DNA from: Candidatus Omnitrophota bacterium
GTDB taxonomy: Bacteria > Omnitrophota > Gorgyraeia > Zapsychrales > JAHFFX01
DNA length: 64,000 bases
Assembly: GCA_023247725.1 (NCBI GenBank)
Contig: JAHFFW010000006.1
Location: forward strand, 11,210 to 75,209
Reading direction: 5' to 3'
Shown: one piece after another, positions 1 through 64,000 of the stretch
Position numbering within the stretch: position 1 is the stretch's first letter
How the letters are laid out: each line of letters opens with the position of its first letter
Notes under the pieces: generated by a model
Seen by the model: the letters and a program-made list of their open reading frames with translations, nothing else
Database searches by the model: none
What the model was told of the DNA's origin: nothing
Translations under genes and position numbers: made by a program

Positions 1-1993
1 CATGCAATCGCCGGGCAAGATTGAGCGGGGTCTGTCCCCCAAACTGGACGATGAGTCCTTGCGGTCTTTCGACCTCGACGATGTTCATGACATCTTCGAA
101 CGTCAAGGGTTCGAAATACAGGCGATCGGAGGTATCATAATCCGTCGAGACAGTTTCCGGGTTGGAATTGACCATAATCGTTTCATATCCAAGCTCACGC
201 AAGGCAAACGCGGCGTGGCAGCAACAATAATCGAATTCAATTCCCTGACCGATACGGTTCGGGCCTCCGCCCAAGATCATAATTTTCTTACGCGGAGTCG
301 GGCTCTGACGATCCAGCCGTTCGTTGGTGATGAGGGCCTCATCCTCTGTTTCATACGTCGAATAATAATACGGCGTGTAAGCTTCAAATTCCGCCGCGCA
401 GGTATCGACGACTTTAAAAGTCGCATCAATCCCCAGTTCTTTGCGCAGCGCGGCCACGGTATCTTCTTTGGTCTTCATGATGACCGCCAGCTGAGCGTCG
501 CTAAATCCATACTCCTTTGCTTGCTGCAATAAATCCGGCGGAATATTTTTTTCATTCCGATACGCCTTCACCAATTCTTGTTCCAAATCAATGATCTGGG
601 CGATGTGACCGATGAACCAGGGATCAATGCGGCTCAACTGACAAATTTTTTCAATCGACCAACCCTTTTGCAGGGCATATTTGATATAAAAAATTCGCGA
701 GGCGTTGGGTTCTTTGAGCCGAAGCTCGATTTTTTCTTCGGGAATGGAATGAAAATCCTGTTTATTATCAAGACCCGTATGACCGATTTCCAAACCGCGC
801 AAGGCTTTTTGCAACGCCTCTTTGAATGTGCGGCCAATCGCCATAGTTTCTCCGACGGACTTCATCGATACGCCCAAAATATCTTTGGCCTCAGGGAATT
901 TTTCAAAGGTGAAGCGCGGGGCCTTCACCACACAGTAATCAATGGTCGGTTCAAAGGACGCCGGGGTTTCTTTGGTGATATCATTCTGAATTTCGTCGAG
1001 CGAATAACCCACCGCCAGTTTGGCAGCGAATTTGGCGATGGGAAAACCCGTGGCCTTGGAGGCCAGCGCCGAGGAGCGCGACACGCGCGGATTCATTTCA
1101 ATCACAACCATTCGTCCATTGGCGGGATTAACGGCAAACTGAATATTGCTTCCGCCGGTTTCGACGCCAATTTCACGGATGAGCGCGAGCGCTGCATTGC
1201 GCATGGCCTGATATTCTTTATCCGACAAGGTTTGAGCCGGAGCCACCGTGATGCTGTCCCCGGTATGCACGCCCATCGGATCAAGATTTTCAATCGAACA
1301 GACGATGACCACATTGTCCTTGTTGTCGCGCATGACCTCCAATTCGAATTCTTTCCAGCCTTCGATCGATTCCTCGACGAGGACTTCATGGATCAGGCTG
1401 CTTTCAATGCCTAGCGAGGAAATGCGTTCCAGATCTTCAACATTAGTGGCAATGCCGCCGCCGGTTCCGCCCAGAGTGTAACTGGGTCGGATGATGACCG
1501 GAAATCCAATTTTCTTCGCTTCTTGTCGCGCCTCTTCCACGCTATGGGCAAAGGAGCTGCGCGGGACATCGAGCCCGATCTTAAGAACGACGTTTTTAAA
1601 ACATTCCCGATCTTCCGCCTTCTTGATGACGTCATAGGTCGCGCCGATCATCTTGACATGATATTTTTCCAGAACCCCTCGCTCACAGAGCTGCATGGCG
1701 ATATTGAGCGCGGTCTGGCCGCCGAGCGTGGGTAAAATGGCGTCGGGCTGTTCTTTCTTGATAATCTGCTCGACAAATTCCGGCGTCAATGGCTCGATGT
1801 AGGTGTGGTCGGCGATTTCCGGATCGGTCATGATCGTCGCCGGATTGGAATTGACCAACACAATTTCAAAGCCTTCCTCCTTAAGCGCCTTGCAGGCCTG
1901 GGTCCCGGAATAATCGAATTCACAGGCCTGACCGATGACAATCGGCCCGCTTCCGATGAGGAGGATTTTTTTGATGTCGGTTCGTTTAGGCAT
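1..1993 (-). CDS. carB: Carbamoyl-phosphate synthase large subunit, N-terminal ~664 aa. The 3' end of the gene lies beyond the window start
   Basis: Reverse-complement translation from the ATG at 1991-1993 gives [33 protein letters not shown]..., the canonical CarB N-terminus with ATP-grasp motifs. It lies downstream of carA on the same strand. It is absent from the ORF track only because it is truncated by the window edge. Confidence 0.9.
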
Positions 1994-2133
1994 CGCTTAA
2001 CGTGGGACGTTGGACGTTCGCTCGCTAGGGCGAAAGACGCGGTTGATGTAATTCACAAAAAGATTCCACCTTTTTTTCCATCGTGGAAAGCATGGCAAAA
2101 ATATGCTCGTATTTTTCATCTAAATTGACTTCA

Positions 2134-2168
2134 CGGGGAATTTTCATCGTCGGGGGTTACAAATTACC
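2134..2168. repeat. Family-C 38-nt motif CGGGGAATTTTCATCGTCGGGGGTTACAAATTACC
   Basis: Near-identical copies at 5407-5445 and 14728-14766. Confidence 0.55.
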
Positions 2169-2238
2169 GCGACGATTCACGCTTCACGAAGGACGCCACG
2201 TCTTAGCACCTCGTATCTCGCGAAGCGTATCTCATCTT

Positions 2239-2304
2239 ACCGGTTATCCGGCAATCTGGTAATTCGGAAATGATGACCCGGGTATCCGGATTCCCATTTC
2301 CGAC
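2239..2304. repeat. Family-B ~65-nt repeat ACCGGTTATCCGGCAATCTGGTAAT...CCGGGTATCCGGATTCCCATTTCCGAC
   Basis: Copy at 14622-14718 shares GGTTATCCGGCAATCTGGT and CCGGRTATCMGGATTYCCMTTTCCG. Confidence 0.55.
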
Positions 2305-2349
2305 GTCCCACGTCCAAACGACCTTGCGCTCTAGCGAGGAGTGAACGTC

Positions 2350-3447
2350 CTACGTCCCACGTTTATGAAGCTCCATCATCTCAATAAACTGCCTAAACAA
2401 ATACTGCGCATCCTCAGGACCCGGCGCGCTTTCCGGATGGTATTGAATGGAGAACATCGGGAATTTCTTGTGCCGCAGGCCCTCGACGGTATGGTCATTG
2501 AGATTAACATGCGTAATTTCCACATCAGCCGAATTAAGGCTTTTGAGGTCCACACAAAATCCGTGATTCTGAGAAGTGATGCCGATGCGGTTGGCCGGCA
2601 TGTCGAGAACGGGATGGTTAGCCCCATGATGACCAAATTTCAATTTATAGGTCGAGCCGCCCAACGCCAATCCCAAAATCTGATGCCCTAGGCAAATGCC
2701 AAAGACCGGAACTTTGCCCAAGGCCTGCTGCACCGTCTCGATGACATACGTCACGACCGCGGGATCGCCTGGACCATTGGACAAAAATAATCCGTCGGGA
2801 TTAATGCTAAGAATTTCTTTTAAACTGGCCGTGGCCGGAAAGACATGAATTTCACAGCCTAGACTCGCGAGGATTCGGAGAATATTGAATTTAATACCGC
2901 AATCGATCGCAGCCACCCGAAAATGCATCGTTCCCTGCGCCGGCCAGACGTATTTCTCTTGGGTCGTGACGCTTTTGACCCAGTCATAACCGACCATATC
3001 CGGGACCGCCTTCATTTTTTCCGCCAGTGATTGCGGATCAAAATCTTCCGTCGAAATAAGACCCTTCATCGCGCCAAACAAACGCAAATGCCGGGTGAGG
3101 GCGCGGGTATCGACTCCCTCGACGGCCATAATCTTATTTTCGTTCAAATAGTCGATGAGGCTTTTGGTGGCGCGGAAATTAGAATGGTGACGACAAAATT
3201 CCTTGACGACAAAGGCCTTAACATGGATCTTTTTAGATTCGATATCTTCGGAATTGATGCCGTAATTCCCAATCAAGGGATAGGTCATGACCACGATTTG
3301 CCCGGCATAGGAAGGATCGGTGAGAACTTCTTGATAGCCGGACATGGAGGTATTAAAGACAACTTCTCCGGCGGTCTCACTGGTTGTCGCTAATGACTTT
3401 CCGATGAAGGATTTGCCATCTTGCAGATACAGAATCGCTTTTTTCAT
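2350..3447 (-). CDS. carA: Carbamoyl-phosphate synthase small subunit (glutamine amidotransferase)
   Basis: Full-length similarity to CarA: GICLGHQ GATase catalytic Cys, HPE motif near the C-terminus. The ORF track starts at a GTG (3456). ATG at 3447 gives the typical MKKAILYLQDG N-terminus. Confidence 0.9.
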   Translation of the reverse strand: MKKAILYLQDGKSFIGKSLATTSETAGEVVFNTSMSGYQEVLTDPSYAGQIVVMTYPLIGNYGINSEDIESKKIHVKAFVVKEFCRHHSNFRATKSLIDYLNENKIMAVEGVDTRALTRHLRLFGAMKGLISTEDFDPQSLAEKMKAVPDMVGYDWVKSVTTQEKYVWPAQGTMHFRVAAIDCGIKFNILRILASLGCEIHVFPATASLKEILSINPDGLFLSNGPGDPAVVTYVIETVQQALGKVPVFGICLGHQILGLALGGSTYKLKFGHHGANHPVLDMPANRIGITSQNHGFCVDLKSLNSADVEITHVNLNDHTVEGLRHKKFPMFSIQYHPESAPGPEDAQYLFRQFIEMMELHKRGT

Positions 3448-3543
3448 GTGAAGCACCTACGGAGGGCGTTAACCGTCAGGCAAAAAGAAGGGGATTTTAT
3501 AAAACCCAGGCGGTTAGGGAAGAAAAACTTCCAGGCCCCCAGC

Positions 3544-3571
3544 ACTATAACATTGGGCAATCTTTTGTCAA
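3544..3571 (-). promoter_or_regulatory. Sigma70-type promoter upstream of carA (-35 TTGACA, 16-nt spacer, -10 TATAGT on minus strand)
   Basis: Plus-strand TGTCAA at 3566-3571 and ACTATA at 3544-3549, about 90 nt upstream of the carA ATG. Confidence 0.4.
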
Positions 3572-3615
3572 GCCTTATCAAAGTGAAAATCTTCCCAATA
3601 TTCTATTTTTCAAAA

Positions 3616-3882
3616 CTAAATCCCTTTTTCAGCCACTGGTTTACCCTGGCCTGAGCGAATTCTTTCTTTTTCGGTTTTTCGGTCGGCGATTGTCAGCATG
3701 ATGATCATGGCGATAATCCAAATAAACATGAGGATCGTTGGAACAGCAAAAAAAACCGCCAGCGCCAGCATTTTGTCTTTTTTCAAGGCAAACAGTGTGC
3801 CCGCGATCCAACCCACGACCCCGACAATGATCAAACCTAGCATAATCTGATTGCTCATAGATTTTCTTTTAGGCAAACTCAA
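3616..3882 (-). CDS. Small hydrophobic membrane protein (88 aa), function unknown
   Basis: Two predicted TM helices. 4-nt overlap with the glpD stop suggests translational coupling. Confidence 0.4.
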   Translation of the reverse strand: MSLPKRKSMSNQIMLGLIIVGVVGWIAGTLFALKKDKMLALAVFFAVPTILMFIWIIAMIIMLTIADRKTEKERIRSGQGKPVAEKGI

Positions 3883-5393
3883 ACCACGCCTGTCTCATTT
3901 CTATTTTTTACGAATTCTTCTATGACCCGGCGACATTGGCCCGTCGGGCATTTTCGATATCCGAGTGAAAGTCGCCGCCAGATGATATCCTCGGCCTTTT
4001 GAGCCATTTCCACGTTCAAGGCATATACAATCTGCGCCTTAATTTCCATCCCACAGTCGCAAATCGATTCTTTGAGGTGGGAATCTTTTTGAATAAAGTC
4101 CAGAACGTTTCGATACCGGATCCCGTATCGATCCATTAAGGATTGAACCACGGCCGGGGAAAGACCGTAAGAATGAGCGACTTCGGCCGCTTGTTCCTTG
4201 ATGGGACCGCTCCCATACAAAGGGTAATCCATTTTTCTGGATAAAGGCTGTTTGAATATCTTCTCCAATGTCTCCAGCGCCATAACCCGATAGGTGGTGT
4301 ATTTCCCTCCGGCCAGGTAAACGATCCCGCCAAAACTTTCAAAGATGAGATGCTTCCGAGAAATCGCGGAAGGGTGCCCTTCTTCCCACACGAGGGGCCT
4401 TAACCCGGCAAAGGTGGTGATGATCTTGGCGCGCTCAAAATTGACATCCGGAAAAACCCGGGAGGATTCGCCAAGCAAGTATTCGATATCTTCCGACGAG
4501 GGCTTTACACTGTCCGGACTGGCGGAAAAATCAGTGTCGGTCGTTCCGATGAGGGAATGACCCATCCAAGGAATGATAAAAAAAACGCGGTTGTCCTGCC
4601 GGGATGGAATGAGTAATGCCCGTCGGGAAATCTGGCCTTCATAAACAATATGAACCCCTTTGGTCGTACGCACGCGCGGCCTGGCCTGAGGGTGTTCCAA
4701 AGTCAATAATTCATTGGTCCAGGGGCCAACCGCGCACACGATCTTCTTTGCCTTGATGAAAAATGTTTGGCCGCTCAGGGTATCCCGCGCCTTGACGCCC
4801 GTGGCCTTGCCATTCTCCTTGACAAAGCCGGTTGATTCGACATAGTTCGCGACGATAGCGCCTTGGGTCCGGGCACAAAGAATGTTTTCCAAAACCAACC
4901 GCGCATCATCCATCTGCGCGTCATAATAAATGACGCCGCCTTTTAATCCGGCCTTTTTTAATCCGGGTTCCAGCTGCAAGACCTCGTCGATCTTAAGGCT
5001 GCGATGCGGTCGAATCTTGTGGTTAAAACTCAAAAAGTCATATAAAAAAACGCCCAGCTTTAGCATCCATCCTGGACGGGCATCGTCTTCATAAATGGGA
5101 ATCAAAAATTCGAGAGGTTTAACCAAGTGCGGCGCACTTTTCAATTGGATGGAACGTTCACGCAGGGACTCGAAGACCAAATCGAATTCGCCGTGTTCCA
5201 GATAACGAATGCCGCCGTGGATGAGTTTGGTGGATTTGCTCGAGGTGCCGCTGCCAAAGTCATTTTTTTCAATAAGCGCAATCCTTTTGCCCATGCCCGC
5301 GGCCAAGTTCGCGATCGCGGCCCCATTGATCCCGCCGCCGATGATCAGAAGATCGAATGCGCCATTGTATAACGACGATATATCTCTTGGCAT
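3879..5393 (-). CDS. glpD: FAD-dependent glycerol-3-phosphate dehydrogenase
   Basis: N-terminal FAD fold DLLIIGGGINGAAIA. Length and overall similarity to GlpD/GlpA family. Adjacent to glpK. Confidence 0.85.
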   Translation of the reverse strand: MPRDISSLYNGAFDLLIIGGGINGAAIANLAAGMGKRIALIEKNDFGSGTSSKSTKLIHGGIRYLEHGEFDLVFESLRERSIQLKSAPHLVKPLEFLIPIYEDDARPGWMLKLGVFLYDFLSFNHKIRPHRSLKIDEVLQLEPGLKKAGLKGGVIYYDAQMDDARLVLENILCARTQGAIVANYVESTGFVKENGKATGVKARDTLSGQTFFIKAKKIVCAVGPWTNELLTLEHPQARPRVRTTKGVHIVYEGQISRRALLIPSRQDNRVFFIIPWMGHSLIGTTDTDFSASPDSVKPSSEDIEYLLGESSRVFPDVNFERAKIITTFAGLRPLVWEEGHPSAISRKHLIFESFGGIVYLAGGKYTTYRVMALETLEKIFKQPLSRKMDYPLYGSGPIKEQAAEVAHSYGLSPAVVQSLMDRYGIRYRNVLDFIQKDSHLKESICDCGMEIKAQIVYALNVEMAQKAEDIIWRRLSLGYRKCPTGQCRRVIEEFVKNRNETGVV

Positions 5394-5406
5394 AACAATC
5401 TGACTC

Positions 5407-5445
5407 CCCGGGGAGTTTTCATCGTCGGGGGCGACAAAACTTCCT
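5407..5445. repeat. Family-C motif CCCCGGGGAGTTTTCATCGTCGGGGGCGACAAAACTTCC in the glpK-glpD intercistronic gap
   Basis: Read directly. Ends 14 nt upstream of the glpD start. Confidence 0.55.
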
Positions 5446-5455
5446 CCTCAACAAT

Positions 5456-6949
5456 CTACGGGAGTAAGGACTTCTTCACGGCTCTCTGCCAGCCTGCGTA
5501 CAAGGCGTTCTTTTTTGCCGCCGGCATGGACGGATGAAAAACGCGTTCGGTTTCAAAAAGTTTTTGCAAATCGCTTTTGCCCTGCCAAAGGCCAGCGGTG
5601 ACCCCGGCCAAAAAGGCCGCGCCCTGCGCGGTTGATTCCACGGTCTTGGGCCGGCGGATCCGGCAGTCCAAGATATCGGCCTGAAACTGCATGAGGAAAT
5701 TGTTTTTGCAGGCGCCGCCGTCGACATTGAGCTGCCGCAAATTTTTCCCGGATTCTTTTTGCAGGAGAGAAAAAACATCCTTTGTTTGGTAAGCGATGGA
5801 TTCCAGGGCCGCGCGGATGATGTGACGGACATTTGCTCCCCGAGTCAAGCCGCAGATCAGGCCGCGGGCTTGCGAATTCCAATAAGGCGCACCCAAACCA
5901 GTAAAAGCTGGAACAAAATAAACGCCTTGGGTATCGGACAATCCCTTGATCGCGGATTCACTATCGGCCGATTTTTGAATGACCTTGAGTTCATCGCGCA
6001 GCCATTGGATGACTGCCCCGGCGATGAAGACCGCACCTTCCAGGGCATAAACCGGTTGGCCGCGATCATCGCAGGCCAAGGTTGATAACAAACCATTTTG
6101 GGAGTAGATGAGTTTCTGGCCTGTATTCAAAACTAAAAAGCATCCGGTACCATAAGTATTTTTAACGCTGCCGGCTTCAAAGCAGCCCTGTCCGTAAAGC
6201 GCCGCCTGCTGGTCGCCCATCACCGCGGCAATGGGAATTCCCGACGGCAAACCCGCGACGCCGGCGGCGGTCTTGCCGAAGACGCTGCCGGAATGGCGTA
6301 CCTGCGGCAAGACCGCCGCCGGCACCTTCAATAATTTCAAGATCTCCTCGTCCCATTGGAACTTGCGGATATCAAAAAGCATGGTCCGCGAGGCATTGGT
6401 CATATCGGTCGCGTGGGACTGACCCCCGGTCAATTTCCAAATGAGCCAGCTGTCGATTGTCCCAAAACACAATTCGCCTTTTTGGGCCCGCACCCGCGCT
6501 CCTCTAACATGATCCAAAATCCATTGGATCTTTGTTCCGGAAAAATACGGATCGAGGACCAATCCCGTTTTTTTTCGAATCAGCCCGGCGTACGGTTTTA
6601 ATCCGGGGCTCTGACACATCGAAGCGGTCCGTCGGCATTGCCAGACAATGGCTCGATGAATGGGACGAGAAGTCCTTCGATCCCACACGACAGTCGTCTC
6701 GCGTTGATTGGTGATGCCGATAGCCACAATCATTTGGGGGGAAATTTTTGCGGCGCGGATGGCGTTCTTAACGACATTCTCACATGAGCGCCAAATTTCT
6801 TCGGCATCATGTTCCACCCATCCGGGCTGTGGATAATATTGGGGGAATTCCTGATAACTGCTGGAAATGATTTGTCCGCGGCGGTCAAAAATAAAGGCCC
6901 GCGAGCCGGTCGTTCCCTGGTCAAGGGCTAGAATATATTGATTTTTCAT
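5456..6949 (-). CDS. glpK: Glycerol kinase
   Basis: ILALDQGTTGSRAFIFD N-terminus, FGGY sugar-kinase signatures, 497 aa. Confidence 0.9.
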   Translation of the reverse strand: MKNQYILALDQGTTGSRAFIFDRRGQIISSSYQEFPQYYPQPGWVEHDAEEIWRSCENVVKNAIRAAKISPQMIVAIGITNQRETTVVWDRRTSRPIHRAIVWQCRRTASMCQSPGLKPYAGLIRKKTGLVLDPYFSGTKIQWILDHVRGARVRAQKGELCFGTIDSWLIWKLTGGQSHATDMTNASRTMLFDIRKFQWDEEILKLLKVPAAVLPQVRHSGSVFGKTAAGVAGLPSGIPIAAVMGDQQAALYGQGCFEAGSVKNTYGTGCFLVLNTGQKLIYSQNGLLSTLACDDRGQPVYALEGAVFIAGAVIQWLRDELKVIQKSADSESAIKGLSDTQGVYFVPAFTGLGAPYWNSQARGLICGLTRGANVRHIIRAALESIAYQTKDVFSLLQKESGKNLRQLNVDGGACKNNFLMQFQADILDCRIRRPKTVESTAQGAAFLAGVTAGLWQGKSDLQKLFETERVFHPSMPAAKKNALYAGWQRAVKKSLLP

Positions 6950-6996
6950 AGAACGAGCCCAGAATCAATGATGAAATTATTGAATTGTCCTCGTCT

Positions 6997-7338
6997 TTAT
7001 TTTTCTTTATAACCGATTCTTTTCAACTGGTATTGATCTCCGGAAAAATAACGATTCAAACTCTCCAGATTAGACATGGCTTCCTTTATAAAATTTTGCA
7101 ATTCCTGGGTCGAGGCCGTCAAAACCATTTGCGGTGCATAGTCTCCCTCGGACACACGGTCATTGTTAATAATTTTAAAAGCGAGGTCGATTTTTCCAGA
7201 ATTCAATTCGTCTTGCAGAAGGGTATCACTCAATAAATTTAAGGTCAACCGAAAGGCCTGGACGAGGAAATGGATCTCGACTGGCTTAGACGGTTGCTGT
7301 TTCGAATTCCTTGTATCGCCCTTTAAAATGAGTTCCAT
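6997..7338 (-). CDS. Hypothetical protein. The start is uncertain: the ORF track begins at TTG 7422, and the first ATG is at ~7338
   Basis: ORF with no recognisable domain. Overlaps the stop of the upstream secreted-protein gene. Confidence 0.3.
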   Translation of the reverse strand: MELILKGDTRNSKQQPSKPVEIHFLVQAFRLTLNLLSDTLLQDELNSGKIDLAFKIINNDRVSEGDYAPQMVLTASTQELQNFIKEAMSNLESLNRYFSGDQYQLKRIGYKEK

Positions 7339-7418
7339 GCTATGTCCGTCTAATTCTTTAAAAATGAACGTCGGAGGATTTTGGGTTCGATCAGGATCTG
7401 GCAAAAGCGAAACTTTCC

Positions 7419-7916
7419 TCAACCCTTTGAATAGGAAATCTCTTCATAAATGCCCCAGCCGCCCCGCGGCCTGGGTCCCACCAAAAGCTCGAATGGGGCT
7501 GCATAATCCTTGTGCTGCCAGTGACGGGTGGCGTTGATGCGCACCTTGTCGCCTTCCATCCCATACGTCACATCCGAATAGTTGACATCTTCCATATTCG
7601 CTGCCGCCGCTGGCATGGTCACCGCCAACCGATCCGTATATTCATCCTTCGTTAGGAGAAATGCTCCTTTTTTTCCGTCAGGGTAAATGCGGATATTTTT
7701 GATGACTGCCTCGTCGGCATAAAGGTCGACGATGTCCGGTTCGAAGACGGCTTCCAATTGGATGTAGCGATGGAACAGGCGTTTTGCTTCTTCAATAGGG
7801 GTTTGCGGCGCATTTTCCGCAATCGCAGGAAGGGCCCAAAAAATGAATAGGAATAAAAATGAAAGAAGAAAATTTTCCCAGACACGAAACCGGATCCCAT
7901 CGCGCATCGCGATCAT
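7419..7916 (-). CDS. Secreted hypothetical protein (N-terminal signal peptide)
   Basis: Hydrophobic N-terminus ending in an AIA-E cleavage-like site. No recognised domain. Confidence 0.45.
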   Translation of the reverse strand: MIAMRDGIRFRVWENFLLSFLFLFIFWALPAIAENAPQTPIEEAKRLFHRYIQLEAVFEPDIVDLYADEAVIKNIRIYPDGKKGAFLLTKDEYTDRLAVTMPAAAANMEDVNYSDVTYGMEGDKVRINATRHWQHKDYAAPFELLVGPRPRGGWGIYEEISYSKG

Positions 7917-7926
7917 TCCCTTTTTC

Positions 7927-8481
7927 CTATGGCAATCCTAGACGCTGGCGGTTTTGCCGGTATTGCTCCTGTCCCAAGAATCGGTGCGCGAGTTGATCGG
8001 GGTTCTCCCCATTGTCGAAATCATATTCCAAGATGGCGACCAGCGTCATAATTTTATCAAAGGGATTACTCAACAACGGCGGGCTTTCCGCGGCCATGGC
8101 GTCAATCATGCCCACATAAAAAGTCGGCGGCTTTCTTATTTTGGTCCCTTGCCGGGCAAAAAAATCCACATAATGCGCCACGGTCATGACCTTGGCCTCG
8201 GGATCGGCAATAAGCATCCAGGCCTCGCTGGTTGTCTCGAATTGTTTCCATAACTCATTGATATCGACGACGTCCTCTATTTCCGATTCATCGACCCGGG
8301 GGGCGGCCTGGGGAGGGGCCTGTTGCCATTGCCTTTGCTGCATCTGCTGCTGAAGAAGTTTTTGCTGTTGTCCGGCGACCGCCTGTTTCTGTTTGGTCGC
8401 GGCGACTGCTCCGCCGGCCAGGATTTCGCCAGCGTAACCTAACATAAAAAATAAAACCATAAAAAAATTTATTGGTTTCAT
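7927..8481 (-). CDS. Secreted hypothetical protein with a Q-rich low-complexity region
   Basis: Signal peptide MKPINFFMVLFFMLGYAGEILA, then a Gln-rich stretch. The ATG at 8481 is preferred over the TTG at 8484. Confidence 0.45.
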   Translation of the reverse strand: MKPINFFMVLFFMLGYAGEILAGGAVAATKQKQAVAGQQQKLLQQQMQQRQWQQAPPQAAPRVDESEIEDVVDINELWKQFETTSEAWMLIADPEAKVMTVAHYVDFFARQGTKIRKPPTFYVGMIDAMAAESPPLLSNPFDKIMTLVAILEYDFDNGENPDQLAHRFLGQEQYRQNRQRLGLP

Positions 8482-8497
8482 CAATGACCCACCGCCT

Positions 8498-8521
8498 GGG
8501 CATCCGGATAACCGGATGCCC
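8498..8521. repeat. Perfect 10-4-10 palindrome GGGCATCCGG-ATAA-CCGGATGCCC. It belongs to the GGTTATCCGG repeat family
   Basis: Read directly from the sequence. Lies between the lnt stop and the downstream gene start. Confidence 0.6.
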
Positions 8522-8540
8522 TATGAACTAGGGATAGATT

Positions 8541-10250
8541 TTACGTCGACCGATCGAAAAAAAATATGAACCAATTCATTATAACAAAACCTCCGCAGAA
8601 AAAAGCGAAAATGTCACCGGTTTGCTGATAAAAAGTCTGGCTCTGTGTCACATAGGGAGTAAAAACTGCAAATCCGGCCTCATTGAGGCCTAAACCATTG
8701 TGCTCTTTGGAGTCAATCCATCCGTGCGGATCCACGGCGAACGTCCATCCGGAATTCGTCGCCTGCACGATCCAAAGGCGATTCTCCACGGCGCGCATGA
8801 TGGCTCCCTGAGCATGCAGCAGAAGAGCCTCGGGTCGCTTGAACCAGGCATCATTAATCATGACAATGCCAACCTCTGCCCCTTGTTGCGTGAGCGATCG
8901 CCAAAGTTGAGGATAAAGACTTTCAGAACAAATCCCCACGGCTAATTTTATTAATAGATCTTTCCTCAAAATCACCCTCTGTTGCCGGATGGAAAAAATC
9001 CCAAGACCTGTGCCCGAATGAAAACCAATGCCTTTGAAAGCAAAAATCTGCCGAAAAAAAGGAAAAAACTTGACCTGAGGTGCATATTCGCTAAAAGGAA
9101 TCAGATTCCTTTTCCGATAGATATTCAAAACCACGCTCCGCTTATTCAAAAGCACGGCACTATTATAATAGTGGCCCGCTTCCTTGATCGCCGCTCCGAC
9201 GAGGAGATGAGTCCCGATTTGCTGGGTGATCGCTCCGACCCGTTCCCGCAATTCAAAGTCCTTAAGAAAATCGTCGGGGATAGCGGTTTCTGGCCAGACA
9301 ACCAAATCCGGCCGCTCCGTCTTTAGGCACATTTGGGTCAGATGGATGTGCTGTGCGATCACCTCTGACAAAAGCTCTTTTTGCCATTTGACTTGTGGGT
9401 CGATATTCGGCTGAATGCAGCAGATTTTATAAAAATGGGGGGGGCTTTCTCCAAACGATCGAGTCAGCGAATGGACCGCATCAAAAGACAAAACCGTCAA
9501 CAAGGCCAACGCGGCTGTGGCATAAAAATACGGTAAAACCCGACGACCGGCTGAAGCAGGAACAGCATGTTCTTTCCATCGCAGGTTAAGAGCCCGAAAT
9601 AAACAGTAATTGAAGGTGATCAAAACAAAGGAAATTCCGTAGGATCCGGTTCGGTCAGCGATTTGGACGCTGAAGGGGAAAAATGCCTGAGAATATCCAA
9701 TGGTCCAGGAAAATCCGCCCAGATACCACGAACGAAAAAACTCCGTCACCACCCAGAGCGCGCCCGGATAAAAGAGATCGGCAATCCAGACCCCGACGAA
9801 AAAAAAATATTCTTTCCATCCCCGCCTTTCCCGCGCTGGCCAGGGCAGAATTTGAGTCCGAAAAAAAAGGCAGAATAAAATCGGCTGCAGGGCAAACAAA
9901 CCAACCAAGGCCAGAAAGCCCATGACATTGAGCTCGAGAATCCAATTCCACAGTAAGGCAAACGCGGCCCAGCCAAAAAGTACACCCACCTTGAAATGAT
10001 TCAACCGTGAATGGCCCGAAAAAATTTTTTCTCGATTCGTTTTTATCCATGAGCGGAAATTTTTTGGTTGACCCCTCGGAAAGATCTTTTCTCTATAAGG
10101 GCCATTCTCCAGACTCCAAAAAAGTGGCAGGGCAAAAATCCAGGCCAATGGCCAGAATCCAAAAGGATGGATAACATTGGGGAATGATAAATAAAGAAGA
10201 AAAGCGGAACAAACACTCAACGCGGCGTTCCGGAAAAAATTTGTAGGCAT
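8541..10250 (-). CDS. lnt: Apolipoprotein N-acyltransferase
   Basis: N-terminal polytopic membrane domain followed by a CN-hydrolase domain (VVWPETAIP...E-K-C triad context). 569 aa. Confidence 0.8.
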   Translation of the reverse strand: MPTNFFRNAALSVCSAFLLYLSFPNVIHPFGFWPLAWIFALPLFWSLENGPYREKIFPRGQPKNFRSWIKTNREKIFSGHSRLNHFKVGVLFGWAAFALLWNWILELNVMGFLALVGLFALQPILFCLFFRTQILPWPARERRGWKEYFFFVGVWIADLFYPGALWVVTEFFRSWYLGGFSWTIGYSQAFFPFSVQIADRTGSYGISFVLITFNYCLFRALNLRWKEHAVPASAGRRVLPYFYATAALALLTVLSFDAVHSLTRSFGESPPHFYKICCIQPNIDPQVKWQKELLSEVIAQHIHLTQMCLKTERPDLVVWPETAIPDDFLKDFELRERVGAITQQIGTHLLVGAAIKEAGHYYNSAVLLNKRSVVLNIYRKRNLIPFSEYAPQVKFFPFFRQIFAFKGIGFHSGTGLGIFSIRQQRVILRKDLLIKLAVGICSESLYPQLWRSLTQQGAEVGIVMINDAWFKRPEALLLHAQGAIMRAVENRLWIVQATNSGWTFAVDPHGWIDSKEHNGLGLNEAGFAVFTPYVTQSQTFYQQTGDIFAFFCGGFVIMNWFIFFFDRST

Positions 10251-10454
10251 ACGCCGTGTATCTTAAAGGAACTTGGCTGGCTTTTCCAGAAGCGTTTTAC
10301 CCCGCCTGAAACGCAAAATCTCTTCGAGATTTTACCCGGCGGCCCTTCGGGCGGATTTTGCTTTGCAAAATCCGGGTTTAACAAAGTGGCCAGATGATCA
10401 CCGTCGGAGGGAAACGGAAAGCTGATCATCTTTGGCCCAGGAAGCTCGGAGGTT

Positions 10455-12977
10455 TTATTTTCTGAAAGAAGGTGAAGGTTCCATCGGTTTGGCAGCGGAA
10501 GACATCAGGGCCGCAGATTCAACCAGGCGAATGAATTCCGCTCGGTAGCCCTGAGGATCTTCACCGCGAGCAGCCCGGGCGCGCTGCAAAATCTGTTCGT
10601 AAGATGCATTGTGTCTGTAGGGTGATTCGCGCAGGAGCAAACCGAATTCTGCCACGCCAGAGGCAAATTGAAAATTGGCCGACGGGGCTCGAGACTTCGG
10701 ATCCTTGGCCTGAACCGCCCTGGTTATCAAATGACTTTGATTCTCATCCGGCTTTTTATAACGGAGCTTAATCGTGAGGAGTTCCTGGCTGTCGATGATT
10801 TTTACAGGCTGGGGCGTTTCGATTCGCTGGTATTTGAGCGGGTCAACACTGGCGAAATTTTCGGAAGAATGAGTATCGACGATTTCATACAACGCCGTCA
10901 CGCTGTGACCCGCGCCCATGTCTCCGGCGTCTTTCATGTCGTTATTAAAATCTTCTTTGGCTAAGCCACGGTCCTCAAACCCAAGCAAACGATAGGCCTT
11001 GACCTGGCCGGGGTTAAATTCAATCTGAATCTTGACGTCCTTGGCAATCGTTAACAACGTGCCGCCGAGTTGCTGGACAAAAACTTTCTGGCCTTCCAGG
11101 ATATTATCGATGTAACCATAATTGCCGTTGCCATGATCGGCGAGTTTTTCCATCTTGGAATCTTTGTAGTTCCCGGTCCCGAAACCCAGGACACTCAAAA
11201 AAATCCCTTCGTTGCGCTTCGATTCGATGAGATTGATCAACTCATCGTCACTACTGACCCCGACATTAAAATCTCCATCGGTCGCAAGAATAATCCGATT
11301 GTTACCGCCGGAAATAAAATGTTCCGCCGCTAAACGGTAGGCGAGCTTGATTCCCTCCCCGCCGGCAGTCGAGCCACCGGCATAAAGGGCATCGATCGCG
11401 GACAAAATCTTTTCCTTATCGCTGCCAGCCGTCGGCGGCAGGGCCACTCCGGCCGCGCCGGCATAGGTCACGATCGTAACACGATCACTGTCGCGCAGTT
11501 GATTCACTAAAAGTTTGAACGCAGATTTAAGCAGAGGCAATTTTTTGGTTTCATCCATAGAACCGGAGACATCAATAAGAAAAATGAGATTGGCTGGCGG
11601 CAAACGGTCCACGTCCACATTCTTTCCCTGCAGGCCGATGAGGACCAGATTGTGCTGGGGATTCCAGGGACAGGGCGCTACCTCTGTTGTGATCGTCAGG
11701 GGATCCTCCCCTTCGGGCTGAGGGTAATCGTAATGAAAATAATTAATCATCTCCTCGATGCGCACGGCATTCTTGGGCGGCAATTGCCCCGCAGAAATGA
11801 ACCGGCGGACATTGGTATAGGAAGCCGTGTCCACGTCGATCGAAAATGTCGATAAGGGATTACTGTTCGCTTCCAAAAAATTATTCTCCACGATCTGATC
11901 GTACTGTTCTGTATTGGCAGGATACGAAGGCACGGGATATCGGACTAAATCCGACGAGGGCGCAGGTGCAGGCGGGCAAGGCGCAATCACGCAGGAATAA
12001 ATCCTTCGCGATCGTGATAAGACATCTTGCGGCATGGCCTCACCTAACTCATTATTGTTTTGGGAGCCATCCTCGGTGGACATCGCTGATTTGGATTGTC
12101 TTTCCTCCAGTGCACCCATCCGATCAAATTCACCACCACTCGGCATCAAGCCTCCAGCAGGCATCGGCTGATCAGCTCTTAAATCGGCCCTTATTTCCTT
12201 GTAACCATGTTGCGGCAAGGGTTTCATTGATCGATCCCTGCGACCATTTTCCTCATCCGATGCCAGGGGTTGTTCCTGGTCCCTAGATTCTTGTTCCGGT
12301 GATACAAACGCCCGCTTATCCCTGGAGCCTCCTTGGCCGCTGGTTAAACCCTCAAAGGATTGGGAGGAAGATTTTTCTGCGACTTTCGCTAGCTCCATTC
12401 GACCCTCGGAAGGCAATATGGGAATCGGTTGGCTCGCCGGTGCGGAAGTTTCCACCGAAACCGTATCTTCGGTTTGCATCTTTTGTTTGGACGAAATCCC
12501 TTCCTTTTTATTTTCAGAAATTTTTGATTTCTCGCGCTCGGCGGCCTCATCGGCTTTTACAAAATTTTTGGAGGGCTCATGATGAAGAGGCTTAGTGCGG
12601 GCGGCCACCTGTATCCTCGTTTTATTCCGTGCCTGCAGGTTCCTTTGAGTCTGCCACTGGAGGAAGCCAAACACCGCCACTAAAAGAGCCAAAACACTGA
12701 CGCTTAACCCCATCGTGAACCACGGGCCTCGATGCAAGGGTCTCTGAGAAATTTTATCCTGTTCCCATTTCTTTTGAATCTTCTGCTCCAAATCCGGCGA
12801 AAGTTCCTCATCCGGCCACAACGTTAAGGTCGCAAAAATTTTTTTCAACTGGCGAAAATAACTCTGACAGGAAGAACAGGAAACCAGATGCTCTTCGACG
12901 ATTTTCTTTTCTTGAGGCGATACCTCTTGATCGCTATAGGCGCACAGCAATTGTCGTAAATTTTCATGATCAATCAT
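10455..12977 (-). CDS. Anti-sigma factor fused to a YfbK-like extracytoplasmic module: zf-HC2, one TM helix, a ~330-aa disordered linker, vWA, DUF3520
   Basis: N-terminus: CxxC...HxxxC zinc-finger anti-sigma motif (HLVSCSSCQSYF) and a TM helix (LSVSVLALLVAVFGFL). C-terminus: vWA MIDAS DVSGSMD...ATDGDFNVG and the YfbK-type tail. 8-nt overlap with the upstream ECF sigma gene. Confidence 0.75.
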   Translation of the reverse strand: MIDHENLRQLLCAYSDQEVSPQEKKIVEEHLVSCSSCQSYFRQLKKIFATLTLWPDEELSPDLEQKIQKKWEQDKISQRPLHRGPWFTMGLSVSVLALLVAVFGFLQWQTQRNLQARNKTRIQVAARTKPLHHEPSKNFVKADEAAEREKSKISENKKEGISSKQKMQTEDTVSVETSAPASQPIPILPSEGRMELAKVAEKSSSQSFEGLTSGQGGSRDKRAFVSPEQESRDQEQPLASDEENGRRDRSMKPLPQHGYKEIRADLRADQPMPAGGLMPSGGEFDRMGALEERQSKSAMSTEDGSQNNNELGEAMPQDVLSRSRRIYSCVIAPCPPAPAPSSDLVRYPVPSYPANTEQYDQIVENNFLEANSNPLSTFSIDVDTASYTNVRRFISAGQLPPKNAVRIEEMINYFHYDYPQPEGEDPLTITTEVAPCPWNPQHNLVLIGLQGKNVDVDRLPPANLIFLIDVSGSMDETKKLPLLKSAFKLLVNQLRDSDRVTIVTYAGAAGVALPPTAGSDKEKILSAIDALYAGGSTAGGEGIKLAYRLAAEHFISGGNNRIILATDGDFNVGVSSDDELINLIESKRNEGIFLSVLGFGTGNYKDSKMEKLADHGNGNYGYIDNILEGQKVFVQQLGGTLLTIAKDVKIQIEFNPGQVKAYRLLGFEDRGLAKEDFNNDMKDAGDMGAGHSVTALYEIVDTHSSENFASVDPLKYQRIETPQPVKIIDSQELLTIKLRYKKPDENQSHLITRAVQAKDPKSRAPSANFQFASGVAEFGLLLRESPYRHNASYEQILQRARAARGEDPQGYRAEFIRLVESAALMSSAAKPMEPSPSFRK

Positions 12978-13551
12978 GGCGTTCCTCCTTCAGGAAGGCC
13001 GGGACCCCTGTGCGTAAGCCCTCCCGGGCGCGAAAGATCAAGACCTTGACCTTGTCCAAGGAACATCCCAGTACCGTCGAGATTTGCGCATAGCTCAGCT
13101 GATGATATTCCCGTAGGATCAGCGCTTCTTTTTGTTCGTCGGGCAATTGCACAATGGCCATCCGGATATATTTGGCCAGCTCCTGCCGGTCCAATTCTTC
13201 CACGACCTCTTCCCCGCTGGAATCTGTAATCTCCCATTCCTGCCATTCATCGGTTTCATTCTTAGACCATAAGGACAGCAATTTTTTTCGCTGCCGAATT
13301 TTGCTAATGCAGCTATTGTGCGCCACCGTATACAGCCACGTGGAAAATTTTGCCCGGGGATCAAAACGGTATCGCTTGCCAAACACAGCCAGGAAGACTT
13401 CGCCTACGATATCTTCGGCATCGGCACGGTTGCCCAAAAATCTTAAAGCGTAATTGAAAATGGGCATTTTGTAGCGGGAAAAGATCATACTCAGGGCCTC
13501 TTGGTTCCCTTCGGAATATTCCCTCATCAGATCTTCGTCGGGTTTATCCAT
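12970..13551 (-). CDS. ECF (sigma-24 family) RNA polymerase sigma factor
   Basis: Sigma70 region 2 (FLAVFGKRYRFDPRAKFSTWLYTVAHN) and region 4 HTH (LSYAQISTVLGCSLDKVKVLIFRAREGL). Co-operonic with the anti-sigma gene. Confidence 0.85.
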   Translation of the reverse strand: MDKPDEDLMREYSEGNQEALSMIFSRYKMPIFNYALRFLGNRADAEDIVGEVFLAVFGKRYRFDPRAKFSTWLYTVAHNSCISKIRQRKKLLSLWSKNETDEWQEWEITDSSGEEVVEELDRQELAKYIRMAIVQLPDEQKEALILREYHQLSYAQISTVLGCSLDKVKVLIFRAREGLRTGVPAFLKEERHD

Positions 13552-13572
13552 CCGTCCTTGGTCTCCATCCCT

Positions 13573-13600
13573 TTAACGCCTGAAAGGAAGAAAAGTTACA
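13573..13600 (-). promoter_or_regulatory. Possible autoregulated ECF-type promoter (-35 GTAACTT, 16 nt, -10 CGTTA) just upstream of the ECF sigma gene
   Basis: Minus-strand TGTAACTTTTC...CGTTAAAG resembles the GGAACTT/CGTCT class of ECF promoters. By eye only. Confidence 0.25.
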
Positions 13601-13686
13601 ACCATTGGGCAGGCCGCGCAAGTCATACAAAAAGAAGAATAAAAAATTTTTAAGGAGCAAAACAGGGTCTGGGCGAAGATAAGCCT

Positions 13687-14589
13687 TTAACTCAATTTCT
13701 TTATAGCGTCACGCAATTCTTCTGGCGTGGCGGATTCGTGGGATTCAATGACCTTGATGGCCGCCCGGCGGATGAAAGGCATAATCCGATCGAGATCGAA
13801 ATCTCCGGCAAAGGGGGCCAGATGATCTCTCAAGCCGCGGACTCCATGGATGTGCATTCCATACAAATGCCCGCTATACCGATTCAGATAATCGAGGTGT
13901 TTGGCCAGCCCCAGGCGTTCATTGACCTCGGCGTGTCCGTTGTCGTGCCAATAGACCAGACCCTGGGAAGCAAAACGCTGCAGGAAAAACTCCACCTCAT
14001 CGACATTCGGAATCTCGTGGGGATAATAGCGGGTTTCCAATCCGATCTTGATAGCTTTTTCTGCAGCGTAAGGAAGAATTTCTTTGAAACTTTCCTCGAT
14101 GGCCATGAGATAGGGTTCGGCTTTTTGTTTGCGCTTTTGGCGAAAATCTTCTCGCCAATGGATGAATTCCTCCGTCGCAGTCTTTCCTTCCTGATAAAGC
14201 TTGATGAGATTTCGTTCCGGTTCGCCCTCGAGCATAATGGTGCCCGCGTGAATGACCAGGACCTTGGCCCGGATACGGTCGGCGGTATCAATGGATTTCT
14301 TCGTCCAAAAAATTGCTTTTTCTCGTTCCTGTGGATCAAGGGCAGAAAGAAAATGCAGGTTAGAGACATGCCGGCCGGGTTGGCCGTCATCCGGACAAGG
14401 ACAATAATTATGGACACTCGAAACCTTTAAAGGAATTTTGGGGAGAAAGGACATCAGTTGTTCTAGGCGATCGGCGGGAAAATTGTAGCCCAGCTCAACG
14501 TACTCGAAACCCAGCTGCTTGATGTCATTCAAAAGCTGACGCGGATCGGTTTGCCGTTGGGAATTCCAGGCCGTGGAGAGTGATAACAT
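13687..14589 (-). CDS. Sugar phosphate isomerase/epimerase (xylose-isomerase-like TIM barrel)
   Basis: Family-level similarity (AP-endonuclease-2/TIM-barrel fold, conserved His/Glu/Asp pattern). 300 aa. Confidence 0.55.
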   Translation of the reverse strand: MLSLSTAWNSQRQTDPRQLLNDIKQLGFEYVELGYNFPADRLEQLMSFLPKIPLKVSSVHNYCPCPDDGQPGRHVSNLHFLSALDPQEREKAIFWTKKSIDTADRIRAKVLVIHAGTIMLEGEPERNLIKLYQEGKTATEEFIHWREDFRQKRKQKAEPYLMAIEESFKEILPYAAEKAIKIGLETRYYPHEIPNVDEVEFFLQRFASQGLVYWHDNGHAEVNERLGLAKHLDYLNRYSGHLYGMHIHGVRGLRDHLAPFAGDFDLDRIMPFIRRAAIKVIESHESATPEELRDAIKKLS

Positions 14590-14621
14590 ATTGAACTAAA
14601 ACGGCAAAATGAAAATAAATT

Positions 14622-14718
14622 ACAGGTTATCCGGCAATCTGGTCATCACCGAAATGCCGGCCCGGATATCAGGATTTCCCTTTCCGGATCTGCGGTTGAC
14701 CGGATTGCCGTTTGGTAA
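14622..14718. repeat. Family-B repeat copy
   Basis: ACAGGTTATCCGGCAATCTGGTCATCACCGAAATGCCGGCCCGGATATCAGGATTTCCCTTTCCGGATC... Confidence 0.55.
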
Positions 14719-14727
14719 CTCAATGAC

Positions 14728-14766
14728 TCCCGGGGAATTTTTGTCGTCGGGGTTCACAAAACTCCC
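14728..14766. repeat. Family-C motif CTCCCGGGGAATTTTTGTCGTCGGGGTTCACAAAACTCC
   Basis: Read directly. Adjacent to the family-B copy, as in the carA/carB element. Confidence 0.55.
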
Positions 14767-14773
14767 CGATCCC

Positions 14774-15592
14774 TCAATAGATATTTTTCTTGACCCTGCC
14801 CGTGGAAAGAACCCGCGGACCCTTCTTTTTAGCCGGTTCTTTTTTCTCCGGTGTTGCGGCGGCCGCCGGGACAGGTTTGGATGTTGTCAAATCCGGAGGC
14901 TTGGGTAAAGGATTGTCCTTCGGGGGGGGTTCCTTGCGAGCAGGATTTTCATTTTGCAATTCTGCATCCTGTTTACGGATTCGGTCGGTGAGCTCCTTCA
15001 TGGACTCATTTTCCCGCTGCAATTGATCTTTCTGGATAGAGGCCTTTTGCCGCGGCGTCAATTCCTCCGGCGGGCCCTGACGCCTTAAATGCAAAGCCTC
15101 TTCGCGGTCTTTAAGCAAATCAATCTTCTGTTTGTATTCCTCCAGCATTTTGCTGCGCTCGGCGATGGCCTCATCCATGAGGCGAGCCTTGGCGGCCGTA
15201 TCTTCCGGCGAATTTCCCAACCGATTGAGTTTCTCTAAAAGATCCTTCTCGAAGGCGGCTTTCTTCCGGTTATAATTTTCAATCACCTTGTTGGACTCTG
15301 CGCGGATCTCCTTAAGCCTCGTCGTGTATTCCTCGATGGTAAGAAGAGAAGGGGCTGCCTGGTTGGCGGCGGGGGCCGCTTCCTTGTCCTTGGCATTGGA
15401 TCCCAAAGCCAAAAGACAGGACGAGTCAACAATCGAAGGTTCCGTCATGGAATGGAATCTTTGCGGCAGGCTGGCTGTGCTTAAAACCTCGGCGAGATTA
15501 TTTTCCGCCAGGGCTTGCTGGGTCATGTGCCCGGAAAGAAGAAATGTGACCATAAAAATCTTGCTCAGCATAATGTTCCTTTCGCGAATCAT
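14774..15592 (-). CDS. Secreted coiled-coil protein with a Pro/Lys-rich C-terminus
   Basis: Signal peptide, heptad-rich central region, PPKDNPLPKPPDLTTSKPVPAAAATPEKKEP tail. Start overlaps the upstream stop (TAATG). Confidence 0.45.
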   Translation of the reverse strand: MIRERNIMLSKIFMVTFLLSGHMTQQALAENNLAEVLSTASLPQRFHSMTEPSIVDSSCLLALGSNAKDKEAAPAANQAAPSLLTIEEYTTRLKEIRAESNKVIENYNRKKAAFEKDLLEKLNRLGNSPEDTAAKARLMDEAIAERSKMLEEYKQKIDLLKDREEALHLRRQGPPEELTPRQKASIQKDQLQRENESMKELTDRIRKQDAELQNENPARKEPPPKDNPLPKPPDLTTSKPVPAAAATPEKKEPAKKKGPRVLSTGRVKKNIY

Positions 15593-16167
15593 TACTTGCG
15601 TCTACTGCCTTTCTCCAAATCTTGCAATTGATTATTGAGAATCGGGCGACCCGCAGCCGTCGAAGACACACTTTTTTCATCGACCGCCTTCATCTGCTGT
15701 AAGGTCAAAAGGGCTCGTTTAAAATCTTCCTCGTCGCGTTTCTGTTGAAAAATCACGGCGCTGCGCTCAATGGCCTTCTGTGCCGTCTCTTGATCTCCCG
15801 CCAGGCCGTAACACAGCCCCAATAGATAAAAGGCTTGGCCATTATCGGGCTGAACCCTCACCACATTTTCAAAGCTCGCGATGGCGCCCTTGATATTATT
15901 GGTCCGCATATAAACCTCGCCGAGGATGAAATGAGGTTCGGGATCGTTGGGGTTTTGCTTAACCGCTTGATTGAAGGCCATGATGGCCCGAGAAAAATCT
16001 TTTTGATTAAGGAACTGGACTCCCTGTTTAACCAGGCTTCCTTGGGAAGATCCCACGAGGGTACTGGCGCCGAGTTGGGGACTGGATTGAGACGAACGGG
16101 ATTCGTTCTTTGAGCCGCATCCGACGAGCAGAAAAACAACCGCGATAAAGATAAAAAAATTTTTCAT
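15592..16167 (-). CDS. TPR-repeat lipoprotein
   Basis: Lipobox LLVGC after a signal peptide. Three TPR-like repeats (AIMAFNQAVKQNP, ILGEVYMRTNN, YLLGLCYGLAGD). Confidence 0.6.
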   Translation of the reverse strand: MKNFFIFIAVVFLLVGCGSKNESRSSQSSPQLGASTLVGSSQGSLVKQGVQFLNQKDFSRAIMAFNQAVKQNPNDPEPHFILGEVYMRTNNIKGAIASFENVVRVQPDNGQAFYLLGLCYGLAGDQETAQKAIERSAVIFQQKRDEEDFKRALLTLQQMKAVDEKSVSSTAAGRPILNNQLQDLEKGSRRK

Positions 16168-16193
16168 ACTTTGCCCCCTTGGGTAATGTGCTC

Positions 16194-17642
16194 TTATATG
16201 GAAACCTTACTGGCTTGTGCCAATAAATATTGATGAACCCCCTCGGCGGCGGCGCGCCCTTCGGCTATGGCCCAGACCACGAGCGATTGGCCTCTGGCCA
16301 TATCTCCGGCGGCAAAGACCCCTGGAACCGAAGTCATTTTTGCAAGGTTCGTTTTGACATTGCCGCGGCCATCCAATTCCACACCGAGTTCTTCCAGCAA
16401 TCCCTTTTTGACCGGACCTGTAAAACCTAAAGCCAACAAAACCATATCGACATCGACGACAAAATCGGATTCCGGAATCCCTTGGAAAGACGACCGTCCG
16501 GTCATTGGATCTTTCGGAGCGTATTCCAGACGAACGGCGTGCAATTTTTTTAGCTTCCCATGCTCACCGCTGAATTTTTTGGTCAGGATGCCATAATCCT
16601 GCTCGACGCCCTCTTCGTGCGAGGTCGATTTTCTTTGAATGAACGCCCAGTTAGGCCAAGGATTATCCGCGGCTCTTTCTTTGGGAGGTTGGGGCAGAAG
16701 CTCATATTGTTTGACCCAGATGGCACCTTGGCGATTGGCAGTGCCTAAACAGTCAGAACCAGTATCTCCGCCTCCTAAAATAATAACCCCTTTTCCCTCG
16801 GCCGTCACGCTCAATTTGCGATCGATCGCCTGTCCTTGATTGCGTCGGTTCTGTTGAGGCAAATAGAACATCGCCTGATAAATTCCTTCGAGTTCCCGTC
16901 CAGGAATCGGTAAATCGCGCGGCTCTTCGGCCCCGCCGCACAAGACCAGCGCATCAAAATTTTTCTGCAATTCTTTTGCGGAGACATCGACGCCCACATT
17001 AACCTTATTTTTGAAGGCAACACCTTCAGCCTGCATGCGATTCAATCGTCGCTGTATCACCCATTTTTCCAATTTAAAATCCGGGATGCCCAGCCACAAC
17101 AATCCGCCGAAATATTCGTTCTTTTCGTAAACGGTGACCTTATGTCCGAGCTTATTGAGTTGATCGGCGCAGGCGAGCCCCGCCGGGCCAGAACCGATGA
17201 CCGCAGTTTTCTTGCCTGTGCGGATTTTCGGAGGCCTTGGCTTGATCCAATTGTTCTCATAGGCCTTTTCAATGATGGATAGTTCAATATTTTTGATCGT
17301 GACAGCGGGTTGATTGATACTCAGAACGCAGGAATTCTCACACGGGGCTGGACAAATACGGCCGGTAAACTCTGGAAAGTTGTTGGTCTTATGCAGCCTT
17401 TCGATGGCCTCTTGCCAACGGTCGTTGTAAACCAGATCGTTCCAATCCGGAATGATGTTGCCGATGGGACACCCGGATTGGCAAAAGGGAACCCCGCAAT
17501 CCATGCAGCGTCCGCCCTGGCGCCTCAATTCCTCGACGGGCATGGGCAGATAAAATTCTTTCCAATGTTTCAAACGCTGCGGGATTGGCTGTTTGGCGAA
17601 ATCCTTGCGTTCCCATTTCATGAATCCTTTGACGTCACCCAT
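16194..17642 (-). CDS. gltD: Glutamate synthase (NADPH) small subunit
   Basis: N-terminal Cys cluster CMDCGVPFCQSGCP, FAD/NAD Rossmann GSGPAGLACA. 482 aa. Confidence 0.9.
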   Translation of the reverse strand: MGDVKGFMKWERKDFAKQPIPQRLKHWKEFYLPMPVEELRRQGGRCMDCGVPFCQSGCPIGNIIPDWNDLVYNDRWQEAIERLHKTNNFPEFTGRICPAPCENSCVLSINQPAVTIKNIELSIIEKAYENNWIKPRPPKIRTGKKTAVIGSGPAGLACADQLNKLGHKVTVYEKNEYFGGLLWLGIPDFKLEKWVIQRRLNRMQAEGVAFKNKVNVGVDVSAKELQKNFDALVLCGGAEEPRDLPIPGRELEGIYQAMFYLPQQNRRNQGQAIDRKLSVTAEGKGVIILGGGDTGSDCLGTANRQGAIWVKQYELLPQPPKERAADNPWPNWAFIQRKSTSHEEGVEQDYGILTKKFSGEHGKLKKLHAVRLEYAPKDPMTGRSSFQGIPESDFVVDVDMVLLALGFTGPVKKGLLEELGVELDGRGNVKTNLAKMTSVPGVFAAGDMARGQSLVVWAIAEGRAAAEGVHQYLLAQASKVSI

Positions 17643-17694
17643 TCCCTAATCCATTTTTAAACACTGGCCTTTTAAACTTTCTTATCCCGCGAGC

Positions 17695-17910
17695 TCATCG
17701 TTTTATATGCTCCGTTAACGCCATCTCGACTTGAAGTTCTTTGCGTCCACCGAAGAGTTTTGCTGCATCGAGGGATTCAATGCCCACCGCTTTGCCCGAG
17801 GCATCATAATCAACAATAATGCCTTCGGCAATCTCATCACTTTCCTCAATTTTTGCTTTTCTTAATCGAAGATATAAAGCGTCGGCCTTGGGATCATAAC
17901 TCATTTTCAT
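17695..17910 (-). CDS. DUF2283-family small protein (71 aa)
   Basis: MKMSYDPKADALYLRL...GKAVGIE matches the DUF2283 consensus. This family is often antitoxin-like, and no partner is seen adjacent. Confidence 0.55.
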   Translation of the reverse strand: MKMSYDPKADALYLRLRKAKIEESDEIAEGIIVDYDASGKAVGIESLDAAKLFGGRKELQVEMALTEHIKR

Positions 17911-17948
17911 ATTTTATTCCTTCTCATAAATCATCTGCAAATCCCCCC

Positions 17949-18272
17949 TTAAATCCGCACACCCGTTACCAGCACTTCCTCAAGAAAACTTGCCGGAGTT
18001 GCCGACTTAATTTCCTTTTCTGTGTAGCCCTTCGCCTCAATTGGCCTCATGATTCTTGCCGCGGCCATCCCCAAAATTTCGAGTCTTTCTCTTAGATTCA
18101 ATTTCGCAAAATCGTTCGAGATGACGACCAAATCGATGTCGCTATCCCTTCTTGGATTTCCTTTTGTGAAGGATCCAAATAAAATTACGCGCTCTACATG
18201 AATACCCAAATCGAAAAGTACTTTTTTATATTCCCTAATTATTTCTTTAATCTTTTGTCTTGTTTTAGACAT
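17949..18272 (-). CDS. Minimal nucleotidyltransferase (MNT), HEPN/MNT toxin-antitoxin component
   Basis: GSFTKGNPRRDSDIDLVV = canonical GS...DxD polymerase-beta-like NT motif. 107 aa. Confidence 0.7.
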   Translation of the reverse strand: MSKTRQKIKEIIREYKKVLFDLGIHVERVILFGSFTKGNPRRDSDIDLVVISNDFAKLNLRERLEILGMAAARIMRPIEAKGYTEKEIKSATPASFLEEVLVTGVRI

Positions 18273-18631
18273 TGAATGATCTCCTGTGTTTTGTCTAAAT
18301 ATTTTCCAGCAATTATCTTTGGATAACTTGAAACTAACTTTGACAAATCTTCCGGATATCTGGTCACAATACTGACGTTATTGATCATACCCAGAAAATC
18401 TAACAACTCTTTGGATAATTGGATTTTTCCTTGATCTAATAAGTAAATTAGGTCGTGGGTTTTAGGTGGGATTTTCTTAGTCTCGGCAGAAACAAAGGCT
18501 TTTAAAAGTTTTTCCAGGGCCAAATGACACATGAATATGACATACACATACCGCCCTGTTTTCAACATTCGGTCGGCGGTCGTTAAATCATATTCCACCA
18601 TCGCCAACCAGTTTTTTATTTCCTTGTTCAC
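18239..18631 (-). CDS. HEPN domain protein, partner of the MNT
   Basis: HEPN (PF05168-like) helices NWLAMVEYDL...CHLALEKLLKAF. Overlaps the MNT gene by ~34 nt. GTG start with AAAGGT 7 nt upstream, 3 nt after the gltB stop. Confidence 0.65.
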   Translation of the reverse strand: MNKEIKNWLAMVEYDLTTADRMLKTGRYVYVIFMCHLALEKLLKAFVSAETKKIPPKTHDLIYLLDQGKIQLSKELLDFLGMINNVSIVTRYPEDLSKLVSSYPKIIAGKYLDKTQEIIQCLKQDKRLKK

Positions 18632-18634
18632 TAA

Positions 18635-21600
18635 TTAAACCTTTACCTTTTCCCCATTCTGTGTTGCGATTTTTGCGGCCTCTTCCAAAACCCGGCGGTA
18701 ATCCTGCGGGTAAACTTTGACAAATTGGGCGACGGTCCTCTCCCAGTCCCGCAGCAACCCTTGAGCCACCGTACTTTTGGTATAACGCGCATGATTTTCC
18801 AAAAGCGTGCGCACCTCGACCAAGTCCTCGGGTTCCGTCAACTTAACCAAATCCACCATTCCCTTATTGCAGCGTTGAGAAAAAGTACCGTCTTTATCCA
18901 AAACATACGCGAGGCCTCCGCTCATCCCGGCGGCAAAATTACGCCCCGTCGGACCAATGACGACCACGCGTCCGCCGGTCATATATTCGCAGCCATGATC
19001 GCCAATGCCTTCCACCACCGCCCTGGCGCCGCTATTGCGCACGGCAAAACGTTCGCCGGCAAGCCCGCGCAGATACACTTCTCCCAACACCGCCCCGTAA
19101 AGCACGACATTGCCCACCAAAATATTTTCTTCGGGAACGAACGTGGCATTTCTCGGCGGATAAACAATAATTCTGCCTCCAGAAAGCCCCTTCCCTAAAT
19201 AATCGTTGGCATCGCCTTCCAGGGTGAGTGTCACACCATTGGCCAAGAACGCACCAAAGCTCTGTCCGGCGGAACCAGTGAATTTGATCTCAATCGTATC
19301 CTCTGGCAAACCGGCGAGGCCATACCGGCGCGCGATCTGCGACGACAGCATTGTGCCCACCGTCCGATTGGTATTTCTGATCGCCATCTCGAATTGAACC
19401 GGCCCTTTCCCTTCAATGGCGTCTTTGCATCGACCAATGAGTTCATGATCGAGGGCTTTTTCCAATCCATGATCCTGACGACTCACGTGACGGACGGCGA
19501 CATGAGGAGGAACATCTGGTTTATGAAGAATATTGGTCAGGTCCAATCCTTTGGCTTTCCAATGATCAACCAACTCCTGCGTCTCCAGCATATCGACCCT
19601 GCCGATGAGCTCTGCGAATTTCCGAAATCCCAATTCCGCCATAATCTCCCGGCATTCCTCGGCGATGTAGGTGAAAAAATTCACCACGTATTCCGGTTTC
19701 CCGTCAAATTTTTTGCGCAGTTCGGGATCCTGGGTTGCAATGCCCACCGAGCACGTATTCAAATGGCATTTGCGTAAAAGAATACAACCCAATGAAACCA
19801 AGGCCGCCGTCGAGAATCCAAACTCGTCGGCCCCCAGCATCGCGGCAATGACCACATCGCGGCCCGTCTTTAATTGGCCATCGGTCTGCACGCGAATGCG
19901 GCCCCGCAGATCGTTCATCACCAACACTTGCTGGGTTTCGGCGATGCCCAATTCCATAGGAAGCCCCGCATGTTTGATTGAGGTTTGCGGAGATGCGCCG
20001 GTTCCCCCTTCGTATCCACTGATCAAAACATGATCGGATTTTCCTTTAGAAACACCGGCGGCAACCGTGCCCACGCCAATCTCCGAGACCAGCTTGACGC
20101 TCACATCGGCCTTCGGGTTGGAATTTTTTAAATCATGAATCAACTGCGCCAGATCTTCAATCGAATAAATATCGTGATGCGGCGGCGGAGAAATGAGCTG
20201 CACTCCCGGCATCGTGTGCCGGGTTTTGGCAATTTCCTTACTGACTTTGTGCCCCGGTAGTTGACCGCCTTCGCCGGGTTTGGCGCCTTGGGCCATTTTG
20301 ATTTGCAATTGATCAGCATTAACCAGATATTCAATCGTCACGCCAAAACGTCCTTGAGCCACTTGCTTGATCCGGCTGCGGCGCCAGTCGCCGTTGGGAT
20401 CTTTTCTGAAACGTTCGGCATCTTCGCCGCCCTCGCCGGTATTCGAAAATCCGCCGAGGCGGTTCATGGCAATGGCCAGGGTCTCGTGGGTTTCCTTGGA
20501 AATAGAACCATAGCTCATGGCTCCGGTCGCGAAACGTTTGACGATCTCTGAGCCAGGCTCAACGTCTTCCAACGGCACCGGGGTTCCCTTTTTAAAACGC
20601 AAAAGCCCCCGGATGCTGGCCAAATTTTTCGTTTGCGAATTCACCAGCTCCGCATACTTCTTATAAATCTGATAGTCGCCGCTTCGAACCGCGTGCTGCA
20701 ACATTCCGATTGTTTGCGGATTGAATTGATGATGTTCACCATCGCGCCGCCAATAGTAATCGCCTCCTTCATCCAACATGTTTTCATCCTCGTTTTGGGA
20801 AGGATAGGCCTTGGCGTGCCGGCGCAACACCTCCTCGGCGAGGGTTTCGATTCCGATTCCGCCGATCCGCGAAGGAGTCGCGGTAAAATATTGGTCAATC
20901 AATTCCTGGCCCAATCCGACCGCCTCAAAAATTTGCGCCCCGCAGTAGGAATGGATGGTGGAAATGCCCATTTTGGAAATGATTTTAAATAAACCTTTTC
21001 TCGCCGCCTTGATGAAATTCTTTTGAGCCTCTTTCATCGTGATCTCCAGCGGAAAATAGGCTTGTTTGATCTGATGCTCGATCGTTTCAAAGACAAGATA
21101 GGGATTGATCACGTTGGCGCCATAACCAATGAGGACCGCAAAATGGTGCATCTCGCGGGCTTCTCCGGTTTCGATCACGAGACTCACTTTCGTGCGAGTG
21201 CCTTTGCGGATCAAATGGTGATGCAATCCGGAGCATGCCAGCAAAGAAGGAATCGGGGCATTCTGCTCATTGAGGCTCCGGTCCGAAAGAATCAAAATAG
21301 AATAACCTCCTTCAATCGCTTGATCAGCCTGCTCACATAATCGCTGTAAGGATTTTTCCAGGCCGGCGGCGCCTTCTGCCGCTACGAAAATAATGGGCAA
21401 TGTCGTTGAGCGCAAGCCTTCCTGATTGATGTGCCGGATCTTTTCTAATTCTTCGTTAGTGACAACCGGATGCGAAACCCGCAAACGGTGGGCATGCTCG
21501 GGGGTTTCATCCAAAAGATTGCACTCGGCGCCCAGCATGACGTCTTCGGCCATGATGACCTCTTCGCGGATCGCATCAATGGGAGGGTTCGTGACCTGAG

Positions 21601-23224
21601 CAAAGAGCTGTTTGAAATAATTGAATAACGGTTGCGCCCGGTAAGAGAGAATCGCCAACGGCGTATCGGTCCCCATGGATCCAACGGCCTCTTCTCCATT
21701 GATGACCATCGGGCTAATGAGAAGTTTAAAATCTTCCAGCGTATAGCCAAAGGCTCTTTGCCGGGCCAACAGGGTTTTTTCGTTGAGACCTTGAGCCTTT
21801 TTGTTTTCCGGGAGACTTTTCAATTCGACAAGCTTTTCCTTAAGCCACTGTCCGTAAGGTTGACGTGTGCTGTAATCGTGCTTGAGTTCTTTGTCGTCGA
21901 TGATACGTCCTTCCTTGATGTCAATCAAAAACATCTTTCCCGGCTCCAGGCGTCCTTTTTTCAAAACGTTTTCCGGCGGAATAGGCAACACTCCGGTTTC
22001 CGAGGCCATGACCACCATATCGTCTTTCGTGACCAGATACCGCGACGGACGCAGGCCATTGCGGTCGAGCACGGCGCCAATATAACGTCCATCGCAAAAC
22101 GCAATGGAGGCCGGCCCGTCCCAGGGCTCCATTAAACACGAATGGTATTCATAAAAAGCCTTTTTCTCCTCGGGCATGCTCTCATGTCCGCTCCACGCCT
22201 CCGGAATCATCATCATAATCGCGTGCGGCAGGGAACGGCCGCTTAAGACCAGCATCTCAAGCACATTATCGAAGGTCGCCGTATCCGAACCATGCGGAAC
22301 GACGATCGGCAAAACTTTTTTAATATCCTTACCAAAGGCCTTGCAGGAAAATTGTGCTTCGCGGGCGTGCATCCAATTGATGTTACCCCTCAAGGTATTG
22401 ATCTCACCGTTATGGGCGATCATCCGATAGGGATGAGCCAGCGCCCAGGTGGGAAACGTATTCGTGCTATAACGAGAATGAATCATGGCCATGGCCGACA
22501 CCATCGTCGGATCAGCCAAGTCCGCGAAGAACCGGTCCAGCTGTTCGGCCATCAACTGCCCTTTATAAACGAGCGTGCGGCTCGACAAGCTGCAAAAGTA
22601 ATAATAATTGCGCTGCCCCAGCGTCGAGGCCTGGACCTTGTTATAAAGGCGTTTGCGGATGACATACAGTTTCTGTTCAAATCGATCGGCGGGCGTGTTC
22701 TTTCCGCGGCCGATAAAAATCTGCTTGAATTCCGGCATCACCGAACGGGCAACCTGGCCAATCTTGGTCGGATCATGCGGCACCTCCCGCCAGCCAAGGA
22801 ATTTTTGGCCTTCTTCATGCACCAGATGTTCAGTCCACTGCTCAATCATATTTCGGTCGCCGGGATCCGGCGGCAAAAAGACAATCCCAGCCCCATAATC
22901 GCCTTCTTTGGGCAGATTCAGGTTAAGCCTGGCCGACTCTTTTCTAAAAAAGGCATCCGGCATTTGGATCATAATCCCGGCCCCATCACCCGTCTGCGGA
23001 TCACAGCCGCACGCGCCCCGGTGTGTCAAATTTTCCAAAATCTGGATGGAATTGCGGATGATTTCATGCGATTTATTTCCTTTGATGTTGACAATAAATC
23101 CAACCCCGCAACTGTCATGCTCAAAGGCCGGATGATACAGTCCCTGCGGTGCCGGTAAACCCGCAACTGTTTGCGACCGGACAGGTTTTATTTTGGCTAA
23201 AAAACTTTTAGATTTTTTATTCAT
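18635..23224 (-). CDS. gltB: Glutamate synthase large subunit (1529 aa)
   Basis: N-terminal Ntn amidotransferase CGVGF, central FMN/3Fe-4S domain, C-terminal GXGXG domain. Unambiguous. Confidence 0.95.
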   Translation of the reverse strand: MNKKSKSFLAKIKPVRSQTVAGLPAPQGLYHPAFEHDSCGVGFIVNIKGNKSHEIIRNSIQILENLTHRGACGCDPQTGDGAGIMIQMPDAFFRKESARLNLNLPKEGDYGAGIVFLPPDPGDRNMIEQWTEHLVHEEGQKFLGWREVPHDPTKIGQVARSVMPEFKQIFIGRGKNTPADRFEQKLYVIRKRLYNKVQASTLGQRNYYYFCSLSSRTLVYKGQLMAEQLDRFFADLADPTMVSAMAMIHSRYSTNTFPTWALAHPYRMIAHNGEINTLRGNINWMHAREAQFSCKAFGKDIKKVLPIVVPHGSDTATFDNVLEMLVLSGRSLPHAIMMMIPEAWSGHESMPEEKKAFYEYHSCLMEPWDGPASIAFCDGRYIGAVLDRNGLRPSRYLVTKDDMVVMASETGVLPIPPENVLKKGRLEPGKMFLIDIKEGRIIDDKELKHDYSTRQPYGQWLKEKLVELKSLPENKKAQGLNEKTLLARQRAFGYTLEDFKLLISPMVINGEEAVGSMGTDTPLAILSYRAQPLFNYFKQLFAQVTNPPIDAIREEVIMAEDVMLGAECNLLDETPEHAHRLRVSHPVVTNEELEKIRHINQEGLRSTTLPIIFVAAEGAAGLEKSLQRLCEQADQAIEGGYSILILSDRSLNEQNAPIPSLLACSGLHHHLIRKGTRTKVSLVIETGEAREMHHFAVLIGYGANVINPYLVFETIEHQIKQAYFPLEITMKEAQKNFIKAARKGLFKIISKMGISTIHSYCGAQIFEAVGLGQELIDQYFTATPSRIGGIGIETLAEEVLRRHAKAYPSQNEDENMLDEGGDYYWRRDGEHHQFNPQTIGMLQHAVRSGDYQIYKKYAELVNSQTKNLASIRGLLRFKKGTPVPLEDVEPGSEIVKRFATGAMSYGSISKETHETLAIAMNRLGGFSNTGEGGEDAERFRKDPNGDWRRSRIKQVAQGRFGVTIEYLVNADQLQIKMAQGAKPGEGGQLPGHKVSKEIAKTRHTMPGVQLISPPPHHDIYSIEDLAQLIHDLKNSNPKADVSVKLVSEIGVGTVAAGVSKGKSDHVLISGYEGGTGASPQTSIKHAGLPMELGIAETQQVLVMNDLRGRIRVQTDGQLKTGRDVVIAAMLGADEFGFSTAALVSLGCILLRKCHLNTCSVGIATQDPELRKKFDGKPEYVVNFFTYIAEECREIMAELGFRKFAELIGRVDMLETQELVDHWKAKGLDLTNILHKPDVPPHVAVRHVSRQDHGLEKALDHELIGRCKDAIEGKGPVQFEMAIRNTNRTVGTMLSSQIARRYGLAGLPEDTIEIKFTGSAGQSFGAFLANGVTLTLEGDANDYLGKGLSGGRIIVYPPRNATFVPEENILVGNVVLYGAVLGEVYLRGLAGERFAVRNSGARAVVEGIGDHGCEYMTGGRVVVIGPTGRNFAAGMSGGLAYVLDKDGTFSQRCNKGMVDLVKLTEPEDLVEVRTLLENHARYTKSTVAQGLLRDWERTVAQFVKVYPQDYRRVLEEAAKIATQNGEKVKV

Positions 23225-23498
23225 GCTTAAATTTCCCGGTAGGGATATTAAATTTTTTTATCTTGGCACGCAAGGTGTTCCGGTTAATCCCCAAGAGCTT
23301 GGCCGCTAAGATCTGATTGCCATGGCAACGCTGCAAAGCCTTTTCGATCAAGATCTTTTCCGTCTCGCCAATCACCGACCGATAGATCTGGCCACTGGCC
23401 GAGGCAAAAACCGATTCGATTTCCTGCACCCAATTGTCTGTGTGAATCCAATCCATTGTACTAATTTTCAGTGAATCTTCAACGGAAAATTCGGGCAC
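23217..23498 (-). CDS. Fis-family (NtrC C-terminal-type) helix-turn-helix DNA-binding protein, 93 aa
   Basis: C-terminus EKILIEKALQRCHGNQILAAKLLGINRNTLRAKIKK is the Fis/NtrC HTH_8 signature. Overlaps the gltB start by 8 nt. ORF-track start is GTG, and an alternative ATG lies at ~23456. Confidence 0.55.
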   Translation of the reverse strand: MPEFSVEDSLKISTMDWIHTDNWVQEIESVFASASGQIYRSVIGETEKILIEKALQRCHGNQILAAKLLGINRNTLRAKIKKFNIPTGKFKHE

Positions 23499-23575
23499 GG
23501 CTCATGGTCACCAGAGTCCCAGGGCTCCAGCGACCCAGAAACTGGAACTCTGGGGGCCTGGGGCGCTGGGCACTC

Positions 23576-25252
23576 TTAAAACTCTTTATACTTATTCGTA
23601 ATCGGCAGCCGCCAGTCCTTACCAAAGGCTCGCGGAGATATTTTCACCCCCGGCGCGGCCTGGCGCCTTTTGTATTCACTGCGATCAACCATCTGGATCA
23701 CCTTCTTCACCGTCGCTGCATCCTTGAATTCCTTCACCAAATGCGCGAAGGAATGATGTTGTTCCACATAACCCTTCAATATTCCATCGAGCAGAGGATA
23801 CGGCGGCAGGGTGTCCTGATCGGTTTGCCGATGGCGCAATTCCGCGGTGGGCGCCCGGTCGAAAACCGAGGCCGGAATAATTTCGCGGCCGGCCGATGCA
23901 TTTTTAAATCGACAAAGCTCGTAGACCTTGGTCTTGGGAACATCCTTGATGACACAAAAGCCGCCCGACATATCACCATAAAGGGTGCAATAACCCACGG
24001 CGATTTCGCTTTTATTTCCCGTCGTCAGGACCAGCCATCCAAATTTATTGGAAAGGGCCATCAAGAGATTCCCCCGGATGCGCGCCTGAAGATTTTCTTC
24101 CGCTAAATCAAAAGGTCTTTCGCCAAAGGGCTCCTTGAGAAGTTCCAGGTAAGAATCAAAAATGCCGTCGATGGGGATCGCATAGAGCTTGAGGTTAAAA
24201 TTCTGTGCCAGCGTTTTGGCGTCGGCACGCGTGCCCACCGAGGAAAAGCGGGAAGGCATGGTCACACCAATGATATTGTCTTCGCCAATGGCATCAATGG
24301 CCAATGCCGCCACGAGCGCCGAGTCAATTCCACCGCTTAAACCAACGACGGCTTTTTGAAATGCGTTTTTGCGAATGTAATCCCGTGTACCCAAAACCAA
24401 GGCTTTATAAACACTTTCCGTCGGACCAAGCGATTGATGCAATGGCGATTCCAAAGGAGGCTTATTCGTTTCATTTTTCTTCCACGGCAAAAAAATCGTC
24501 TTGGCGGATTTTTTTTGACCGGAGGCTTCAATGTCAGTGACAATAAGATCTTCTTCAAACTCCTTTCCTTGCGCCATCCATCGTCCTTTGGGATCAACGA
24601 TCAAACTGGCGCCGTCAAAAACCAATTCATCCTGACCTCCAACGATATTGGCATAACAAATATAAGCCCCGGTTTCCCGCGCCCTGGCTTTGAGTAACTT
24701 TTTTCGAATCTCGAGTTTGCCTTCGTGATAAGGAGAGGCCGAGATATTGATCAACAAGCGAGCGCCCTTTTTTGCCTGGCGCAAATAAAGACCATCATCG
24801 GCCCAGATATCTTCACAGATATTGAGGCCGAACGTGGTTTGACCCAGCGCAAATACAAATTCATTTCGACCGGGCGTGAAATAACGTTTCTCGTCGAACA
24901 CGCCATAATTCGGCAATTGCTCTTTATGGCAAACCGCGAATCGTTTGCCTCCATAAATAACCGCCGCGGCGTTGTACATCTGACCTTTTTTATCCTGGTC
25001 AACAAAACCGATCATCGCGGTAAGATTCAGAACTCTTGGTTCAATGGATCGTAAGGCTCGAAGATTATCTCGGACAAAATTTTCTTTATAAAGCAAATCC
25101 TCCGGCGGATAGCCGCACAGGGACAATTCCGGAAAGACGACGAGATCCGCAGCCTTTGCTCTGGCTGCTTCGATATACTCAACGATCTTTTTGGCATTGC
25201 CGTTCAAATCGCCAACCGTCGGATTGATCTGGGCAAGAGCTATACGTGGCAT
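23576..25252 (-). CDS. nadE: Glutamine-dependent NAD+ synthetase (nitrilase domain + NAD synthase domain)
   Basis: N-terminal CN-hydrolase domain. C-terminal PP-loop SGGIDS ATP-pyrophosphatase motif. Confidence 0.9.
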   Translation of the reverse strand: MPRIALAQINPTVGDLNGNAKKIVEYIEAARAKAADLVVFPELSLCGYPPEDLLYKENFVRDNLRALRSIEPRVLNLTAMIGFVDQDKKGQMYNAAAVIYGGKRFAVCHKEQLPNYGVFDEKRYFTPGRNEFVFALGQTTFGLNICEDIWADDGLYLRQAKKGARLLINISASPYHEGKLEIRKKLLKARARETGAYICYANIVGGQDELVFDGASLIVDPKGRWMAQGKEFEEDLIVTDIEASGQKKSAKTIFLPWKKNETNKPPLESPLHQSLGPTESVYKALVLGTRDYIRKNAFQKAVVGLSGGIDSALVAALAIDAIGEDNIIGVTMPSRFSSVGTRADAKTLAQNFNLKLYAIPIDGIFDSYLELLKEPFGERPFDLAEENLQARIRGNLLMALSNKFGWLVLTTGNKSEIAVGYCTLYGDMSGGFCVIKDVPKTKVYELCRFKNASAGREIIPASVFDRAPTAELRHRQTDQDTLPPYPLLDGILKGYVEQHHSFAHLVKEFKDAATVKKVIQMVDRSEYKRRQAAPGVKISPRAFGKDWRLPITNKYKEF

Positions 25253-25270
25253 GGATTTGTGAGTGTGAGT

Positions 25271-25696
25271 TTATTCAATAGGCTTATCGCCGTATTCAAA
25301 CAGTTTCCATCCCGACTGCTGCGTTTTGACGAAACGCAGATAAGAACTATTTGTTCGTAATAGGTAAATATCCGGTGCATCCTGGCGGACAGAGAGGACC
25401 TCGGCGCTAAATCCCGATTGCGCGAAAGAAAGATTGATGTCAGTGCCGTATTCTTCCTTGTCTTTGGCGCGGGGTTCTGCGGTGATTTTGACCGTATCCC
25501 CTAAGATAAATTCCTGAATCGCCTTGGAATCACCAGAGCGGAACGATTGGACCAATTGATGGTAAGCCTCACTGAGATCCTGCGGTTCCTGGGCCTCATT
25601 CTGCACGAGCGCCAGATCTTCGGCGGCAAAAGCAACCGGGGTCAATGTCAAGATTACGGCCAAGGCCCATCCAAATCCTGGAAAAATTGTTTTCAT
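25271..25696 (-). CDS. Secreted hypothetical protein
   Basis: Signal peptide ...TPVAFAAED. No domain recognised. 18 nt downstream of nadE. Confidence 0.4.
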   Translation of the reverse strand: MKTIFPGFGWALAVILTLTPVAFAAEDLALVQNEAQEPQDLSEAYHQLVQSFRSGDSKAIQEFILGDTVKITAEPRAKDKEEYGTDINLSFAQSGFSAEVLSVRQDAPDIYLLRTNSSYLRFVKTQQSGWKLFEYGDKPIE

Positions 25697-25748
25697 GCTG
25701 TTCTCCTTTCATCCGATCATTAAATCACCCAATAGAATTAATTTTATC

Positions 25749-26144
25749 TTACTTGAATCCTCGGCCCATCCATAAAATGAAGACCGGGATAACAAGCCCT
25801 CCCAAAAGCCATAACCATACAACGATTGGCCGGACCATTTTCAAGGCCATCAACACTCCTAAAAGCGTGGTCACCGCAAATCCAATCGTCATCATGAAGA
25901 TAAAGTACCGGAATAATTTCGAGGACTTCGGACGAACATCACCCGTCGGGAATCGCTGTTCTGTGTGCACCTCGGAAAGAACCGCTAAGGCCTTCGGCGC
26001 TTTATAACTGCCGTCCTTTTTGGAACGGTGCATATCAAATGTCTGCCAACAACCACTCACCGCAAAAAAAAGCAAAAGCGGAGTAAAAAAGCAACCCAAA
26101 CAAAGATGCCAAGTCCGCAGAGTTTTAAGATTCATGGGAAACAT
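25749..26144 (-). CDS. Small membrane protein with a PepSY-TM-like N-terminus
   Basis: LKTLRTWHLCLGCFFTPLLLFFAVSG resembles the PepSY-associated TM helix start motif. Confidence 0.4.
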   Translation of the reverse strand: MFPMNLKTLRTWHLCLGCFFTPLLLFFAVSGCWQTFDMHRSKKDGSYKAPKALAVLSEVHTEQRFPTGDVRPKSSKLFRYFIFMMTIGFAVTTLLGVLMALKMVRPIVVWLWLLGGLVIPVFILWMGRGFK

Positions 26145-26431
26145 AAACGCGCTGATGTCAGCAAAAAAAGGATCAGGCTTAAGAACATCGTCGCTTTAAA
26201 TACCGGAACGTGCTGTTTTCGATATCCCCAAAGCGAGGCCAAAAATGCCGCCACCGTGAAGATATTGGATCCCATGATAAAAATAAAGGCGACGATAAAA
26301 TTCTTCCCTGAAGGTGCGCTCAAAAAATTATTAATCGTCGAATCCCGCGAATAATCGCCCCAAAAACTGCCAACGAGGGATAAAATCGCCGCGAGAAGAA
26401 AAATCAAACTGACAATGAGCTTCGGAATCAT
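26132..26431 (-). CDS. Small membrane protein, start uncertain (TTG at 26509 or ATG at ~26431)
   Basis: Three hydrophobic helices. Overlaps the downstream membrane-protein gene by 13 nt. Confidence 0.35.
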   Translation of the reverse strand: MIPKLIVSLIFLLAAILSLVGSFWGDYSRDSTINNFLSAPSGKNFIVAFIFIMGSNIFTVAAFLASLWGYRKQHVPVFKATMFLSLILFLLTSARLCFP

Positions 26432-26557
26432 GGGATTACTGACCAACGCATAAATAATAGTTCTCGTCTTATTGTCATAATCTGTTGCCTGAACTGGGGT
26501 GCGAGTCAAGAGACCGGCCTGCCTAATTATTGGGCAGAAATTTAAAAAAAAATTTAT

Positions 26558-27259
26558 TTATTCAATCTTTTCCATCATCAACTTCTCAAAATTCCGATAA
26601 ACCGTCTTTGCCTGACGATTAAAAATATCCTTTTTCTGATCATACGTCTCCAGCATTTGCTTGGCCTTATTTTGTTTTTCCCTATCGTTACTTTTGAAAT
26701 ACGACCGGCACCAACTCTCGATCATCCCCCGGGTGATTTCGACATGAAATTGAAGGCCATAGGCATTGCCTCCGACTTTAAAGGCCTGGTTCGGACACGC
26801 CGGTGCGGTCGCAAGCCGTTCTCCTTGGCCAGGAATGCTAAACATATCCTCGTGCCAATGATAGACCTCCATGGTTTTATCGAGGCCAGCAAACAAAGGA
26901 TCGGATTTCTCGATGAAAACTTTAAACCACCCGACTTCTTTCATCGGGGATTTAACGACGGGGGCCTGACAGGCCTTCGCTAACAATTGCGCCCCCAAAC
27001 AGATTCCTAAATAAGGGATTTTTTCTTTTAAAACGTTCTGAATAAAAATATTTTCTGCTTTGAGCCAAGGATATTGATCTTCTTCATACACATTCATGGG
27101 GCCCCCCATGACAATCACGGCTGCAACATTGGATAATTCCGACACAAGGGCTTCGCCACGGCCAAGATCAATATGCTTCGGCTTATAGGCGCGTTCCTGA
27201 AAATATTCTCCCAGAGTTCCGGGGCCTTCGATATCGATGTGTTTGAGGATAAGAATCAT
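26558..27259 (-). CDS. Class I glutamine amidotransferase-like protein (GATase1)
   Basis: GICLGAQLL nucleophile elbow, HWHED...QFHVE His/Glu region. ATG at 27259 is preferred over the GTG at 27289. Confidence 0.7.
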   Translation of the reverse strand: MILILKHIDIEGPGTLGEYFQERAYKPKHIDLGRGEALVSELSNVAAVIVMGGPMNVYEEDQYPWLKAENIFIQNVLKEKIPYLGICLGAQLLAKACQAPVVKSPMKEVGWFKVFIEKSDPLFAGLDKTMEVYHWHEDMFSIPGQGERLATAPACPNQAFKVGGNAYGLQFHVEITRGMIESWCRSYFKSNDREKQNKAKQMLETYDQKKDIFNRQAKTVYRNFEKLMMEKIE

Positions 27260-27446
27260 ATCGCTTATGGCGTATATTGCACCCGCCACGGAAATTGATC
27301 AGCTATCACAAATATCTTCTCACAATATTTTAGCGCAAGATCCCATATTTCCAAGGTCTCAAATCTGAACATCGTCTTCTCCCATTTTTTCAACGGTCAT
27401 ACGCATAAGCCATACGCTATATGTCATAAAAAGCCGAGGTCCTAAG

Positions 27447-27486
27447 AAAAAAGGCTCAAGGGTGTATGGGAGAACGCCCCTGAGCC
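27447..27486 (-). terminator. Rho-independent terminator downstream of the GSIII gene
   Basis: Minus-strand GGCUCAGGGGCG-loop-CCCUUGAGCC followed by UUUUUUUCUU. Confidence 0.55.
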
Positions 27487-27511
27487 CATTATTCAACCGA
27501 TCAAATAGATT

Positions 27512-29659
27512 TTAATTCATCAAAAGCATTTCTGCATAAGAAGGCAACGCCCATTTTTCCGCCGGGACCAGGCCTTCCAATGCGTCGATGGAATTGCGCA
27601 GCGTCAGCATAGCGGCGTTGGTTTTGGCCGCATCGTGCTTGGCGGTCGCCGCTTCCAAGGACTCTGTATTGGTGATGGCCGCCTCCGTCAGCAGCGTGAC
27701 TTCTTTCAGCAATTGCTTCGTTTTGGTGGTTTTAGCCGCGGTTCCGATGGCCTTGATCGTTTCCGCCAATTCCTTGGCGAAGGCTAAGGCCGCTGGGATG
27801 ATCTGCGTACGGGCCATCGTTGCGGCGCAATTTCCCTCCAATTGCACGGTTGTTTCATAGGCATGCTTGTAAATTTCCCGACGGGAAGCAAGCTCCCGAG
27901 GATTCAGGACGCCGTGCCTTTCAAAAAGACGGATCATTTTTTCTTCTTTTAAAACCTCCAATGACTCCGGAGTGGATTTCAGATTCGGAAGTCCTCTTTT
28001 CTTTGCCTCTGCATGCCACTCATCGGTGTAATTATCGCCGTTAAAAATGACGCGTTTGTGTTTCTTGATAATATCCTGAAGAACTTTTTGCAAGGCATGA
28101 TTGAAATCCTTCTTCGCGGCCACCTCTTTCTCTAGCTGCGTGCAGATTTCATCCAGGGCTTGCGCCACAATCGTATTCAAGACCACATTGGGACCGGCCG
28201 GGCTCATGTTGGAGCCAACCGCGCGGAACTCAAACTTCGCTCCAGTAAAGGCAAAGGGCGAGGTCCGGTTGCGGTCGGTGGCATCGCGCGGCAGGACGGG
28301 TAAAGAATCCACGCCGATTTCAATAACGCCGCCTTCTTTGGAATGCTTGGCGGTTCCTTTCTCGATCTGTTCAATGATATCGGTCAATTGATCGCCTAAG
28401 AAAATCGAAATAATCGCCGGCGGCGCTTCATTAGCCCCCAGACGATGATCATTGCCGGCGGTGGCAACCGAACAGCGCAACAAATTCGCGTATTCATCCA
28501 CGGCCTTGATGACGGCACACAAGATCGCCAGGAATTTCGCATTATCATGCGGGGTTTTGCCCGGATACAGCCAATTTTTTCCGTCGGGTCCGACAATCGC
28601 CCAGTTATTGTGTTTGCCCGAACCATTGACCCCGGCAAAAGGCTTTTCGTGCAACAAACACACCAGCCCGTGTTTGTCAGCGAGTTGGCGCATCACTTCC
28701 ATGCCAATCATGTTGTGATCGACGGCCAGATTGAGTTCTTCAAAAACCGGCGCAATTTCGTATTGGGCCGGCGAGACTTCGTTATGCCTGGTTTTTGCCG
28801 GAATTCCCAATTTCCAAAGCGTCCGATCCAGATCCTCCATGAAGGCGAGCACCCTTGGCTTGATGGCACCGAAATAATGATCTTCCTGCTGCTGGTGTTT
28901 GGCGGGTTTTCGTCCGAACAGGGTTCGACCGGTTTGTACTAAATCCAGACGGGCCTGATAGTAAGATTTATCAATGAGGAAATATTCCTGCTCCGGACCC
29001 AAGGTTGCGTAGGCCCGTTTGCCTTTGGTGTCAATTCCGAAGAGCCGGGCAAGGCGACAAACCTGTTTCGATAAAGCCGCCATCGAGCGAAGCAAGGGCG
29101 TCTTTTTGTCCAGGGCTTCTCCATGATAACCGCAGAAAATCGTCGGAATGCACAGAGTCGCGCCCTCCGGCCCTTCCTTAATAAAGGCGGGGCTGGTCGG
29201 ATCCCAGGCCGTATAACCGCGGGCCTCGAAGGTCGCGCGCAAACCGCCGGAGGGAAAGCTGGAGGCATCCGGTTCACCTTGAATCAATTCCTTACCAGAA
29301 AACTTCAGGATGACGCCTCCTTCCGCGTCGGGAGAAATAAAGGAGTCGTGTTTTTCGGCGGTGGTGCCGGTCAAAGGCTGGAACCAATGGGTAAAATGAG
29401 TGGCCCCTTTGGCGATCGCCCATGATTTCATGGCATCGGCCACTTCGTCGGCAATACTCGGATCCAGCCGCCCGGCTTCCCGGATGGTTGCCGCCAAGGA
29501 ATTGTAGGCATTTTCGGAAAGATAATTCCGCATGGTTTTCAAGCTGAATACATTTTCACCATAAAAATCAGGAATGGATTTTCCATTTGAACCGCCGACT
29601 TCCTCCAAAATGGCGCGATCAAATTCGGTGACCGTCTGCCTTCGGGTGGCTTCGCTCAT
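27512..29659 (-). CDS. glnN: Glutamine synthetase type III
   Basis: ~715 aa, GSIII-specific N-terminal domain, catalytic-domain motifs (NEVSPAQYE, KPFAGVNGSGKHNNW). ATG at 29659 with AGGAGA SD. The ORF-track TTG start at 29677 is not preferred. Confidence 0.85.
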   Translation of the reverse strand: MSEATRRQTVTEFDRAILEEVGGSNGKSIPDFYGENVFSLKTMRNYLSENAYNSLAATIREAGRLDPSIADEVADAMKSWAIAKGATHFTHWFQPLTGTTAEKHDSFISPDAEGGVILKFSGKELIQGEPDASSFPSGGLRATFEARGYTAWDPTSPAFIKEGPEGATLCIPTIFCGYHGEALDKKTPLLRSMAALSKQVCRLARLFGIDTKGKRAYATLGPEQEYFLIDKSYYQARLDLVQTGRTLFGRKPAKHQQQEDHYFGAIKPRVLAFMEDLDRTLWKLGIPAKTRHNEVSPAQYEIAPVFEELNLAVDHNMIGMEVMRQLADKHGLVCLLHEKPFAGVNGSGKHNNWAIVGPDGKNWLYPGKTPHDNAKFLAILCAVIKAVDEYANLLRCSVATAGNDHRLGANEAPPAIISIFLGDQLTDIIEQIEKGTAKHSKEGGVIEIGVDSLPVLPRDATDRNRTSPFAFTGAKFEFRAVGSNMSPAGPNVVLNTIVAQALDEICTQLEKEVAAKKDFNHALQKVLQDIIKKHKRVIFNGDNYTDEWHAEAKKRGLPNLKSTPESLEVLKEEKMIRLFERHGVLNPRELASRREIYKHAYETTVQLEGNCAATMARTQIIPAALAFAKELAETIKAIGTAAKTTKTKQLLKEVTLLTEAAITNTESLEAATAKHDAAKTNAAMLTLRNSIDALEGLVPAEKWALPSYAEMLLMN

Positions 29660-29759
29660 GTGATTCTCCTCGCACAATAGTTTATCTAAAAAATGAACGG
29701 CTTCCGGTATCTTAAAAATTTTTCCGGGATAAAATTCCTTACAAATCAGGGTTATTTCT

Positions 29760-29797
29760 GGGGGGCCAGCCCAGTGGAAATCGCCGGCTGGCCCCCC
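29760..29797. repeat. 12-bp perfect-stem hairpin GGGGGGCCAGCC-N14-GGCTGGCCCCCC between glnA and the GSIII gene
   Basis: Read directly. No U-tract on either side. Confidence 0.5.
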
Positions 29798-29820
29798 ATC
29801 GCTAATATTAAATAATTTTT

Positions 29821-31284
29821 TTACACATCGTAATACAAATGAAACTCATAAGGATGCGGACGCAAACGAATCGCATCGATTTCCACTTCATGCTTGTATT
29901 CGATCCAGGTATCGATGACATCTTCGGTAAAGACGCCACCGGCCAACAGGAAGTCGCGATCTTGGTCCAATGCGGCCAAGGCCTGCTCGAGGGAACGCGG
30001 CACGGTTTTGATTTTCTTGGCTTCTGCTTCCGGAAGGGCATAGATGTTTTTGTCAATGGGTTGACCGGGATCGATTTTATGCTTGATCCCATCCAATCCC
30101 GCCATGAGCATCGCCGAAAGCGCCAGATATGGATTACAGGAAGGATCCGGCGGACGAAATTCGATGCGCTTGGATTTTTCGCTGGCCGAATACATCGGAA
30201 TCCGAACTGCGGCGGAGCGATTGCGCTGCGAATAAACCAGATTGACCGGGGCTTCATAACCCGGAACCAGGCGCTTATAAGAATTCGTCGTCGGAGCCGC
30301 AAAGGCCAAAATGGCATGGGCATGCTTGAGCAAACCGCCAATGTAATATTTGGCCAGGTCGCTTAAAAGCGCATAGCCTTTTTTGTCGAAGAAGAGATTC
30401 TTGCCGTCCTTCCATAAACTTTGATGCACATGCATGCCGGAGCCGTTATCCTTGAAAATTGGCTTGGGCATGAAGGTGGCCGACATATTGTACTTTTTGG
30501 CTGTATTCTTGATGATGTATTTATAGAGAAGCAGGTTGTCGCACATGCGCACAAGCGGACTGTAGCGGATATCGATCTCGCATTGCCCGGCGGTCGCCAC
30601 TTCGTGATGGTGAACCTCGACGGGAACGCCAACCTTGCGCAGGGTCATCATGATCTCGCTGCGGATATCCTGCAGGGTATCGTGCGGCGGAACCGGGAAA
30701 TAGCCTTCTTTGTAGCGCGGTTTGTATCCCAGGTTTGGATTTTCCTCGCGCCCGGTATTCCATTCTCCTTCGTTGGAATCGATGTAATAATAGCCGCTGT
30801 TTTCGGTCTGATCGAATCGGACGTCATTAAACAAAAAGAATTCGGCCTCGGGGCCCCAGTAACTGACATCCGCAATTTTGCTCGTTTTGAGATATTGCGC
30901 CGCTTTTCTGGCAATGTAACGCGGATCCCGGGAATAAGGTTTTTTTGTCAGTGGATCATAGACGTCACAAATAATGCTAACGGTCGGGTGCTGGGCGACC
31001 GGATCGATGAACGCGCTCGTCGGATCCGGCATGAGGATCATGTCGCTTTCATGAATCTTTTGGAAACCCCGGATGCTCGAACCGTCAAAACCGATCCCTT
31101 CCTCCCAGATGCCCCCCTCCTTGTCCAGATCGTCGGTGGGAATTGAAAAATGCTGCCATAATCCAGGAAGATCATTGAATTTAAAATCGACGACTTGGAT
31201 TCCATTCTTTTCGATTAGCTTGGCAACATCCTTGGAATCCGCAGGATGCCCATTGTCCTCTTTTTTGGTGACGAGTGTGCTCAT
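29821..31284 (-). CDS. glnA: Glutamine synthetase type I
   Basis: GSI signatures (beta-grasp FDGSSI, catalytic [19 protein letters not shown] site). 487 aa. SD AAGGGAGA. Confidence 0.9.
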
Positions 31285-31371
31285 AGCATTCTCCCTTTGC
31301 TTATAACGAACTTTTATAACAAACTTTATAAAGATTAACGCTGTGTGCGGATTTTTTTTAACGCAGATTTT

Positions 31372-31388
31372 CGCGGATTGAATCCGCG
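31372..31388. promoter_or_regulatory. Perfect 8-1-8 palindrome CGCGGATT-G-AATCCGCG ~90-105 bp upstream of the glnA start. Candidate operator
   Basis: Read directly. Flanked by further GCGGATT/CCGCG copies. Confidence 0.35.
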
Positions 31389-31552
31389 ACCATCCGCTGG
31401 CTATCGGCGATGATCCGCGTTAAATCTGTCTTGTGAAAAATACTCGCACATCACGTTAAAGATTAAAACCCTTTAAAAACAAATTTTCAGGAACCCAATT
31501 GAATTTTTGGGACGAATTTCATTGCCTTGAGAACTTTGATCTTCAAAGAGGC

Positions 31553-31589
31553 TGCGCGGGCTTTTTTTGCAAACAAAAAAAGCCCGCGC
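31553..31589. repeat. Perfect palindrome GCGCGGGC-T7-GCAAAC-A7-GCCCGCGC (15-bp stem) 19 nt downstream of the glnK stop
   Basis: Read directly. The U-tract lies inside the stem rather than after it, so this is not a canonical intrinsic terminator in either direction. Confidence 0.5.
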
Positions 31590-31607
31590 CTCCCAAACTT
31601 CCTGAAC

Positions 31608-31949
31608 CTACCCAATCGCCAAAGGACCCTCGTCGCCAGTTCTGATCCGGATGCAGCGCGGAAGATCCACAACGAAAATTTTTCCGTCACCAATTTTTCC
31701 GGTACGGGCACCCTTAATGACGGCTTTGATCGTCCTATCGACGAAATCTTCGTTCACGGCAATATCGATTCGAATCTTGCGCAGGAGGTTTCCCGTTTCC
31801 TTGCTTCCGCGATAAAATTCATCCACGCCCTTTTGGCGGCCGTGCCCCAAACATTCGCTGACGGTAATCAGATTCACATCCTGCTCATAAAGTGCTTTTT
31901 TGACTTCCTCCAACCGGTGCGGTTGGATAATGGCCGTAATCAATTTCAT
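31608..31949 (-). CDS. glnK: Nitrogen regulatory protein P-II
   Basis: 112-aa P-II with T-loop RGSKETG-like region and C-terminal GDGKIFV. Immediately downstream of amtB, SD AAGGAGA. Confidence 0.85.
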   Translation of the reverse strand: MKLITAIIQPHRLEEVKKALYEQDVNLITVSECLGHGRQKGVDEFYRGSKETGNLLRKIRIDIAVNEDFVDRTIKAVIKGARTGKIGDGKIFVVDLPRCIRIRTGDEGPLAIG

Positions 31950-31981
31950 CGGAGTTCTCCTTAAATAAAATGTTCGTCAAA

Positions 31982-33226
31982 TTACTCGAGGATCGTATAA
32001 GCCCGTTCGTGATGTTGGGTCAAGTCCAGCCCCAGCACTTCTTCTTCTGGGGAAACCCTTAAGCCTACCATCACGTCGATGATCTTTAGTAATATAAACG
32101 AGCCGAACCCGGACCAGAGAATCGTTATCCCAACGGCCTTCAGTTGAATAAGCACTTGTGCAGGATTGCCGTAAAAGAAACCATCCGCGCCACCGGAGTT
32201 GACCGCTTTGGTCGCGAACAATCCTGTCCCAATGGCACCCCACATTCCTCCCACACCGTGCACGCCAAAGACATCCAACGTATCGTCGTAACCGAATTTA
32301 GCCTTAATGACGCTAACCGCGAAAAAGCAAAATACGCTGACGAGGAGCCCGATCATGATTGCCCCCCTCACATCGACAAATCCCGACGCGGGGGTGATGG
32401 CAACCAGACCCGCAACCGCTCCTGTGATCACACCGAGCGTGGTGGGCTTGCCATTTTTAATCCATTCGATCACGGCCCAGCTAAGGCCCGCCGCGGCGGT
32501 CGCCACGTGAGTGACCACAAAGGCACTCGTGGCTAATCCTCCGCCTGCTGCCAGAGCACTGCCGGCATTGAACCCAAACCAGCCAAACCACAACAGACAT
32601 GCCCCCAGAACCGCAAATGGTAAATTATGCGTAGACAGATGAGAGGGTCCGTGTCTCTTACCCATGACTAAACACGCCACGAGTGCGGCAACACCAGCGT
32701 TGAGATGAACGACCGTTCCACCGGCAAAATCCAGAGCCCCCATGTTACGAACATGACCACCAAAGGCCCACACCATATGACAAATCGGATCGTAGACGAA
32801 GAAAGACCAAAGGATCAGAAACAGACAATAAGCGGAAAATTTCATGCGCTCGGCGAAAGCTCCAATGGCCAAAGCCGGCGTGATGATGGCAAACATCATT
32901 TGAAATATCATGAAGGCTTGATGAGGAACGGTTGTGGCATACGGGGAGGGCTCAAAGCCAACTCCATTAAGCAAAAACCCATTGAGATTACCAATGATAC
33001 CGCCGATGAAACTTTCGGATCCCTTCCCAAAAGCAAGGCTATAACCTCCCAATACCCATTGCAATGACACGATGCACAAGGCCCCGAGACACTGGATGAG
33101 AATTCCCAAAACATTCTTGCGACGAACCAAACCGCCGTAGAAAAACGCCAAACCTGGCGTCATGAGCATAACCAGCGCCGAAGAAGTCAGCACCCACGCG
33201 GTATCTCCTGTATTAATTGCGTCCAT
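31982..33226 (-). CDS. amtB: Ammonium transporter
   Basis: 11-TM Amt/MEP signature (DFAGGTVVH, twin His HGVGG region). 414 aa. SD AGGAG. Confidence 0.9.
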   Translation of the reverse strand: MDAINTGDTAWVLTSSALVMLMTPGLAFFYGGLVRRKNVLGILIQCLGALCIVSLQWVLGGYSLAFGKGSESFIGGIIGNLNGFLLNGVGFEPSPYATTVPHQAFMIFQMMFAIITPALAIGAFAERMKFSAYCLFLILWSFFVYDPICHMVWAFGGHVRNMGALDFAGGTVVHLNAGVAALVACLVMGKRHGPSHLSTHNLPFAVLGACLLWFGWFGFNAGSALAAGGGLATSAFVVTHVATAAAGLSWAVIEWIKNGKPTTLGVITGAVAGLVAITPASGFVDVRGAIMIGLLVSVFCFFAVSVIKAKFGYDDTLDVFGVHGVGGMWGAIGTGLFATKAVNSGGADGFFYGNPAQVLIQLKAVGITILWSGFGSFILLKIIDVMVGLRVSPEEEVLGLDLTQHHERAYTILE

Positions 33227-34046
33227 GTCCGTTCTCCTTAAGTTTGATCTTCCCTAATAATATAATGAGAATAAAACCAAGAACAACAACCGGTGTTCTC
33301 CCCCTGCCGGTAGGCTCTTGGACGCCATTGCCCAAAAAAAAATTCCCCCAACAGCCTAGACGACGGCCATTGGAGGACTTCTGTGCCCTACCTAATTCCT
33401 CGAATTCCTATCACCTTGTTGCCTCAAATTTTTTGCTCGAGGGTAAAATCGAAGACGCCAATGCCTTCAACTTTTGCCCAAGTATAATAATGCGCCTTGG
33501 ACTTGTCAAGAAAATTTTCTAACGCTGACAAAGCCGAAAACATTCGCTGACAAATTTTCTTATGCGTGAATAAATTTGGAACAAAACAGACAAAAATCAA
33601 AAAACAGGATCCCGAGACTAAAGCCGATGGCAAGGCGTTCCAAACTTTTGGCCCAGGCATCGGAGTGTTCATTAGGATTGGTCATCGCCTCTATCCTCCT
33701 TACTCGTTGGTATAACAAAAAAGCCCAGCCCCAGTGTCACCCGGCGACTGAGCGTCTGCGCTTTTTTTATTTTCTAAACCCGAAGATTTAAAAAATAAAC
33801 CCCACCGAAAGCGATCCCTGCTCTCCAATGGGGCGTCATTGCCCAAAACAAAAACTCTCTAACGGAATTTCCATTAGAGAGCCACGTTGCTCTTTACTTC
33901 CAGATGAATACTTCTTGATCTGGACTCCAAGGCCTCACTGTCTTGGATGAAAGGAAGTATATCGGCTGGCTCACGCGTTGTCAAGTTTTTTGTTCCTTTA
34001 AATCGGGAGCCACCTGTGACCGCTTAACCTGGTCACAAGACACCTG

Positions 34047-34121
34047 AAAAAAAACGAGCGGCCCTCCCTTGACCCCGTTCAAAAAACAAACGCAAGCCAA
34101 GGAGGGAGAACGGGGCCGCTC
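34047..34121 (-). terminator. Rho-independent terminator 24 nt downstream of the MOSC gene (end of the nitrate-reductase operon)
   Basis: Minus-strand GAGCGGCC...GGCCGCUC GC-rich stem with alternative inner pairings, followed by U8. Confidence 0.5.
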
Positions 34122-34144
34122 TGAACGTGGTCCATTATCTAAAT

Positions 34145-34651
34145 TCATAAAGCATTCTGCGCTATCTCCATCGGGTGAGTGCGAGATTCGGAAGAATAAA
34201 CTTCCATCGACTCTCCCGAGCTTAAAATCCCTTCTTTTAAAACTCGGGCATAGTATCCGCATCGACCAACGATGGCTTCCTTAAGACGCGGATGAATGGA
34301 ATCGAGCACGTAACAGGGTCTTCGCTCTTTGGTTAATTCCAAAATGACTCCGCCGGTAAACTTTAAAACCATTCCCGGTGACATTTTCTGGACATGCAAG
34401 TCTTTGACGGTCAGATTTTCTCCAATCGTGCCAATGCCGACGGGAAATCCCTCCCGTTTCAACTCTGCCAGCAGTTCCCAGTCCTGAAGGCAAATGGCCT
34501 GCTCCGTTCGACGATGTTTTTCATGATGGTGTCCGTCGCCTTGCAATCCTTGACGAAAAATAAAAATCTCACCCATCTGCGGGCGCTTTGGAATCCCACC
34601 GGTAGAGATGCAAATCGCAACCACGGATGGTAACGTCTCTGAAATCGGCAT
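34145..34651 (-). CDS. MOSC-domain protein (YiiM/YcbX-like molybdenum cofactor sulfurase C-terminal domain)
   Basis: Conserved MOSC core GENLTV...RPCYVLD with the invariant Cys. ATG at 34651 with AAAGGA SD. The start overlaps the nitrate reductase stop by ~17 nt. Confidence 0.65.
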   Translation of the reverse strand: MPISETLPSVVAICISTGGIPKRPQMGEIFIFRQGLQGDGHHHEKHRRTEQAICLQDWELLAELKREGFPVGIGTIGENLTVKDLHVQKMSPGMVLKFTGGVILELTKERRPCYVLDSIHPRLKEAIVGRCGYYARVLKEGILSSGESMEVYSSESRTHPMEIAQNAL

Positions 34652-34664
34652 CAAAATCCTTTCT

Positions 34665-36881
34665 TCAATCATGCGGCAAGCGGGTGACATTGGCGGCGCA
34701 ATACTTATACGAGGGCTGCCGTGAATAGGGATCAAACGCGGCAAAGGTCAAACGGTTGGTTTCCGGATAGTGCATGGGCATAAACAGCTCTCCCGGCTTT
34801 ACCGTCGGAGTCACAACGGCTTTTGCCTTGACCATTCCTCTGAGACTTGAGACATGGACCCACTGCCCTGGTTCAATTTTAAGCCGGCCGGCATCTTGAG
34901 GATTGATTTCAACGTAGGCTTCTTTCGGATAGAGCTTGCGCAGCACGGCCGATTTTCCGGTGCGGGTCTGGGTATGCCACTGGACCGACGTCCCGCGGCC
35001 GGTTAAAAGGACAAAGGGATAAAATTTGTCGGGCGGCTCCGGGACCGACCGGATGTCTTCAAAGAGGAATCTGGCTTTGCCGTCGGGATGATAAAATTTT
35101 CCATCTGCAAACAATCGGCGTTCACTATTTTGATGCAGGTTGAGGGCTTCGGCGGTCATCGACTCTGGAAACGGCCATTGGATTCCGCCAGATTCTTCGA
35201 TCATCTGATAATCCCTGATTCCACTGATATCGGCCGGCGTTTGCCTTGAAATTTTTTTGAGAATTTGAAACACGGCCTCGGGTGAAGACCAATCGGTGAA
35301 CATCTCGGCGCAGCCCCAGTATTGCGCAATCAATTTGAAAATATAAAAATCTGCAAGGGCGACTCCCGGGGCCGCGGCCACTTTTCGAAAAAGCCCCAGG
35401 CGTCGTTCGGAATTGATCACGGTCCCTTCTTTTTCTCCCCAGCCCGCCGCCGGCAAAACCAGATCGGCCAATTGCGCCATTTCTGTCGTCGCATACATAT
35501 CTTGCACGACGAGGAAATCCAACTGGCTGATGACTTCCCGGAAATCGTGCTGATTGATCCAGGAATGAGCCGGGTTCGTGGCAATGACCCAGAGCCCTTT
35601 GATCTTGTGGACGGGGATTTGTTCCAAGATTTGATCGTAGGACAGGCTGTTCTGGGCGGGAATACAGTCGGGATTGATCTTAAGGATTTCCGCAATCTTG
35701 TGTCGGTGTTCAGGATTAAGAAAATCATAGCCGCCCAGAAGGCTGGTGGTATTGCTGAAAAGCCGCGAACCCATGGCATTGCACTGGCCGGTGATGGAAT
35801 TGGCCCCGGTTCCCGGCCGGCCGATGTTGCCGGTTAAAAGCGCCAGATTAATAATGGCCTGGGCCAGGCGCACGCCTTCATGACTTTGATTGACACCCAT
35901 GGTCCACCAGAACGATACCCGTTGACCGCAATGAATCAGGTCAGCCAATTCCTCAATTTCTTTGATCGCCAAACCTGTGGCGGCGCTCACCAATTCCAGC
36001 GGAAACTGGCGAACATGGTCGGTAAATTCGGAAAAGCCATTCGTGTGCCGCTCGACAAAAATCTGGTTGATCCATCCGTTGGCGATAAAAATACGGGCCA
36101 ATCCATAAAACAGCGAGAGATCCGATTTAGGCGCGACGGTATAGTGATGCGTGGCCGCCATGGCTGTTTCTGTTTTCCGCGGATCAATCACGACGATTTT
36201 GGGGTGATGGCGGTTCATGAGAACCCGCTGCCACATGATGGGATGCGCGATGCAGGGATTCGCGCCAACAAAAACCAAAACATCGGATTCTTCGAAATCT
36301 TTGTAGGTAAATGGCGGGGCATCGAATCCAAAGGATTGCTTATAAGCGACGGCGGCGGTGGCCATACATTGACGCGTATTGGCGTCACCGTGCACCATTC
36401 CCATGCCGAATTTAGCCAACGCGCCCAAGAGCGCCATTTCTTCCGTGCAGAATTGTCCCGTACTTAAAAAAGCAACCCTCTCGGCCCCGTATTTGCGTTG
36501 GATGTCTTTAAATCTTCCGACGAAGATTTTGAGTGCGGTATCCCAATCGACGGCTACCAATTTTCCAAAACGATCTTTGAGCAAAGGGGTTTTGGCACGA
36601 TCGGGAGCCGTGAGCGGCGTGAGCGCCTCCCAGCCTTTGGGGCAGGCCTCGCCCAGATTCACCGGATGATGACGGTTCGGCGTCAAATTGACAGCTTCAC
36701 GGTTGCGCAGGTGCACGGTCAGACTGCAGCCCGTCGAGCAATAACCGCAGATGAGATTGACCGCCGCCTGTGGCATGAGCCTTTTAGGCAACTGGCCCAA
36801 TCCTAACACCGAAGGTTCCAATATCAGCTCTTGAGTCAGATCGCCGTTGGTTTTGTAAAAAATATCGCGGAGTTTATCCAT
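34665..36881 (-). CDS. Assimilatory nitrate reductase catalytic subunit, NarB/NasA-type molybdopterin oxidoreductase, cytoplasmic (no Tat signal)
   Basis: N-terminal 4Fe-4S motif [10 protein letters not shown], Mo-bisMGD domains, 738 aa, C-terminal tail typical of assimilatory enzymes. Nitrogen-assimilation context. Confidence 0.75.
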
Positions 36882-36888
36882 ATTTTGT

Positions 36889-37010
36889 TCCGAGGGACGA
36901 TCGACGACCGCTCGGCCAATAGTACGGTGGTCTCGCTAGGATGAAGGACGAGAAAATGTCTTCGTCCCTCGTCCTAGCGAACGAAGTGAGCGGTCATCCT
37001 TCATCCCTCT
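36889..37010. repeat. GGGACG-core self-complementary repeat (AGGATGARGGACGA type) filling the narB / FeS-NrfD intercistronic gap
   Basis: Nested inverted repeats GACCGCTC...GAGCGGTC and GCTAGGA-TGAA-GGACGAG...CTCGTCC-TAGC. A related copy lies at 56511-56625. Confidence 0.6.
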
Positions 37011-38633
37011 TTATAAAACGTCTTTCTCCAAGCCACCACCTGGCATCTTGAGCGGAACGACCGCCCGGAAAAAAAGAAACCTTTCCAAAGATTCCCCGAT
37101 CAAAGAGAAACCTAAGATCGCTGCAACCAAAGCCCACGGGACTTCGGTCGTCGAAGAATTCAATTTTGCCGCCAACACCAAGGGCAAAATGACACCACCG
37201 AGCAATCCAAGAATAAAACGGGCATTCGTCACCCGGCGCAGAGGTCGGCTCATTAAAAAGGCCGTCTTCTTGAGCGCCGTCCATTCTTTTTCCCGTAAAT
37301 GCCGCAAAAAAATTCCCTCGGTGAGCAATTTGCCTAACACCAACGCGGCCATCAACCGACAGACGAAAATTTCCCCAACCTTCGATGATCCGCCAAAAAA
37401 TAAAAACGCCGGAAGGATCGCCGCCAATCCCAAAATCCCCGTCGTCAAAAAGAATTTCACCATCGTCTGCGGATGGTCCCAAAAAGGCCGCCGCGTGACT
37501 TTATAAACCATGATCGAACACCCAATCCCGAATAGTCCTAAAATCGCCGTTATGATCGCCAAGATTTGATTCGTCAAACCTCCCTCATGTTTCCAGGAAG
37601 CCAAAGCATAAAATGCCGTCAAAATAGCAAAAAGACCAAAAGCGATGATTTCACGGCTGAGCCACGAATGCCTTAAACCCAAAACCGCCCGAAACGCCAA
37701 GTGCGGCCGACCCAAATGAAAGATACTGACCGCCATCGCCAAGATTCCGGCGCAAAGCGCCACCAGGGCTTGTACGGCTGGTGCTAACGGATGCGAAATG
37801 ATATCCGAATAGCGGTTCAAAAATAGACCTCCCGCAAATGCCCCGACGGATAACTGAGTCAAGACCAGCATGGCCACCAACGGCCAATGGCAGTGCTCGG
37901 GCTGGAGCGTATAGGAATCGACGGCCATTGTGCCGGAAGGAAATTTCTTTTGCGTCTCGTAGCGGGTTGTCGGTAACGTATAATGCGAATCCGGCGCGTC
38001 GGGGATATTGACAAAATCCGTCGGATGTTCGTAAACGGCGGCGGTCTCAACCAGCGTGATGCGAATCGCACCGTTGGGACAGGCGCGGGCGCAGGCCGGA
38101 GCCTCGCCGACATTTAAACGGCTGATGCACATGTCGCATTTGTGCACAATGCCTTTCTTTCTGTTGTACTTGGGAACATCGTAAGCACAAGTGAAGGTGC
38201 AGTACTGGCACCCGATGCATTGGTCCTCGAGATGCCGGACGACACCACTGTCTTTCTCTTTGACGTACGCATCAACCGGACAACCATTAAGGCATGCCGG
38301 GTCCAGGCAATGATGACAGGCACTCGTCACGTGCTGGATCACCGAATCGCCGTTACGCCCTCCATATAACAATCCGACCGTACGCCAGGTTTCATCTTCG
38401 GGCAATCCGTTTTCATTGTGGCAGGCGGTCACACAGGCCTTGCAGCCGGTGCAGCGATCGAGATCGACGCTAAAGGCGTATTGCTGACCCGGGCCGGGCG
38501 CGCTTTTGGGGATGAGCTCTTCATAAAAATTCATTGCCGGAATCTGTTTTAAGTCGTGCTTCATGGCAAATGCTTCAACGGCAGTCAATTCCTGCTGTTG
38601 TTGCAAATAGGTTTCAATGAGATCTGGAGACAC
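37011..38633 (-). CDS. Fusion protein: 4x[4Fe-4S] ferredoxin domain (DmsB/PsrB/NrfC-like) + NrfD/PsrC-type polytopic membrane quinol-interaction domain, with a ~60-aa unique N-terminal extension
   Basis: Four Cys clusters (CTGCKACVTAC, CHHCLDPAC, CIGCQYCTFTC, CDMCISRL...CARACP), then ~8 TM helices of NrfD type. No signal or Tat motif. GTG start at ~38633 with AAAGGAGA SD 6 nt upstream. The ORF-track TTG at 38687 is not preferred. Confidence 0.7.
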   Translation of the reverse strand: MSPDLIETYLQQQQELTAVEAFAMKHDLKQIPAMNFYEELIPKSAPGPGQQYAFSVDLDRCTGCKACVTACHNENGLPEDETWRTVGLLYGGRNGDSVIQHVTSACHHCLDPACLNGCPVDAYVKEKDSGVVRHLEDQCIGCQYCTFTCAYDVPKYNRKKGIVHKCDMCISRLNVGEAPACARACPNGAIRITLVETAAVYEHPTDFVNIPDAPDSHYTLPTTRYETQKKFPSGTMAVDSYTLQPEHCHWPLVAMLVLTQLSVGAFAGGLFLNRYSDIISHPLAPAVQALVALCAGILAMAVSIFHLGRPHLAFRAVLGLRHSWLSREIIAFGLFAILTAFYALASWKHEGGLTNQILAIITAILGLFGIGCSIMVYKVTRRPFWDHPQTMVKFFLTTGILGLAAILPAFLFFGGSSKVGEIFVCRLMAALVLGKLLTEGIFLRHLREKEWTALKKTAFLMSRPLRRVTNARFILGLLGGVILPLVLAAKLNSSTTEVPWALVAAILGFSLIGESLERFLFFRAVVPLKMPGGGLEKDVL

Positions 38634-38765
38634 GTGATTCTCCTTTAATAACCAATTTCCAGTAGACCAATGACCAAACAAATCCAAATGTTCAAATCAC
38701 CAAAGTTCAAAACGGCTTGGCCATTTGGATTTTGGATTTTTGTGATTTGGTCATTCTTCTATAAA

Positions 38766-40106
38766 TCAAAGGCTGAAAGTGGTCTGCACATACACAAAGT
38801 CCGCATCGTCATTGGCACCGGTTTCGGCCAGATAGTCCCCCGAGAAGAAATGCGAATATCCAACCTGGATAGCGGTGGAATTATTCAATTTGTAATCGGC
38901 CGTCAAGTCGATTTCGTCGCCAAGATGATCGTCCACAGCGGTCGTGGCCGTGCGCACGACCGATCGGGCGGCGTTATAATAAGAATCCTTGACGGTATCA
39001 AGATAAAACCGATGCCACTCGGCCTGAAGCTTCAATTTTTTATGGGGTTTGGCGCTCAGCTGATAATGAAACTGGTTGGTATTCTGCAGACTCACAAAGT
39101 CGATGAACCCATAAAAGAGGTGATTCGTCGGATAAAGATTGTCGAAGGTCTTGAGTTCATTGTCGGTGGGATCATCGTCCCCGGAACCGTAGGTGAATTC
39201 AAACGCCGCTCGAGGCTGCCATGGCAACCGGAAGGTGTAGCCAACAATCGCCACGGCCATACCCGCATTCACATCTTTACCGAGAAAATCGCCAAACTGC
39301 CGGGCTGCTTCCACTTCATAATCCCAACCGCTTTTGAATGCCTTCTTGACGCGGCCACCTACTGTGTAATCATCCACCTGCCCCGAGCCGCTGGGCCCGA
39401 AGGAAATATTCTTATCGGTTTCCCGGCGGAATAAATAATGTTCCAAAAGTGTCTCGCCGAAGGCCTTGGCCGTCACGTCATATCCCCAAAGCCGTTCCCG
39501 CGATGATCCATCGTACAAATCATCAAATTCCCGCGGACTTTTGATGGAAGTTTTATCGCCTCCGAAGAGATCGACCTGGAGATGATAAGGAACGAAATGA
39601 AAACCCATCCGGCCCCCGTCAAAGGTCTGGGCCACATTCGACCAATTGAATCCGCCGATCAACCGCTGGGCGCCAAACGAAAATTCCTGACGTCCCGGCC
39701 TAATGGAAAGCTTATTCATTTGCAGCGGTTCAAAAATAATATCGTCGGTATAATCCACATATAGCTGGCGGATATCGAAGTAATTTTCAAAGAGCGCCTT
39801 ATTGACCGTATTCGATTCCCAGATTCGGGCGTCCTGACCCTGAATAAAGAATCCCAGTTCTTTGACAGGATTGTATTTGAGATTGAGGCGCGTTCGTTCC
39901 AGATGAAAGGCATCTTCATCATCGCGGGAATCGTTAAAATCAAAATTGTTCCGGTATTCCAGGCGGTAGCGGAATTCCAAATCCGTTTTCAGCTGGCTCG
40001 GCAGATATTTATTAATGACATCCCCGGCGAAAACCTCCCCGCCCAATTCCAAAAAAGCCAGGATAAACAAAAACACAGCGCTGCCCTGTCCCCAAATTTC
40101 TCGCAT
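38766..40106 (-). CDS. Outer-membrane beta-barrel of the alginate-export (AlgE-like) porin family
   Basis: Signal peptide, alternating amphipathic beta-strands rich in Y/F/G, family-level similarity to the alginate_exp domain. SD AAAGGAG. Confidence 0.6.
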   Translation of the reverse strand: MREIWGQGSAVFLFILAFLELGGEVFAGDVINKYLPSQLKTDLEFRYRLEYRNNFDFNDSRDDEDAFHLERTRLNLKYNPVKELGFFIQGQDARIWESNTVNKALFENYFDIRQLYVDYTDDIIFEPLQMNKLSIRPGRQEFSFGAQRLIGGFNWSNVAQTFDGGRMGFHFVPYHLQVDLFGGDKTSIKSPREFDDLYDGSSRERLWGYDVTAKAFGETLLEHYLFRRETDKNISFGPSGSGQVDDYTVGGRVKKAFKSGWDYEVEAARQFGDFLGKDVNAGMAVAIVGYTFRLPWQPRAAFEFTYGSGDDDPTDNELKTFDNLYPTNHLFYGFIDFVSLQNTNQFHYQLSAKPHKKLKLQAEWHRFYLDTVKDSYYNAARSVVRTATTAVDDHLGDEIDLTADYKLNNSTAIQVGYSHFFSGDYLAETGANDDADFVYVQTTFSL

Positions 40107-40229
40107 TGAAAGCTCCTTTCTCTCATAGACTTCATGCGTAAAATCTCCGGGAACATCGGCGCTCCCTCCAGCGTCTTTTCCTTCTACGGTTTAAGAACGA
40201 CTGGCCGGCCTTCATCGGTTGATTTCATA

Positions 40230-40562
40230 TCAACCCACGGCTGCCTTTGCACTCGTTTCTATCATGACGGTTTGAGAAACTTCTTTTGATTTCTTGTTCC
40301 TTCCTTCCAAAAAATTGTTGACCGGTCGCTTGCGGATAAACCTGCCGGACCCCCCAGCATGACATTTTCCATCGCCGTCAACCAGGGAAGCAGACTGGGC
40401 GCCTGGAAAACCACGCCGCGGTCCGGGCGCGCTTTTGGGGATCAGTTCCTCATAGAATCCCATCGCTTGGATCTGTTTGAAATCCTTCTTCATGGCGAAG
40501 ACTTCCACCGCCGAGAGATCCTGATACTTTTGCAGGTATTCATTGATGAGGTTCTGCGACAT
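40230..40562 (-). pseudogene. Degenerate duplicate of the 5' end of the FeS-NrfD gene (remnant or pseudogene)
   Basis: aa 5-45 match the N-terminal extension of 37011-38633 ([44 protein letters not shown] vs [44 protein letters not shown]). DNA 40420-40560 aligns with 38490-38640. The frame is lost after PGP, so the Cys motifs are lost. No SD. Confidence 0.5.
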
Positions 40563-41784
40563 ATGCTATCCCGGCTTCCGTTTTAAATGCGGTTTGCTTT
40601 GAAACAATCCTGGGAAAACTCCATCCCCTTTGAACAAACTGCAGCGTTATTAAAGCCCCGAGGCCTGTGCAGGCAAAAACCAGAAAGCCAACCCCGTAGG
40701 AACCAGCCGCATCCTTAAAGAATCCAAGGACCGTTGGAAGAATAAATCCTCCCAGCCCCCCCGCGGCTCCTACAATGCCGGTAATAATGCCAATCTCCTT
40801 CCGGAATCTTAAAGGGACCAGCTGAAAAACCGAACCATTGCCCATACCCAAACAGCTCATTCCAGCAAAAATAAGAAGCGTCACTAATCCAATGGGAGGC
40901 AGGCGACTGATGCCGATCATGAAGACCGCAATGGCGCTAAAAAGGATGGAGAGCATGCGGATGCCGCCAAACTTATCGGCAAGATAGCCTCCGACGGGTC
41001 TTAAGAAACTTCCGGCAGCCACACACAGCGCGGTGAAATTACCCGCCGCTACTTTGCTCAAGCCGTACTGGTCATGAAAAAAGATTCCTAAAAAACTTGC
41101 GAGGCCCACAAACCCTCCGAACGTAATGCTGTAAAAAAAACAGAACCAGAACGTATCCGCTTCCCGCAAGACGGAAAAATAATCCGCGAGTCGTTTGGGC
41201 GCCGGCTGCTCCGGGCTCTCTTTCGCGAATATCATATAAATAGCCAACGTTAAAAGAACAGGAATGATGGCCAGGCCGAATATATTGTGCCAGCCGTAGA
41301 CCTCCGCCAGCCGCGGCGCAAAAAGGCTGGCCAGAACCGTGCCGCTGTTTCCGGCTCCGGCGATCCCCAGGGCCATTCCCTGATGCCGGGGCGGATACCA
41401 ACGGCTCGCCAGAGGCAACGCCACGGCAAAACTTCCACCCGCAATCCCCAAGAGGAAGCCGAAAAAAATCACCTGATGAAACGACAGAGCGAAAAGCCAA
41501 ACACCTAAAAGAGGAATAAGAACAATGAGCTGGCCTAAGATCCCCGTTTTTTTGGGACCGATGTGGTCCACCAAAAGCCCCAGCGGGATTCGTACCAGCG
41601 ATCCGCCCAAAAGAGGAATGGCCGCCATAAACCCTTTCTGAGTGGCCGTAAGGCCGAAATCTTTGGCGATATAAACACCGAGGACACCCATCAGGACCCA
41701 GACCATGAAACTAATATCAAAATAGAGGAACGCCGAAAAAAGAGTGGGTGGATGACCGCTTTTGGCAAAGTCTTTTAATCGCAT
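40540..41784 (-). CDS. narK: MFS nitrate/nitrite transporter (NNP family)
   Basis: 12-TM MFS with NNP glycine-rich signatures (GFMAAIPLLGGSLVRIPLG, GAAGGLGGF). ATG at 41784 with AGGAGG SD. 10 nt downstream of nirD. Confidence 0.8.
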   Translation of the reverse strand: MRLKDFAKSGHPPTLFSAFLYFDISFMVWVLMGVLGVYIAKDFGLTATQKGFMAAIPLLGGSLVRIPLGLLVDHIGPKKTGILGQLIVLIPLLGVWLFALSFHQVIFFGFLLGIAGGSFAVALPLASRWYPPRHQGMALGIAGAGNSGTVLASLFAPRLAEVYGWHNIFGLAIIPVLLTLAIYMIFAKESPEQPAPKRLADYFSVLREADTFWFCFFYSITFGGFVGLASFLGIFFHDQYGLSKVAAGNFTALCVAAGSFLRPVGGYLADKFGGIRMLSILFSAIAVFMIGISRLPPIGLVTLLIFAGMSCLGMGNGSVFQLVPLRFRKEIGIITGIVGAAGGLGGFILPTVLGFFKDAAGSYGVGFLVFACTGLGALITLQFVQRGWSFPRIVSKQTAFKTEAGIAYVAEPHQ

Positions 41785-41811
41785 ATTAGCCTCCTCAATC
41801 AATTTCCCTTG

Positions 41812-42126
41812 TCATTTCTCCAGGATGATTTGCCCTTGTTCCTGTCGAATTTTGAAAACCGCAACGCATTCTCCGGCCTCACTCCCTTGACCGGTTTGAA
41901 AATCAAACTTATGCCCGTGCAGAGGGCACACCACCTTCCCGTCGCCAATCACCCCTTCCGACAGGGGACCCCCTCGATGGGGACAATGATTCTCGACGGC
42001 AAAAATTGTTCCGCTGCGGGAACGGAAGACCGCGATTTCCCGTCCGTGAACGACAAAACACCGGCCCTGCCCCACAGGGATTTGATCAACCGGGCCTAAA
42101 AGAACCTTTGAATTTTGACCAATCAT
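41812..42126 (-). CDS. nirD: Nitrite reductase [NAD(P)H] small subunit (Rieske-like)
   Basis: CPHRGGPL...CPLHGHKF Rieske-type motifs. ATG at 42126 immediately after the nirB stop. The longer ORF-track N-terminus would overlap nirB. Confidence 0.8.
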   Translation of the reverse strand: MIGQNSKVLLGPVDQIPVGQGRCFVVHGREIAVFRSRSGTIFAVENHCPHRGGPLSEGVIGDGKVVCPLHGHKFDFQTGQGSEAGECVAVFKIRQEQGQIILEK

Positions 42127-42130
42127 GTTT

Positions 42131-44638
42131 CTAACCGTTGTTTTCCGCTTCGTGCAAAACCTCGATGAGGCGCGGACCTTCAAATTGATGCGGATACGCC
42201 GGAAACTCCGCTTCCTGCCATGGATCCCGATAAGCCTCGACCGCTTCCGCAATCCTTTCGTCCAGCTGGGCACAAATCCCTAACGAATCCTGCACGAGGA
42301 TTCCCTTCAAGATCTCGATCCCGATCCGCTCGGCAAAGCCATAGGTTCGTTCCAGATATTTGGCATGTTCCCGGTAATACTGAATGAAGCGTCCGATATA
42401 TTTGAGAACATCGTCATGGCTGTTGACGGTGCACAAAAGATCGCCTTTGCGCACCGAACTTCCGGCGGCACCGCCGACGTAAATCTCCCATTGCCCGCCT
42501 TCGATGGCGACGGCGCCAATGTCCTTGACGTAGGCCTCCGAACAATTGCGCGGACAACCGGCGGTCGCCAGTTTCATTTTGTGCGGAGATTCAATCCCCT
42601 GAAACCGCCGTTCGATCTTCTGAGCCAGGGCGATGGAGTCCCCGACGCCGTAACGGCAGAAATCCGTTCCCACGCAACTTTTGCAGGTGCGAAAGGCCTT
42701 CGTATAGGCATGGCCGCTCGGCATTCCCAGATCTTTCCAGATCGACGGCAAATCCTCTTTCCTGACGCCCAAAAGGTCGATCCGTTGCCCGCCGGTGATT
42801 TTCACCATCTTGACTTTGTATTTCATGGCGGCCTGGGCGATCCGCATCAATTCCTCGGGACTCGTCACGCCCCCATAAATCCGCGGCACGACGGAGAAGG
42901 TGCCGTCTTTTTGGATGTTGGCGTGCACGCGGTCATTGATAAAGCGCGCGTCGCGTTCATCGACGTACTCTTTAGGCCAAATGGTTTTGAGCAAGGACGC
43001 GAGACCGACTTTGCTATCGGGGTCTTCTTTGCCGCCGGCCAATTCTTGAAAAACCGCACTGACGGATTTTAATCCGCGGCTCTTGACCTCGGCGACCAGC
43101 TGGGATTTTTCGAGCGGTATCCCGGGCACATAAAAATGTTCAGATGGATCATAGGTCACCTCGCCCAGGCAAGACTCGATCAACTGCGCAATCAGTCCCC
43201 GGCAAGAACCGCAGCCTTTGCCGGCCTTGGTCTTTTTCCCAACGGCAGCCACCGTCTTGCAGTTGGCATCGAGAATCGCGTCGGTGATTTCTTTTTTGCA
43301 AACGCCATTGCAATTGCAAATCTGGGCGTTATCGGGAAGATCGGCAACGTTGATTAAGATCGCGTTTTTTACGGATCCAAAGAATAGTTCCGAGCGTTTG
43401 CTAGGAAGCCTTTCTTCGTTTAAAAACATCTGCATCAAAAGATCGCCGCCCTGCGTGTCACCCAGGAGAATGGCGCCGTAAATCCGGTCGTCGCGGATGA
43501 TCAGTTTTTTATAAATCGCGCGGTTCGGTTCGCGGTAGGTCACGACCTCATCCGACGGCTGCCCTTGTTCTTTTTCACCAAGGGACAATAGCTCGACCCC
43601 CATGACCTTGAGCTTGGTCCCGGTCTTTGAACCGGTATAGGTGGCCTGAGGATTTTTTTCGGTGATCACATCCGCCAAGACCCTGGCCTGTTCCCAGATG
43701 GGATCGACCAGACCGTACAGCTTGCCGCGGTGCTCCGCGCATTCCCCCAAAACAAAAATGTCGGCGTCGCTCGTCCGCATTTGGTCATCGCAAACGATGC
43801 CTTTGTTGACGGCGATTCGAGAATTCTGGGCCACCTCCGTGATTGGACGAATGCCGGCACTGACGATGACCATATCTGTTTCCAGGGTTGTCCCGTCGGC
43901 AAACGAAAGGGAAGAAATCTGCCCGTCACGCGAGTGGATCTTGGCAGTTTTCGTCCCGGTCAAAACGCGCAGGCCCATCGATTCCATGGTTCTTCTCAAT
44001 AACTGTCCTGATTCCTGATCCAGTTGGGCGGCCATCAATTGAGCGGCCGCTTCGATGACGGTCACCTCGACGTTATGGGTCAATAGACCGCGGGCCGCCT
44101 CCAATCCCAGAAGACCGCCGCCGATGACCGCGGCCTTGCGGCAATCTCGCGCGTACTGCGCAATGGCAGAGCAGTCATCGATCGTTCGGAATAAAAATGT
44201 TCCCGGGGCACCGAATCCTTCCATCGGCGGGACAAAGGGCCGCGAGCCCGTAGCGATAATCACGTGATCATAGGATTCCTCGACGATATCACTTTTAGGA
44301 AGGATGTCATCGTTATGGGCATAAGGCAATTGTCCCTGAGGGACATTCACTCCTAAAACAACCCTTCGTTCGCGATCGATCTTAAAGGCCTTGATGCCGG
44401 CATGCAGATGGATGGAATTTTCTTTGTACCAGGAAAGAGGATTGAGAAAGATTTCTTGCGGCTCTTGAGTTTGGTTGAGGACATTGCTTAATAAAATCCG
44501 GTTATAATTCCCATACGGTTCGGCTCCGAACATGGAGATATCAAATCTTCCCGGCACTCGCTTGAGGATTTCCTCGACCACACGGGCTCCGGCCGTGCCA
44601 TTGCCGATCACCACCAATTTCTGCTTGAAATTTTTCAT
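42131..44638 (-). CDS. nirB: Nitrite reductase [NAD(P)H] large subunit (835 aa)
   Basis: N-terminal FAD/NAD Rossmann VVIGNGTAG, BFD-like 2Fe-2S, C-terminal sirohaem/4Fe-4S nitrite/sulfite reductase domain. SD GAGGAA. Confidence 0.9.
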   Translation of the reverse strand: MKNFKQKLVVIGNGTAGARVVEEILKRVPGRFDISMFGAEPYGNYNRILLSNVLNQTQEPQEIFLNPLSWYKENSIHLHAGIKAFKIDRERRVVLGVNVPQGQLPYAHNDDILPKSDIVEESYDHVIIATGSRPFVPPMEGFGAPGTFLFRTIDDCSAIAQYARDCRKAAVIGGGLLGLEAARGLLTHNVEVTVIEAAAQLMAAQLDQESGQLLRRTMESMGLRVLTGTKTAKIHSRDGQISSLSFADGTTLETDMVIVSAGIRPITEVAQNSRIAVNKGIVCDDQMRTSDADIFVLGECAEHRGKLYGLVDPIWEQARVLADVITEKNPQATYTGSKTGTKLKVMGVELLSLGEKEQGQPSDEVVTYREPNRAIYKKLIIRDDRIYGAILLGDTQGGDLLMQMFLNEERLPSKRSELFFGSVKNAILINVADLPDNAQICNCNGVCKKEITDAILDANCKTVAAVGKKTKAGKGCGSCRGLIAQLIESCLGEVTYDPSEHFYVPGIPLEKSQLVAEVKSRGLKSVSAVFQELAGGKEDPDSKVGLASLLKTIWPKEYVDERDARFINDRVHANIQKDGTFSVVPRIYGGVTSPEELMRIAQAAMKYKVKMVKITGGQRIDLLGVRKEDLPSIWKDLGMPSGHAYTKAFRTCKSCVGTDFCRYGVGDSIALAQKIERRFQGIESPHKMKLATAGCPRNCSEAYVKDIGAVAIEGGQWEIYVGGAAGSSVRKGDLLCTVNSHDDVLKYIGRFIQYYREHAKYLERTYGFAERIGIEILKGILVQDSLGICAQLDERIAEAVEAYRDPWQEAEFPAYPHQFEGPRLIEVLHEAENNG

Positions 44639-44648
44639 CCGCTATTCC

Positions 44649-44702
44649 TCAACAAAAGAGGCCTCACCCGCCGAGTTCTAAATCTGGTGCGGGTGAGGCC
44701 TC
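44649..44702 (-). terminator. Leader terminator/attenuator T2: 14-bp perfect stem GAGGCCUCACCCGC-N17-GCGGGUGAGGCCUC, then UUUUGUU, 11 nt before the nirB SD
   Basis: Read directly from the sequence. Confidence 0.55.
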
Positions 44703-44710
44703 ATTGCCTC
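44695..44710 (-). promoter_or_regulatory. ANTAR-type target hairpin: 5-bp stem + hexaloop GAGGC-AAUGAG-GCCUC (A1, G4) overlapping the 5' arm of T2
   Basis: Matches the published ANTAR RNA-motif geometry. The cognate GAF-ANTAR gene is adjacent. Confidence 0.45.
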
Positions 44711-44914
44711 TGGACAAAAAGAAGCTTCCTAAATGGCCCTGCTTCGCCAAATTGTCCTTCGACGTTTGCTCACGGTCCTTCGAACGGTCCTGAAGTAAGG
44801 TTGAAGGAGGTGCTGAGCGTCGTCGAAGGATCGGCTACGCAGGGTTTATCCGTCTGCCTGGGTCGAATCTTTGCCTTTTGTCTGGGAAAACCGACCTACC
44901 TAGCGGAGGCGGAT

Positions 44915-44953
44915 AAAAAAAATCCCGATGGCCATGAATTCGGCTTCATCGGG
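44915..44953 (-). terminator. Leader hairpin T1 CCCGAUG-N16-CAUCGGG followed by U8
   Basis: Read directly. Lies inside the nirB 5' leader. Confidence 0.45.
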
Positions 44954-45020
44954 CTTCTGTGTCCGTCGTTCTTCAGTGAAAAAAGATTTTTGCGACAACT
45001 CTGCCGCCAAAATCGTTTCA

Positions 45021-45048
45021 AATATAATTCAAGCGTAAATGTTTGTCA
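45021..45048 (-). promoter_or_regulatory. Sigma70-type promoter of the nirBD-narK operon (-35 TTGACA, 17 nt, -10 TATATT)
   Basis: Plus-strand TGTCAA 45043-45048 and AATATA 45021-45026. About 375-nt leader. Confidence 0.45.
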
Positions 45049-45100
45049 AGCAATCTTTTCGTTTCGATAGGAATCTCGTCGACGTTTTTGCAAAATTACT

Positions 45101-46330
45101 TTATTTCTTTTGCAGCTCATCCATCAGGATGATCGACTCAGCGATCTCTTTCATCGATCGGCAGGAATCCATACTTTTTTTATGAATCAATCGATAAGCG
45201 GATTCCTCCGAAAGACCATTTAAACGCATGAGGATCCCCTTGGCGCGCTCGATGAGCTTGCGGGTCGATAGCGCCTCGCGCGCCTTTAAGGCCTCTTCCA
45301 TGAGCTTGGTATTCTCGACCGCAACGGCCGCCTGGTTGGCGATCATCCGCAAAGCGGCAATCTCATCCTGACTGAAGTGATGCGGAGTTTTGGTGTAAAC
45401 ATTGATGATACCGATGGCTTTTTCTTTCACAATCATGGGGACCGAAAGCATGGAGGTCAATTCTTCCTTGACCGCGAGGTCGCGGTACATATAGCGGACT
45501 TCCTGCCGCACATCAAAAACGGTTAAAGGGATTTTGCTGCGAATGACTTCCCCACTTAAGGAATTATTGACCCGGACATTCGGCTTGCGCTTGTATTCTT
45601 CGCTCAGGCTCTGCGTTGCCTTGATCGCGAGCTCCTCGGCTTTTTCATCAAGGAGCATGATCGAGCAGATTTTGGAGTTGAGCATCTCCGCCGTCACAAC
45701 AACGATTAAATTGAGAATCTCGTCGAGATAGCGTTCGGAGGTGATCGTGTGGCTCACCTTGACCAAACTATCGAGCTGAGTGGCCTTCTTTTTGGTTTCG
45801 GCAAACAACCGCGCGTTTTCGATGACGCCGCCGACCTGTTTGGCGATGGTGTGGATGAGATTCACCATATTCGCCGGGTAGGCATGCGGTTTGCGGTGTT
45901 GAACATTGATGACTCCGATCGCCTTGCCTTGATAAATGATGGGGACAGACAAAAAAGCCTCGTAGCGATCCTCTGGCAGGACATCAAAATTCTTGAACCG
46001 CGGATCTTGATAAGCATTCTTCTTGATGGCAACCGGCTTATTCTCCTTGGCAACCCAACCGGTAATTCCCTCGCCGACCTTGAGAATCACCCGGCCGACT
46101 TCCTTTTTGTGCGGGGTTTTGGAAGCGGACAACACCAAGTTGGTCTTTTTGTCGTCGAAGAGATAGATAAAGACGGAATCGGCTTGAGTCGCGTCATTGA
46201 CAATCTTTACCACTTCCTGGAGAATCCAAGGAAGATCGAGCTCGGAGCTTGTAATATCAACGATCTTGCGCAAAATTTTAATTTCCTGTCTAGAAACATT
46301 TCCGCTTTTATTGCTCGTTGCCATGTCCAT
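45101..46330 (-). CDS. GAF-GAF-ANTAR RNA-binding antitermination regulator (NasT/NasR-like)
   Basis: Two GAF domains, then C-terminal ANTAR (LIERAKGILMRLNGLSEESAYRLIHKKSMDSCRSMKEIAESII). ATG at 46330 (MDMATS) with AAGGGG SD. The ORF-track extension would overlap the upstream gene. Confidence 0.8.
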   Translation of the reverse strand: MDMATSNKSGNVSRQEIKILRKIVDITSSELDLPWILQEVVKIVNDATQADSVFIYLFDDKKTNLVLSASKTPHKKEVGRVILKVGEGITGWVAKENKPVAIKKNAYQDPRFKNFDVLPEDRYEAFLSVPIIYQGKAIGVINVQHRKPHAYPANMVNLIHTIAKQVGGVIENARLFAETKKKATQLDSLVKVSHTITSERYLDEILNLIVVVTAEMLNSKICSIMLLDEKAEELAIKATQSLSEEYKRKPNVRVNNSLSGEVIRSKIPLTVFDVRQEVRYMYRDLAVKEELTSMLSVPMIVKEKAIGIINVYTKTPHHFSQDEIAALRMIANQAAVAVENTKLMEEALKAREALSTRKLIERAKGILMRLNGLSEESAYRLIHKKSMDSCRSMKEIAESIILMDELQKK

Positions 46331-46332
46331 CG

Positions 46333-46788
46333 TTACCCCTTGATCTTGGGAAGGCCAAACCACAATTGCCATTGAATCAGCACAAATAAAACCAAAAAGG
46401 TCAACGCCAGCATGAAACCAAAAAAAAACATCTGGGCCGCGAACCAGCTTGAGAAGCGCACAAACCACATGGACCCGATATCAGAGATAATGAAGACCGG
46501 AACCAAAACGGCCACCAGGCGCTTCATTTTTTCTGTGTAGCCGCTCAGCAAAAAGATGCCGAGCGTCATTCCCCAGACCCCAATCATCCAAAATAAATAC
46601 TTAAACGTATGCTCAGCCAATTCCGCGGTTTCGAAGGAGCCATACCCTTGCGCAATCAAGGCAACCTGCATCCTGGTATCCAACCAGATTTCCAACAAAA
46701 GCAAGAGATAATTGAGTCCCACCAAACACAGCCAAAAACTGACGAACCATCGGGCGCTGTGAGGCCATTGGCGGATATCGGTGAACAT
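46333..46788 (-). CDS. Polytopic membrane protein (4 TM) translationally coupled to the ANTAR regulator
   Basis: Strongly hydrophobic helices. Its stop lies 2 nt before the regulator's ATG. Start at ATG 46788 or TTG 46812. Confidence 0.5.
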   Translation of the reverse strand: MFTDIRQWPHSARWFVSFWLCLVGLNYLLLLLEIWLDTRMQVALIAQGYGSFETAELAEHTFKYLFWMIGVWGMTLGIFLLSGYTEKMKRLVAVLVPVFIISDIGSMWFVRFSSWFAAQMFFFGFMLALTFLVLFVLIQWQLWFGLPKIKG

Positions 46789-46853
46789 AAAAAAACGCTT
46801 TTTGCTCGACAATGAAAATTGCTAATTCCACGGCGCTGGTTTATACTAAATCC

Positions 46854-47024
46854 ATGACGTACGTCATCGCGATTTTAGTTTTGGCCGTTTGCTTTGGACT
46901 CCTGTGCGCAGGTCTCCTGTTTGCCCGCCGCGCCCTGCGTAAAGGCTGCTCTTTGGGTCCAGACTGTCATTGTAAAACCGAATCGACCAGGCCCACGCCC
47001 GATGAAGAGTGTGAGCACCATTGA
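46854..47024 (+). CDS. Small single-TM Cys-rich protein resembling the Na+-NQR maturation factor NqrM (DUF539)
   Basis: TM helix, then RRALRKGCSLGPDCHCK...EEC (four Cys after the helix). Convergent to nqrF. No SD. Confidence 0.4.
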   Translation: MTYVIAILVLAVCFGLLCAGLLFARRALRKGCSLGPDCHCKTESTRPTPDEECEHH

Positions 47025-47065
47025 CCTTAAAATTTCCCTCGTCGAAGTTCGCCTCTTCCTAATAA

Positions 47066-47108
47066 TCAATTCACCCTTTTTGGGGGGTGAATTGATTATT
47101 CCGTCATT
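47066..47108. repeat. 16-bp perfect-stem hairpin AATAATCAATTCACCC-N8-GGGTGAATTGATTATT between nqrF and the NqrM-like ORF (possible bidirectional terminator)
   Basis: Read directly. Confidence 0.5.
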
Positions 47109-47120
47109 AATGATCACCGT

Positions 47121-48350
47121 TTAACCAAACGAATCAAACGCGATCATGTCTTTAGGAACGCCCAAATGATCCAGCATTTTTTGAACCGCCTCGATCATCA
47201 TGGGCGGTCCGCATAGATAATATTCGCCCTCTTCCGGCTCGGGATGATTCTTTAAATAATTCTCATAAATCGCCTGATGGATAAATCCGGTCATCCCTTT
47301 CCAATTGTCCTCGGGCAAGGCGGCCGAGAGCGCCACATTATATTTGAAATTGGAATATCTGCTTTCGATGTCGTGAAAATCCTCGGTATAAAACATCTCT
47401 CTTTTGGAACGCGCGCCGTACCAGTAACTGACCTTCCGCTTGGTTTTCAGGGTGTGAAAAAGATGAAATAAATGCGCACGCATCGGCGCCATTCCCGCAC
47501 CGCCGCCGATATAAATCATTTCCCGATTTGTATCTTTAATAAAAAATTCGCCATACGGTCCGCTGAGGGTAGCTTCGTCACCGGGCTTGAGGCCAAAAAT
47601 ATACGAAGAGGCCTTTCCCGGCGGCAGGGTCATGTCCTTGGGGGGTGGCGTGGCGATCCGGACATTTAACATCGCAATGCCTTTTTCCGCCGGGGCATTC
47701 GCCATGGAATAGGCCCGGAACATCGGCTCATCATTCTTGCAGCGGAGGTCCCACAATTTGTATTTATCCCAATCCGGATGATATTCCTTTTCAATGACAA
47801 AATCCTTAAAGTGGACCTCAAAAGTCGGGATATCAATCTGGATGTAACCACCAGCCTTAAAATCTAAATGCTGGTCCTTGGGCAATTCCAAAATCAATTC
47901 TTTAATAAAGGTCGCGACGTTGCGGTTGGAACGAACCTTGCCGTGAAATTTTTGAATATGAAAAACCTCATCGGGGATCTTGATTTTGAGGTCATTGCGG
48001 ACTTTCACCTGACAAGCCAGACGATAATGCTCCTTTTGCTGCCGGCGCGTCAATTGGCCAGTTTCCGTCGGAAGAATATTCCCCCCTCCTTCCAAAATCT
48101 GGCACTTGCACATCGCGCAAGTTCCCCCGCCGCCGCACGCGGAAGGCAAAAAAATCTTTTGATTGGCTAAGGTGAAAAGAAGGTTCGTTCCGGCCGAGAC
48201 GACCAGCGGGGTGGGATCCTCATTGACAAAAATCTTGCAATCGCCGGACTTAACGACCTTGGCTTTCACAAAGGAGAGGATAACGACCAGCAACAAAATA
48301 ACGGCAGTAAAAACGAGGGTACTAACAAAAACGTAGAAAACCAATGCCAT
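47121..48350 (-). CDS. nqrF: Na+-translocating NADH:quinone oxidoreductase subunit F
   Basis: N-terminal TM, 2Fe-2S ferredoxin [19 protein letters not shown] domain. Confidence 0.9.
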
Positions 48351-48372
48351 GGCTAACCCTGTATCTAAATTT

Positions 48373-48456
48373 ATTTAAACAAATTCCGGATACACGGATA
48401 ACCGGCCAGCCGGATTCCCGCTTTCCGGATGACCAAATCACCGAATATCCGTTACA
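48373..48456. repeat. GGTTATCCGG-family repeat copy (rearranged) between nqrE and nqrF
   Basis: Shares CGGATAACCGG and CCGGATTCCCGCTTTCCGGATG with the copies at 2239-2304 and 14622-14718. Confidence 0.5.
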
Positions 48457-49060
48457 GCCGGATCCCGGCAAAACACATGAATCCGACGGACATTAACCCT
48501 GTCAGAAGCATCGTGATCCCCAAGCCCTTGAGCGGTCCGGGAATATTGGAATAACCGAGTTTTTTGCGGATGGCTGACATGGAAATGATCGCCAGGGCCC
48601 ACCCGATTCCGGAACCGGTTCCGTAAACAAAGGATTCGGGGCCATTATAATTTCTTTGGTCCATAAAAAGCGCGCCGCCCAGGATGGCACAATTGACCGC
48701 AATCAACGGAAGAAAAATCCCCAAGGCGTTATACAACGCCGGCGAGAAGCGTTCGACGACCATCTCAGTAATTTGGGTCATGGCGGCAATGACAGCGATA
48801 AAACTGATAAAGATGAGAAAGCTCAGATCAATATTAGGCAATCCGGCCCAGGCCAGCGCCCCTTTCTTTAAAAGAAAATTCTTAATCGCCCAGCATGTCG
48901 GGGTGCAGATCGCCATGACAAAGACAACGGCACAGCCCAAGCCGATGGCGGTTTCCACCTTTTTGGAACAGGCCAGGAACGAACACATCCCCAGAAAAAA
49001 GGCGAGAAGAATATTTTCCACAAAAATGCTTTTGATCGCGAGATTGATATAATGTTCCAT
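48452..49060 (-). CDS. nqrE: Na+-NQR subunit E
   Basis: Full-length NqrE/RnfA-family similarity, 202 aa. Confidence 0.9.
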
Positions 49061-49696
49061 TTATTGACCCTCCACATAACGGCTGAGGGATCGCTGGATC
49101 CAAATGATGCATCCCAAAAGAAAAAATGCCCCCGGGGCCAAGACCAGCATGCCGTTGTTGACATATCCGGCCGCGTAAAACGCCTTCGGCACGACGGAAA
49201 ATCCCAATAAGGTGCCGCTGCCAAAAATTTCCCGGATCGTTCCCAGAATGATCAAAACGCTGCTGTATCCTAAACCATTGCCAAGACCATCGAGAAAAGA
49301 TTTCCACGGCGGGTTGCCCATGGCAAAGGCCTCGAGTCGCCCCATGACAATGCAATTGGTGATGATCAGGCCCACGAATACGCTCAATTGCTTGCTGACA
49401 TCGTACATATATGATTTTAAAATTTGATCGATCGTAATGACCAGCGCGGACACGACCGTCAATTGCACAATAATGCGGATCTGCGGCGGAATGAAATTCC
49501 GAATGCAGGAAATGACGACATTCGACATCGCGGTCACAAACGTCAGACCAAAGGCCATAATCATCGCCGTTTTCAATTGAGTGGTCACGGCCAATGAGGA
49601 ACAGATGCCCAGGATCTGAAAGGTCACGGGATTCGCATCCCACAGGCCGTCCTTGATAATCTTTTTATTTTTTTGGGAAAGCAGTGCTTCTGGCAT
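49061..49696 (-). CDS. nqrD: Na+-NQR subunit D
   Basis: Full-length NqrD/RnfE-family similarity, 211 aa. Confidence 0.9.
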   Translation of the reverse strand: MPEALLSQKNKKIIKDGLWDANPVTFQILGICSSLAVTTQLKTAMIMAFGLTFVTAMSNVVISCIRNFIPPQIRIIVQLTVVSALVITIDQILKSYMYDVSKQLSVFVGLIITNCIVMGRLEAFAMGNPPWKSFLDGLGNGLGYSSVLIILGTIREIFGSGTLLGFSVVPKAFYAAGYVNNGMLVLAPGAFFLLGCIIWIQRSLSRYVEGQ

Positions 49697-49773
49697 GGAA
49701 CTCCTCCTTATATTTTTAAGCTACAAAATATTATATCATTCTTTCCGTCGGTAATAATCATTCAATCTTTCCT

Positions 49774-50499
49774 TCACGAAATTTTTCTCACTTTGCTGAA
49801 ATAAGGTTCATACAATCGCAAGGTTCGATCCAGCATTTCGGTCACACCGTTGCCGGTGATCGTGGCCGCGGTGATTCCATCGACCGCATGATTTAAGGCT
49901 TCTCCCTGCGCGTGGTTGGCGGCCTTGCCCTTGACCACGATGATCGGAGTGAGCGCTTTTTTCTCAAGGGAGTAAATCGTCTTCCCCTTAAAATTATTCT
50001 GAAACCATTCCTTTTCAATTTCAGCGCCAAGCCCTGGGGTTTCGCCGTGTTTATAAAAGGTGATGCCTCGGACCTTAACCGCATCGCCTTCTAACGCCAG
50101 ATAGCCGTACAGCGTGGACCAAAGGCCTTGTCCCACGATGGGAAAGGCGTAGGAAACCACCTCTTCGTCTTCCCTATATATATAGAGGGGAAAGAGGCCC
50201 TCTTTTCCCTTAATGTCCTTGGGCTTGATGCCTTCGACAACATTGCCGTCTTTATCAATCACGACTTCCTCAATCTTATTTTCATAAACCTTAAGAACGT
50301 CGGGTCCTTTGGCTTGGGCTGGAATCGGTTCTTTCAAAACGACGGCCTTGAGGATATTCTTTTTGATATCCAAATCAAAATTCAATTCCTGTTTCTCCCG
50401 GAACCCTTCCGAGACCGCTGATAACAGCACTCCGCACACAATGCACACGACCGCGGCAAAACCAAACACATAGCCTGTGGAATTGATATTGAACTTCAT
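49774..50499 (-). CDS. nqrC: Na+-NQR subunit C (FMN-binding)
   Basis: N-terminal TM and FMN-binding domain with the conserved Thr context (VDGITAATITG). Confidence 0.85.
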   Translation of the reverse strand: MKFNINSTGYVFGFAAVVCIVCGVLLSAVSEGFREKQELNFDLDIKKNILKAVVLKEPIPAQAKGPDVLKVYENKIEEVVIDKDGNVVEGIKPKDIKGKEGLFPLYIYREDEEVVSYAFPIVGQGLWSTLYGYLALEGDAVKVRGITFYKHGETPGLGAEIEKEWFQNNFKGKTIYSLEKKALTPIIVVKGKAANHAQGEALNHAVDGITAATITGNGVTEMLDRTLRLYEPYFSKVRKIS

Positions 50500-51749
50500 G
50501 ATTTCGAATTGGCCTTGATGGGCACGGCGCCCGCCGGCGTCAACTTTTTATTGCGTTGTTTGATATGGGCCTGCAAAACAAAATAATCAATAAGCGGCGC
50601 AAAAATATTCATCAGCAAAATCGCAAGCATAACCCCTTCGGGATAGGCGGGATTAATATCCCGGATCAAAACCGTCAAGACCCCGATCAAGATGCCATAA
50701 ATCCAGCGTCCGACGTTCGTGGCGCTGCCGGAGACTGGATCGGTCGCCATAAAGACGGCCCCAAAAGCAAATCCACCCAAAGCGATGTGCCAGTGCGGCG
50801 GCAAGGCGTAAATCCCAAATGTATTTGGTCCCCGCAAAAGATAAAAAACCGTGCTCATGCCCAGGAGTCCGAGGAAGCAACCGGCGACAATCCGCCAACT
50901 CGCCACGCGTGTGATTAACAAAAACGCCAATCCCATGAGACAAGCCCATACCGAGGTTTCGCCAATCGAACCGGGAATAAATCCATTAAAAAGATTGGCC
51001 ACGTGGTAACCTTGATTGGCCAGGGCTGCAATTGGATCCCCGCCACGGCCGACCTCCTTGAGAACCGCCAAGGGAGTTGCGCGGGTAAAACCGTCGACCG
51101 CGACCCAGACCACGGAACCTGACATGCTGGCCGGATAAGCAAAAAACACAAACGCGCGAGCCACCAATGCCGGATTGAAAATGTTCATCCCGGTCCCGCC
51201 GAAGATTTCTTTTCCAAAGACCACGCCGAAGGAAATCCCGACGGCGACCTGCCACAATGGAATCGTCGGTGGCAATGTTAAGGCATAAAGAATTCCGGTG
51301 ACCAGAAATCCCTCATTGATTTCATGACGGCGGCTGACCGCGAAAATGACTTCCCAAAATCCACCGGCCACATAGGAAACCAGAATGATCGGTAAGACTT
51401 TTTCCAGCCCCAGCCACCAGATCTGCGCATTATGGATGGCTTGCCCTTTGGCCAAAAGAATCTGGTAGCCGGTGTTATAAATTCCCATAAGGATGGCCGG
51501 AATAAGGGCAATGACCACTAACATCATGACCCGCTTCAAATCCACCGCGTCGCGGACATGCGGTCCTTTTTTGGTGACCTTGCCGGTCGTGAGCAAAAAG
51601 GAATCCAGGGCCTCATAAACCGGATAAAATTTGGCCAAGGGTTTGCCCGTTTCGAATAAAGGGGATAGTTTGTGTAATGATTTTTCGAGTAAATTCATAA
51701 TTCGCTTTGTCGCCGGGTCATAAAAGTCACCATTAATTCGATCAGTCAA
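50496..51749 (-). CDS. nqrB: Na+-NQR subunit B
   Basis: Full-length NqrB/RnfD similarity. TTG start as in the ORF track. Confidence 0.9.
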   Translation of the reverse strand: MTDRINGDFYDPATKRIMNLLEKSLHKLSPLFETGKPLAKFYPVYEALDSFLLTTGKVTKKGPHVRDAVDLKRVMMLVVIALIPAILMGIYNTGYQILLAKGQAIHNAQIWWLGLEKVLPIILVSYVAGGFWEVIFAVSRRHEINEGFLVTGILYALTLPPTIPLWQVAVGISFGVVFGKEIFGGTGMNIFNPALVARAFVFFAYPASMSGSVVWVAVDGFTRATPLAVLKEVGRGGDPIAALANQGYHVANLFNGFIPGSIGETSVWACLMGLAFLLITRVASWRIVAGCFLGLLGMSTVFYLLRGPNTFGIYALPPHWHIALGGFAFGAVFMATDPVSGSATNVGRWIYGILIGVLTVLIRDINPAYPEGVMLAILLMNIFAPLIDYFVLQAHIKQRNKKLTPAGAVPIKANSKS

Positions 51750-51792
51750 AATACTTGTGACTGGCAGGCATGTGACTGGTCACGGGTCACTT

Positions 51793-53142
51793 TTATCCCT
51801 CTCTTTCAATCTCATCCAACCCCTGCCGGATGATTCCCCCGATATCTAATTTCGAAGGGTCAGCAAACGAGCACAACGCAAAATCCTCTTCATCACACTC
51901 TAAAATTCCTAATTTCTCCGCTTCCTCAATATCCCCGGAATAAATTGCCCGAATCAAAAAAAATGTCAGGATATCCAGAGCAACATATCGATCATAGCTG
52001 TCATTGAGCACGATGGCCCTTTCGCTGCCTTTGGCATCGGTATCCAAGGAAATTTCTTTTTCCGGAAAAAAAGAAGACAAAAATGTTTTGGAAAAACTAT
52101 AAGCCTTCCATCCGGGCGTCAGCCAACCCAGAAAATGCCGTTCTCCCCCTTCGGGGATGACGGTGATTTGAGAATCATAAAATCCCAGAAAACCATTCTG
52201 GCCAGCATTGGTTCCATTGAAGACACTTCCGGAAATGTATCGCATGTCGCCTTTGAGCTTTCCGCCCATCACATCATGGATCGAGGAACCAACCAGGGTC
52301 TTGACGTAAACCCGGTTGTCGGCCCCTTCACCGGTCAAGGCCACCACGCGTTCGCCACTATAAGATCCATTTAGAAATAAAGCTGCACCCCGCAAAACAT
52401 CCGGAGCCGAAATGTACCAAACGATATCGCCTTTTTTGATCGGATCAATAAAGTGAATGTGCGTACTGACATTTCCCGTCGGATGAGGTCCGGCAAAACG
52501 GTGAATCCGAACGTTCTGAGATTGGGTTAAGGCCGGACTTGTTGCCTTGTCCGAAATACACAAATGCACCTCGCCATCGGTTAAACGGCGCAGGACTTCT
52601 AATCCGGCTTGGAATAATCCTTCCTGGCCTTGCAGCAGGAAATCGAAATCTGGTGCCAATGGCTCGCTATTCATTCCTTGAACAAAAATGGATTTGGGAT
52701 GATCGGAAGGATTAGCCAGCCTGGAAAACGGCCGCTGGCGAATGGCCGGCCACATCCCGCCGTCTAACAGCTGTTGAATGGCGTCGTGGCGGGCCATTTT
52801 TTTGATCTCCTCAACGGAAAATTTATGCAAACCCAGGGTTTCCTGCCGGCGGTCTGACTCGATGATGATTTGAAGGAGGACTCTTTTTTCTCCTCGGACA
52901 ATGGCGATGACCTTGCCGCTAACTGGAGAAACGATTTTGATTGTGGGATTATTTTTATCGGACAAAATCGGCGACCCAACCTTAATCACATCATTTTCTT
53001 GGACGTCCAGCTTGGGTTTTAATCCGCGAAAATCGGCGAGACGAATGGCAATCCTTGCGGCAGACGCAAGTGAGATGATTTGTTTTAAAGCGGCGCCTTT
53101 AAGCTTAAGATCGCGCCCCTTTTGTAGAATGATTGTTTCCAT
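51793..53142 (-). CDS. nqrA: Na+-NQR subunit A
   Basis: Full-length NqrA similarity, 449 aa. Confidence 0.9.
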   Translation of the reverse strand: METIILQKGRDLKLKGAALKQIISLASAARIAIRLADFRGLKPKLDVQENDVIKVGSPILSDKNNPTIKIVSPVSGKVIAIVRGEKRVLLQIIIESDRRQETLGLHKFSVEEIKKMARHDAIQQLLDGGMWPAIRQRPFSRLANPSDHPKSIFVQGMNSEPLAPDFDFLLQGQEGLFQAGLEVLRRLTDGEVHLCISDKATSPALTQSQNVRIHRFAGPHPTGNVSTHIHFIDPIKKGDIVWYISAPDVLRGAALFLNGSYSGERVVALTGEGADNRVYVKTLVGSSIHDVMGGKLKGDMRYISGSVFNGTNAGQNGFLGFYDSQITVIPEGGERHFLGWLTPGWKAYSFSKTFLSSFFPEKEISLDTDAKGSERAIVLNDSYDRYVALDILTFFLIRAIYSGDIEEAEKLGILECDEEDFALCSFADPSKLDIGGIIRQGLDEIEREG

Positions 53143-53263
53143 ATCAAATGAGGGGAAAAAAGGCCTGGGGTGGTAATGAAGCGCATATTAACATAGCGCC
53201 ATTTTCAAAGCAATATGATTTTGGGTTCTCTAAGTGTAGACCGGCTCGAACATCAGATAAAGG

Positions 53264-54460
53264 TTACCGATGGGATGGAATTCTTTGAATGATGACGCTC
53301 ACCGCTCCGCCCCCTCCCAGACAAACACAGGCTAGTCCTAAATCTTTTTTTAGATCCACCAGGGCATGAAGCAATGTGACGAGAATCCGCGCTCCGGCAG
53401 CACCCAAGGGATGACCCAAAGCGAGGTCACCGCCATAAATATTCATTTTATGACTGGGGATGTTCAATCTTTTTTGAGTGAAAATTGCCTGAGCGGCAAA
53501 AGCCTCGTCAATCTCAAAAAGATCGATGTCTTTCAACCTAAGCCCCGCCCTTTGCAAGCATTGTTTAATACAAGGAATGCTGGCGGTGAAAACCTTTTGC
53601 GGCTCCACACCCATGAGACTCCAGCTCACCACCCTCGCTAAGGGTTTAATTTTTAATTTTTTCACCAGTTCATCGCGGGCCAAGGCAACCAGAGCAGCGC
53701 CATCTCCTGGTGATGAAGAATTTCCGGCGGTGACAGTCCCCCCGCTCATAAAAGCTGCCGGAAGCTCGGTCAAACGTTTGCGGTTGATATGTTTTCGCAG
53801 GCGCTCATCGTAATTCAAAACCTGTCCGTGATCAATGCGCAAGGGGATGATTTCATTAAAAAATTTTTTCTTTCGTTGGGCTCGATAGGCCTTGCGGTGG
53901 CTTTGAAAAGCATAGGTATCCTGGAGCCGACGGGAAATTCCCGCCACATCAATGAGTTCTTCACATAATTCGCCCATATGCCGTTCGGACAATTGACAAT
54001 AAAGTCCGTCATACTGAAGACTGGGGATAATGCCTTTTTGATCATCTTTTTCTTGCTTGGGATGAAAGATCAAATCCGGGGTTAGGGATGCGCTCTCCAC
54101 ACCCCCGGCGAGCACAAATTGAGAATAACCCGACAACAGCGACTGGGCCCCCAGCACCACGGAGGTTAATCCGCCGGCACAAACATGGTTGACCGTATAG
54201 GCGGCGCTACGAGCAGGCAAACCGGCCTGGATCGCCGCTTGACGGGCCAAATTCTGTCCTTGGCCCGCGCCGACGGCATTCCCGAAAATAACCTCGTCGA
54301 CGATTTTACCTGATAGGCGGTTGCGGCGTAGAATTTGACGGATCAAAACGGCTCCTAAGAAGGCGCAGTCAAAATCTTTGAGGCTTTTATGCGCGCTGCC
54401 GATGGGCGTTCGCACCCCATCAATAATATAAACGAACTGGGCAGTGTTGAATTTCTCCAT
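53264..54460 (-). CDS. Acetyl-CoA C-acetyltransferase (thiolase)
   Basis: Thiolase signatures (active-site Cys NHVCAGG, C-terminal CLGGGGAVS). ATG at ~54460. Confidence 0.85.
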   Translation of the reverse strand: MEKFNTAQFVYIIDGVRTPIGSAHKSLKDFDCAFLGAVLIRQILRRNRLSGKIVDEVIFGNAVGAGQGQNLARQAAIQAGLPARSAAYTVNHVCAGGLTSVVLGAQSLLSGYSQFVLAGGVESASLTPDLIFHPKQEKDDQKGIIPSLQYDGLYCQLSERHMGELCEELIDVAGISRRLQDTYAFQSHRKAYRAQRKKKFFNEIIPLRIDHGQVLNYDERLRKHINRKRLTELPAAFMSGGTVTAGNSSSPGDGAALVALARDELVKKLKIKPLARVVSWSLMGVEPQKVFTASIPCIKQCLQRAGLRLKDIDLFEIDEAFAAQAIFTQKRLNIPSHKMNIYGGDLALGHPLGAAGARILVTLLHALVDLKKDLGLACVCLGGGGAVSVIIQRIPSHR

Positions 54461-54464
54461 CAAG

Positions 54465-55562
54465 TTAAAGCTTTTCCAAAATCATTTTGACGTCGATGTA
54501 TCTTTTGACCAGCCGGCCAGCTTCCTTAATCTTATCCTTATCGGTTTTTTCAATCTTGCAAATCAGGGATTCAACCTTACCGGCTACGGTATAAGTGTCA
54601 TCGGGGCTTAAAAGAACCGGAATCCGGCTGCGTTTCAACAAATCGATGATCTTTTCATCCGGGATCATTCCCCCCGTTAGAATGATTCCAGCAATGATCA
54701 ACCGCTTCCCGTGTCGGATCAAATGGGAGCTGATGGAAACCAAAATGTTGTCGATCCGATCTCCGGAGGTAATGACCAGCGCTCCATTACGCAAATACGT
54801 CATCATATTTTGGGGTTCCATGGCGGCGACGATCGTATTTTCCACATGCGCGCCGAGACTGTCTTTGCCGCAAAGGAGATCGAGATTCAACTGGTTCATA
54901 ACCTGTTTGACCGTTGGAGCACTGAGGATGGGATCGACCGGAAGCACACCCAAAAGTCGAATGCCCTTATGTTTTAGCCCTACGGCCAACGTTTTTTTGA
55001 TCTTATCGAATTTTTCCGGCCGGACTTTATTGATAATAACGCCCAAGACTTCCACCTTTTTGAGATCAAAAAGCGCCTTGTTGAGCATGATTTCATCGAT
55101 CGATCTCCCAATCCCGCCTTGCGCGATCATGATAACTTTCGATCCCAAAAGTCTGGCCACATCGGCATTGGAAAAATCAATGACCGACCCCACGCCCGCG
55201 TGACCGGTTCCCTCCACGATGATGGCGTCGCTGTTTTTGGTTAACCGGGCGAAGGATTTTTCGATCGCTTCTTGCAGAACACTTTTATCAGGATTGAAGA
55301 TGTATTTTTCCGTAAAACCACGTTCCAAGGTAATCGGACTCATCTCTTTATATCGACGCGAACAACGATAAACCTCGCCCATGAGATACGAATCCTTGTC
55401 CACATTTTGATTGCGAACCGTAATCACTTTTTGGCCGATTGGTTTCATGAATACGGTGCGCAAGCGGTGTTCTCGAAAAAATTTATAAAGACCCAAGGCC
55501 AAGGTTGTCTTTCCCGCATTTTGGTAAATGGAGGAAATGAAAATATTCTTCAATCTTTTCAT
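54465..55562 (-). CDS. Protein resembling the phosphotransacetylase N-terminal domain: P-loop (CobQ/MinD-like) + DRTGG domain
   Basis: Walker-A-like GKTT near the N-terminus. DRTGG-region similarity (ITSGDRIDN). 365 aa. 1-nt gap to the thiolase. Confidence 0.55.
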   Translation of the reverse strand: MKRLKNIFISSIYQNAGKTTLALGLYKFFREHRLRTVFMKPIGQKVITVRNQNVDKDSYLMGEVYRCSRRYKEMSPITLERGFTEKYIFNPDKSVLQEAIEKSFARLTKNSDAIIVEGTGHAGVGSVIDFSNADVARLLGSKVIMIAQGGIGRSIDEIMLNKALFDLKKVEVLGVIINKVRPEKFDKIKKTLAVGLKHKGIRLLGVLPVDPILSAPTVKQVMNQLNLDLLCGKDSLGAHVENTIVAAMEPQNMMTYLRNGALVITSGDRIDNILVSISSHLIRHGKRLIIAGIILTGGMIPDEKIIDLLKRSRIPVLLSPDDTYTVAGKVESLICKIEKTDKDKIKEAGRLVKRYIDVKMILEKL

Positions 55563-55604
55563 AAAATCAATTGTCGACTAGGAAATGAAAGATTACTAGA
55601 AAAA

Positions 55605-55610
55605 TATTAT
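55605..55610 (-). promoter_or_regulatory. Candidate -10 TATAAT (with a weak -35 TAACAT) upstream of the DRTGG/thiolase/nqr genes
   Basis: Minus-strand TAACAT-17nt-TATAAT. By eye only. Confidence 0.25.
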
Positions 55611-55637
55611 AGTATGTTTGGGGAGGGAATGTTACTG

Positions 55638-56507
55638 TTACTTTAATTTTTGCTGGATCCTTGCGGGGATTTCATCGGGGGAATCAACCACCTCCACGCC
55701 AGCGGCTCGCAAAACCTTTATTTTAGTCTCAGCGGTGGTGTCGCCGGAGGAGATGATGGCGCCGGCGTGTCCCATGCGTTTGCCCGCGGGGGCCGTCTTG
55801 CCGGCGATAAAACCTACGACGGGTTTTTTCATTGAGGAAGAAATAAACTGGGCGGCTTGCTGTTCGTCCTCTCCGCCTATCTCGCCGACCAGAACCACAC
55901 CCTTCGTGTCCCGATCAGCCTCGAATAGCTTTAAGATATCAATGAATCTCATCCCAATAATGGGATCTCCCCCCAGACCAACGCAGGAAGATTGACCAAT
56001 CCCACTCATCGTGAGGTTGTAAACCACTTCATAGGTCAGGGTACCGCTTCGCGAAACCACGCCGATTGAGCCGGGACGATGGATATGACCAGGAAGGATT
56101 CCTACTTTAGATTTCCCCGGAGAAATCAATCCGGGGCAGTTGGGTCCATTAAGATGAATGGAGGTTCCTTTGAGGCGATGTTTGATTCCCACCATATCGA
56201 GAACGGGAATTCCTTCCGTGATACAGACGATGAGTTCAATACCGGCGTCGATATCTTCGAGCATGGCCGCCTTGGCAAAGGGCGCCGGCACATAAATCGC
56301 CGCGGCGTTGGCCTCGGTCATTTTTTTCGCCTCTTTAACCGAATTAAATACCGGGACCCCGTGAACACTCTGGCCACCTTTGCCTGGCGTGACTCCAGCC
56401 ACGACCTTGGTGCCGTATTCGAGCATCTTTTGGGTATGGAAAGAACCGTCGCGGCCTGTGATGCCTTGGACGATGAGCCTGGTATTCTCGTCGATAAGGA
56501 TACTCAT
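55638..56507 (-). CDS. sucD: Succinyl-CoA synthetase alpha subunit
   Basis: CoA-binding Rossmann, catalytic His loop ([10 protein letters not shown]). 289 aa. Confidence 0.9.
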
Positions 56508-56510
56508 AGG

Positions 56511-56625
56511 TTTCTATTCTATCGGAATTCCGTAGGATGAGGGACGACCGCTCCCCTATTTGTGGCGCCAGTCGCTCGGACGAGGGACGTAGGATACTCT
56601 TTGAATCGTCCTTCGTCCCTCGGAC
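56511..56625. repeat. GGGACG-core self-complementary repeat separating sucC from sucD
   Basis: CCGTAGGATGAGGGACGACCGCTC...GGACGAGGGACGTAGGAT...CGTCCTTCGTCCCTCGGAC, related to 36889-37010. Confidence 0.6.
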
Positions 56626-57762
56626 TTAAATTTTACTCGCCAACGCCACGGCCTCCTGAATTGCCTCCCGCATGGTGGCGAACATCCGGAGATTAGCGCC
56701 GGACAAAAGTTCCTTAGCTTCTTTTTCGTTCGTTCCGGTCAAACGGATGACCAGAGGAACGGAGATCTTGATCTGCTGTCTGGCTTCGAGGATTCCTTTG
56801 GCAATGTCATCACAACGGGTGATTCCGCCGAAAATATTGATGAGAATACTGGTGACGTTTTTGTTCTTTAAAATAATCTTTAAGGCGTTGAGGACCTTTT
56901 CGGGATTGGAGCTGCCGCCGACATCTAAAAAATTAGCGGGTTCTCCGCCGAATAGTTTGATCACATCCATCGTCGCCATGGCGAGGCCAGCCCCATTGAC
57001 AATGCAACCCACATTGCCTTCCATTTTGACGAAACTCAAACCCTTTTGCTTGGCCTCCAACTCGTCGGGCTCTTCATAATTGAAATCGATGAGCTTTTGG
57101 ATCTCTGGCTGACGGAACAAGGCATTGTCATCAAAATTGATTTTAGCGTCAGCGGCAAACCACCGGCCTTTTTTATCCATGACCAAGGGATTAATTTCGG
57201 CCAGGGAACAATCGAGTTTATAAAAAACCTGAACGAGTTTCTGTAAAATGGCGCCGGCGGGTGCTTGCAGATTCGGTTCGGGAAAAACCTGTCGCAAAAA
57301 TCCCGGCCATTGCTGGGGATCCACTTCTTTTTGGCCGCCCATATAAATTTTGTGAATTTTTTCCGGAGACTTTTTGGCGGTTTCTTCAATATCAACCCCG
57401 CCGGCTGAACTGGCGATCAAAACCACATCGTCTTTCACATTGTCAACGGTCAAGGCCACATAAAATTCTCTTTCGATGTCCAGAGCTTTGACGATGAGGA
57501 TTTTTTCTACGGTATAATTTTTAATCCGCAGGGCCTTGATTTCGGAAAAATACTTTTCAAGCTCAATTTTATCTTTAGCTAACTTTACGCCGCCCGCCTT
57601 GCCGCGTCCGCCAACCAGGACTTGGGCCTTGAGAACAACCGGAAAGCCCAGGGTTGAAACAATATCCTGGGCCTCGTCGATGTCTTCGGCCACCTGGCCG
57701 CCCGCAACCGGAATTCCCGCATGCCGGAATAATTCGATGGCCTGATATTCGTGGATTTTCAT
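56626..57762 (-). CDS. sucC: Succinyl-CoA synthetase beta subunit
   Basis: ATP-grasp N-terminus MKIHEYQAIELFR, ligase-CoA domain. 378 aa. Confidence 0.9.
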   Translation of the reverse strand: MKIHEYQAIELFRHAGIPVAGGQVAEDIDEAQDIVSTLGFPVVLKAQVLVGGRGKAGGVKLAKDKIELEKYFSEIKALRIKNYTVEKILIVKALDIEREFYVALTVDNVKDDVVLIASSAGGVDIEETAKKSPEKIHKIYMGGQKEVDPQQWPGFLRQVFPEPNLQAPAGAILQKLVQVFYKLDCSLAEINPLVMDKKGRWFAADAKINFDDNALFRQPEIQKLIDFNYEEPDELEAKQKGLSFVKMEGNVGCIVNGAGLAMATMDVIKLFGGEPANFLDVGGSSNPEKVLNALKIILKNKNVTSILINIFGGITRCDDIAKGILEARQQIKISVPLVIRLTGTNEKEAKELLSGANLRMFATMREAIQEAVALASKI

Positions 57763-57765
57763 AGG

Positions 57766-57972
57766 TTAACGTGGGACATCGGACGTCCGCACTTGACTAG
57801 AACAGCAGGTGCTCGGACGTAGGATGTCTTCATTACAAAATGATCCTACAACTTTTTCTCCGCTACGTCCCTCATTTTTCCTTCCAAGTAGACCTCTCAT
57901 TGCTACGTCCCGCGTCCAAACGACACTGAGCATTTAGCGAGGAGTGGACGAACTTACGTCCTACGTTATTAA
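57766..57972. repeat. ~207-bp element bounded by inverted repeats AACGTGGGACAT...ACGTCCTACGTT, carrying GGGACG-core internal motifs, upstream of sucC
   Basis: Ends and inner block (ACGTCCCGCGTCCAAACGAC...AGCGAGGAGTGGACG) are near-identical to the element at 1997-2363. TTAA at both boundaries. Confidence 0.6.
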
Positions 57973-58016
57973 AAGTTGGTAAGCATCCTATCACGGGTTT
58001 AATTCTTTGTAAATTA

Positions 58017-58580
58017 CTAATGCCGGGTTGAATCTTTTTCTGGCATGAGATACTTGACCAAGGAGGAAAGTGTCTTAACACCGACCGCACCATCGGCTTT
58101 TAAATTATTTTGGCGCTGAAAATCGGCGATGGCCTTGAGTGTTTTAGGTCCGAATTTTCCATCCATGCGTCCGGGAAAGAAGCCGGCATTTTTTAAGGCG
58201 AACTGCAGTTGATGGTACTGGATTTCACCATTTTTAACCAAGCCGCTTGCCTCGAACTTATGCAATTGATTCCAGGTGGGCTGGTCGATAAAACGCGTCG
58301 CTTTCAGTCCGTTATCTTCCTGGAAGCGAGCGACGGCCATCCGCGTATTGGTTCCTAATTTTCCGTCAATTGGGCCAGGATTATAGCCATATAATTTCAA
58401 AAGTTTTTGAACATCCTTGACGGCAGGATTTTCCTGGGAGGGAATCAGATCTCCTAAAAGTTCTCGTTCCTGTGCCCCTTCCTTTTGCAGCATGCGATAC
58501 AATAAGTCACAGCCGCAACAGCACAAAACCGATGGCATGAGAAAAAAAACGGCTAATTGGGTTAAAACGTTGCGGGACAT
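58017..58580 (-). CDS. Putative peptidoglycan-binding (PG_binding_1 x2) protein, possibly a lipoprotein
   Basis: Two repeats of the LxxxGYxPGxxDGxFGxxTxxAVxxFQ type. Hydrophobic N-terminus with a Cys cluster. ATG at 58580. Confidence 0.55.
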   Translation of the reverse strand: MSRNVLTQLAVFFLMPSVLCCCGCDLLYRMLQKEGAQERELLGDLIPSQENPAVKDVQKLLKLYGYNPGPIDGKLGTNTRMAVARFQEDNGLKATRFIDQPTWNQLHKFEASGLVKNGEIQYHQLQFALKNAGFFPGRMDGKFGPKTLKAIADFQRQNNLKADGAVGVKTLSSLVKYLMPEKDSTRH

Positions 58581-58666
58581 AAAGTCGTGTATAAAAATTC
58601 CATAACGAGTCTTTTCTTGCAAAATTGTTGAATGGAGGAAGAATCGTCAATAAAATCAAATTTACC

Positions 58667-60442
58667 ATGCCAGTATCTCCAGCCATTAATCGCCGCTACA
58701 GCATCGTGGCGATTCTCATTCTCATTGTGTTGGGAGGGCTCATCTATATCTTCTCCTTGCCCAATGCCATGTTCTGGGATGATGAGGATTTCATTCTTAA
58801 AAATGTTTTCTTGCGCGACTGGCACGACTTCCCTCGATTCTTCAGCGAGAATGTGATTGCCGGATCCCATCTCCTTAGCAATTATTGGCGGCCGCTGTTA
58901 TTGACGGTATTTTCCGCCGAATGGCATCTATGGCACGGTCGTCCCGCCGGCTGGCATTTGGTAAATTTCGGTGTTCATCTGGCCGATAGTATTCTCCTTT
59001 TTTTTCTTATCCGCCGGCTTTTTGGTCTTCCGCGGCTGGCCTTTCTGGTGAGCCTCCTTTTCCTCATCCATCCGATTCAGACCGAGGCCGTCGTTTATAT
59101 TAACAGTCTGGGAGATCCTTTATCCGTTCTTTTTGTCTTTGCGGGGTTGATCTTCTACCATCGAAGCCGCACATCCAATAACGAAAATGATTATGCGCTT
59201 TCCATGTTCATGTATATCCTGGGACTACTCAGTAAAGAAACGGCGTTCATGATGCCGTCCCTTCTGTTTCTGGTCGAATTCTTTCTCCTTGATCCAGGGC
59301 TTTCAACTCGACAAAAATGGAAACAGATCCTGCGCTGGCTATGGCCTTTTATTTTGATGGCGGGCATTTATCTCGGCTTACGGGCCACGGTCTTAAATTT
59401 CAACGGGACATTCAATTTTTATAAAGAACCGGATCTTTTCTCAACCAACTGGGCCATTCGATTATTTACATTCTTCCGGGTCCTGACGGTGTATCTGGGA
59501 CTTTTGATCTGGCCGATCCATTTGCACGTTGAACGCAGTGTTCCCATCGCGACGAGCATTTTTCGAACCGATGTTTTTCTAGGATGCCTTGTTTTTTTTG
59601 GCGCCCTCATCGCCATATTCAGATTGGGCCGCAAGAGGCCGCTCATCAATTTTTCGCTCGGCTGGTTTTTCTTGACCCTTCTTCCGGCTTCCAATCTTTT
59701 CATCCCCATCAACGCCTTGCTTTATGAGCATTGGCTTTATGTTCCCATGATTGGCTTTCTTTTACCTCTCCTGGGTGAGGGACTCAAACTGGCCGAACGT
59801 TACCACCTTAAGGTCATTCTTTGTGTCTGCTTTCTCCTCAGCGCCTTTTCGTTTTCTTTTTTATCCATCCAACGAATTTTGGAATGGCGGGATCCCATCC
59901 GATTTTATGAGCTCACTCTCGAATACGCGCCCAAGAGTTACCGGGTCATCAACAATTTAGGAATGGCCTATGCGGACCGGGGATTTTTGGATAAAGCTCA
60001 AGCGGCCTATGAGCGTGCGATTTCGATTGATCCCTCTAATCCCGTCGCTCATCACAATATTGGAAATCTGTTCCTCGCACAAAACCGTTTGGAGGCCGCC
60101 CGAAAAGAATATGAAACCGCCATTCGGGTGGATCCAAAATTTCTTTTTACTTATCCCTATCTCGCCAATCTATATCTTAGGACCAACGATTATCCCTCGG
60201 CTCGGCGAACCTTGGAAAAACTCTTTCCCTATAGCCAAGATCCGTTGGGCACTCTGCAGACCCTTTTCGATATTGCCCTTCAAGAAAAAAACTATCCAGC
60301 GGCATTTACCTATATCACCCGCGCACTGGCTCTTTCGCCCCATAACTGGATGATTCAAAAATCTTTCCAAGAATTACAAATGCGGGTGAATCCCTCAACC
60401 TCACCTGCGTCCCTCTCTCCTCCGTCGACAATCCCCCGATAA
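58667..60442 (+). CDS. Polytopic membrane protein with a C-terminal TPR domain. Resembles GT-C-fold glycosyltransferases (PMT/TMTC/ArnT-like)
   Basis: ~11 TM helices, DDEDF acidic motif in the first extracytoplasmic loop, 4-5 TPR repeats at the C-terminus. One of the two plus-strand genes. Confidence 0.5.
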   Translation: MPVSPAINRRYSIVAILILIVLGGLIYIFSLPNAMFWDDEDFILKNVFLRDWHDFPRFFSENVIAGSHLLSNYWRPLLLTVFSAEWHLWHGRPAGWHLVNFGVHLADSILLFFLIRRLFGLPRLAFLVSLLFLIHPIQTEAVVYINSLGDPLSVLFVFAGLIFYHRSRTSNNENDYALSMFMYILGLLSKETAFMMPSLLFLVEFFLLDPGLSTRQKWKQILRWLWPFILMAGIYLGLRATVLNFNGTFNFYKEPDLFSTNWAIRLFTFFRVLTVYLGLLIWPIHLHVERSVPIATSIFRTDVFLGCLVFFGALIAIFRLGRKRPLINFSLGWFFLTLLPASNLFIPINALLYEHWLYVPMIGFLLPLLGEGLKLAERYHLKVILCVCFLLSAFSFSFLSIQRILEWRDPIRFYELTLEYAPKSYRVINNLGMAYADRGFLDKAQAAYERAISIDPSNPVAHHNIGNLFLAQNRLEAARKEYETAIRVDPKFLFTYPYLANLYLRTNDYPSARRTLEKLFPYSQDPLGTLQTLFDIALQEKNYPAAFTYITRALALSPHNWMIQKSFQELQMRVNPSTSPASLSPPSTIPR

Positions 60443-60543
60443 CCAACCCACAAGCGCTCCTTTTTCGCTTCCGATAGGCAGGAGGGGAAAACTTGCCCTT
60501 TCTCATTTTAAAGACACAGTTGTTGACTTTTTCTCAATCAGGT

Positions 60544-61761
60544 CTAACGATGACTGCGGTAGGGCCGCCGGGCCCTCCAGAATCCTCGGTGGGCAGAACC
60601 TCCCGAACTGCGCGAAGCTGAAATAAAATTTTCCGCGGGAATTTCCGGATGCCTTGATATCGGTAGCGTCGCCCGGATCAACCGTTCGATATCCTGCACG
60701 TCCTGTTTCTGGTCGGCGGTGGCAAAAGAGATCGCATGGCCCGACATCCCGGCGCGTCCGGTGCGTCCAATGCGATGCACATAATTTTCAGCGTCTTCTG
60801 GTAAGTCGTAATTGATCACGAGTTCAATCCCCTTGACATCAATACCCCGAGAAGCGATGTCCGTGGCGACGAGGATCCGGTACTTTCCAGTCTTAAAACC
60901 TTCTAAGGCTTCTCGCCTTTGGCCCAGGGAACGGTCGGAATGGATCTCGGCAGCCCGATGCCCGTGCTGCTTTAGATAACCGACGATCCGGTGCGCCGAA
61001 AGCTTGGTACGACAAAACAAAAGAATGCTGCCACGAAACTGTCCCAGCAGTTTGTTCAATAACGTCTTTTTCATATCGGGTTTAACAATAAAAAGCTCAT
61101 GGGTCACGTTTTCGGCCTTGGTTCCGGAGGGCGCAATTTCGATAGAAACCGGCACGCGCATATGACGGTGGACAACAGTCAAGATTTCCGAAGGCATGGT
61201 CGCAGTAAAAAGCATGGTCTGCCGTTCTCTGGGTAAGACCTTGAGAATCCGTTCAATTTGGGGGGCAAAGCCCATATCGAACATCCGATCCGCTTCATCG
61301 AGGACTAAGGTTTTAACCTCGTGCAAATGAACCTTGCGCTGTTCCATGAGGTCGATCAGTCGGCCGGGAGTTGCCACGACGACGCGGGGATGAACGGAAA
61401 GCGCCCTGATTTGTAAAGGGATGGGTTCACCGCCAATGAGGACCACGGTCCGGATTCCCAAGGGCCGACCGATCTTGGCAAAAATTTCTTCGACTTGCAG
61501 GGCCAGCTCTCGTGTCGGAACCACCACCAACGCCTTTTCTTTATTGGATACGAGTTTCTGAACGATCGGAATGACAAAGGCCAAGGTCTTCCCGGTTCCG
61601 GTTTGGGCAATGCCCATCAGATCCTTCCCTTCCAGGGCTAAGGGAATCGCTTGATGCTGAATCGGAGTCGCGTTCTTAAACTTCATCTTATGGAGGCTCT
61701 CAATGATCCTTGGCGCGATTCCTAAACCAAAGAATTGATCATGGGTTTGTTCTGGTTCCAA
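60544..61761 (-). CDS. DEAD-box ATP-dependent RNA helicase
   Basis: Q-motif, Walker A AQTGTGKT, DEAD, SAT, HRIGRTGR motifs. Arg-rich C-terminal tail. TTG start with AAGGAG SD. Confidence 0.9.
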   Translation of the reverse strand: MEPEQTHDQFFGLGIAPRIIESLHKMKFKNATPIQHQAIPLALEGKDLMGIAQTGTGKTLAFVIPIVQKLVSNKEKALVVVPTRELALQVEEIFAKIGRPLGIRTVVLIGGEPIPLQIRALSVHPRVVVATPGRLIDLMEQRKVHLHEVKTLVLDEADRMFDMGFAPQIERILKVLPRERQTMLFTATMPSEILTVVHRHMRVPVSIEIAPSGTKAENVTHELFIVKPDMKKTLLNKLLGQFRGSILLFCRTKLSAHRIVGYLKQHGHRAAEIHSDRSLGQRREALEGFKTGKYRILVATDIASRGIDVKGIELVINYDLPEDAENYVHRIGRTGRAGMSGHAISFATADQKQDVQDIERLIRATLPISRHPEIPAENFISASRSSGGSAHRGFWRARRPYRSHR

Positions 61762-61864
61762 GGAAGCTCCTTTCCAGGCTGCACAACGAATCCACTATTC
61801 TCGCTATAAAATATTCAGCATTCTTTGTCCAGCCGAATATCCCAGCGGTGAAAAAAACAAATCT

Positions 61865-61873
61865 ATTATATCA
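61865..61873 (-). promoter_or_regulatory. Extended -10 (TGATATAAT) candidate promoter for the helicase gene, ~100-nt 5' UTR
   Basis: Minus-strand CTTTACTGATATAATAG. The -35 is weak. Confidence 0.35.
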
Positions 61874-61929
61874 GTAAAGAGCAATTTAAAAAGCCTGCGG
61901 TTGCAATTGGTGCGGGCAGCCCAGGGCAC

Positions 61930-61975
61930 AAAAAAGGCTCCGCGTTTTTTCTCGGTAAAAACAGCGGAGCCTCAA
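61930..61975 (-). terminator. Rho-independent terminator: AGGCUCCGC-U-GUUUUU loop AAAAAAC-GCGGAGCC followed by UUUUUU
   Basis: Read directly. ~290 nt downstream of the PAS-GAF gene stop. Confidence 0.55.
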
Positions 61976-62263
61976 AGCCTAACCAACCCTACCGGTATGC
62001 GGCCGTCGGAGAAGGGCACATCTCTTCGGCAAATTTCTTAATTCTTTCCTTTAGAAATTTCCTCTAACGAAACCGGATACAAAAAATAAACTTTCTTTCG
62101 CCCCAATATTTTTTCGTTGGGACTTAGCAGGACCGTTCCTCCGCAACTCAAACACGAAAGTATTTGAACGAGGGAGAACGAGAATATCGTTGCGAAGCAA
62201 AACCGACAATTCTATTAGTTTTGCGTAGCAGAATAATATGGGGACAACTGTCCACCCACCTAC

Positions 62264-63247
62264 TTAATACCGATGCCGCAAACTGGCCCAAGGCTCACCT
62301 TCGGCCAATTCTTCCAGACGTTGAAACAGCCGCGTATTTTCCAAAGCAATGCCTACCGCCCTGGCCATGACACAGAGCATTTTCAAATCCAAGTCGGTAA
62401 ATACCTTCCAAGAGCCATCGAGTTTGTCCGCCATATTAATAATTCCCAACAAGCGCGGTCCAAACATTACCGGCACGCTCATAAATGAGCGGGTCGGATA
62501 ATAGGGGCGGTTGGGATGTTGGAAATGTTGATCGTATTCGATGTTTAAAACCAAAGTGGGTTCGCGTTTTTGTGCAACGATCCCCGCAATCGATTCACCC
62601 ATCTTTATATGAGTGTTGCGAATGGTCGACTCCTCCAATCCATGAGCAGCTAGGATAGAAAGCTCTTCTTTTTGTTGGTCATAAAGCATAAACGAACATT
62701 TTTGCGCTTTGAGGATACCGGCAATCTGATCGACGGAAAAATTACCAAGCTGTTGGACATCATGGATAAGACTCAAGCTTTCCTCAAAGTTTAAAATCTG
62801 ATTCAGTTCATCCTTTTCTTCTTTAAAACTTTCTTCGATTCTTTTCTTTTCGGTAATATCGTGAACGATTCCTTCCACGCCCATGATGCGATTGGCTTCG
62901 TCTTTGACCCAATTACCGGTGACCGAAAAAACCGCGACCGAACCGTCTTTGCGTTTATTGCGCACTTCGTAATCGCAAACAAATCCCGCTTTTTCCATGG
63001 CCTTTAAGAAAGACTGACGATCATCGGGGTTGGCATATAATTCCTTCGCCAAATTCTTTCCCAAAAGATCATCTTTCCGTGAATACCCGAGCATCGATAC
63101 AAACGCCGAATTGACATACATCAAGTTTCCTTGCTCATCGGCGATGTAGACGCCTGCGCGGCTTTCTTCGATAAGCTGACGGAACACTTTGTTTGGTTCC
63201 AAATAAAGCAAGGTGTAAAATTTTGTTTTGGTTAATAGGCTGTTCAT
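62264..63247 (-). CDS. PAS + GAF signalling protein without an output domain
   Basis: PAS (YIADEQGNLMYVNSAFVSMLGY...), then GAF. ATG at ~63247 with AAGGAGA SD. The ORF-track start at 63283 lacks an SD. Confidence 0.6.
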   Translation of the reverse strand: MNSLLTKTKFYTLLYLEPNKVFRQLIEESRAGVYIADEQGNLMYVNSAFVSMLGYSRKDDLLGKNLAKELYANPDDRQSFLKAMEKAGFVCDYEVRNKRKDGSVAVFSVTGNWVKDEANRIMGVEGIVHDITEKKRIEESFKEEKDELNQILNFEESLSLIHDVQQLGNFSVDQIAGILKAQKCSFMLYDQQKEELSILAAHGLEESTIRNTHIKMGESIAGIVAQKREPTLVLNIEYDQHFQHPNRPYYPTRSFMSVPVMFGPRLLGIINMADKLDGSWKVFTDLDLKMLCVMARAVGIALENTRLFQRLEELAEGEPWASLRHRY

Positions 63248-63301
63248 TTTATCGTCTCCTTTTTTTAAGGATGAACCAAACATCCTACATAAACAAAAAG
63301 T

Positions 63302-64000
63302 TCACCCGGAAATCTGATTTCTCCCCTTCTGTTTGGCTGCATATAAATGGCTATCGGCTCGCCGTATAAGGTCATGCCGGTCGGTCTGGTCATTGCCTTG
63401 AGCCAAGCCAACACTCACGCTGATGGGATGCTGGGCAGGCAATTCCGAAATTTTTGTTCGAATTTTCTCAGCCGTGATCCTGGCTTGACTTAAATCCGTC
63501 TCTGGCAGAATCACCACAAATTCGTCGCCGGCATAACGACAAACGACATCCGTTGTGCGCACATTTTGTTTAATCACTTTTACCACAGTTTTAAGAAGTT
63601 TATCCCCCTCCAAATGTCCAAAGGTATCATTATAAGACTTCAATTGATCGATATCGATCATCAAAAACGACAGATTTCTTCCATAGCGCTTGGAGCGCAC
63701 GACCTCATAATCCAGAGTTTGAGTAAGATAACGATAATTGTAAATGCCGGTCAAAGCATCAGTCATCGAAATATACTTGAGTTCACGATACAATTTGGCA
63801 TTTTCGATGGCAATCCTCACCTGACGGACAATCATAAAAAGGATTTTCAAATCCAAATCGGTAAAAACATCGCCGTGCTTCCCTTTTTTATGGGAAACGT
63901 TAATGATCCCCAATAAATGATCTTTCAATTCAATTGGAACGCTTAGAAATGTTTCGCTTTGATAAAGAGCCCCGTCTATTCTGGAAGAATGTTTGTGAGA
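63302..64000 (-). CDS. GAF-GGDEF diguanylate cyclase, 5'-truncated by the window end
   Basis: GGDEF core RYAGDEF with upstream GAF C-terminal helix. The reading frame stays open through position 64000. GAF segment paralogous to 62264-63247. Confidence 0.7.
   Translation of the reverse strand, partial: SHKHSSRIDGALYQSETFLSVPIELKDHLLGIINVSHKKGKHGDVFTDLDLKILFMIVRQVRIAIENAKLYRELKYISMTDALTGIYNYRYLTQTLDYEVVRSKRYGRNLSFLMIDIDQLKSYNDTFGHLEGDKLLKTVVKVIKQNVRTTDVVCRYAGDEFVVILPETDLSQARITAEKIRTKISELPAQHPISVSVGLAQGNDQTDRHDLIRRADSHLYAAKQKGRNQISG

Follow-up and report, generated by a model that had tools for sequence, protein, structure and literature searches.

The window analysed here, a 64-kb stretch of DNA from an uncultured Candidatus Omnitrophota bacterium, carries on its minus strand a nirB gene whose upstream neighbour is predicted to encode a protein with two GAF domains and an ANTAR domain. 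From nirB, the genes continue to position 34665 with nirD (Rieske-type), an MFS (NarK-like) transporter, a porin, an FeS/DmsC protein and a molybdopterin oxidoreductase; these Pfam assignments agree with the initial annotation on the neighbouring GAF-GAF-ANTAR gene and on the order of nirB, nirD and the transporter. The nirB leader consists of a promoter, a 5'-terminal hairpin (P1), a second small hairpin joined to an intrinsic terminator (P2/T1), a 204-nt spacer and a third small hairpin joined to another terminator (P3/T2), in that order and all on the minus strand (Table 1).

The promoter is the best-scoring site within 44000-46000 and is strong and probably constitutive; the transcript is predicted to start near 45014, so that the nirB ATG (44638-44636) would stand behind some 376 nt of leader. 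The T1 stem is built from CCCGAUG and CAUCGGG with an inner GCC/GGC, followed by an A and then U8 (44922-44915). The arms of T2, GAGGCCUCACCCGC and GCGGGUGAGGCCUC, enclose a 17-nt loop, and this 14-mer occurs in the window solely as these two arms, which rules out a dispersed repeat. Most of these elements had been described in the initial annotation, namely, a near-consensus promoter TTGACA-17-TATATT about 375 nt before the ATG, a 7-bp hairpin with U8 (44915-44953), a perfect 14-bp stem with UUUUGUU (44649-44702) and the hairpin GAGGC-AAUGAG-GCCUC with 8 nt in common with that stem, and all of them were found at their sites, within the limits given in Table 1. Its estimate of 11 nt between T2 and the Shine-Dalgarno sequence was wrong, in that GAGGA starts 7 nt past the T2 stem and directly abuts the U-tract.

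Table 1. Features of the nirB leader, its neighbouring genes and two further leaders of the same design in the window
Feature	Coordinates	Strand	Description
GAF-GAF-ANTAR gene	45101..46330	minus	409 aa, presumed antiterminator; GAF, GAF, complete ANTAR (Pfam)
nirB leader, sigma-70-type promoter	45021..45049	minus	TTGACA (45049-45044), 17-nt spacer, TATATT (45026-45021); 11/12 consensus positions
nirB leader, P1	44985..45014	minus	5'-terminal hairpin, extended stem; core GCGGC-AGAGUU-GUCGC at 45007-44992; -11.8 kcal/mol
nirB leader, P2	44950..44965	minus	CGGAC-ACAGAA-GCCCG; hexaloop A1/G4; one internal A.C mismatch
nirB leader, T1	44915..44953	minus	proximal intrinsic terminator; stem 44953-44924, -14.5 kcal/mol
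nirB leader, T1-P3 spacer	44711..44914	minus	204 nt, structured; long irregular hairpins in minimum-energy fold
nirB leader, P3	44695..44710	minus	GAGGC-AAUGAG-GCCUC; hexaloop A1/G4; -7.2 to -8.7 kcal/mol
nirB leader, T2	44651..44702	minus	distal intrinsic terminator; perfect 14-bp stem 44702-44658, UUUUGUU 44657-44651
Shine-Dalgarno and nirB	42131..44650	minus	GAGGA (44650-44646), ATG 44638; Pfam
Second leader	33789..33984	minus	same design; promoter 33984-33956; upstream of 41-aa ORF (33685-33560)
Second leader, P1	33946-33927	minus	CCAAGAC-AGUGAG-GCCUUGG
Second leader, P2	33893-33878	minus	AGAGC-AACGUG-GCUCU; overlaps T1 (33883-33853)
Second leader, P3	33844-33831	minus	GGGC-AAUGAC-GCCC; overlaps T2 (33834-33799)
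Third leader	33268..33509	minus	same design; promoter 33509-33481; upstream of amtB-glnK-glnA
Third leader, P1	33468-33451	minus	GAAGGC-AUUGGC-GUCUUC
Third leader, P2	33389-33374	minus	AGGGC-ACAGAA-GUCCU; overlaps T1 (33377-33344, then U9)
Third leader, P3	33333-33320	minus	GGGC-AAUGGC-GUCC; overlaps T2 (33321-33277)
amtB	31982-33226	minus	behind third leader; Pfam
glnK	31608-31949	minus	behind third leader; Pfam
glnA	29821-31284	minus	behind third leader; Pfam

The 380-nt leader folds far better than its shuffled versions (z = -5.8; 0 of 100 shuffles equalled it). A leader of this length and strength of folding might also be expected of a metabolite riboswitch or of a leader-peptide attenuator, either of which would act with no protein; we give this explanation almost no weight. 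Rfam scans (E<=10) of 40000-50000 and 33200-34100 returned chance matches only (fstAT, sR17, RMST_9 and astro_FSE), which rules out a known riboswitch or leader family in either leader region. A leader peptide was likewise ruled out: no ORF in the leader has a plausible start and Shine-Dalgarno sequence, the only candidates being TTG-start ORFs lacking the latter and an opposite-strand ORF of 127 aa that we judged to be spurious. Moreover, the structured 204-nt spacer is conserved in no relative; it has no homologue among 146 fetched loci, in which just two 18-nt chance matches were seen, so that it was rejected as a conserved element and is specific to the lineage. Its counterpart is ~30 nt in the related locus L085 and ~14 nt in L083, and among related leaders nothing outside the small hairpins and the terminators is conserved.

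All three small hairpins agree with the definition of an ANTAR target hairpin (Ramesh 2012), in which a stem of 3 bp or more carries a six-base loop whose first base is A and whose fourth is G (A1/G4); the stem of P2 contains one mismatch. P1, with the loop AGAGUU, is free of terminator overlap. P2 is barely stable alone (-1.3 kcal/mol), and its 3' arm has CCCG (44953-44950), 4 nt, in common with the 5' arm of T1; the 8 nt at the 3' end of P3 double as the start of the 5' arm of T2 (44702-44695), which makes P3 and T2 mutually exclusive. Sequence and comparison alike indicate that this exclusion of hairpin and terminator is the general arrangement, and termination should be the default state since T2 (-31.7 kcal/mol) far outweighs P3 (-7.2 kcal/mol). 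At T1, P1 and P2 form the tandem pair of the 2012 definition, separated by a linker of 26 nt (20-27 nt in Nitrospira relatives). The upstream partner hairpin that had been missed in the initial annotation thus exists in P1 and P2, although these are placed at the proximal terminator. Within 75 nt of P3, we found no A1/G4 hexaloop whose stem reaches 4 bp, and the nearest is P2, ~240 nt upstream. The sole nearby candidate, UGGC-GAAGCAGG-GCCA (44749-44734), was rejected as a partner, having a loop of 8 nt. Overlap with the terminators, conservation with covariation and a nearby ANTAR gene, further features of an ANTAR target, are present, and apart from the single hairpin at T2 the nirB leader fits the definition of 2012 (PMC3369931).

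Could the hexaloops be coincidental? On such an explanation, T1 and T2 would be ordinary terminators or stabilising structures that end or insulate upstream transcription, and nirB would be expressed from elsewhere. A single A1/G4 hexaloop hairpin is indeed weak evidence by itself: with stems of at least 5 bp, there are 55 on the minus strand and 82 in the window, and P2 is marginal. The combination with a strong terminator, however, is rare. When terminator-like sites were defined loosely, the window had 268, of which 10 have an overlapping A1/G4 hexaloop hairpin, and the 5 of these 10 sites with basal stems of at least 12 bp all lie in leaders of nitrogen-assimilation genes. The position of the elements also argues against coincidence, in that the 7 nt from the T2 stem to the Shine-Dalgarno sequence leave no room for a promoter and the only good promoter is upstream of both T1 and T2. 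Together with the conservation and the statistics described below, these observations lead us to disfavour coincidence strongly, as a very remote explanation.

In all ten related Omnitrophota nirB leaders that we examined, a hexaloop hairpin overlaps the last terminator with its 3' arm, despite a complete turnover of terminator sequence; the terminator stems are unrelated in sequence. A hexaloop hairpin overlaps each of their terminators, with loops of the form A/G-N-N-G-N-N, mostly A-W-U-G-A-N, and promoters of the form TTGACn-17-TATAnT head these leaders as well. P1 is kept in L085 (GCGGC-AGAGUU-GUUGC) and L086 (GUGGC-AGGGUU-GUCAC) with compensatory changes in the stem; in other relatives, G4 is invariant and position 1 is A or G. 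GGAC-NNNGNN-GCCC stands directly before T1 in L083, L085, L086, L090, L112 and L130, and related leaders have a terminator at the T1 position with a different stem sequence. The orthologues of P3 are GGGC-AAUGAG-GCCC (L085), GGGC-AAUGAA-GCCC (L083), GGC-AUUGAC-GCC (L081), GGC-AUAGAA-GCC (common to L090, L112 and L130), UUGGGC-ACUGAA-GCUCAA (L088 and L121), GGAC-AUUGAA-GUCC (L136) and GGC-GUUGAU-GCC (L086). The gene order of the nirB operon is common to L081, L086, L088, L112, L121 and L136; in the close relatives L083 and L085, a PAS-GerE regulator gene adjoins nirB and the ANTAR gene is 3-5 kb away, a point against the explanation preferred below. No such hairpin element was found at nirB loci that are ~70-72% identical but stand in other gene contexts.

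The pairing itself was assessed across 424 strong terminators, chosen regardless of pairing, of which 87 have CANNGNNG at the 5' arm. Among these 87, pairing at stem positions 2, 3 and 4 was seen in 83%, 83% and 77% of cases; for 10,742 motif copies at other places, the corresponding figure is 38-39%. The covariation score was 0.39 as compared with 0.215 in shuffled data; none of 500 shuffles reached the observed value, and slid partners scored 0.09-0.27. The initial view of the hexaloop hairpin and the distal terminator as an ANTAR-type switch is supported by these statistics and by the ten leaders.

Two further leaders in the window share the design of three hairpins and two terminators, one ahead of a small ORF and the other ahead of amtB-glnK-glnA. 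We applied a covariance model (R1) trained on other loci only, with the window left out, and its six best matches in the window all fall in the three nitrogen leaders and on the coding strand. The third leader contributes matches of 19.8, 18.0 and 16.3 bits, among the window's top matches, and the second leader matches of 19.0 and 15.2 bits; P3 of the nirB leader ranks sixth with 14.7 bits. P1 of the nirB leader was not seen by the model at E<=10. The E-values of single hairpins are marginal because the motif is small (0.47 for P3; 6.3 for P2, with 10.1 bits), a point that might be taken in favour of coincidence; the recurrence of the design three times over in nitrogen leaders speaks to the contrary. 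Similarly, the pattern GRCANNGNNGYC occurs 23 times in the window against 6.8 expected, and 9 of the 23 are in the three nitrogen leaders; the remaining matches lie inside coding regions, have no terminators and were set aside as background. When the window leaders of glnA, GSIII, the ANTAR gene, the porin and the molybdopterin oxidoreductase were read by eye, no convincing motif was found.

Which protein might work these leaders? The gene at 45101-46330 is the sole ANTAR-coding sequence in the window. A Pfam scan placed the ANTAR domain (E 8e-21) at residues 395-447 of the 455-aa ORF translation (45101-46468), covering positions 2-54 of the 54 of the PF03861 profile with 74 bits against a cut-off of 27.3; that is, a full-length C-terminal ANTAR domain follows signal-input domains, as in antiterminators of the PF03861 family. 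In PDB searches, which were numbered on the 409-aa protein (45101-46330), the best matches of GAF1 were the EI-Ntr GAF domains 3ci6 (E 1e-20) and 3trc (E 1e-17), and the ANTAR part matched the ANTAR regions of Rv1626, EutV and NasR (1s8n, 6wsh and 4akk). Pfam detected neither a NIT nor a REC domain, the sensors of the NasR/NasT type and the GnfR type. With its pair of GAF domains and no receiver, the protein is, by its predicted architecture, a one-component regulator. The family is large, with 5879 matches at E<=1e-20, and where a source was named it was Candidatus Omnitrophota.

We also surveyed 77 GAF-ANTAR loci from Omnitrophota, Nitrospirota, Elusimicrobiota and others. In 19 of them, the motif with a terminator follows the GAF-ANTAR gene at a distance of up to 1.5 kb and shares its strand, and in 4 more it lies just upstream; the downstream windows make up 9% of the searched sequence and hold about half of the motif matches. 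The Nitrospira loci show the canonical pair of P1, a linker of 20-27 nt and P2 overlapping a terminator. This linkage in several phyla supports the earlier proposal that the adjacent GAF-GAF-ANTAR protein would be the controller. Alternatively, the leader may be an ANTAR-type attenuator on which another ANTAR protein acts, perhaps a REC-ANTAR like GnfR or NasT, whose gene would lie beyond the window. The hairpin consensus is the site of GnfR, itself a REC-ANTAR (PMC2995071), ANTAR domains are thought to be unspecialised by architecture (PMC7496416), and the inspected sequence amounts to 64 kb of the genome. Against the position of the only ANTAR gene of the window and the enrichment of the motif beside GAF-ANTAR genes on the same strand, we regard this alternative as unlikely.

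Taking these lines together, we put at about 75% the probability that the nirB leader is a tandem ANTAR-type transcription attenuator worked by the adjacent GAF-GAF-ANTAR protein with nitrogen status as its input. Sequence and comparison show the elements to be present, mutually exclusive, conserved, covarying and linked in genomes to GAF-ANTAR genes; the binding of the protein, its order, and the nature of the signal and its sign are what we infer from them, as follows. By default, a transcript from the sigma-70 promoter would end at T1 or, failing that, at T2, each of which is predicted to be far more stable than the competing small hairpin. The active protein, presumably a dimer, would bind the hexaloops as the polymerase releases them, P1 being followed by P2, whose 3' arm lies in T1, and then by P3, whose 3' arm is the beginning of T2. 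With P2 and P3 held closed, the terminator stems would be blocked and the polymerase would enter nirBD and the MFS transporter and nitrate reductase genes. Most likely, this protein also controls the two other leaders of the design in the window.

As for the signal, the initial annotation had proposed nitrogen, and this part stands; a specific response to nitrate appears less likely than a response to general nitrogen status. The latter is indicated by the occurrence of the same design before amtB-glnK-glnA in the window and before amtB, GSIII, GDH and NadE genes in relatives, which also suggests that the regulon is general nitrogen assimilation; behind the motif in relatives we found amtB, GSIII, GDH, glutamine-dependent NAD synthase (NadE), GOGAT-like proteins and a porin. 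Most likely, the GAF domains sense the nitrogen status of the cell, through glutamine and/or 2-oxoglutarate, and not nitrate; GAF-domain similarity and regulon content are the basis on which this ligand is suggested. The competing explanation keeps the RNA switch and makes it specific to nitrate or nitrite, as in NasR or NasS/NasT, with a GAF domain that binds nitrate in the manner of NreA and with induction of the nir/nas operon only. GAF domains can bind nitrate, as in NreA. In the window and in L081, the regulator gene is directly upstream of nirBD and of the genes for the MFS transporter and nitrate reductase; in L083, L085 and L086, it is within 3-5 kb of nirB. The ANTAR regulators known from nas operons answer nitrate (PMC3369931, PMC3795266). 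Genes of the amtB, GSIII, GDH and NadE type, however, answer nitrogen limitation and not nitrate, most orthologues of the regulator adjoin amtB with no nirB within 4 kb, and GAF1 resembles the EI-Ntr GAF domain, which binds glutamine (PMC4848567); a nitrate-specific switch is therefore improbable in our judgement. The expectation that nirB would be a general neighbour of the regulator failed: at none of 80 species-representative loci does nirB lie within 4 kb downstream of the orthologue, the usual neighbour being amtB. The regulator is near nirB in the closest relatives only, and their direct adjacency is specific to this lineage.

ANTAR antitermination of nitrogen genes is already established (NasR, NasT and GnfR) and predicted to be widespread, and this type of switch is itself not new. 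A close likeness is with GnfK/GnfR of Geobacter sulfurreducens (Ueki and Lovley 2010, PMC2995071), in which a REC-ANTAR antiterminator serves nitrogen-fixation and assimilation genes. The experimentally bound site of GnfR, CAGGCAANGGCGCC, is the hairpin GGC-AANGGC-GCC and overlaps the leader terminators of glnK, amtB and nifH (PMC2995071); GGGC-AAUGGC-GUCC before amtB in the window and GGAC-AAUGGC-GUCC in Nitrospira loci correspond to this RNA site, and the theme of a nitrogen-limitation regulon is common to both. Unlike GnfR, a response regulator activated by the kinase GnfK, the present protein lacks a receiver and carries a pair of GAF domains; the promoters are near-consensus sigma-70 promoters and not RpoN-dependent ones as in Geobacter, the operon also takes in nirBD along with genes for nitrate reductase, and two terminators stand in series in every leader. 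NasR, a NIT-ANTAR acting on the Klebsiella nasF leader, and NasS/NasT, acting on nirBD/nas leaders of Paracoccus, Azotobacter and Pseudomonas, share with the present system antitermination ahead of a nirBD-type nitrate/nitrite operon, the A1/G4 hexaloop and an adjoining regulator gene (PMC3369931, PMC3795266, PMC10783516). They differ from it in their NIT domain or NasS partner and their response to nitrate/nitrite, whereas here the sensor is GAF-GAF and the motif also precedes amtB/glnK/glnA.

EutV/EutW of Enterococcus faecalis (Ramesh 2012, Walshe 2022) likewise uses small A1/G4 hexaloop hairpins, the 3' one of which overlaps the 5' arm of a terminator, at several attenuators per regulon. 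Linkers in the eut leaders are 5-12 nt, and one of 14 nt abolished induction; here they are 26 nt (P1-P2), 20-37 nt in relatives and ~240 nt (P2-P3). Since the partner of P3 is ~240 nt away, T2 lies outside the dual-hairpin definition of 2012 and beyond the short linker that EutV needs. In the revised ANTAR model, a single hexaloop is the minimal unit and binding is successive (PMC8934654), and this model fits a passage from P1 to P2 to P3. Unlike in eut, the second and third hairpins of the compact leaders each overlap a terminator of their own, and the sensor and the pathway are different. ANTAR nitrogen regulons have also been predicted in Desulfotomaculum acetoxidans and Pelobacter carbinolicus (Ramesh 2012, PMC3369931), with motifs, as here, before genes for PII, ammonium transporter, nitrite reductase and glutamine/glutamate synthesis in diverse bacteria; Omnitrophota, Nitrospirota and Elusimicrobiota were not covered there, and the link to a one-component GAF-ANTAR was not described.

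The GAF-ANTAR architecture is abundant, and none of its members was characterised as of PMC3369931 or in the papers of 2012 and 2020 and the review of 2025 consulted here; our results add a predicted target RNA and regulon to it. We tentatively suggest, as a reading somewhat less likely than not, that nitrogen assimilation in Omnitrophota, Nitrospirota including nitrite oxidisers, Elusimicrobiota, Desantisbacteria and other groups is under the command of a widespread class of one-component regulators, the GAF-(GAF)-ANTAR proteins. As master regulators, they may sense glutamine and/or 2-oxoglutarate directly, by an EI-Ntr-like or NifA-like GAF domain, and may control amtB, glnK, glnA, GSIII, GDH, NadE and nirBD/nas by antitermination alone from constitutive promoters, replacing NtrC/GlnR/NtcA. 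On this reading, the leader would be a relay with three hexaloops and two terminators, along which a single protein has to rescue the polymerase two times in a row. Our results also suggest how nitrogen assimilation may be regulated in phyla with no genetic system, among them the Omnitrophota and the environmentally important, culturable Nitrospira. Leaders in which two terminators follow each other, each with its own hexaloop, recur here and offer a natural test case for the model of successive binding to single hexaloops.

How is transcription into nirB controlled in this genome? Every leader element lies on the minus strand within the 462-nt intergenic region between the GAF-GAF-ANTAR regulator gene and nirB, in the order promoter, P1, 26 nt, P2/T1, a 204-nt spacer, P3/T2 and Shine-Dalgarno sequence, where T1 and T2 are the proximal and distal terminators and P1 to P3 are hairpins whose six-base loops carry A at position 1 and G at position 4 (A1/G4). 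The promoter, the 7-bp hairpin with U8, the perfect 14-bp stem with UUUUGUU, the hexaloop hairpin sharing 8 nt with that stem and the adjoining regulator gene described in the initial annotation were all recovered; the Shine-Dalgarno sequence, placed there 11 nt from the distal stem, lies 7 nt past it, directly 3′ of the T2 U-tract. That reading had found no upstream partner for the hexaloop: two more A1/G4 hexaloops, P1 and P2, are present at T1, although P3 has no close partner. The T2 14-mer is absent elsewhere in the window. Downstream of nirB, Pfam identified a Rieske-type nirD, an MFS transporter, a porin, an FeS/DmsC protein and a molybdopterin oxidoreductase, in that order.

Features of the nirB locus and its leader
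Feature	Position	Strand	Remarks
GAF-GAF-ANTAR regulator gene	45101-46330	minus	Pfam: two GAF domains and a complete C-terminal ANTAR domain
nirB	42131-44638	minus	Pfam
Promoter TTGACA-17-TATATT	45049-45021	minus	best sigma-70-like site of the neighbourhood
P1 GCGGC-AGAGUU-GUCGC	45007-44992	minus	at the predicted transcript 5′ end; extended stem 45014-44985, -11.8 kcal/mol
P2 CGGAC-ACAGAA-GCCCG	44965-44950	minus	CCCG of 3′ arm common to T1
T1, proximal terminator	stem 44953-44924, U8 44922-44915	minus	stem, then A, U8; -14.5 kcal/mol
P3 GAGGC-AAUGAG-GCCUC	44710-44695	minus	final 8 nt are the initial 8 nt of T2
T2, distal terminator	stem 44702-44658	minus	perfect 14-bp stem, then UUUUGUU; -31.7 kcal/mol

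The whole leader folds far better than shuffled versions of itself (z = -5.8). Because both terminators greatly exceed their competing hairpins in stability (T2, -31.7 versus P3, -7.2; T1, -14.5 versus P2, -1.3 kcal/mol), termination is the default state. Read-through requires some factor to trap P2 and P3 during their synthesis, as in the established ANTAR mechanism (PMC3369931). Structural work on EutV has revised the minimal site to one hexaloop, which the dimer binds, with P1 and P2 bound successively (PMC8934654). This model accommodates the isolated P3 and also suggests a P1-P2-P3 relay. For the nirB leader, binding by the protein, its order and the dimeric state are predictions. The ANTAR interpretation in the initial annotation is essentially right, and we put the probability of ANTAR-type attenuation by the adjacent GAF-GAF-ANTAR protein at about 0.75.

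This interpretation is supported by the distribution of the hairpin motif. The window contains 23 matches to the pattern GRCANNGNNGYC, where 6.8 ± 2.7 are expected; nine of these matches are P hairpins of three leaders, and the remainder fall within coding sequence lacking terminators. When strong terminators were selected blind to pairing, solely for having the 8-mer CANNGNNG at their 5′ arm (87 of 424 qualified), stem positions 2, 3 and 4 were paired in 83%, 83% and 77% of the 88 unique sites, compared with a background of 38-39% over 10,742 occurrences of this 8-mer elsewhere. Covariation on this alignment was 0.39, compared with 0.215 for shuffles (0 of 500 reached the observed value) and 0.09-0.27 for slid partners. 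A 20-position covariance model, built from loci other than the window and scanned over both its strands, placed its six best matches all within the three leaders. Since the motif is small, single-site E-values are modest (nirB P3, 14.7 bits, E 0.47; P2, 10.1 bits, E 6.3), and the evidential weight is carried by the clustering of matches.

The two other leaders lie at 33268-33984 on the minus strand, each combining a near-consensus promoter with P1, P2/T1 and P3/T2. A 41-aa ORF follows one of them; the other is followed by amtB, glnK (PII) and glnA (Pfam), beyond which lies a type III glutamine synthetase (GSIII) gene. These two leaders gave the strongest covariance-model matches in the window (15.2-19.8 bits). 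In a terminator scan of the window, 10 of 268 loose terminator-like sites carried an overlapping A1/G4 hexaloop; five of the 10 have stems of at least 12 bp, namely nirB T2 and four sites at 33893-33344.

Is this arrangement conserved? Homologues of the regulator number in the thousands, the closest being 72-83% identical and from Candidatus Omnitrophota where the source gives a name. We fetched 80 species-representative, regulator-anchored loci, contigs of three close relatives and 61 metagenomic, nirB-anchored loci. In all ten related Omnitrophota nirB leaders compared (loci L081, L083, L085, L086, L088, L090, L112, L121, L130 and L136), a hexaloop hairpin stands ahead of the terminator nearest to nirB, and its 3′ arm extends into the 5′ arm of that terminator. 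The hairpins take the forms GGGC-AAUGAG-GCCC, GGGC-AAUGAA-GCCC, GGC-AUUGAC-GCC, GGC-AUAGAA-GCC, UUGGGC-ACUGAA-GCUCAA, GGAC-AUUGAA-GUCC and GGC-GUUGAU-GCC, and the terminator stems have no sequence in common. As a negative control, the element was absent from nirB loci with comparable protein identity but a different gene context. L085 (GCGGC-AGAGUU-GUUGC) and L086 (GUGGC-AGGGUU-GUCAC) retain P1; other relatives carry a modified P1 in which G4 is invariant. Directly before T1, six relatives carry GGAC-NNNGNN-GCCC with an identical A.C mismatch.

The regulator is the sole ANTAR-coding sequence in the 64-kb window. Among 77 regulator-anchored loci having downstream sequence, the motif with a terminator occurs within 1.5 kb downstream of the regulator on the same strand in 19, and immediately 5′ of the regulator gene in 4; nearly all remaining motif matches lie further downstream on the same strand. 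These downstream windows make up 9% of the searched sequence yet hold about half of the matches. Nitrospira loci, with a regulator about 51% identical, have a textbook hairpin pair, for example GGGGAAC-AACGGC-GUUUCCC, 24-27 nt, then GGAC-AAUGGC-GUCC overlapping the terminator. The genes behind the motifs encode AmtB, GSIII, glutamate dehydrogenase, glutamine-dependent NAD synthase, GOGAT-like proteins and a porin. In Omnitrophota the regulator gene usually lies next to amtB, and nirB was found within 4 kb of the regulator in 0 of 80 representative loci; among the closest relatives, nirB adjoins the regulator in L081 and lies 3-5 kb away behind a PAS-GerE gene in L083, L085 and L086. The regulon is general nitrogen assimilation.

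What signal might the regulator sense? The closest PDB matches of GAF1 are the EI-Ntr GAF domains 3ci6 (E 1e-20) and 3trc (E 1e-17), together with NifA-like proteins. The GAF domain of NifA binds 2-oxoglutarate. That of EI-Ntr binds glutamine (PMC4848567). On the basis of this likeness and of the regulon, we regard nitrogen status, rather than nitrate, as the likelier input, at no more than moderate confidence; glutamine or 2-oxoglutarate as the signal itself is a tentative suggestion.

The finding is real, and ANTAR control of nitrogen genes is already known. NasR and NasT control nirBD/nas operons (PMC3369931, PMC3795266, PMC10783516), and ANTAR regulons for nitrogen genes were predicted in many phyla by Ramesh et al., at which time no GAF-ANTAR protein had been characterised (PMC3369931). 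The REC-ANTAR protein GnfR of Geobacter was shown to bind CAGGCAANGGCGCC, which overlaps terminators in glnK, amtB and nif leaders (PMC2995071). The hairpin site here equals that RNA site; the regulator, however, differs from GnfR in lacking a REC domain and from the NasR/NasT type in lacking NIT and REC domains. The characterised one-component ANTAR proteins listed in a 2020 paper are NasR and PAL alone (PMC7496416), a 2025 review has GAF solely as a domain architecture, and our literature search found no published work on ANTAR control in either Omnitrophota or Nitrospira. The leader shows the loop signature, terminator overlap, covariation and accompanying ANTAR protein of the ANTAR target family, with the tandem pair present at T1 and absent at T2. 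The system is of moderate interest for its uncharacterised GAF-GAF-ANTAR family, whose regulon is readable from sequence over several poorly studied phyla, and for the recurrent layout of two terminators and three hexaloops.

Several further observations concern the relatives. In the single-GAF-ANTAR lineages L061, L064, L069 and L073, a hairpin and terminator 45-107 nt upstream of the regulator gene itself suggest autoregulation; none was found upstream of the window's regulator gene. Relatives with the PAS-GerE (LuxR-type) gene next to nirB carry a palindrome, ACCTA-N6-7-TAGGT, that abuts the upstream side of the nirB promoter's -35 box (L083, ~9780-9800; L085, ~9390-9410; L086, ~3230-3250), which is probably an operator for the PAS-GerE regulator. 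In these relatives, nirB therefore seems to be under dual control, by initiation and attenuation. The window has neither this gene nor the palindrome. The PAS-GerE genes of L083, L085, L088 and L121 have their own ANTAR-type attenuator. In L017, a masked N run (~6300-6372) directly upstream of the Nitrospira hairpin GGAC-AACGGC-GUCC makes P1 unreadable.

The A.C mismatch occupies the second stem pair from the loop (GGAC...GCCC) at 44962/44953 and 33941/33932 in the window and at the same position in L083, L085, L086, L090, L112 and L130. Over all sites this pair is A-U, G-C, G.U or A.C, a purine-pyrimidine combination in every case. The C strengthens the competing terminator (CCC...GGG), and the mismatch may tune the hairpin/terminator balance or be tolerated by the protein. 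In the amtB leaders of L002, L005, L006 and L037, the first hairpin, ~50-60 nt upstream of the listed hexaloop, keeps A1 and G4 in a 7- or 8-nt loop (GGGC-AUUGAUAA-GUCC, GGGGC-AAAGAUAA-GUCC, GGAC-AAAGAUA-GUCC); a six-base loop is therefore not a strict rule in the family.

Window positions 27512-46330 form a nitrogen-assimilation island with all genes on one strand, in the order GAF-ANTAR regulator, nirBD, MFS transporter, porin, FeS/DmsC protein, molybdopterin oxidoreductase, MOSC protein, amtB, glnK, glnA and GSIII. Because amtB and GSIII directly follow the regulator gene in other Omnitrophota (L005, L008), the ~11-kb nir/nas block looks like an insertion between them; the cluster of this lineage would sit between the regulator gene and amtB and carry the same leader type. 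After glnK, a long GC-rich hairpin, GGCGCGGGCUUUUUUUGUUUGCAAAAAAAGCCCGCGC (31540-31610, minus), flanked on both sides by U- and A-tracts, has the appearance of a bidirectional terminator, and the glnA leader behind it lacks an ANTAR-type element. Just upstream of amtB, the 41-aa hydrophobic ORF MTNPNEHSDAWAKSLERLAIGFSLGILFFDFCLFCSKFIHA (33560-33685, minus), which has a strong AGGAGG Shine-Dalgarno sequence and zero matches in a Pfam search, is the sole coding sequence behind the first tandem attenuator and a candidate small membrane protein that may be connected with ammonium transport.

The 204-nt spacer of the nirB leader (44711-44914, minus) is lineage-specific: its counterpart in L085 is ~30 nt, and no homologue was found in any fetched locus. 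It holds UGGC-GAAGCAGG-GCCA (44749-44734), with an 8-nt loop, overlapping a weak hairpin, GAAGC...GCUUC, followed by UUUUU (~44744-44717, minus). This structured insert may be a decayed third attenuator; the L136 nirB leader has three intact attenuators.
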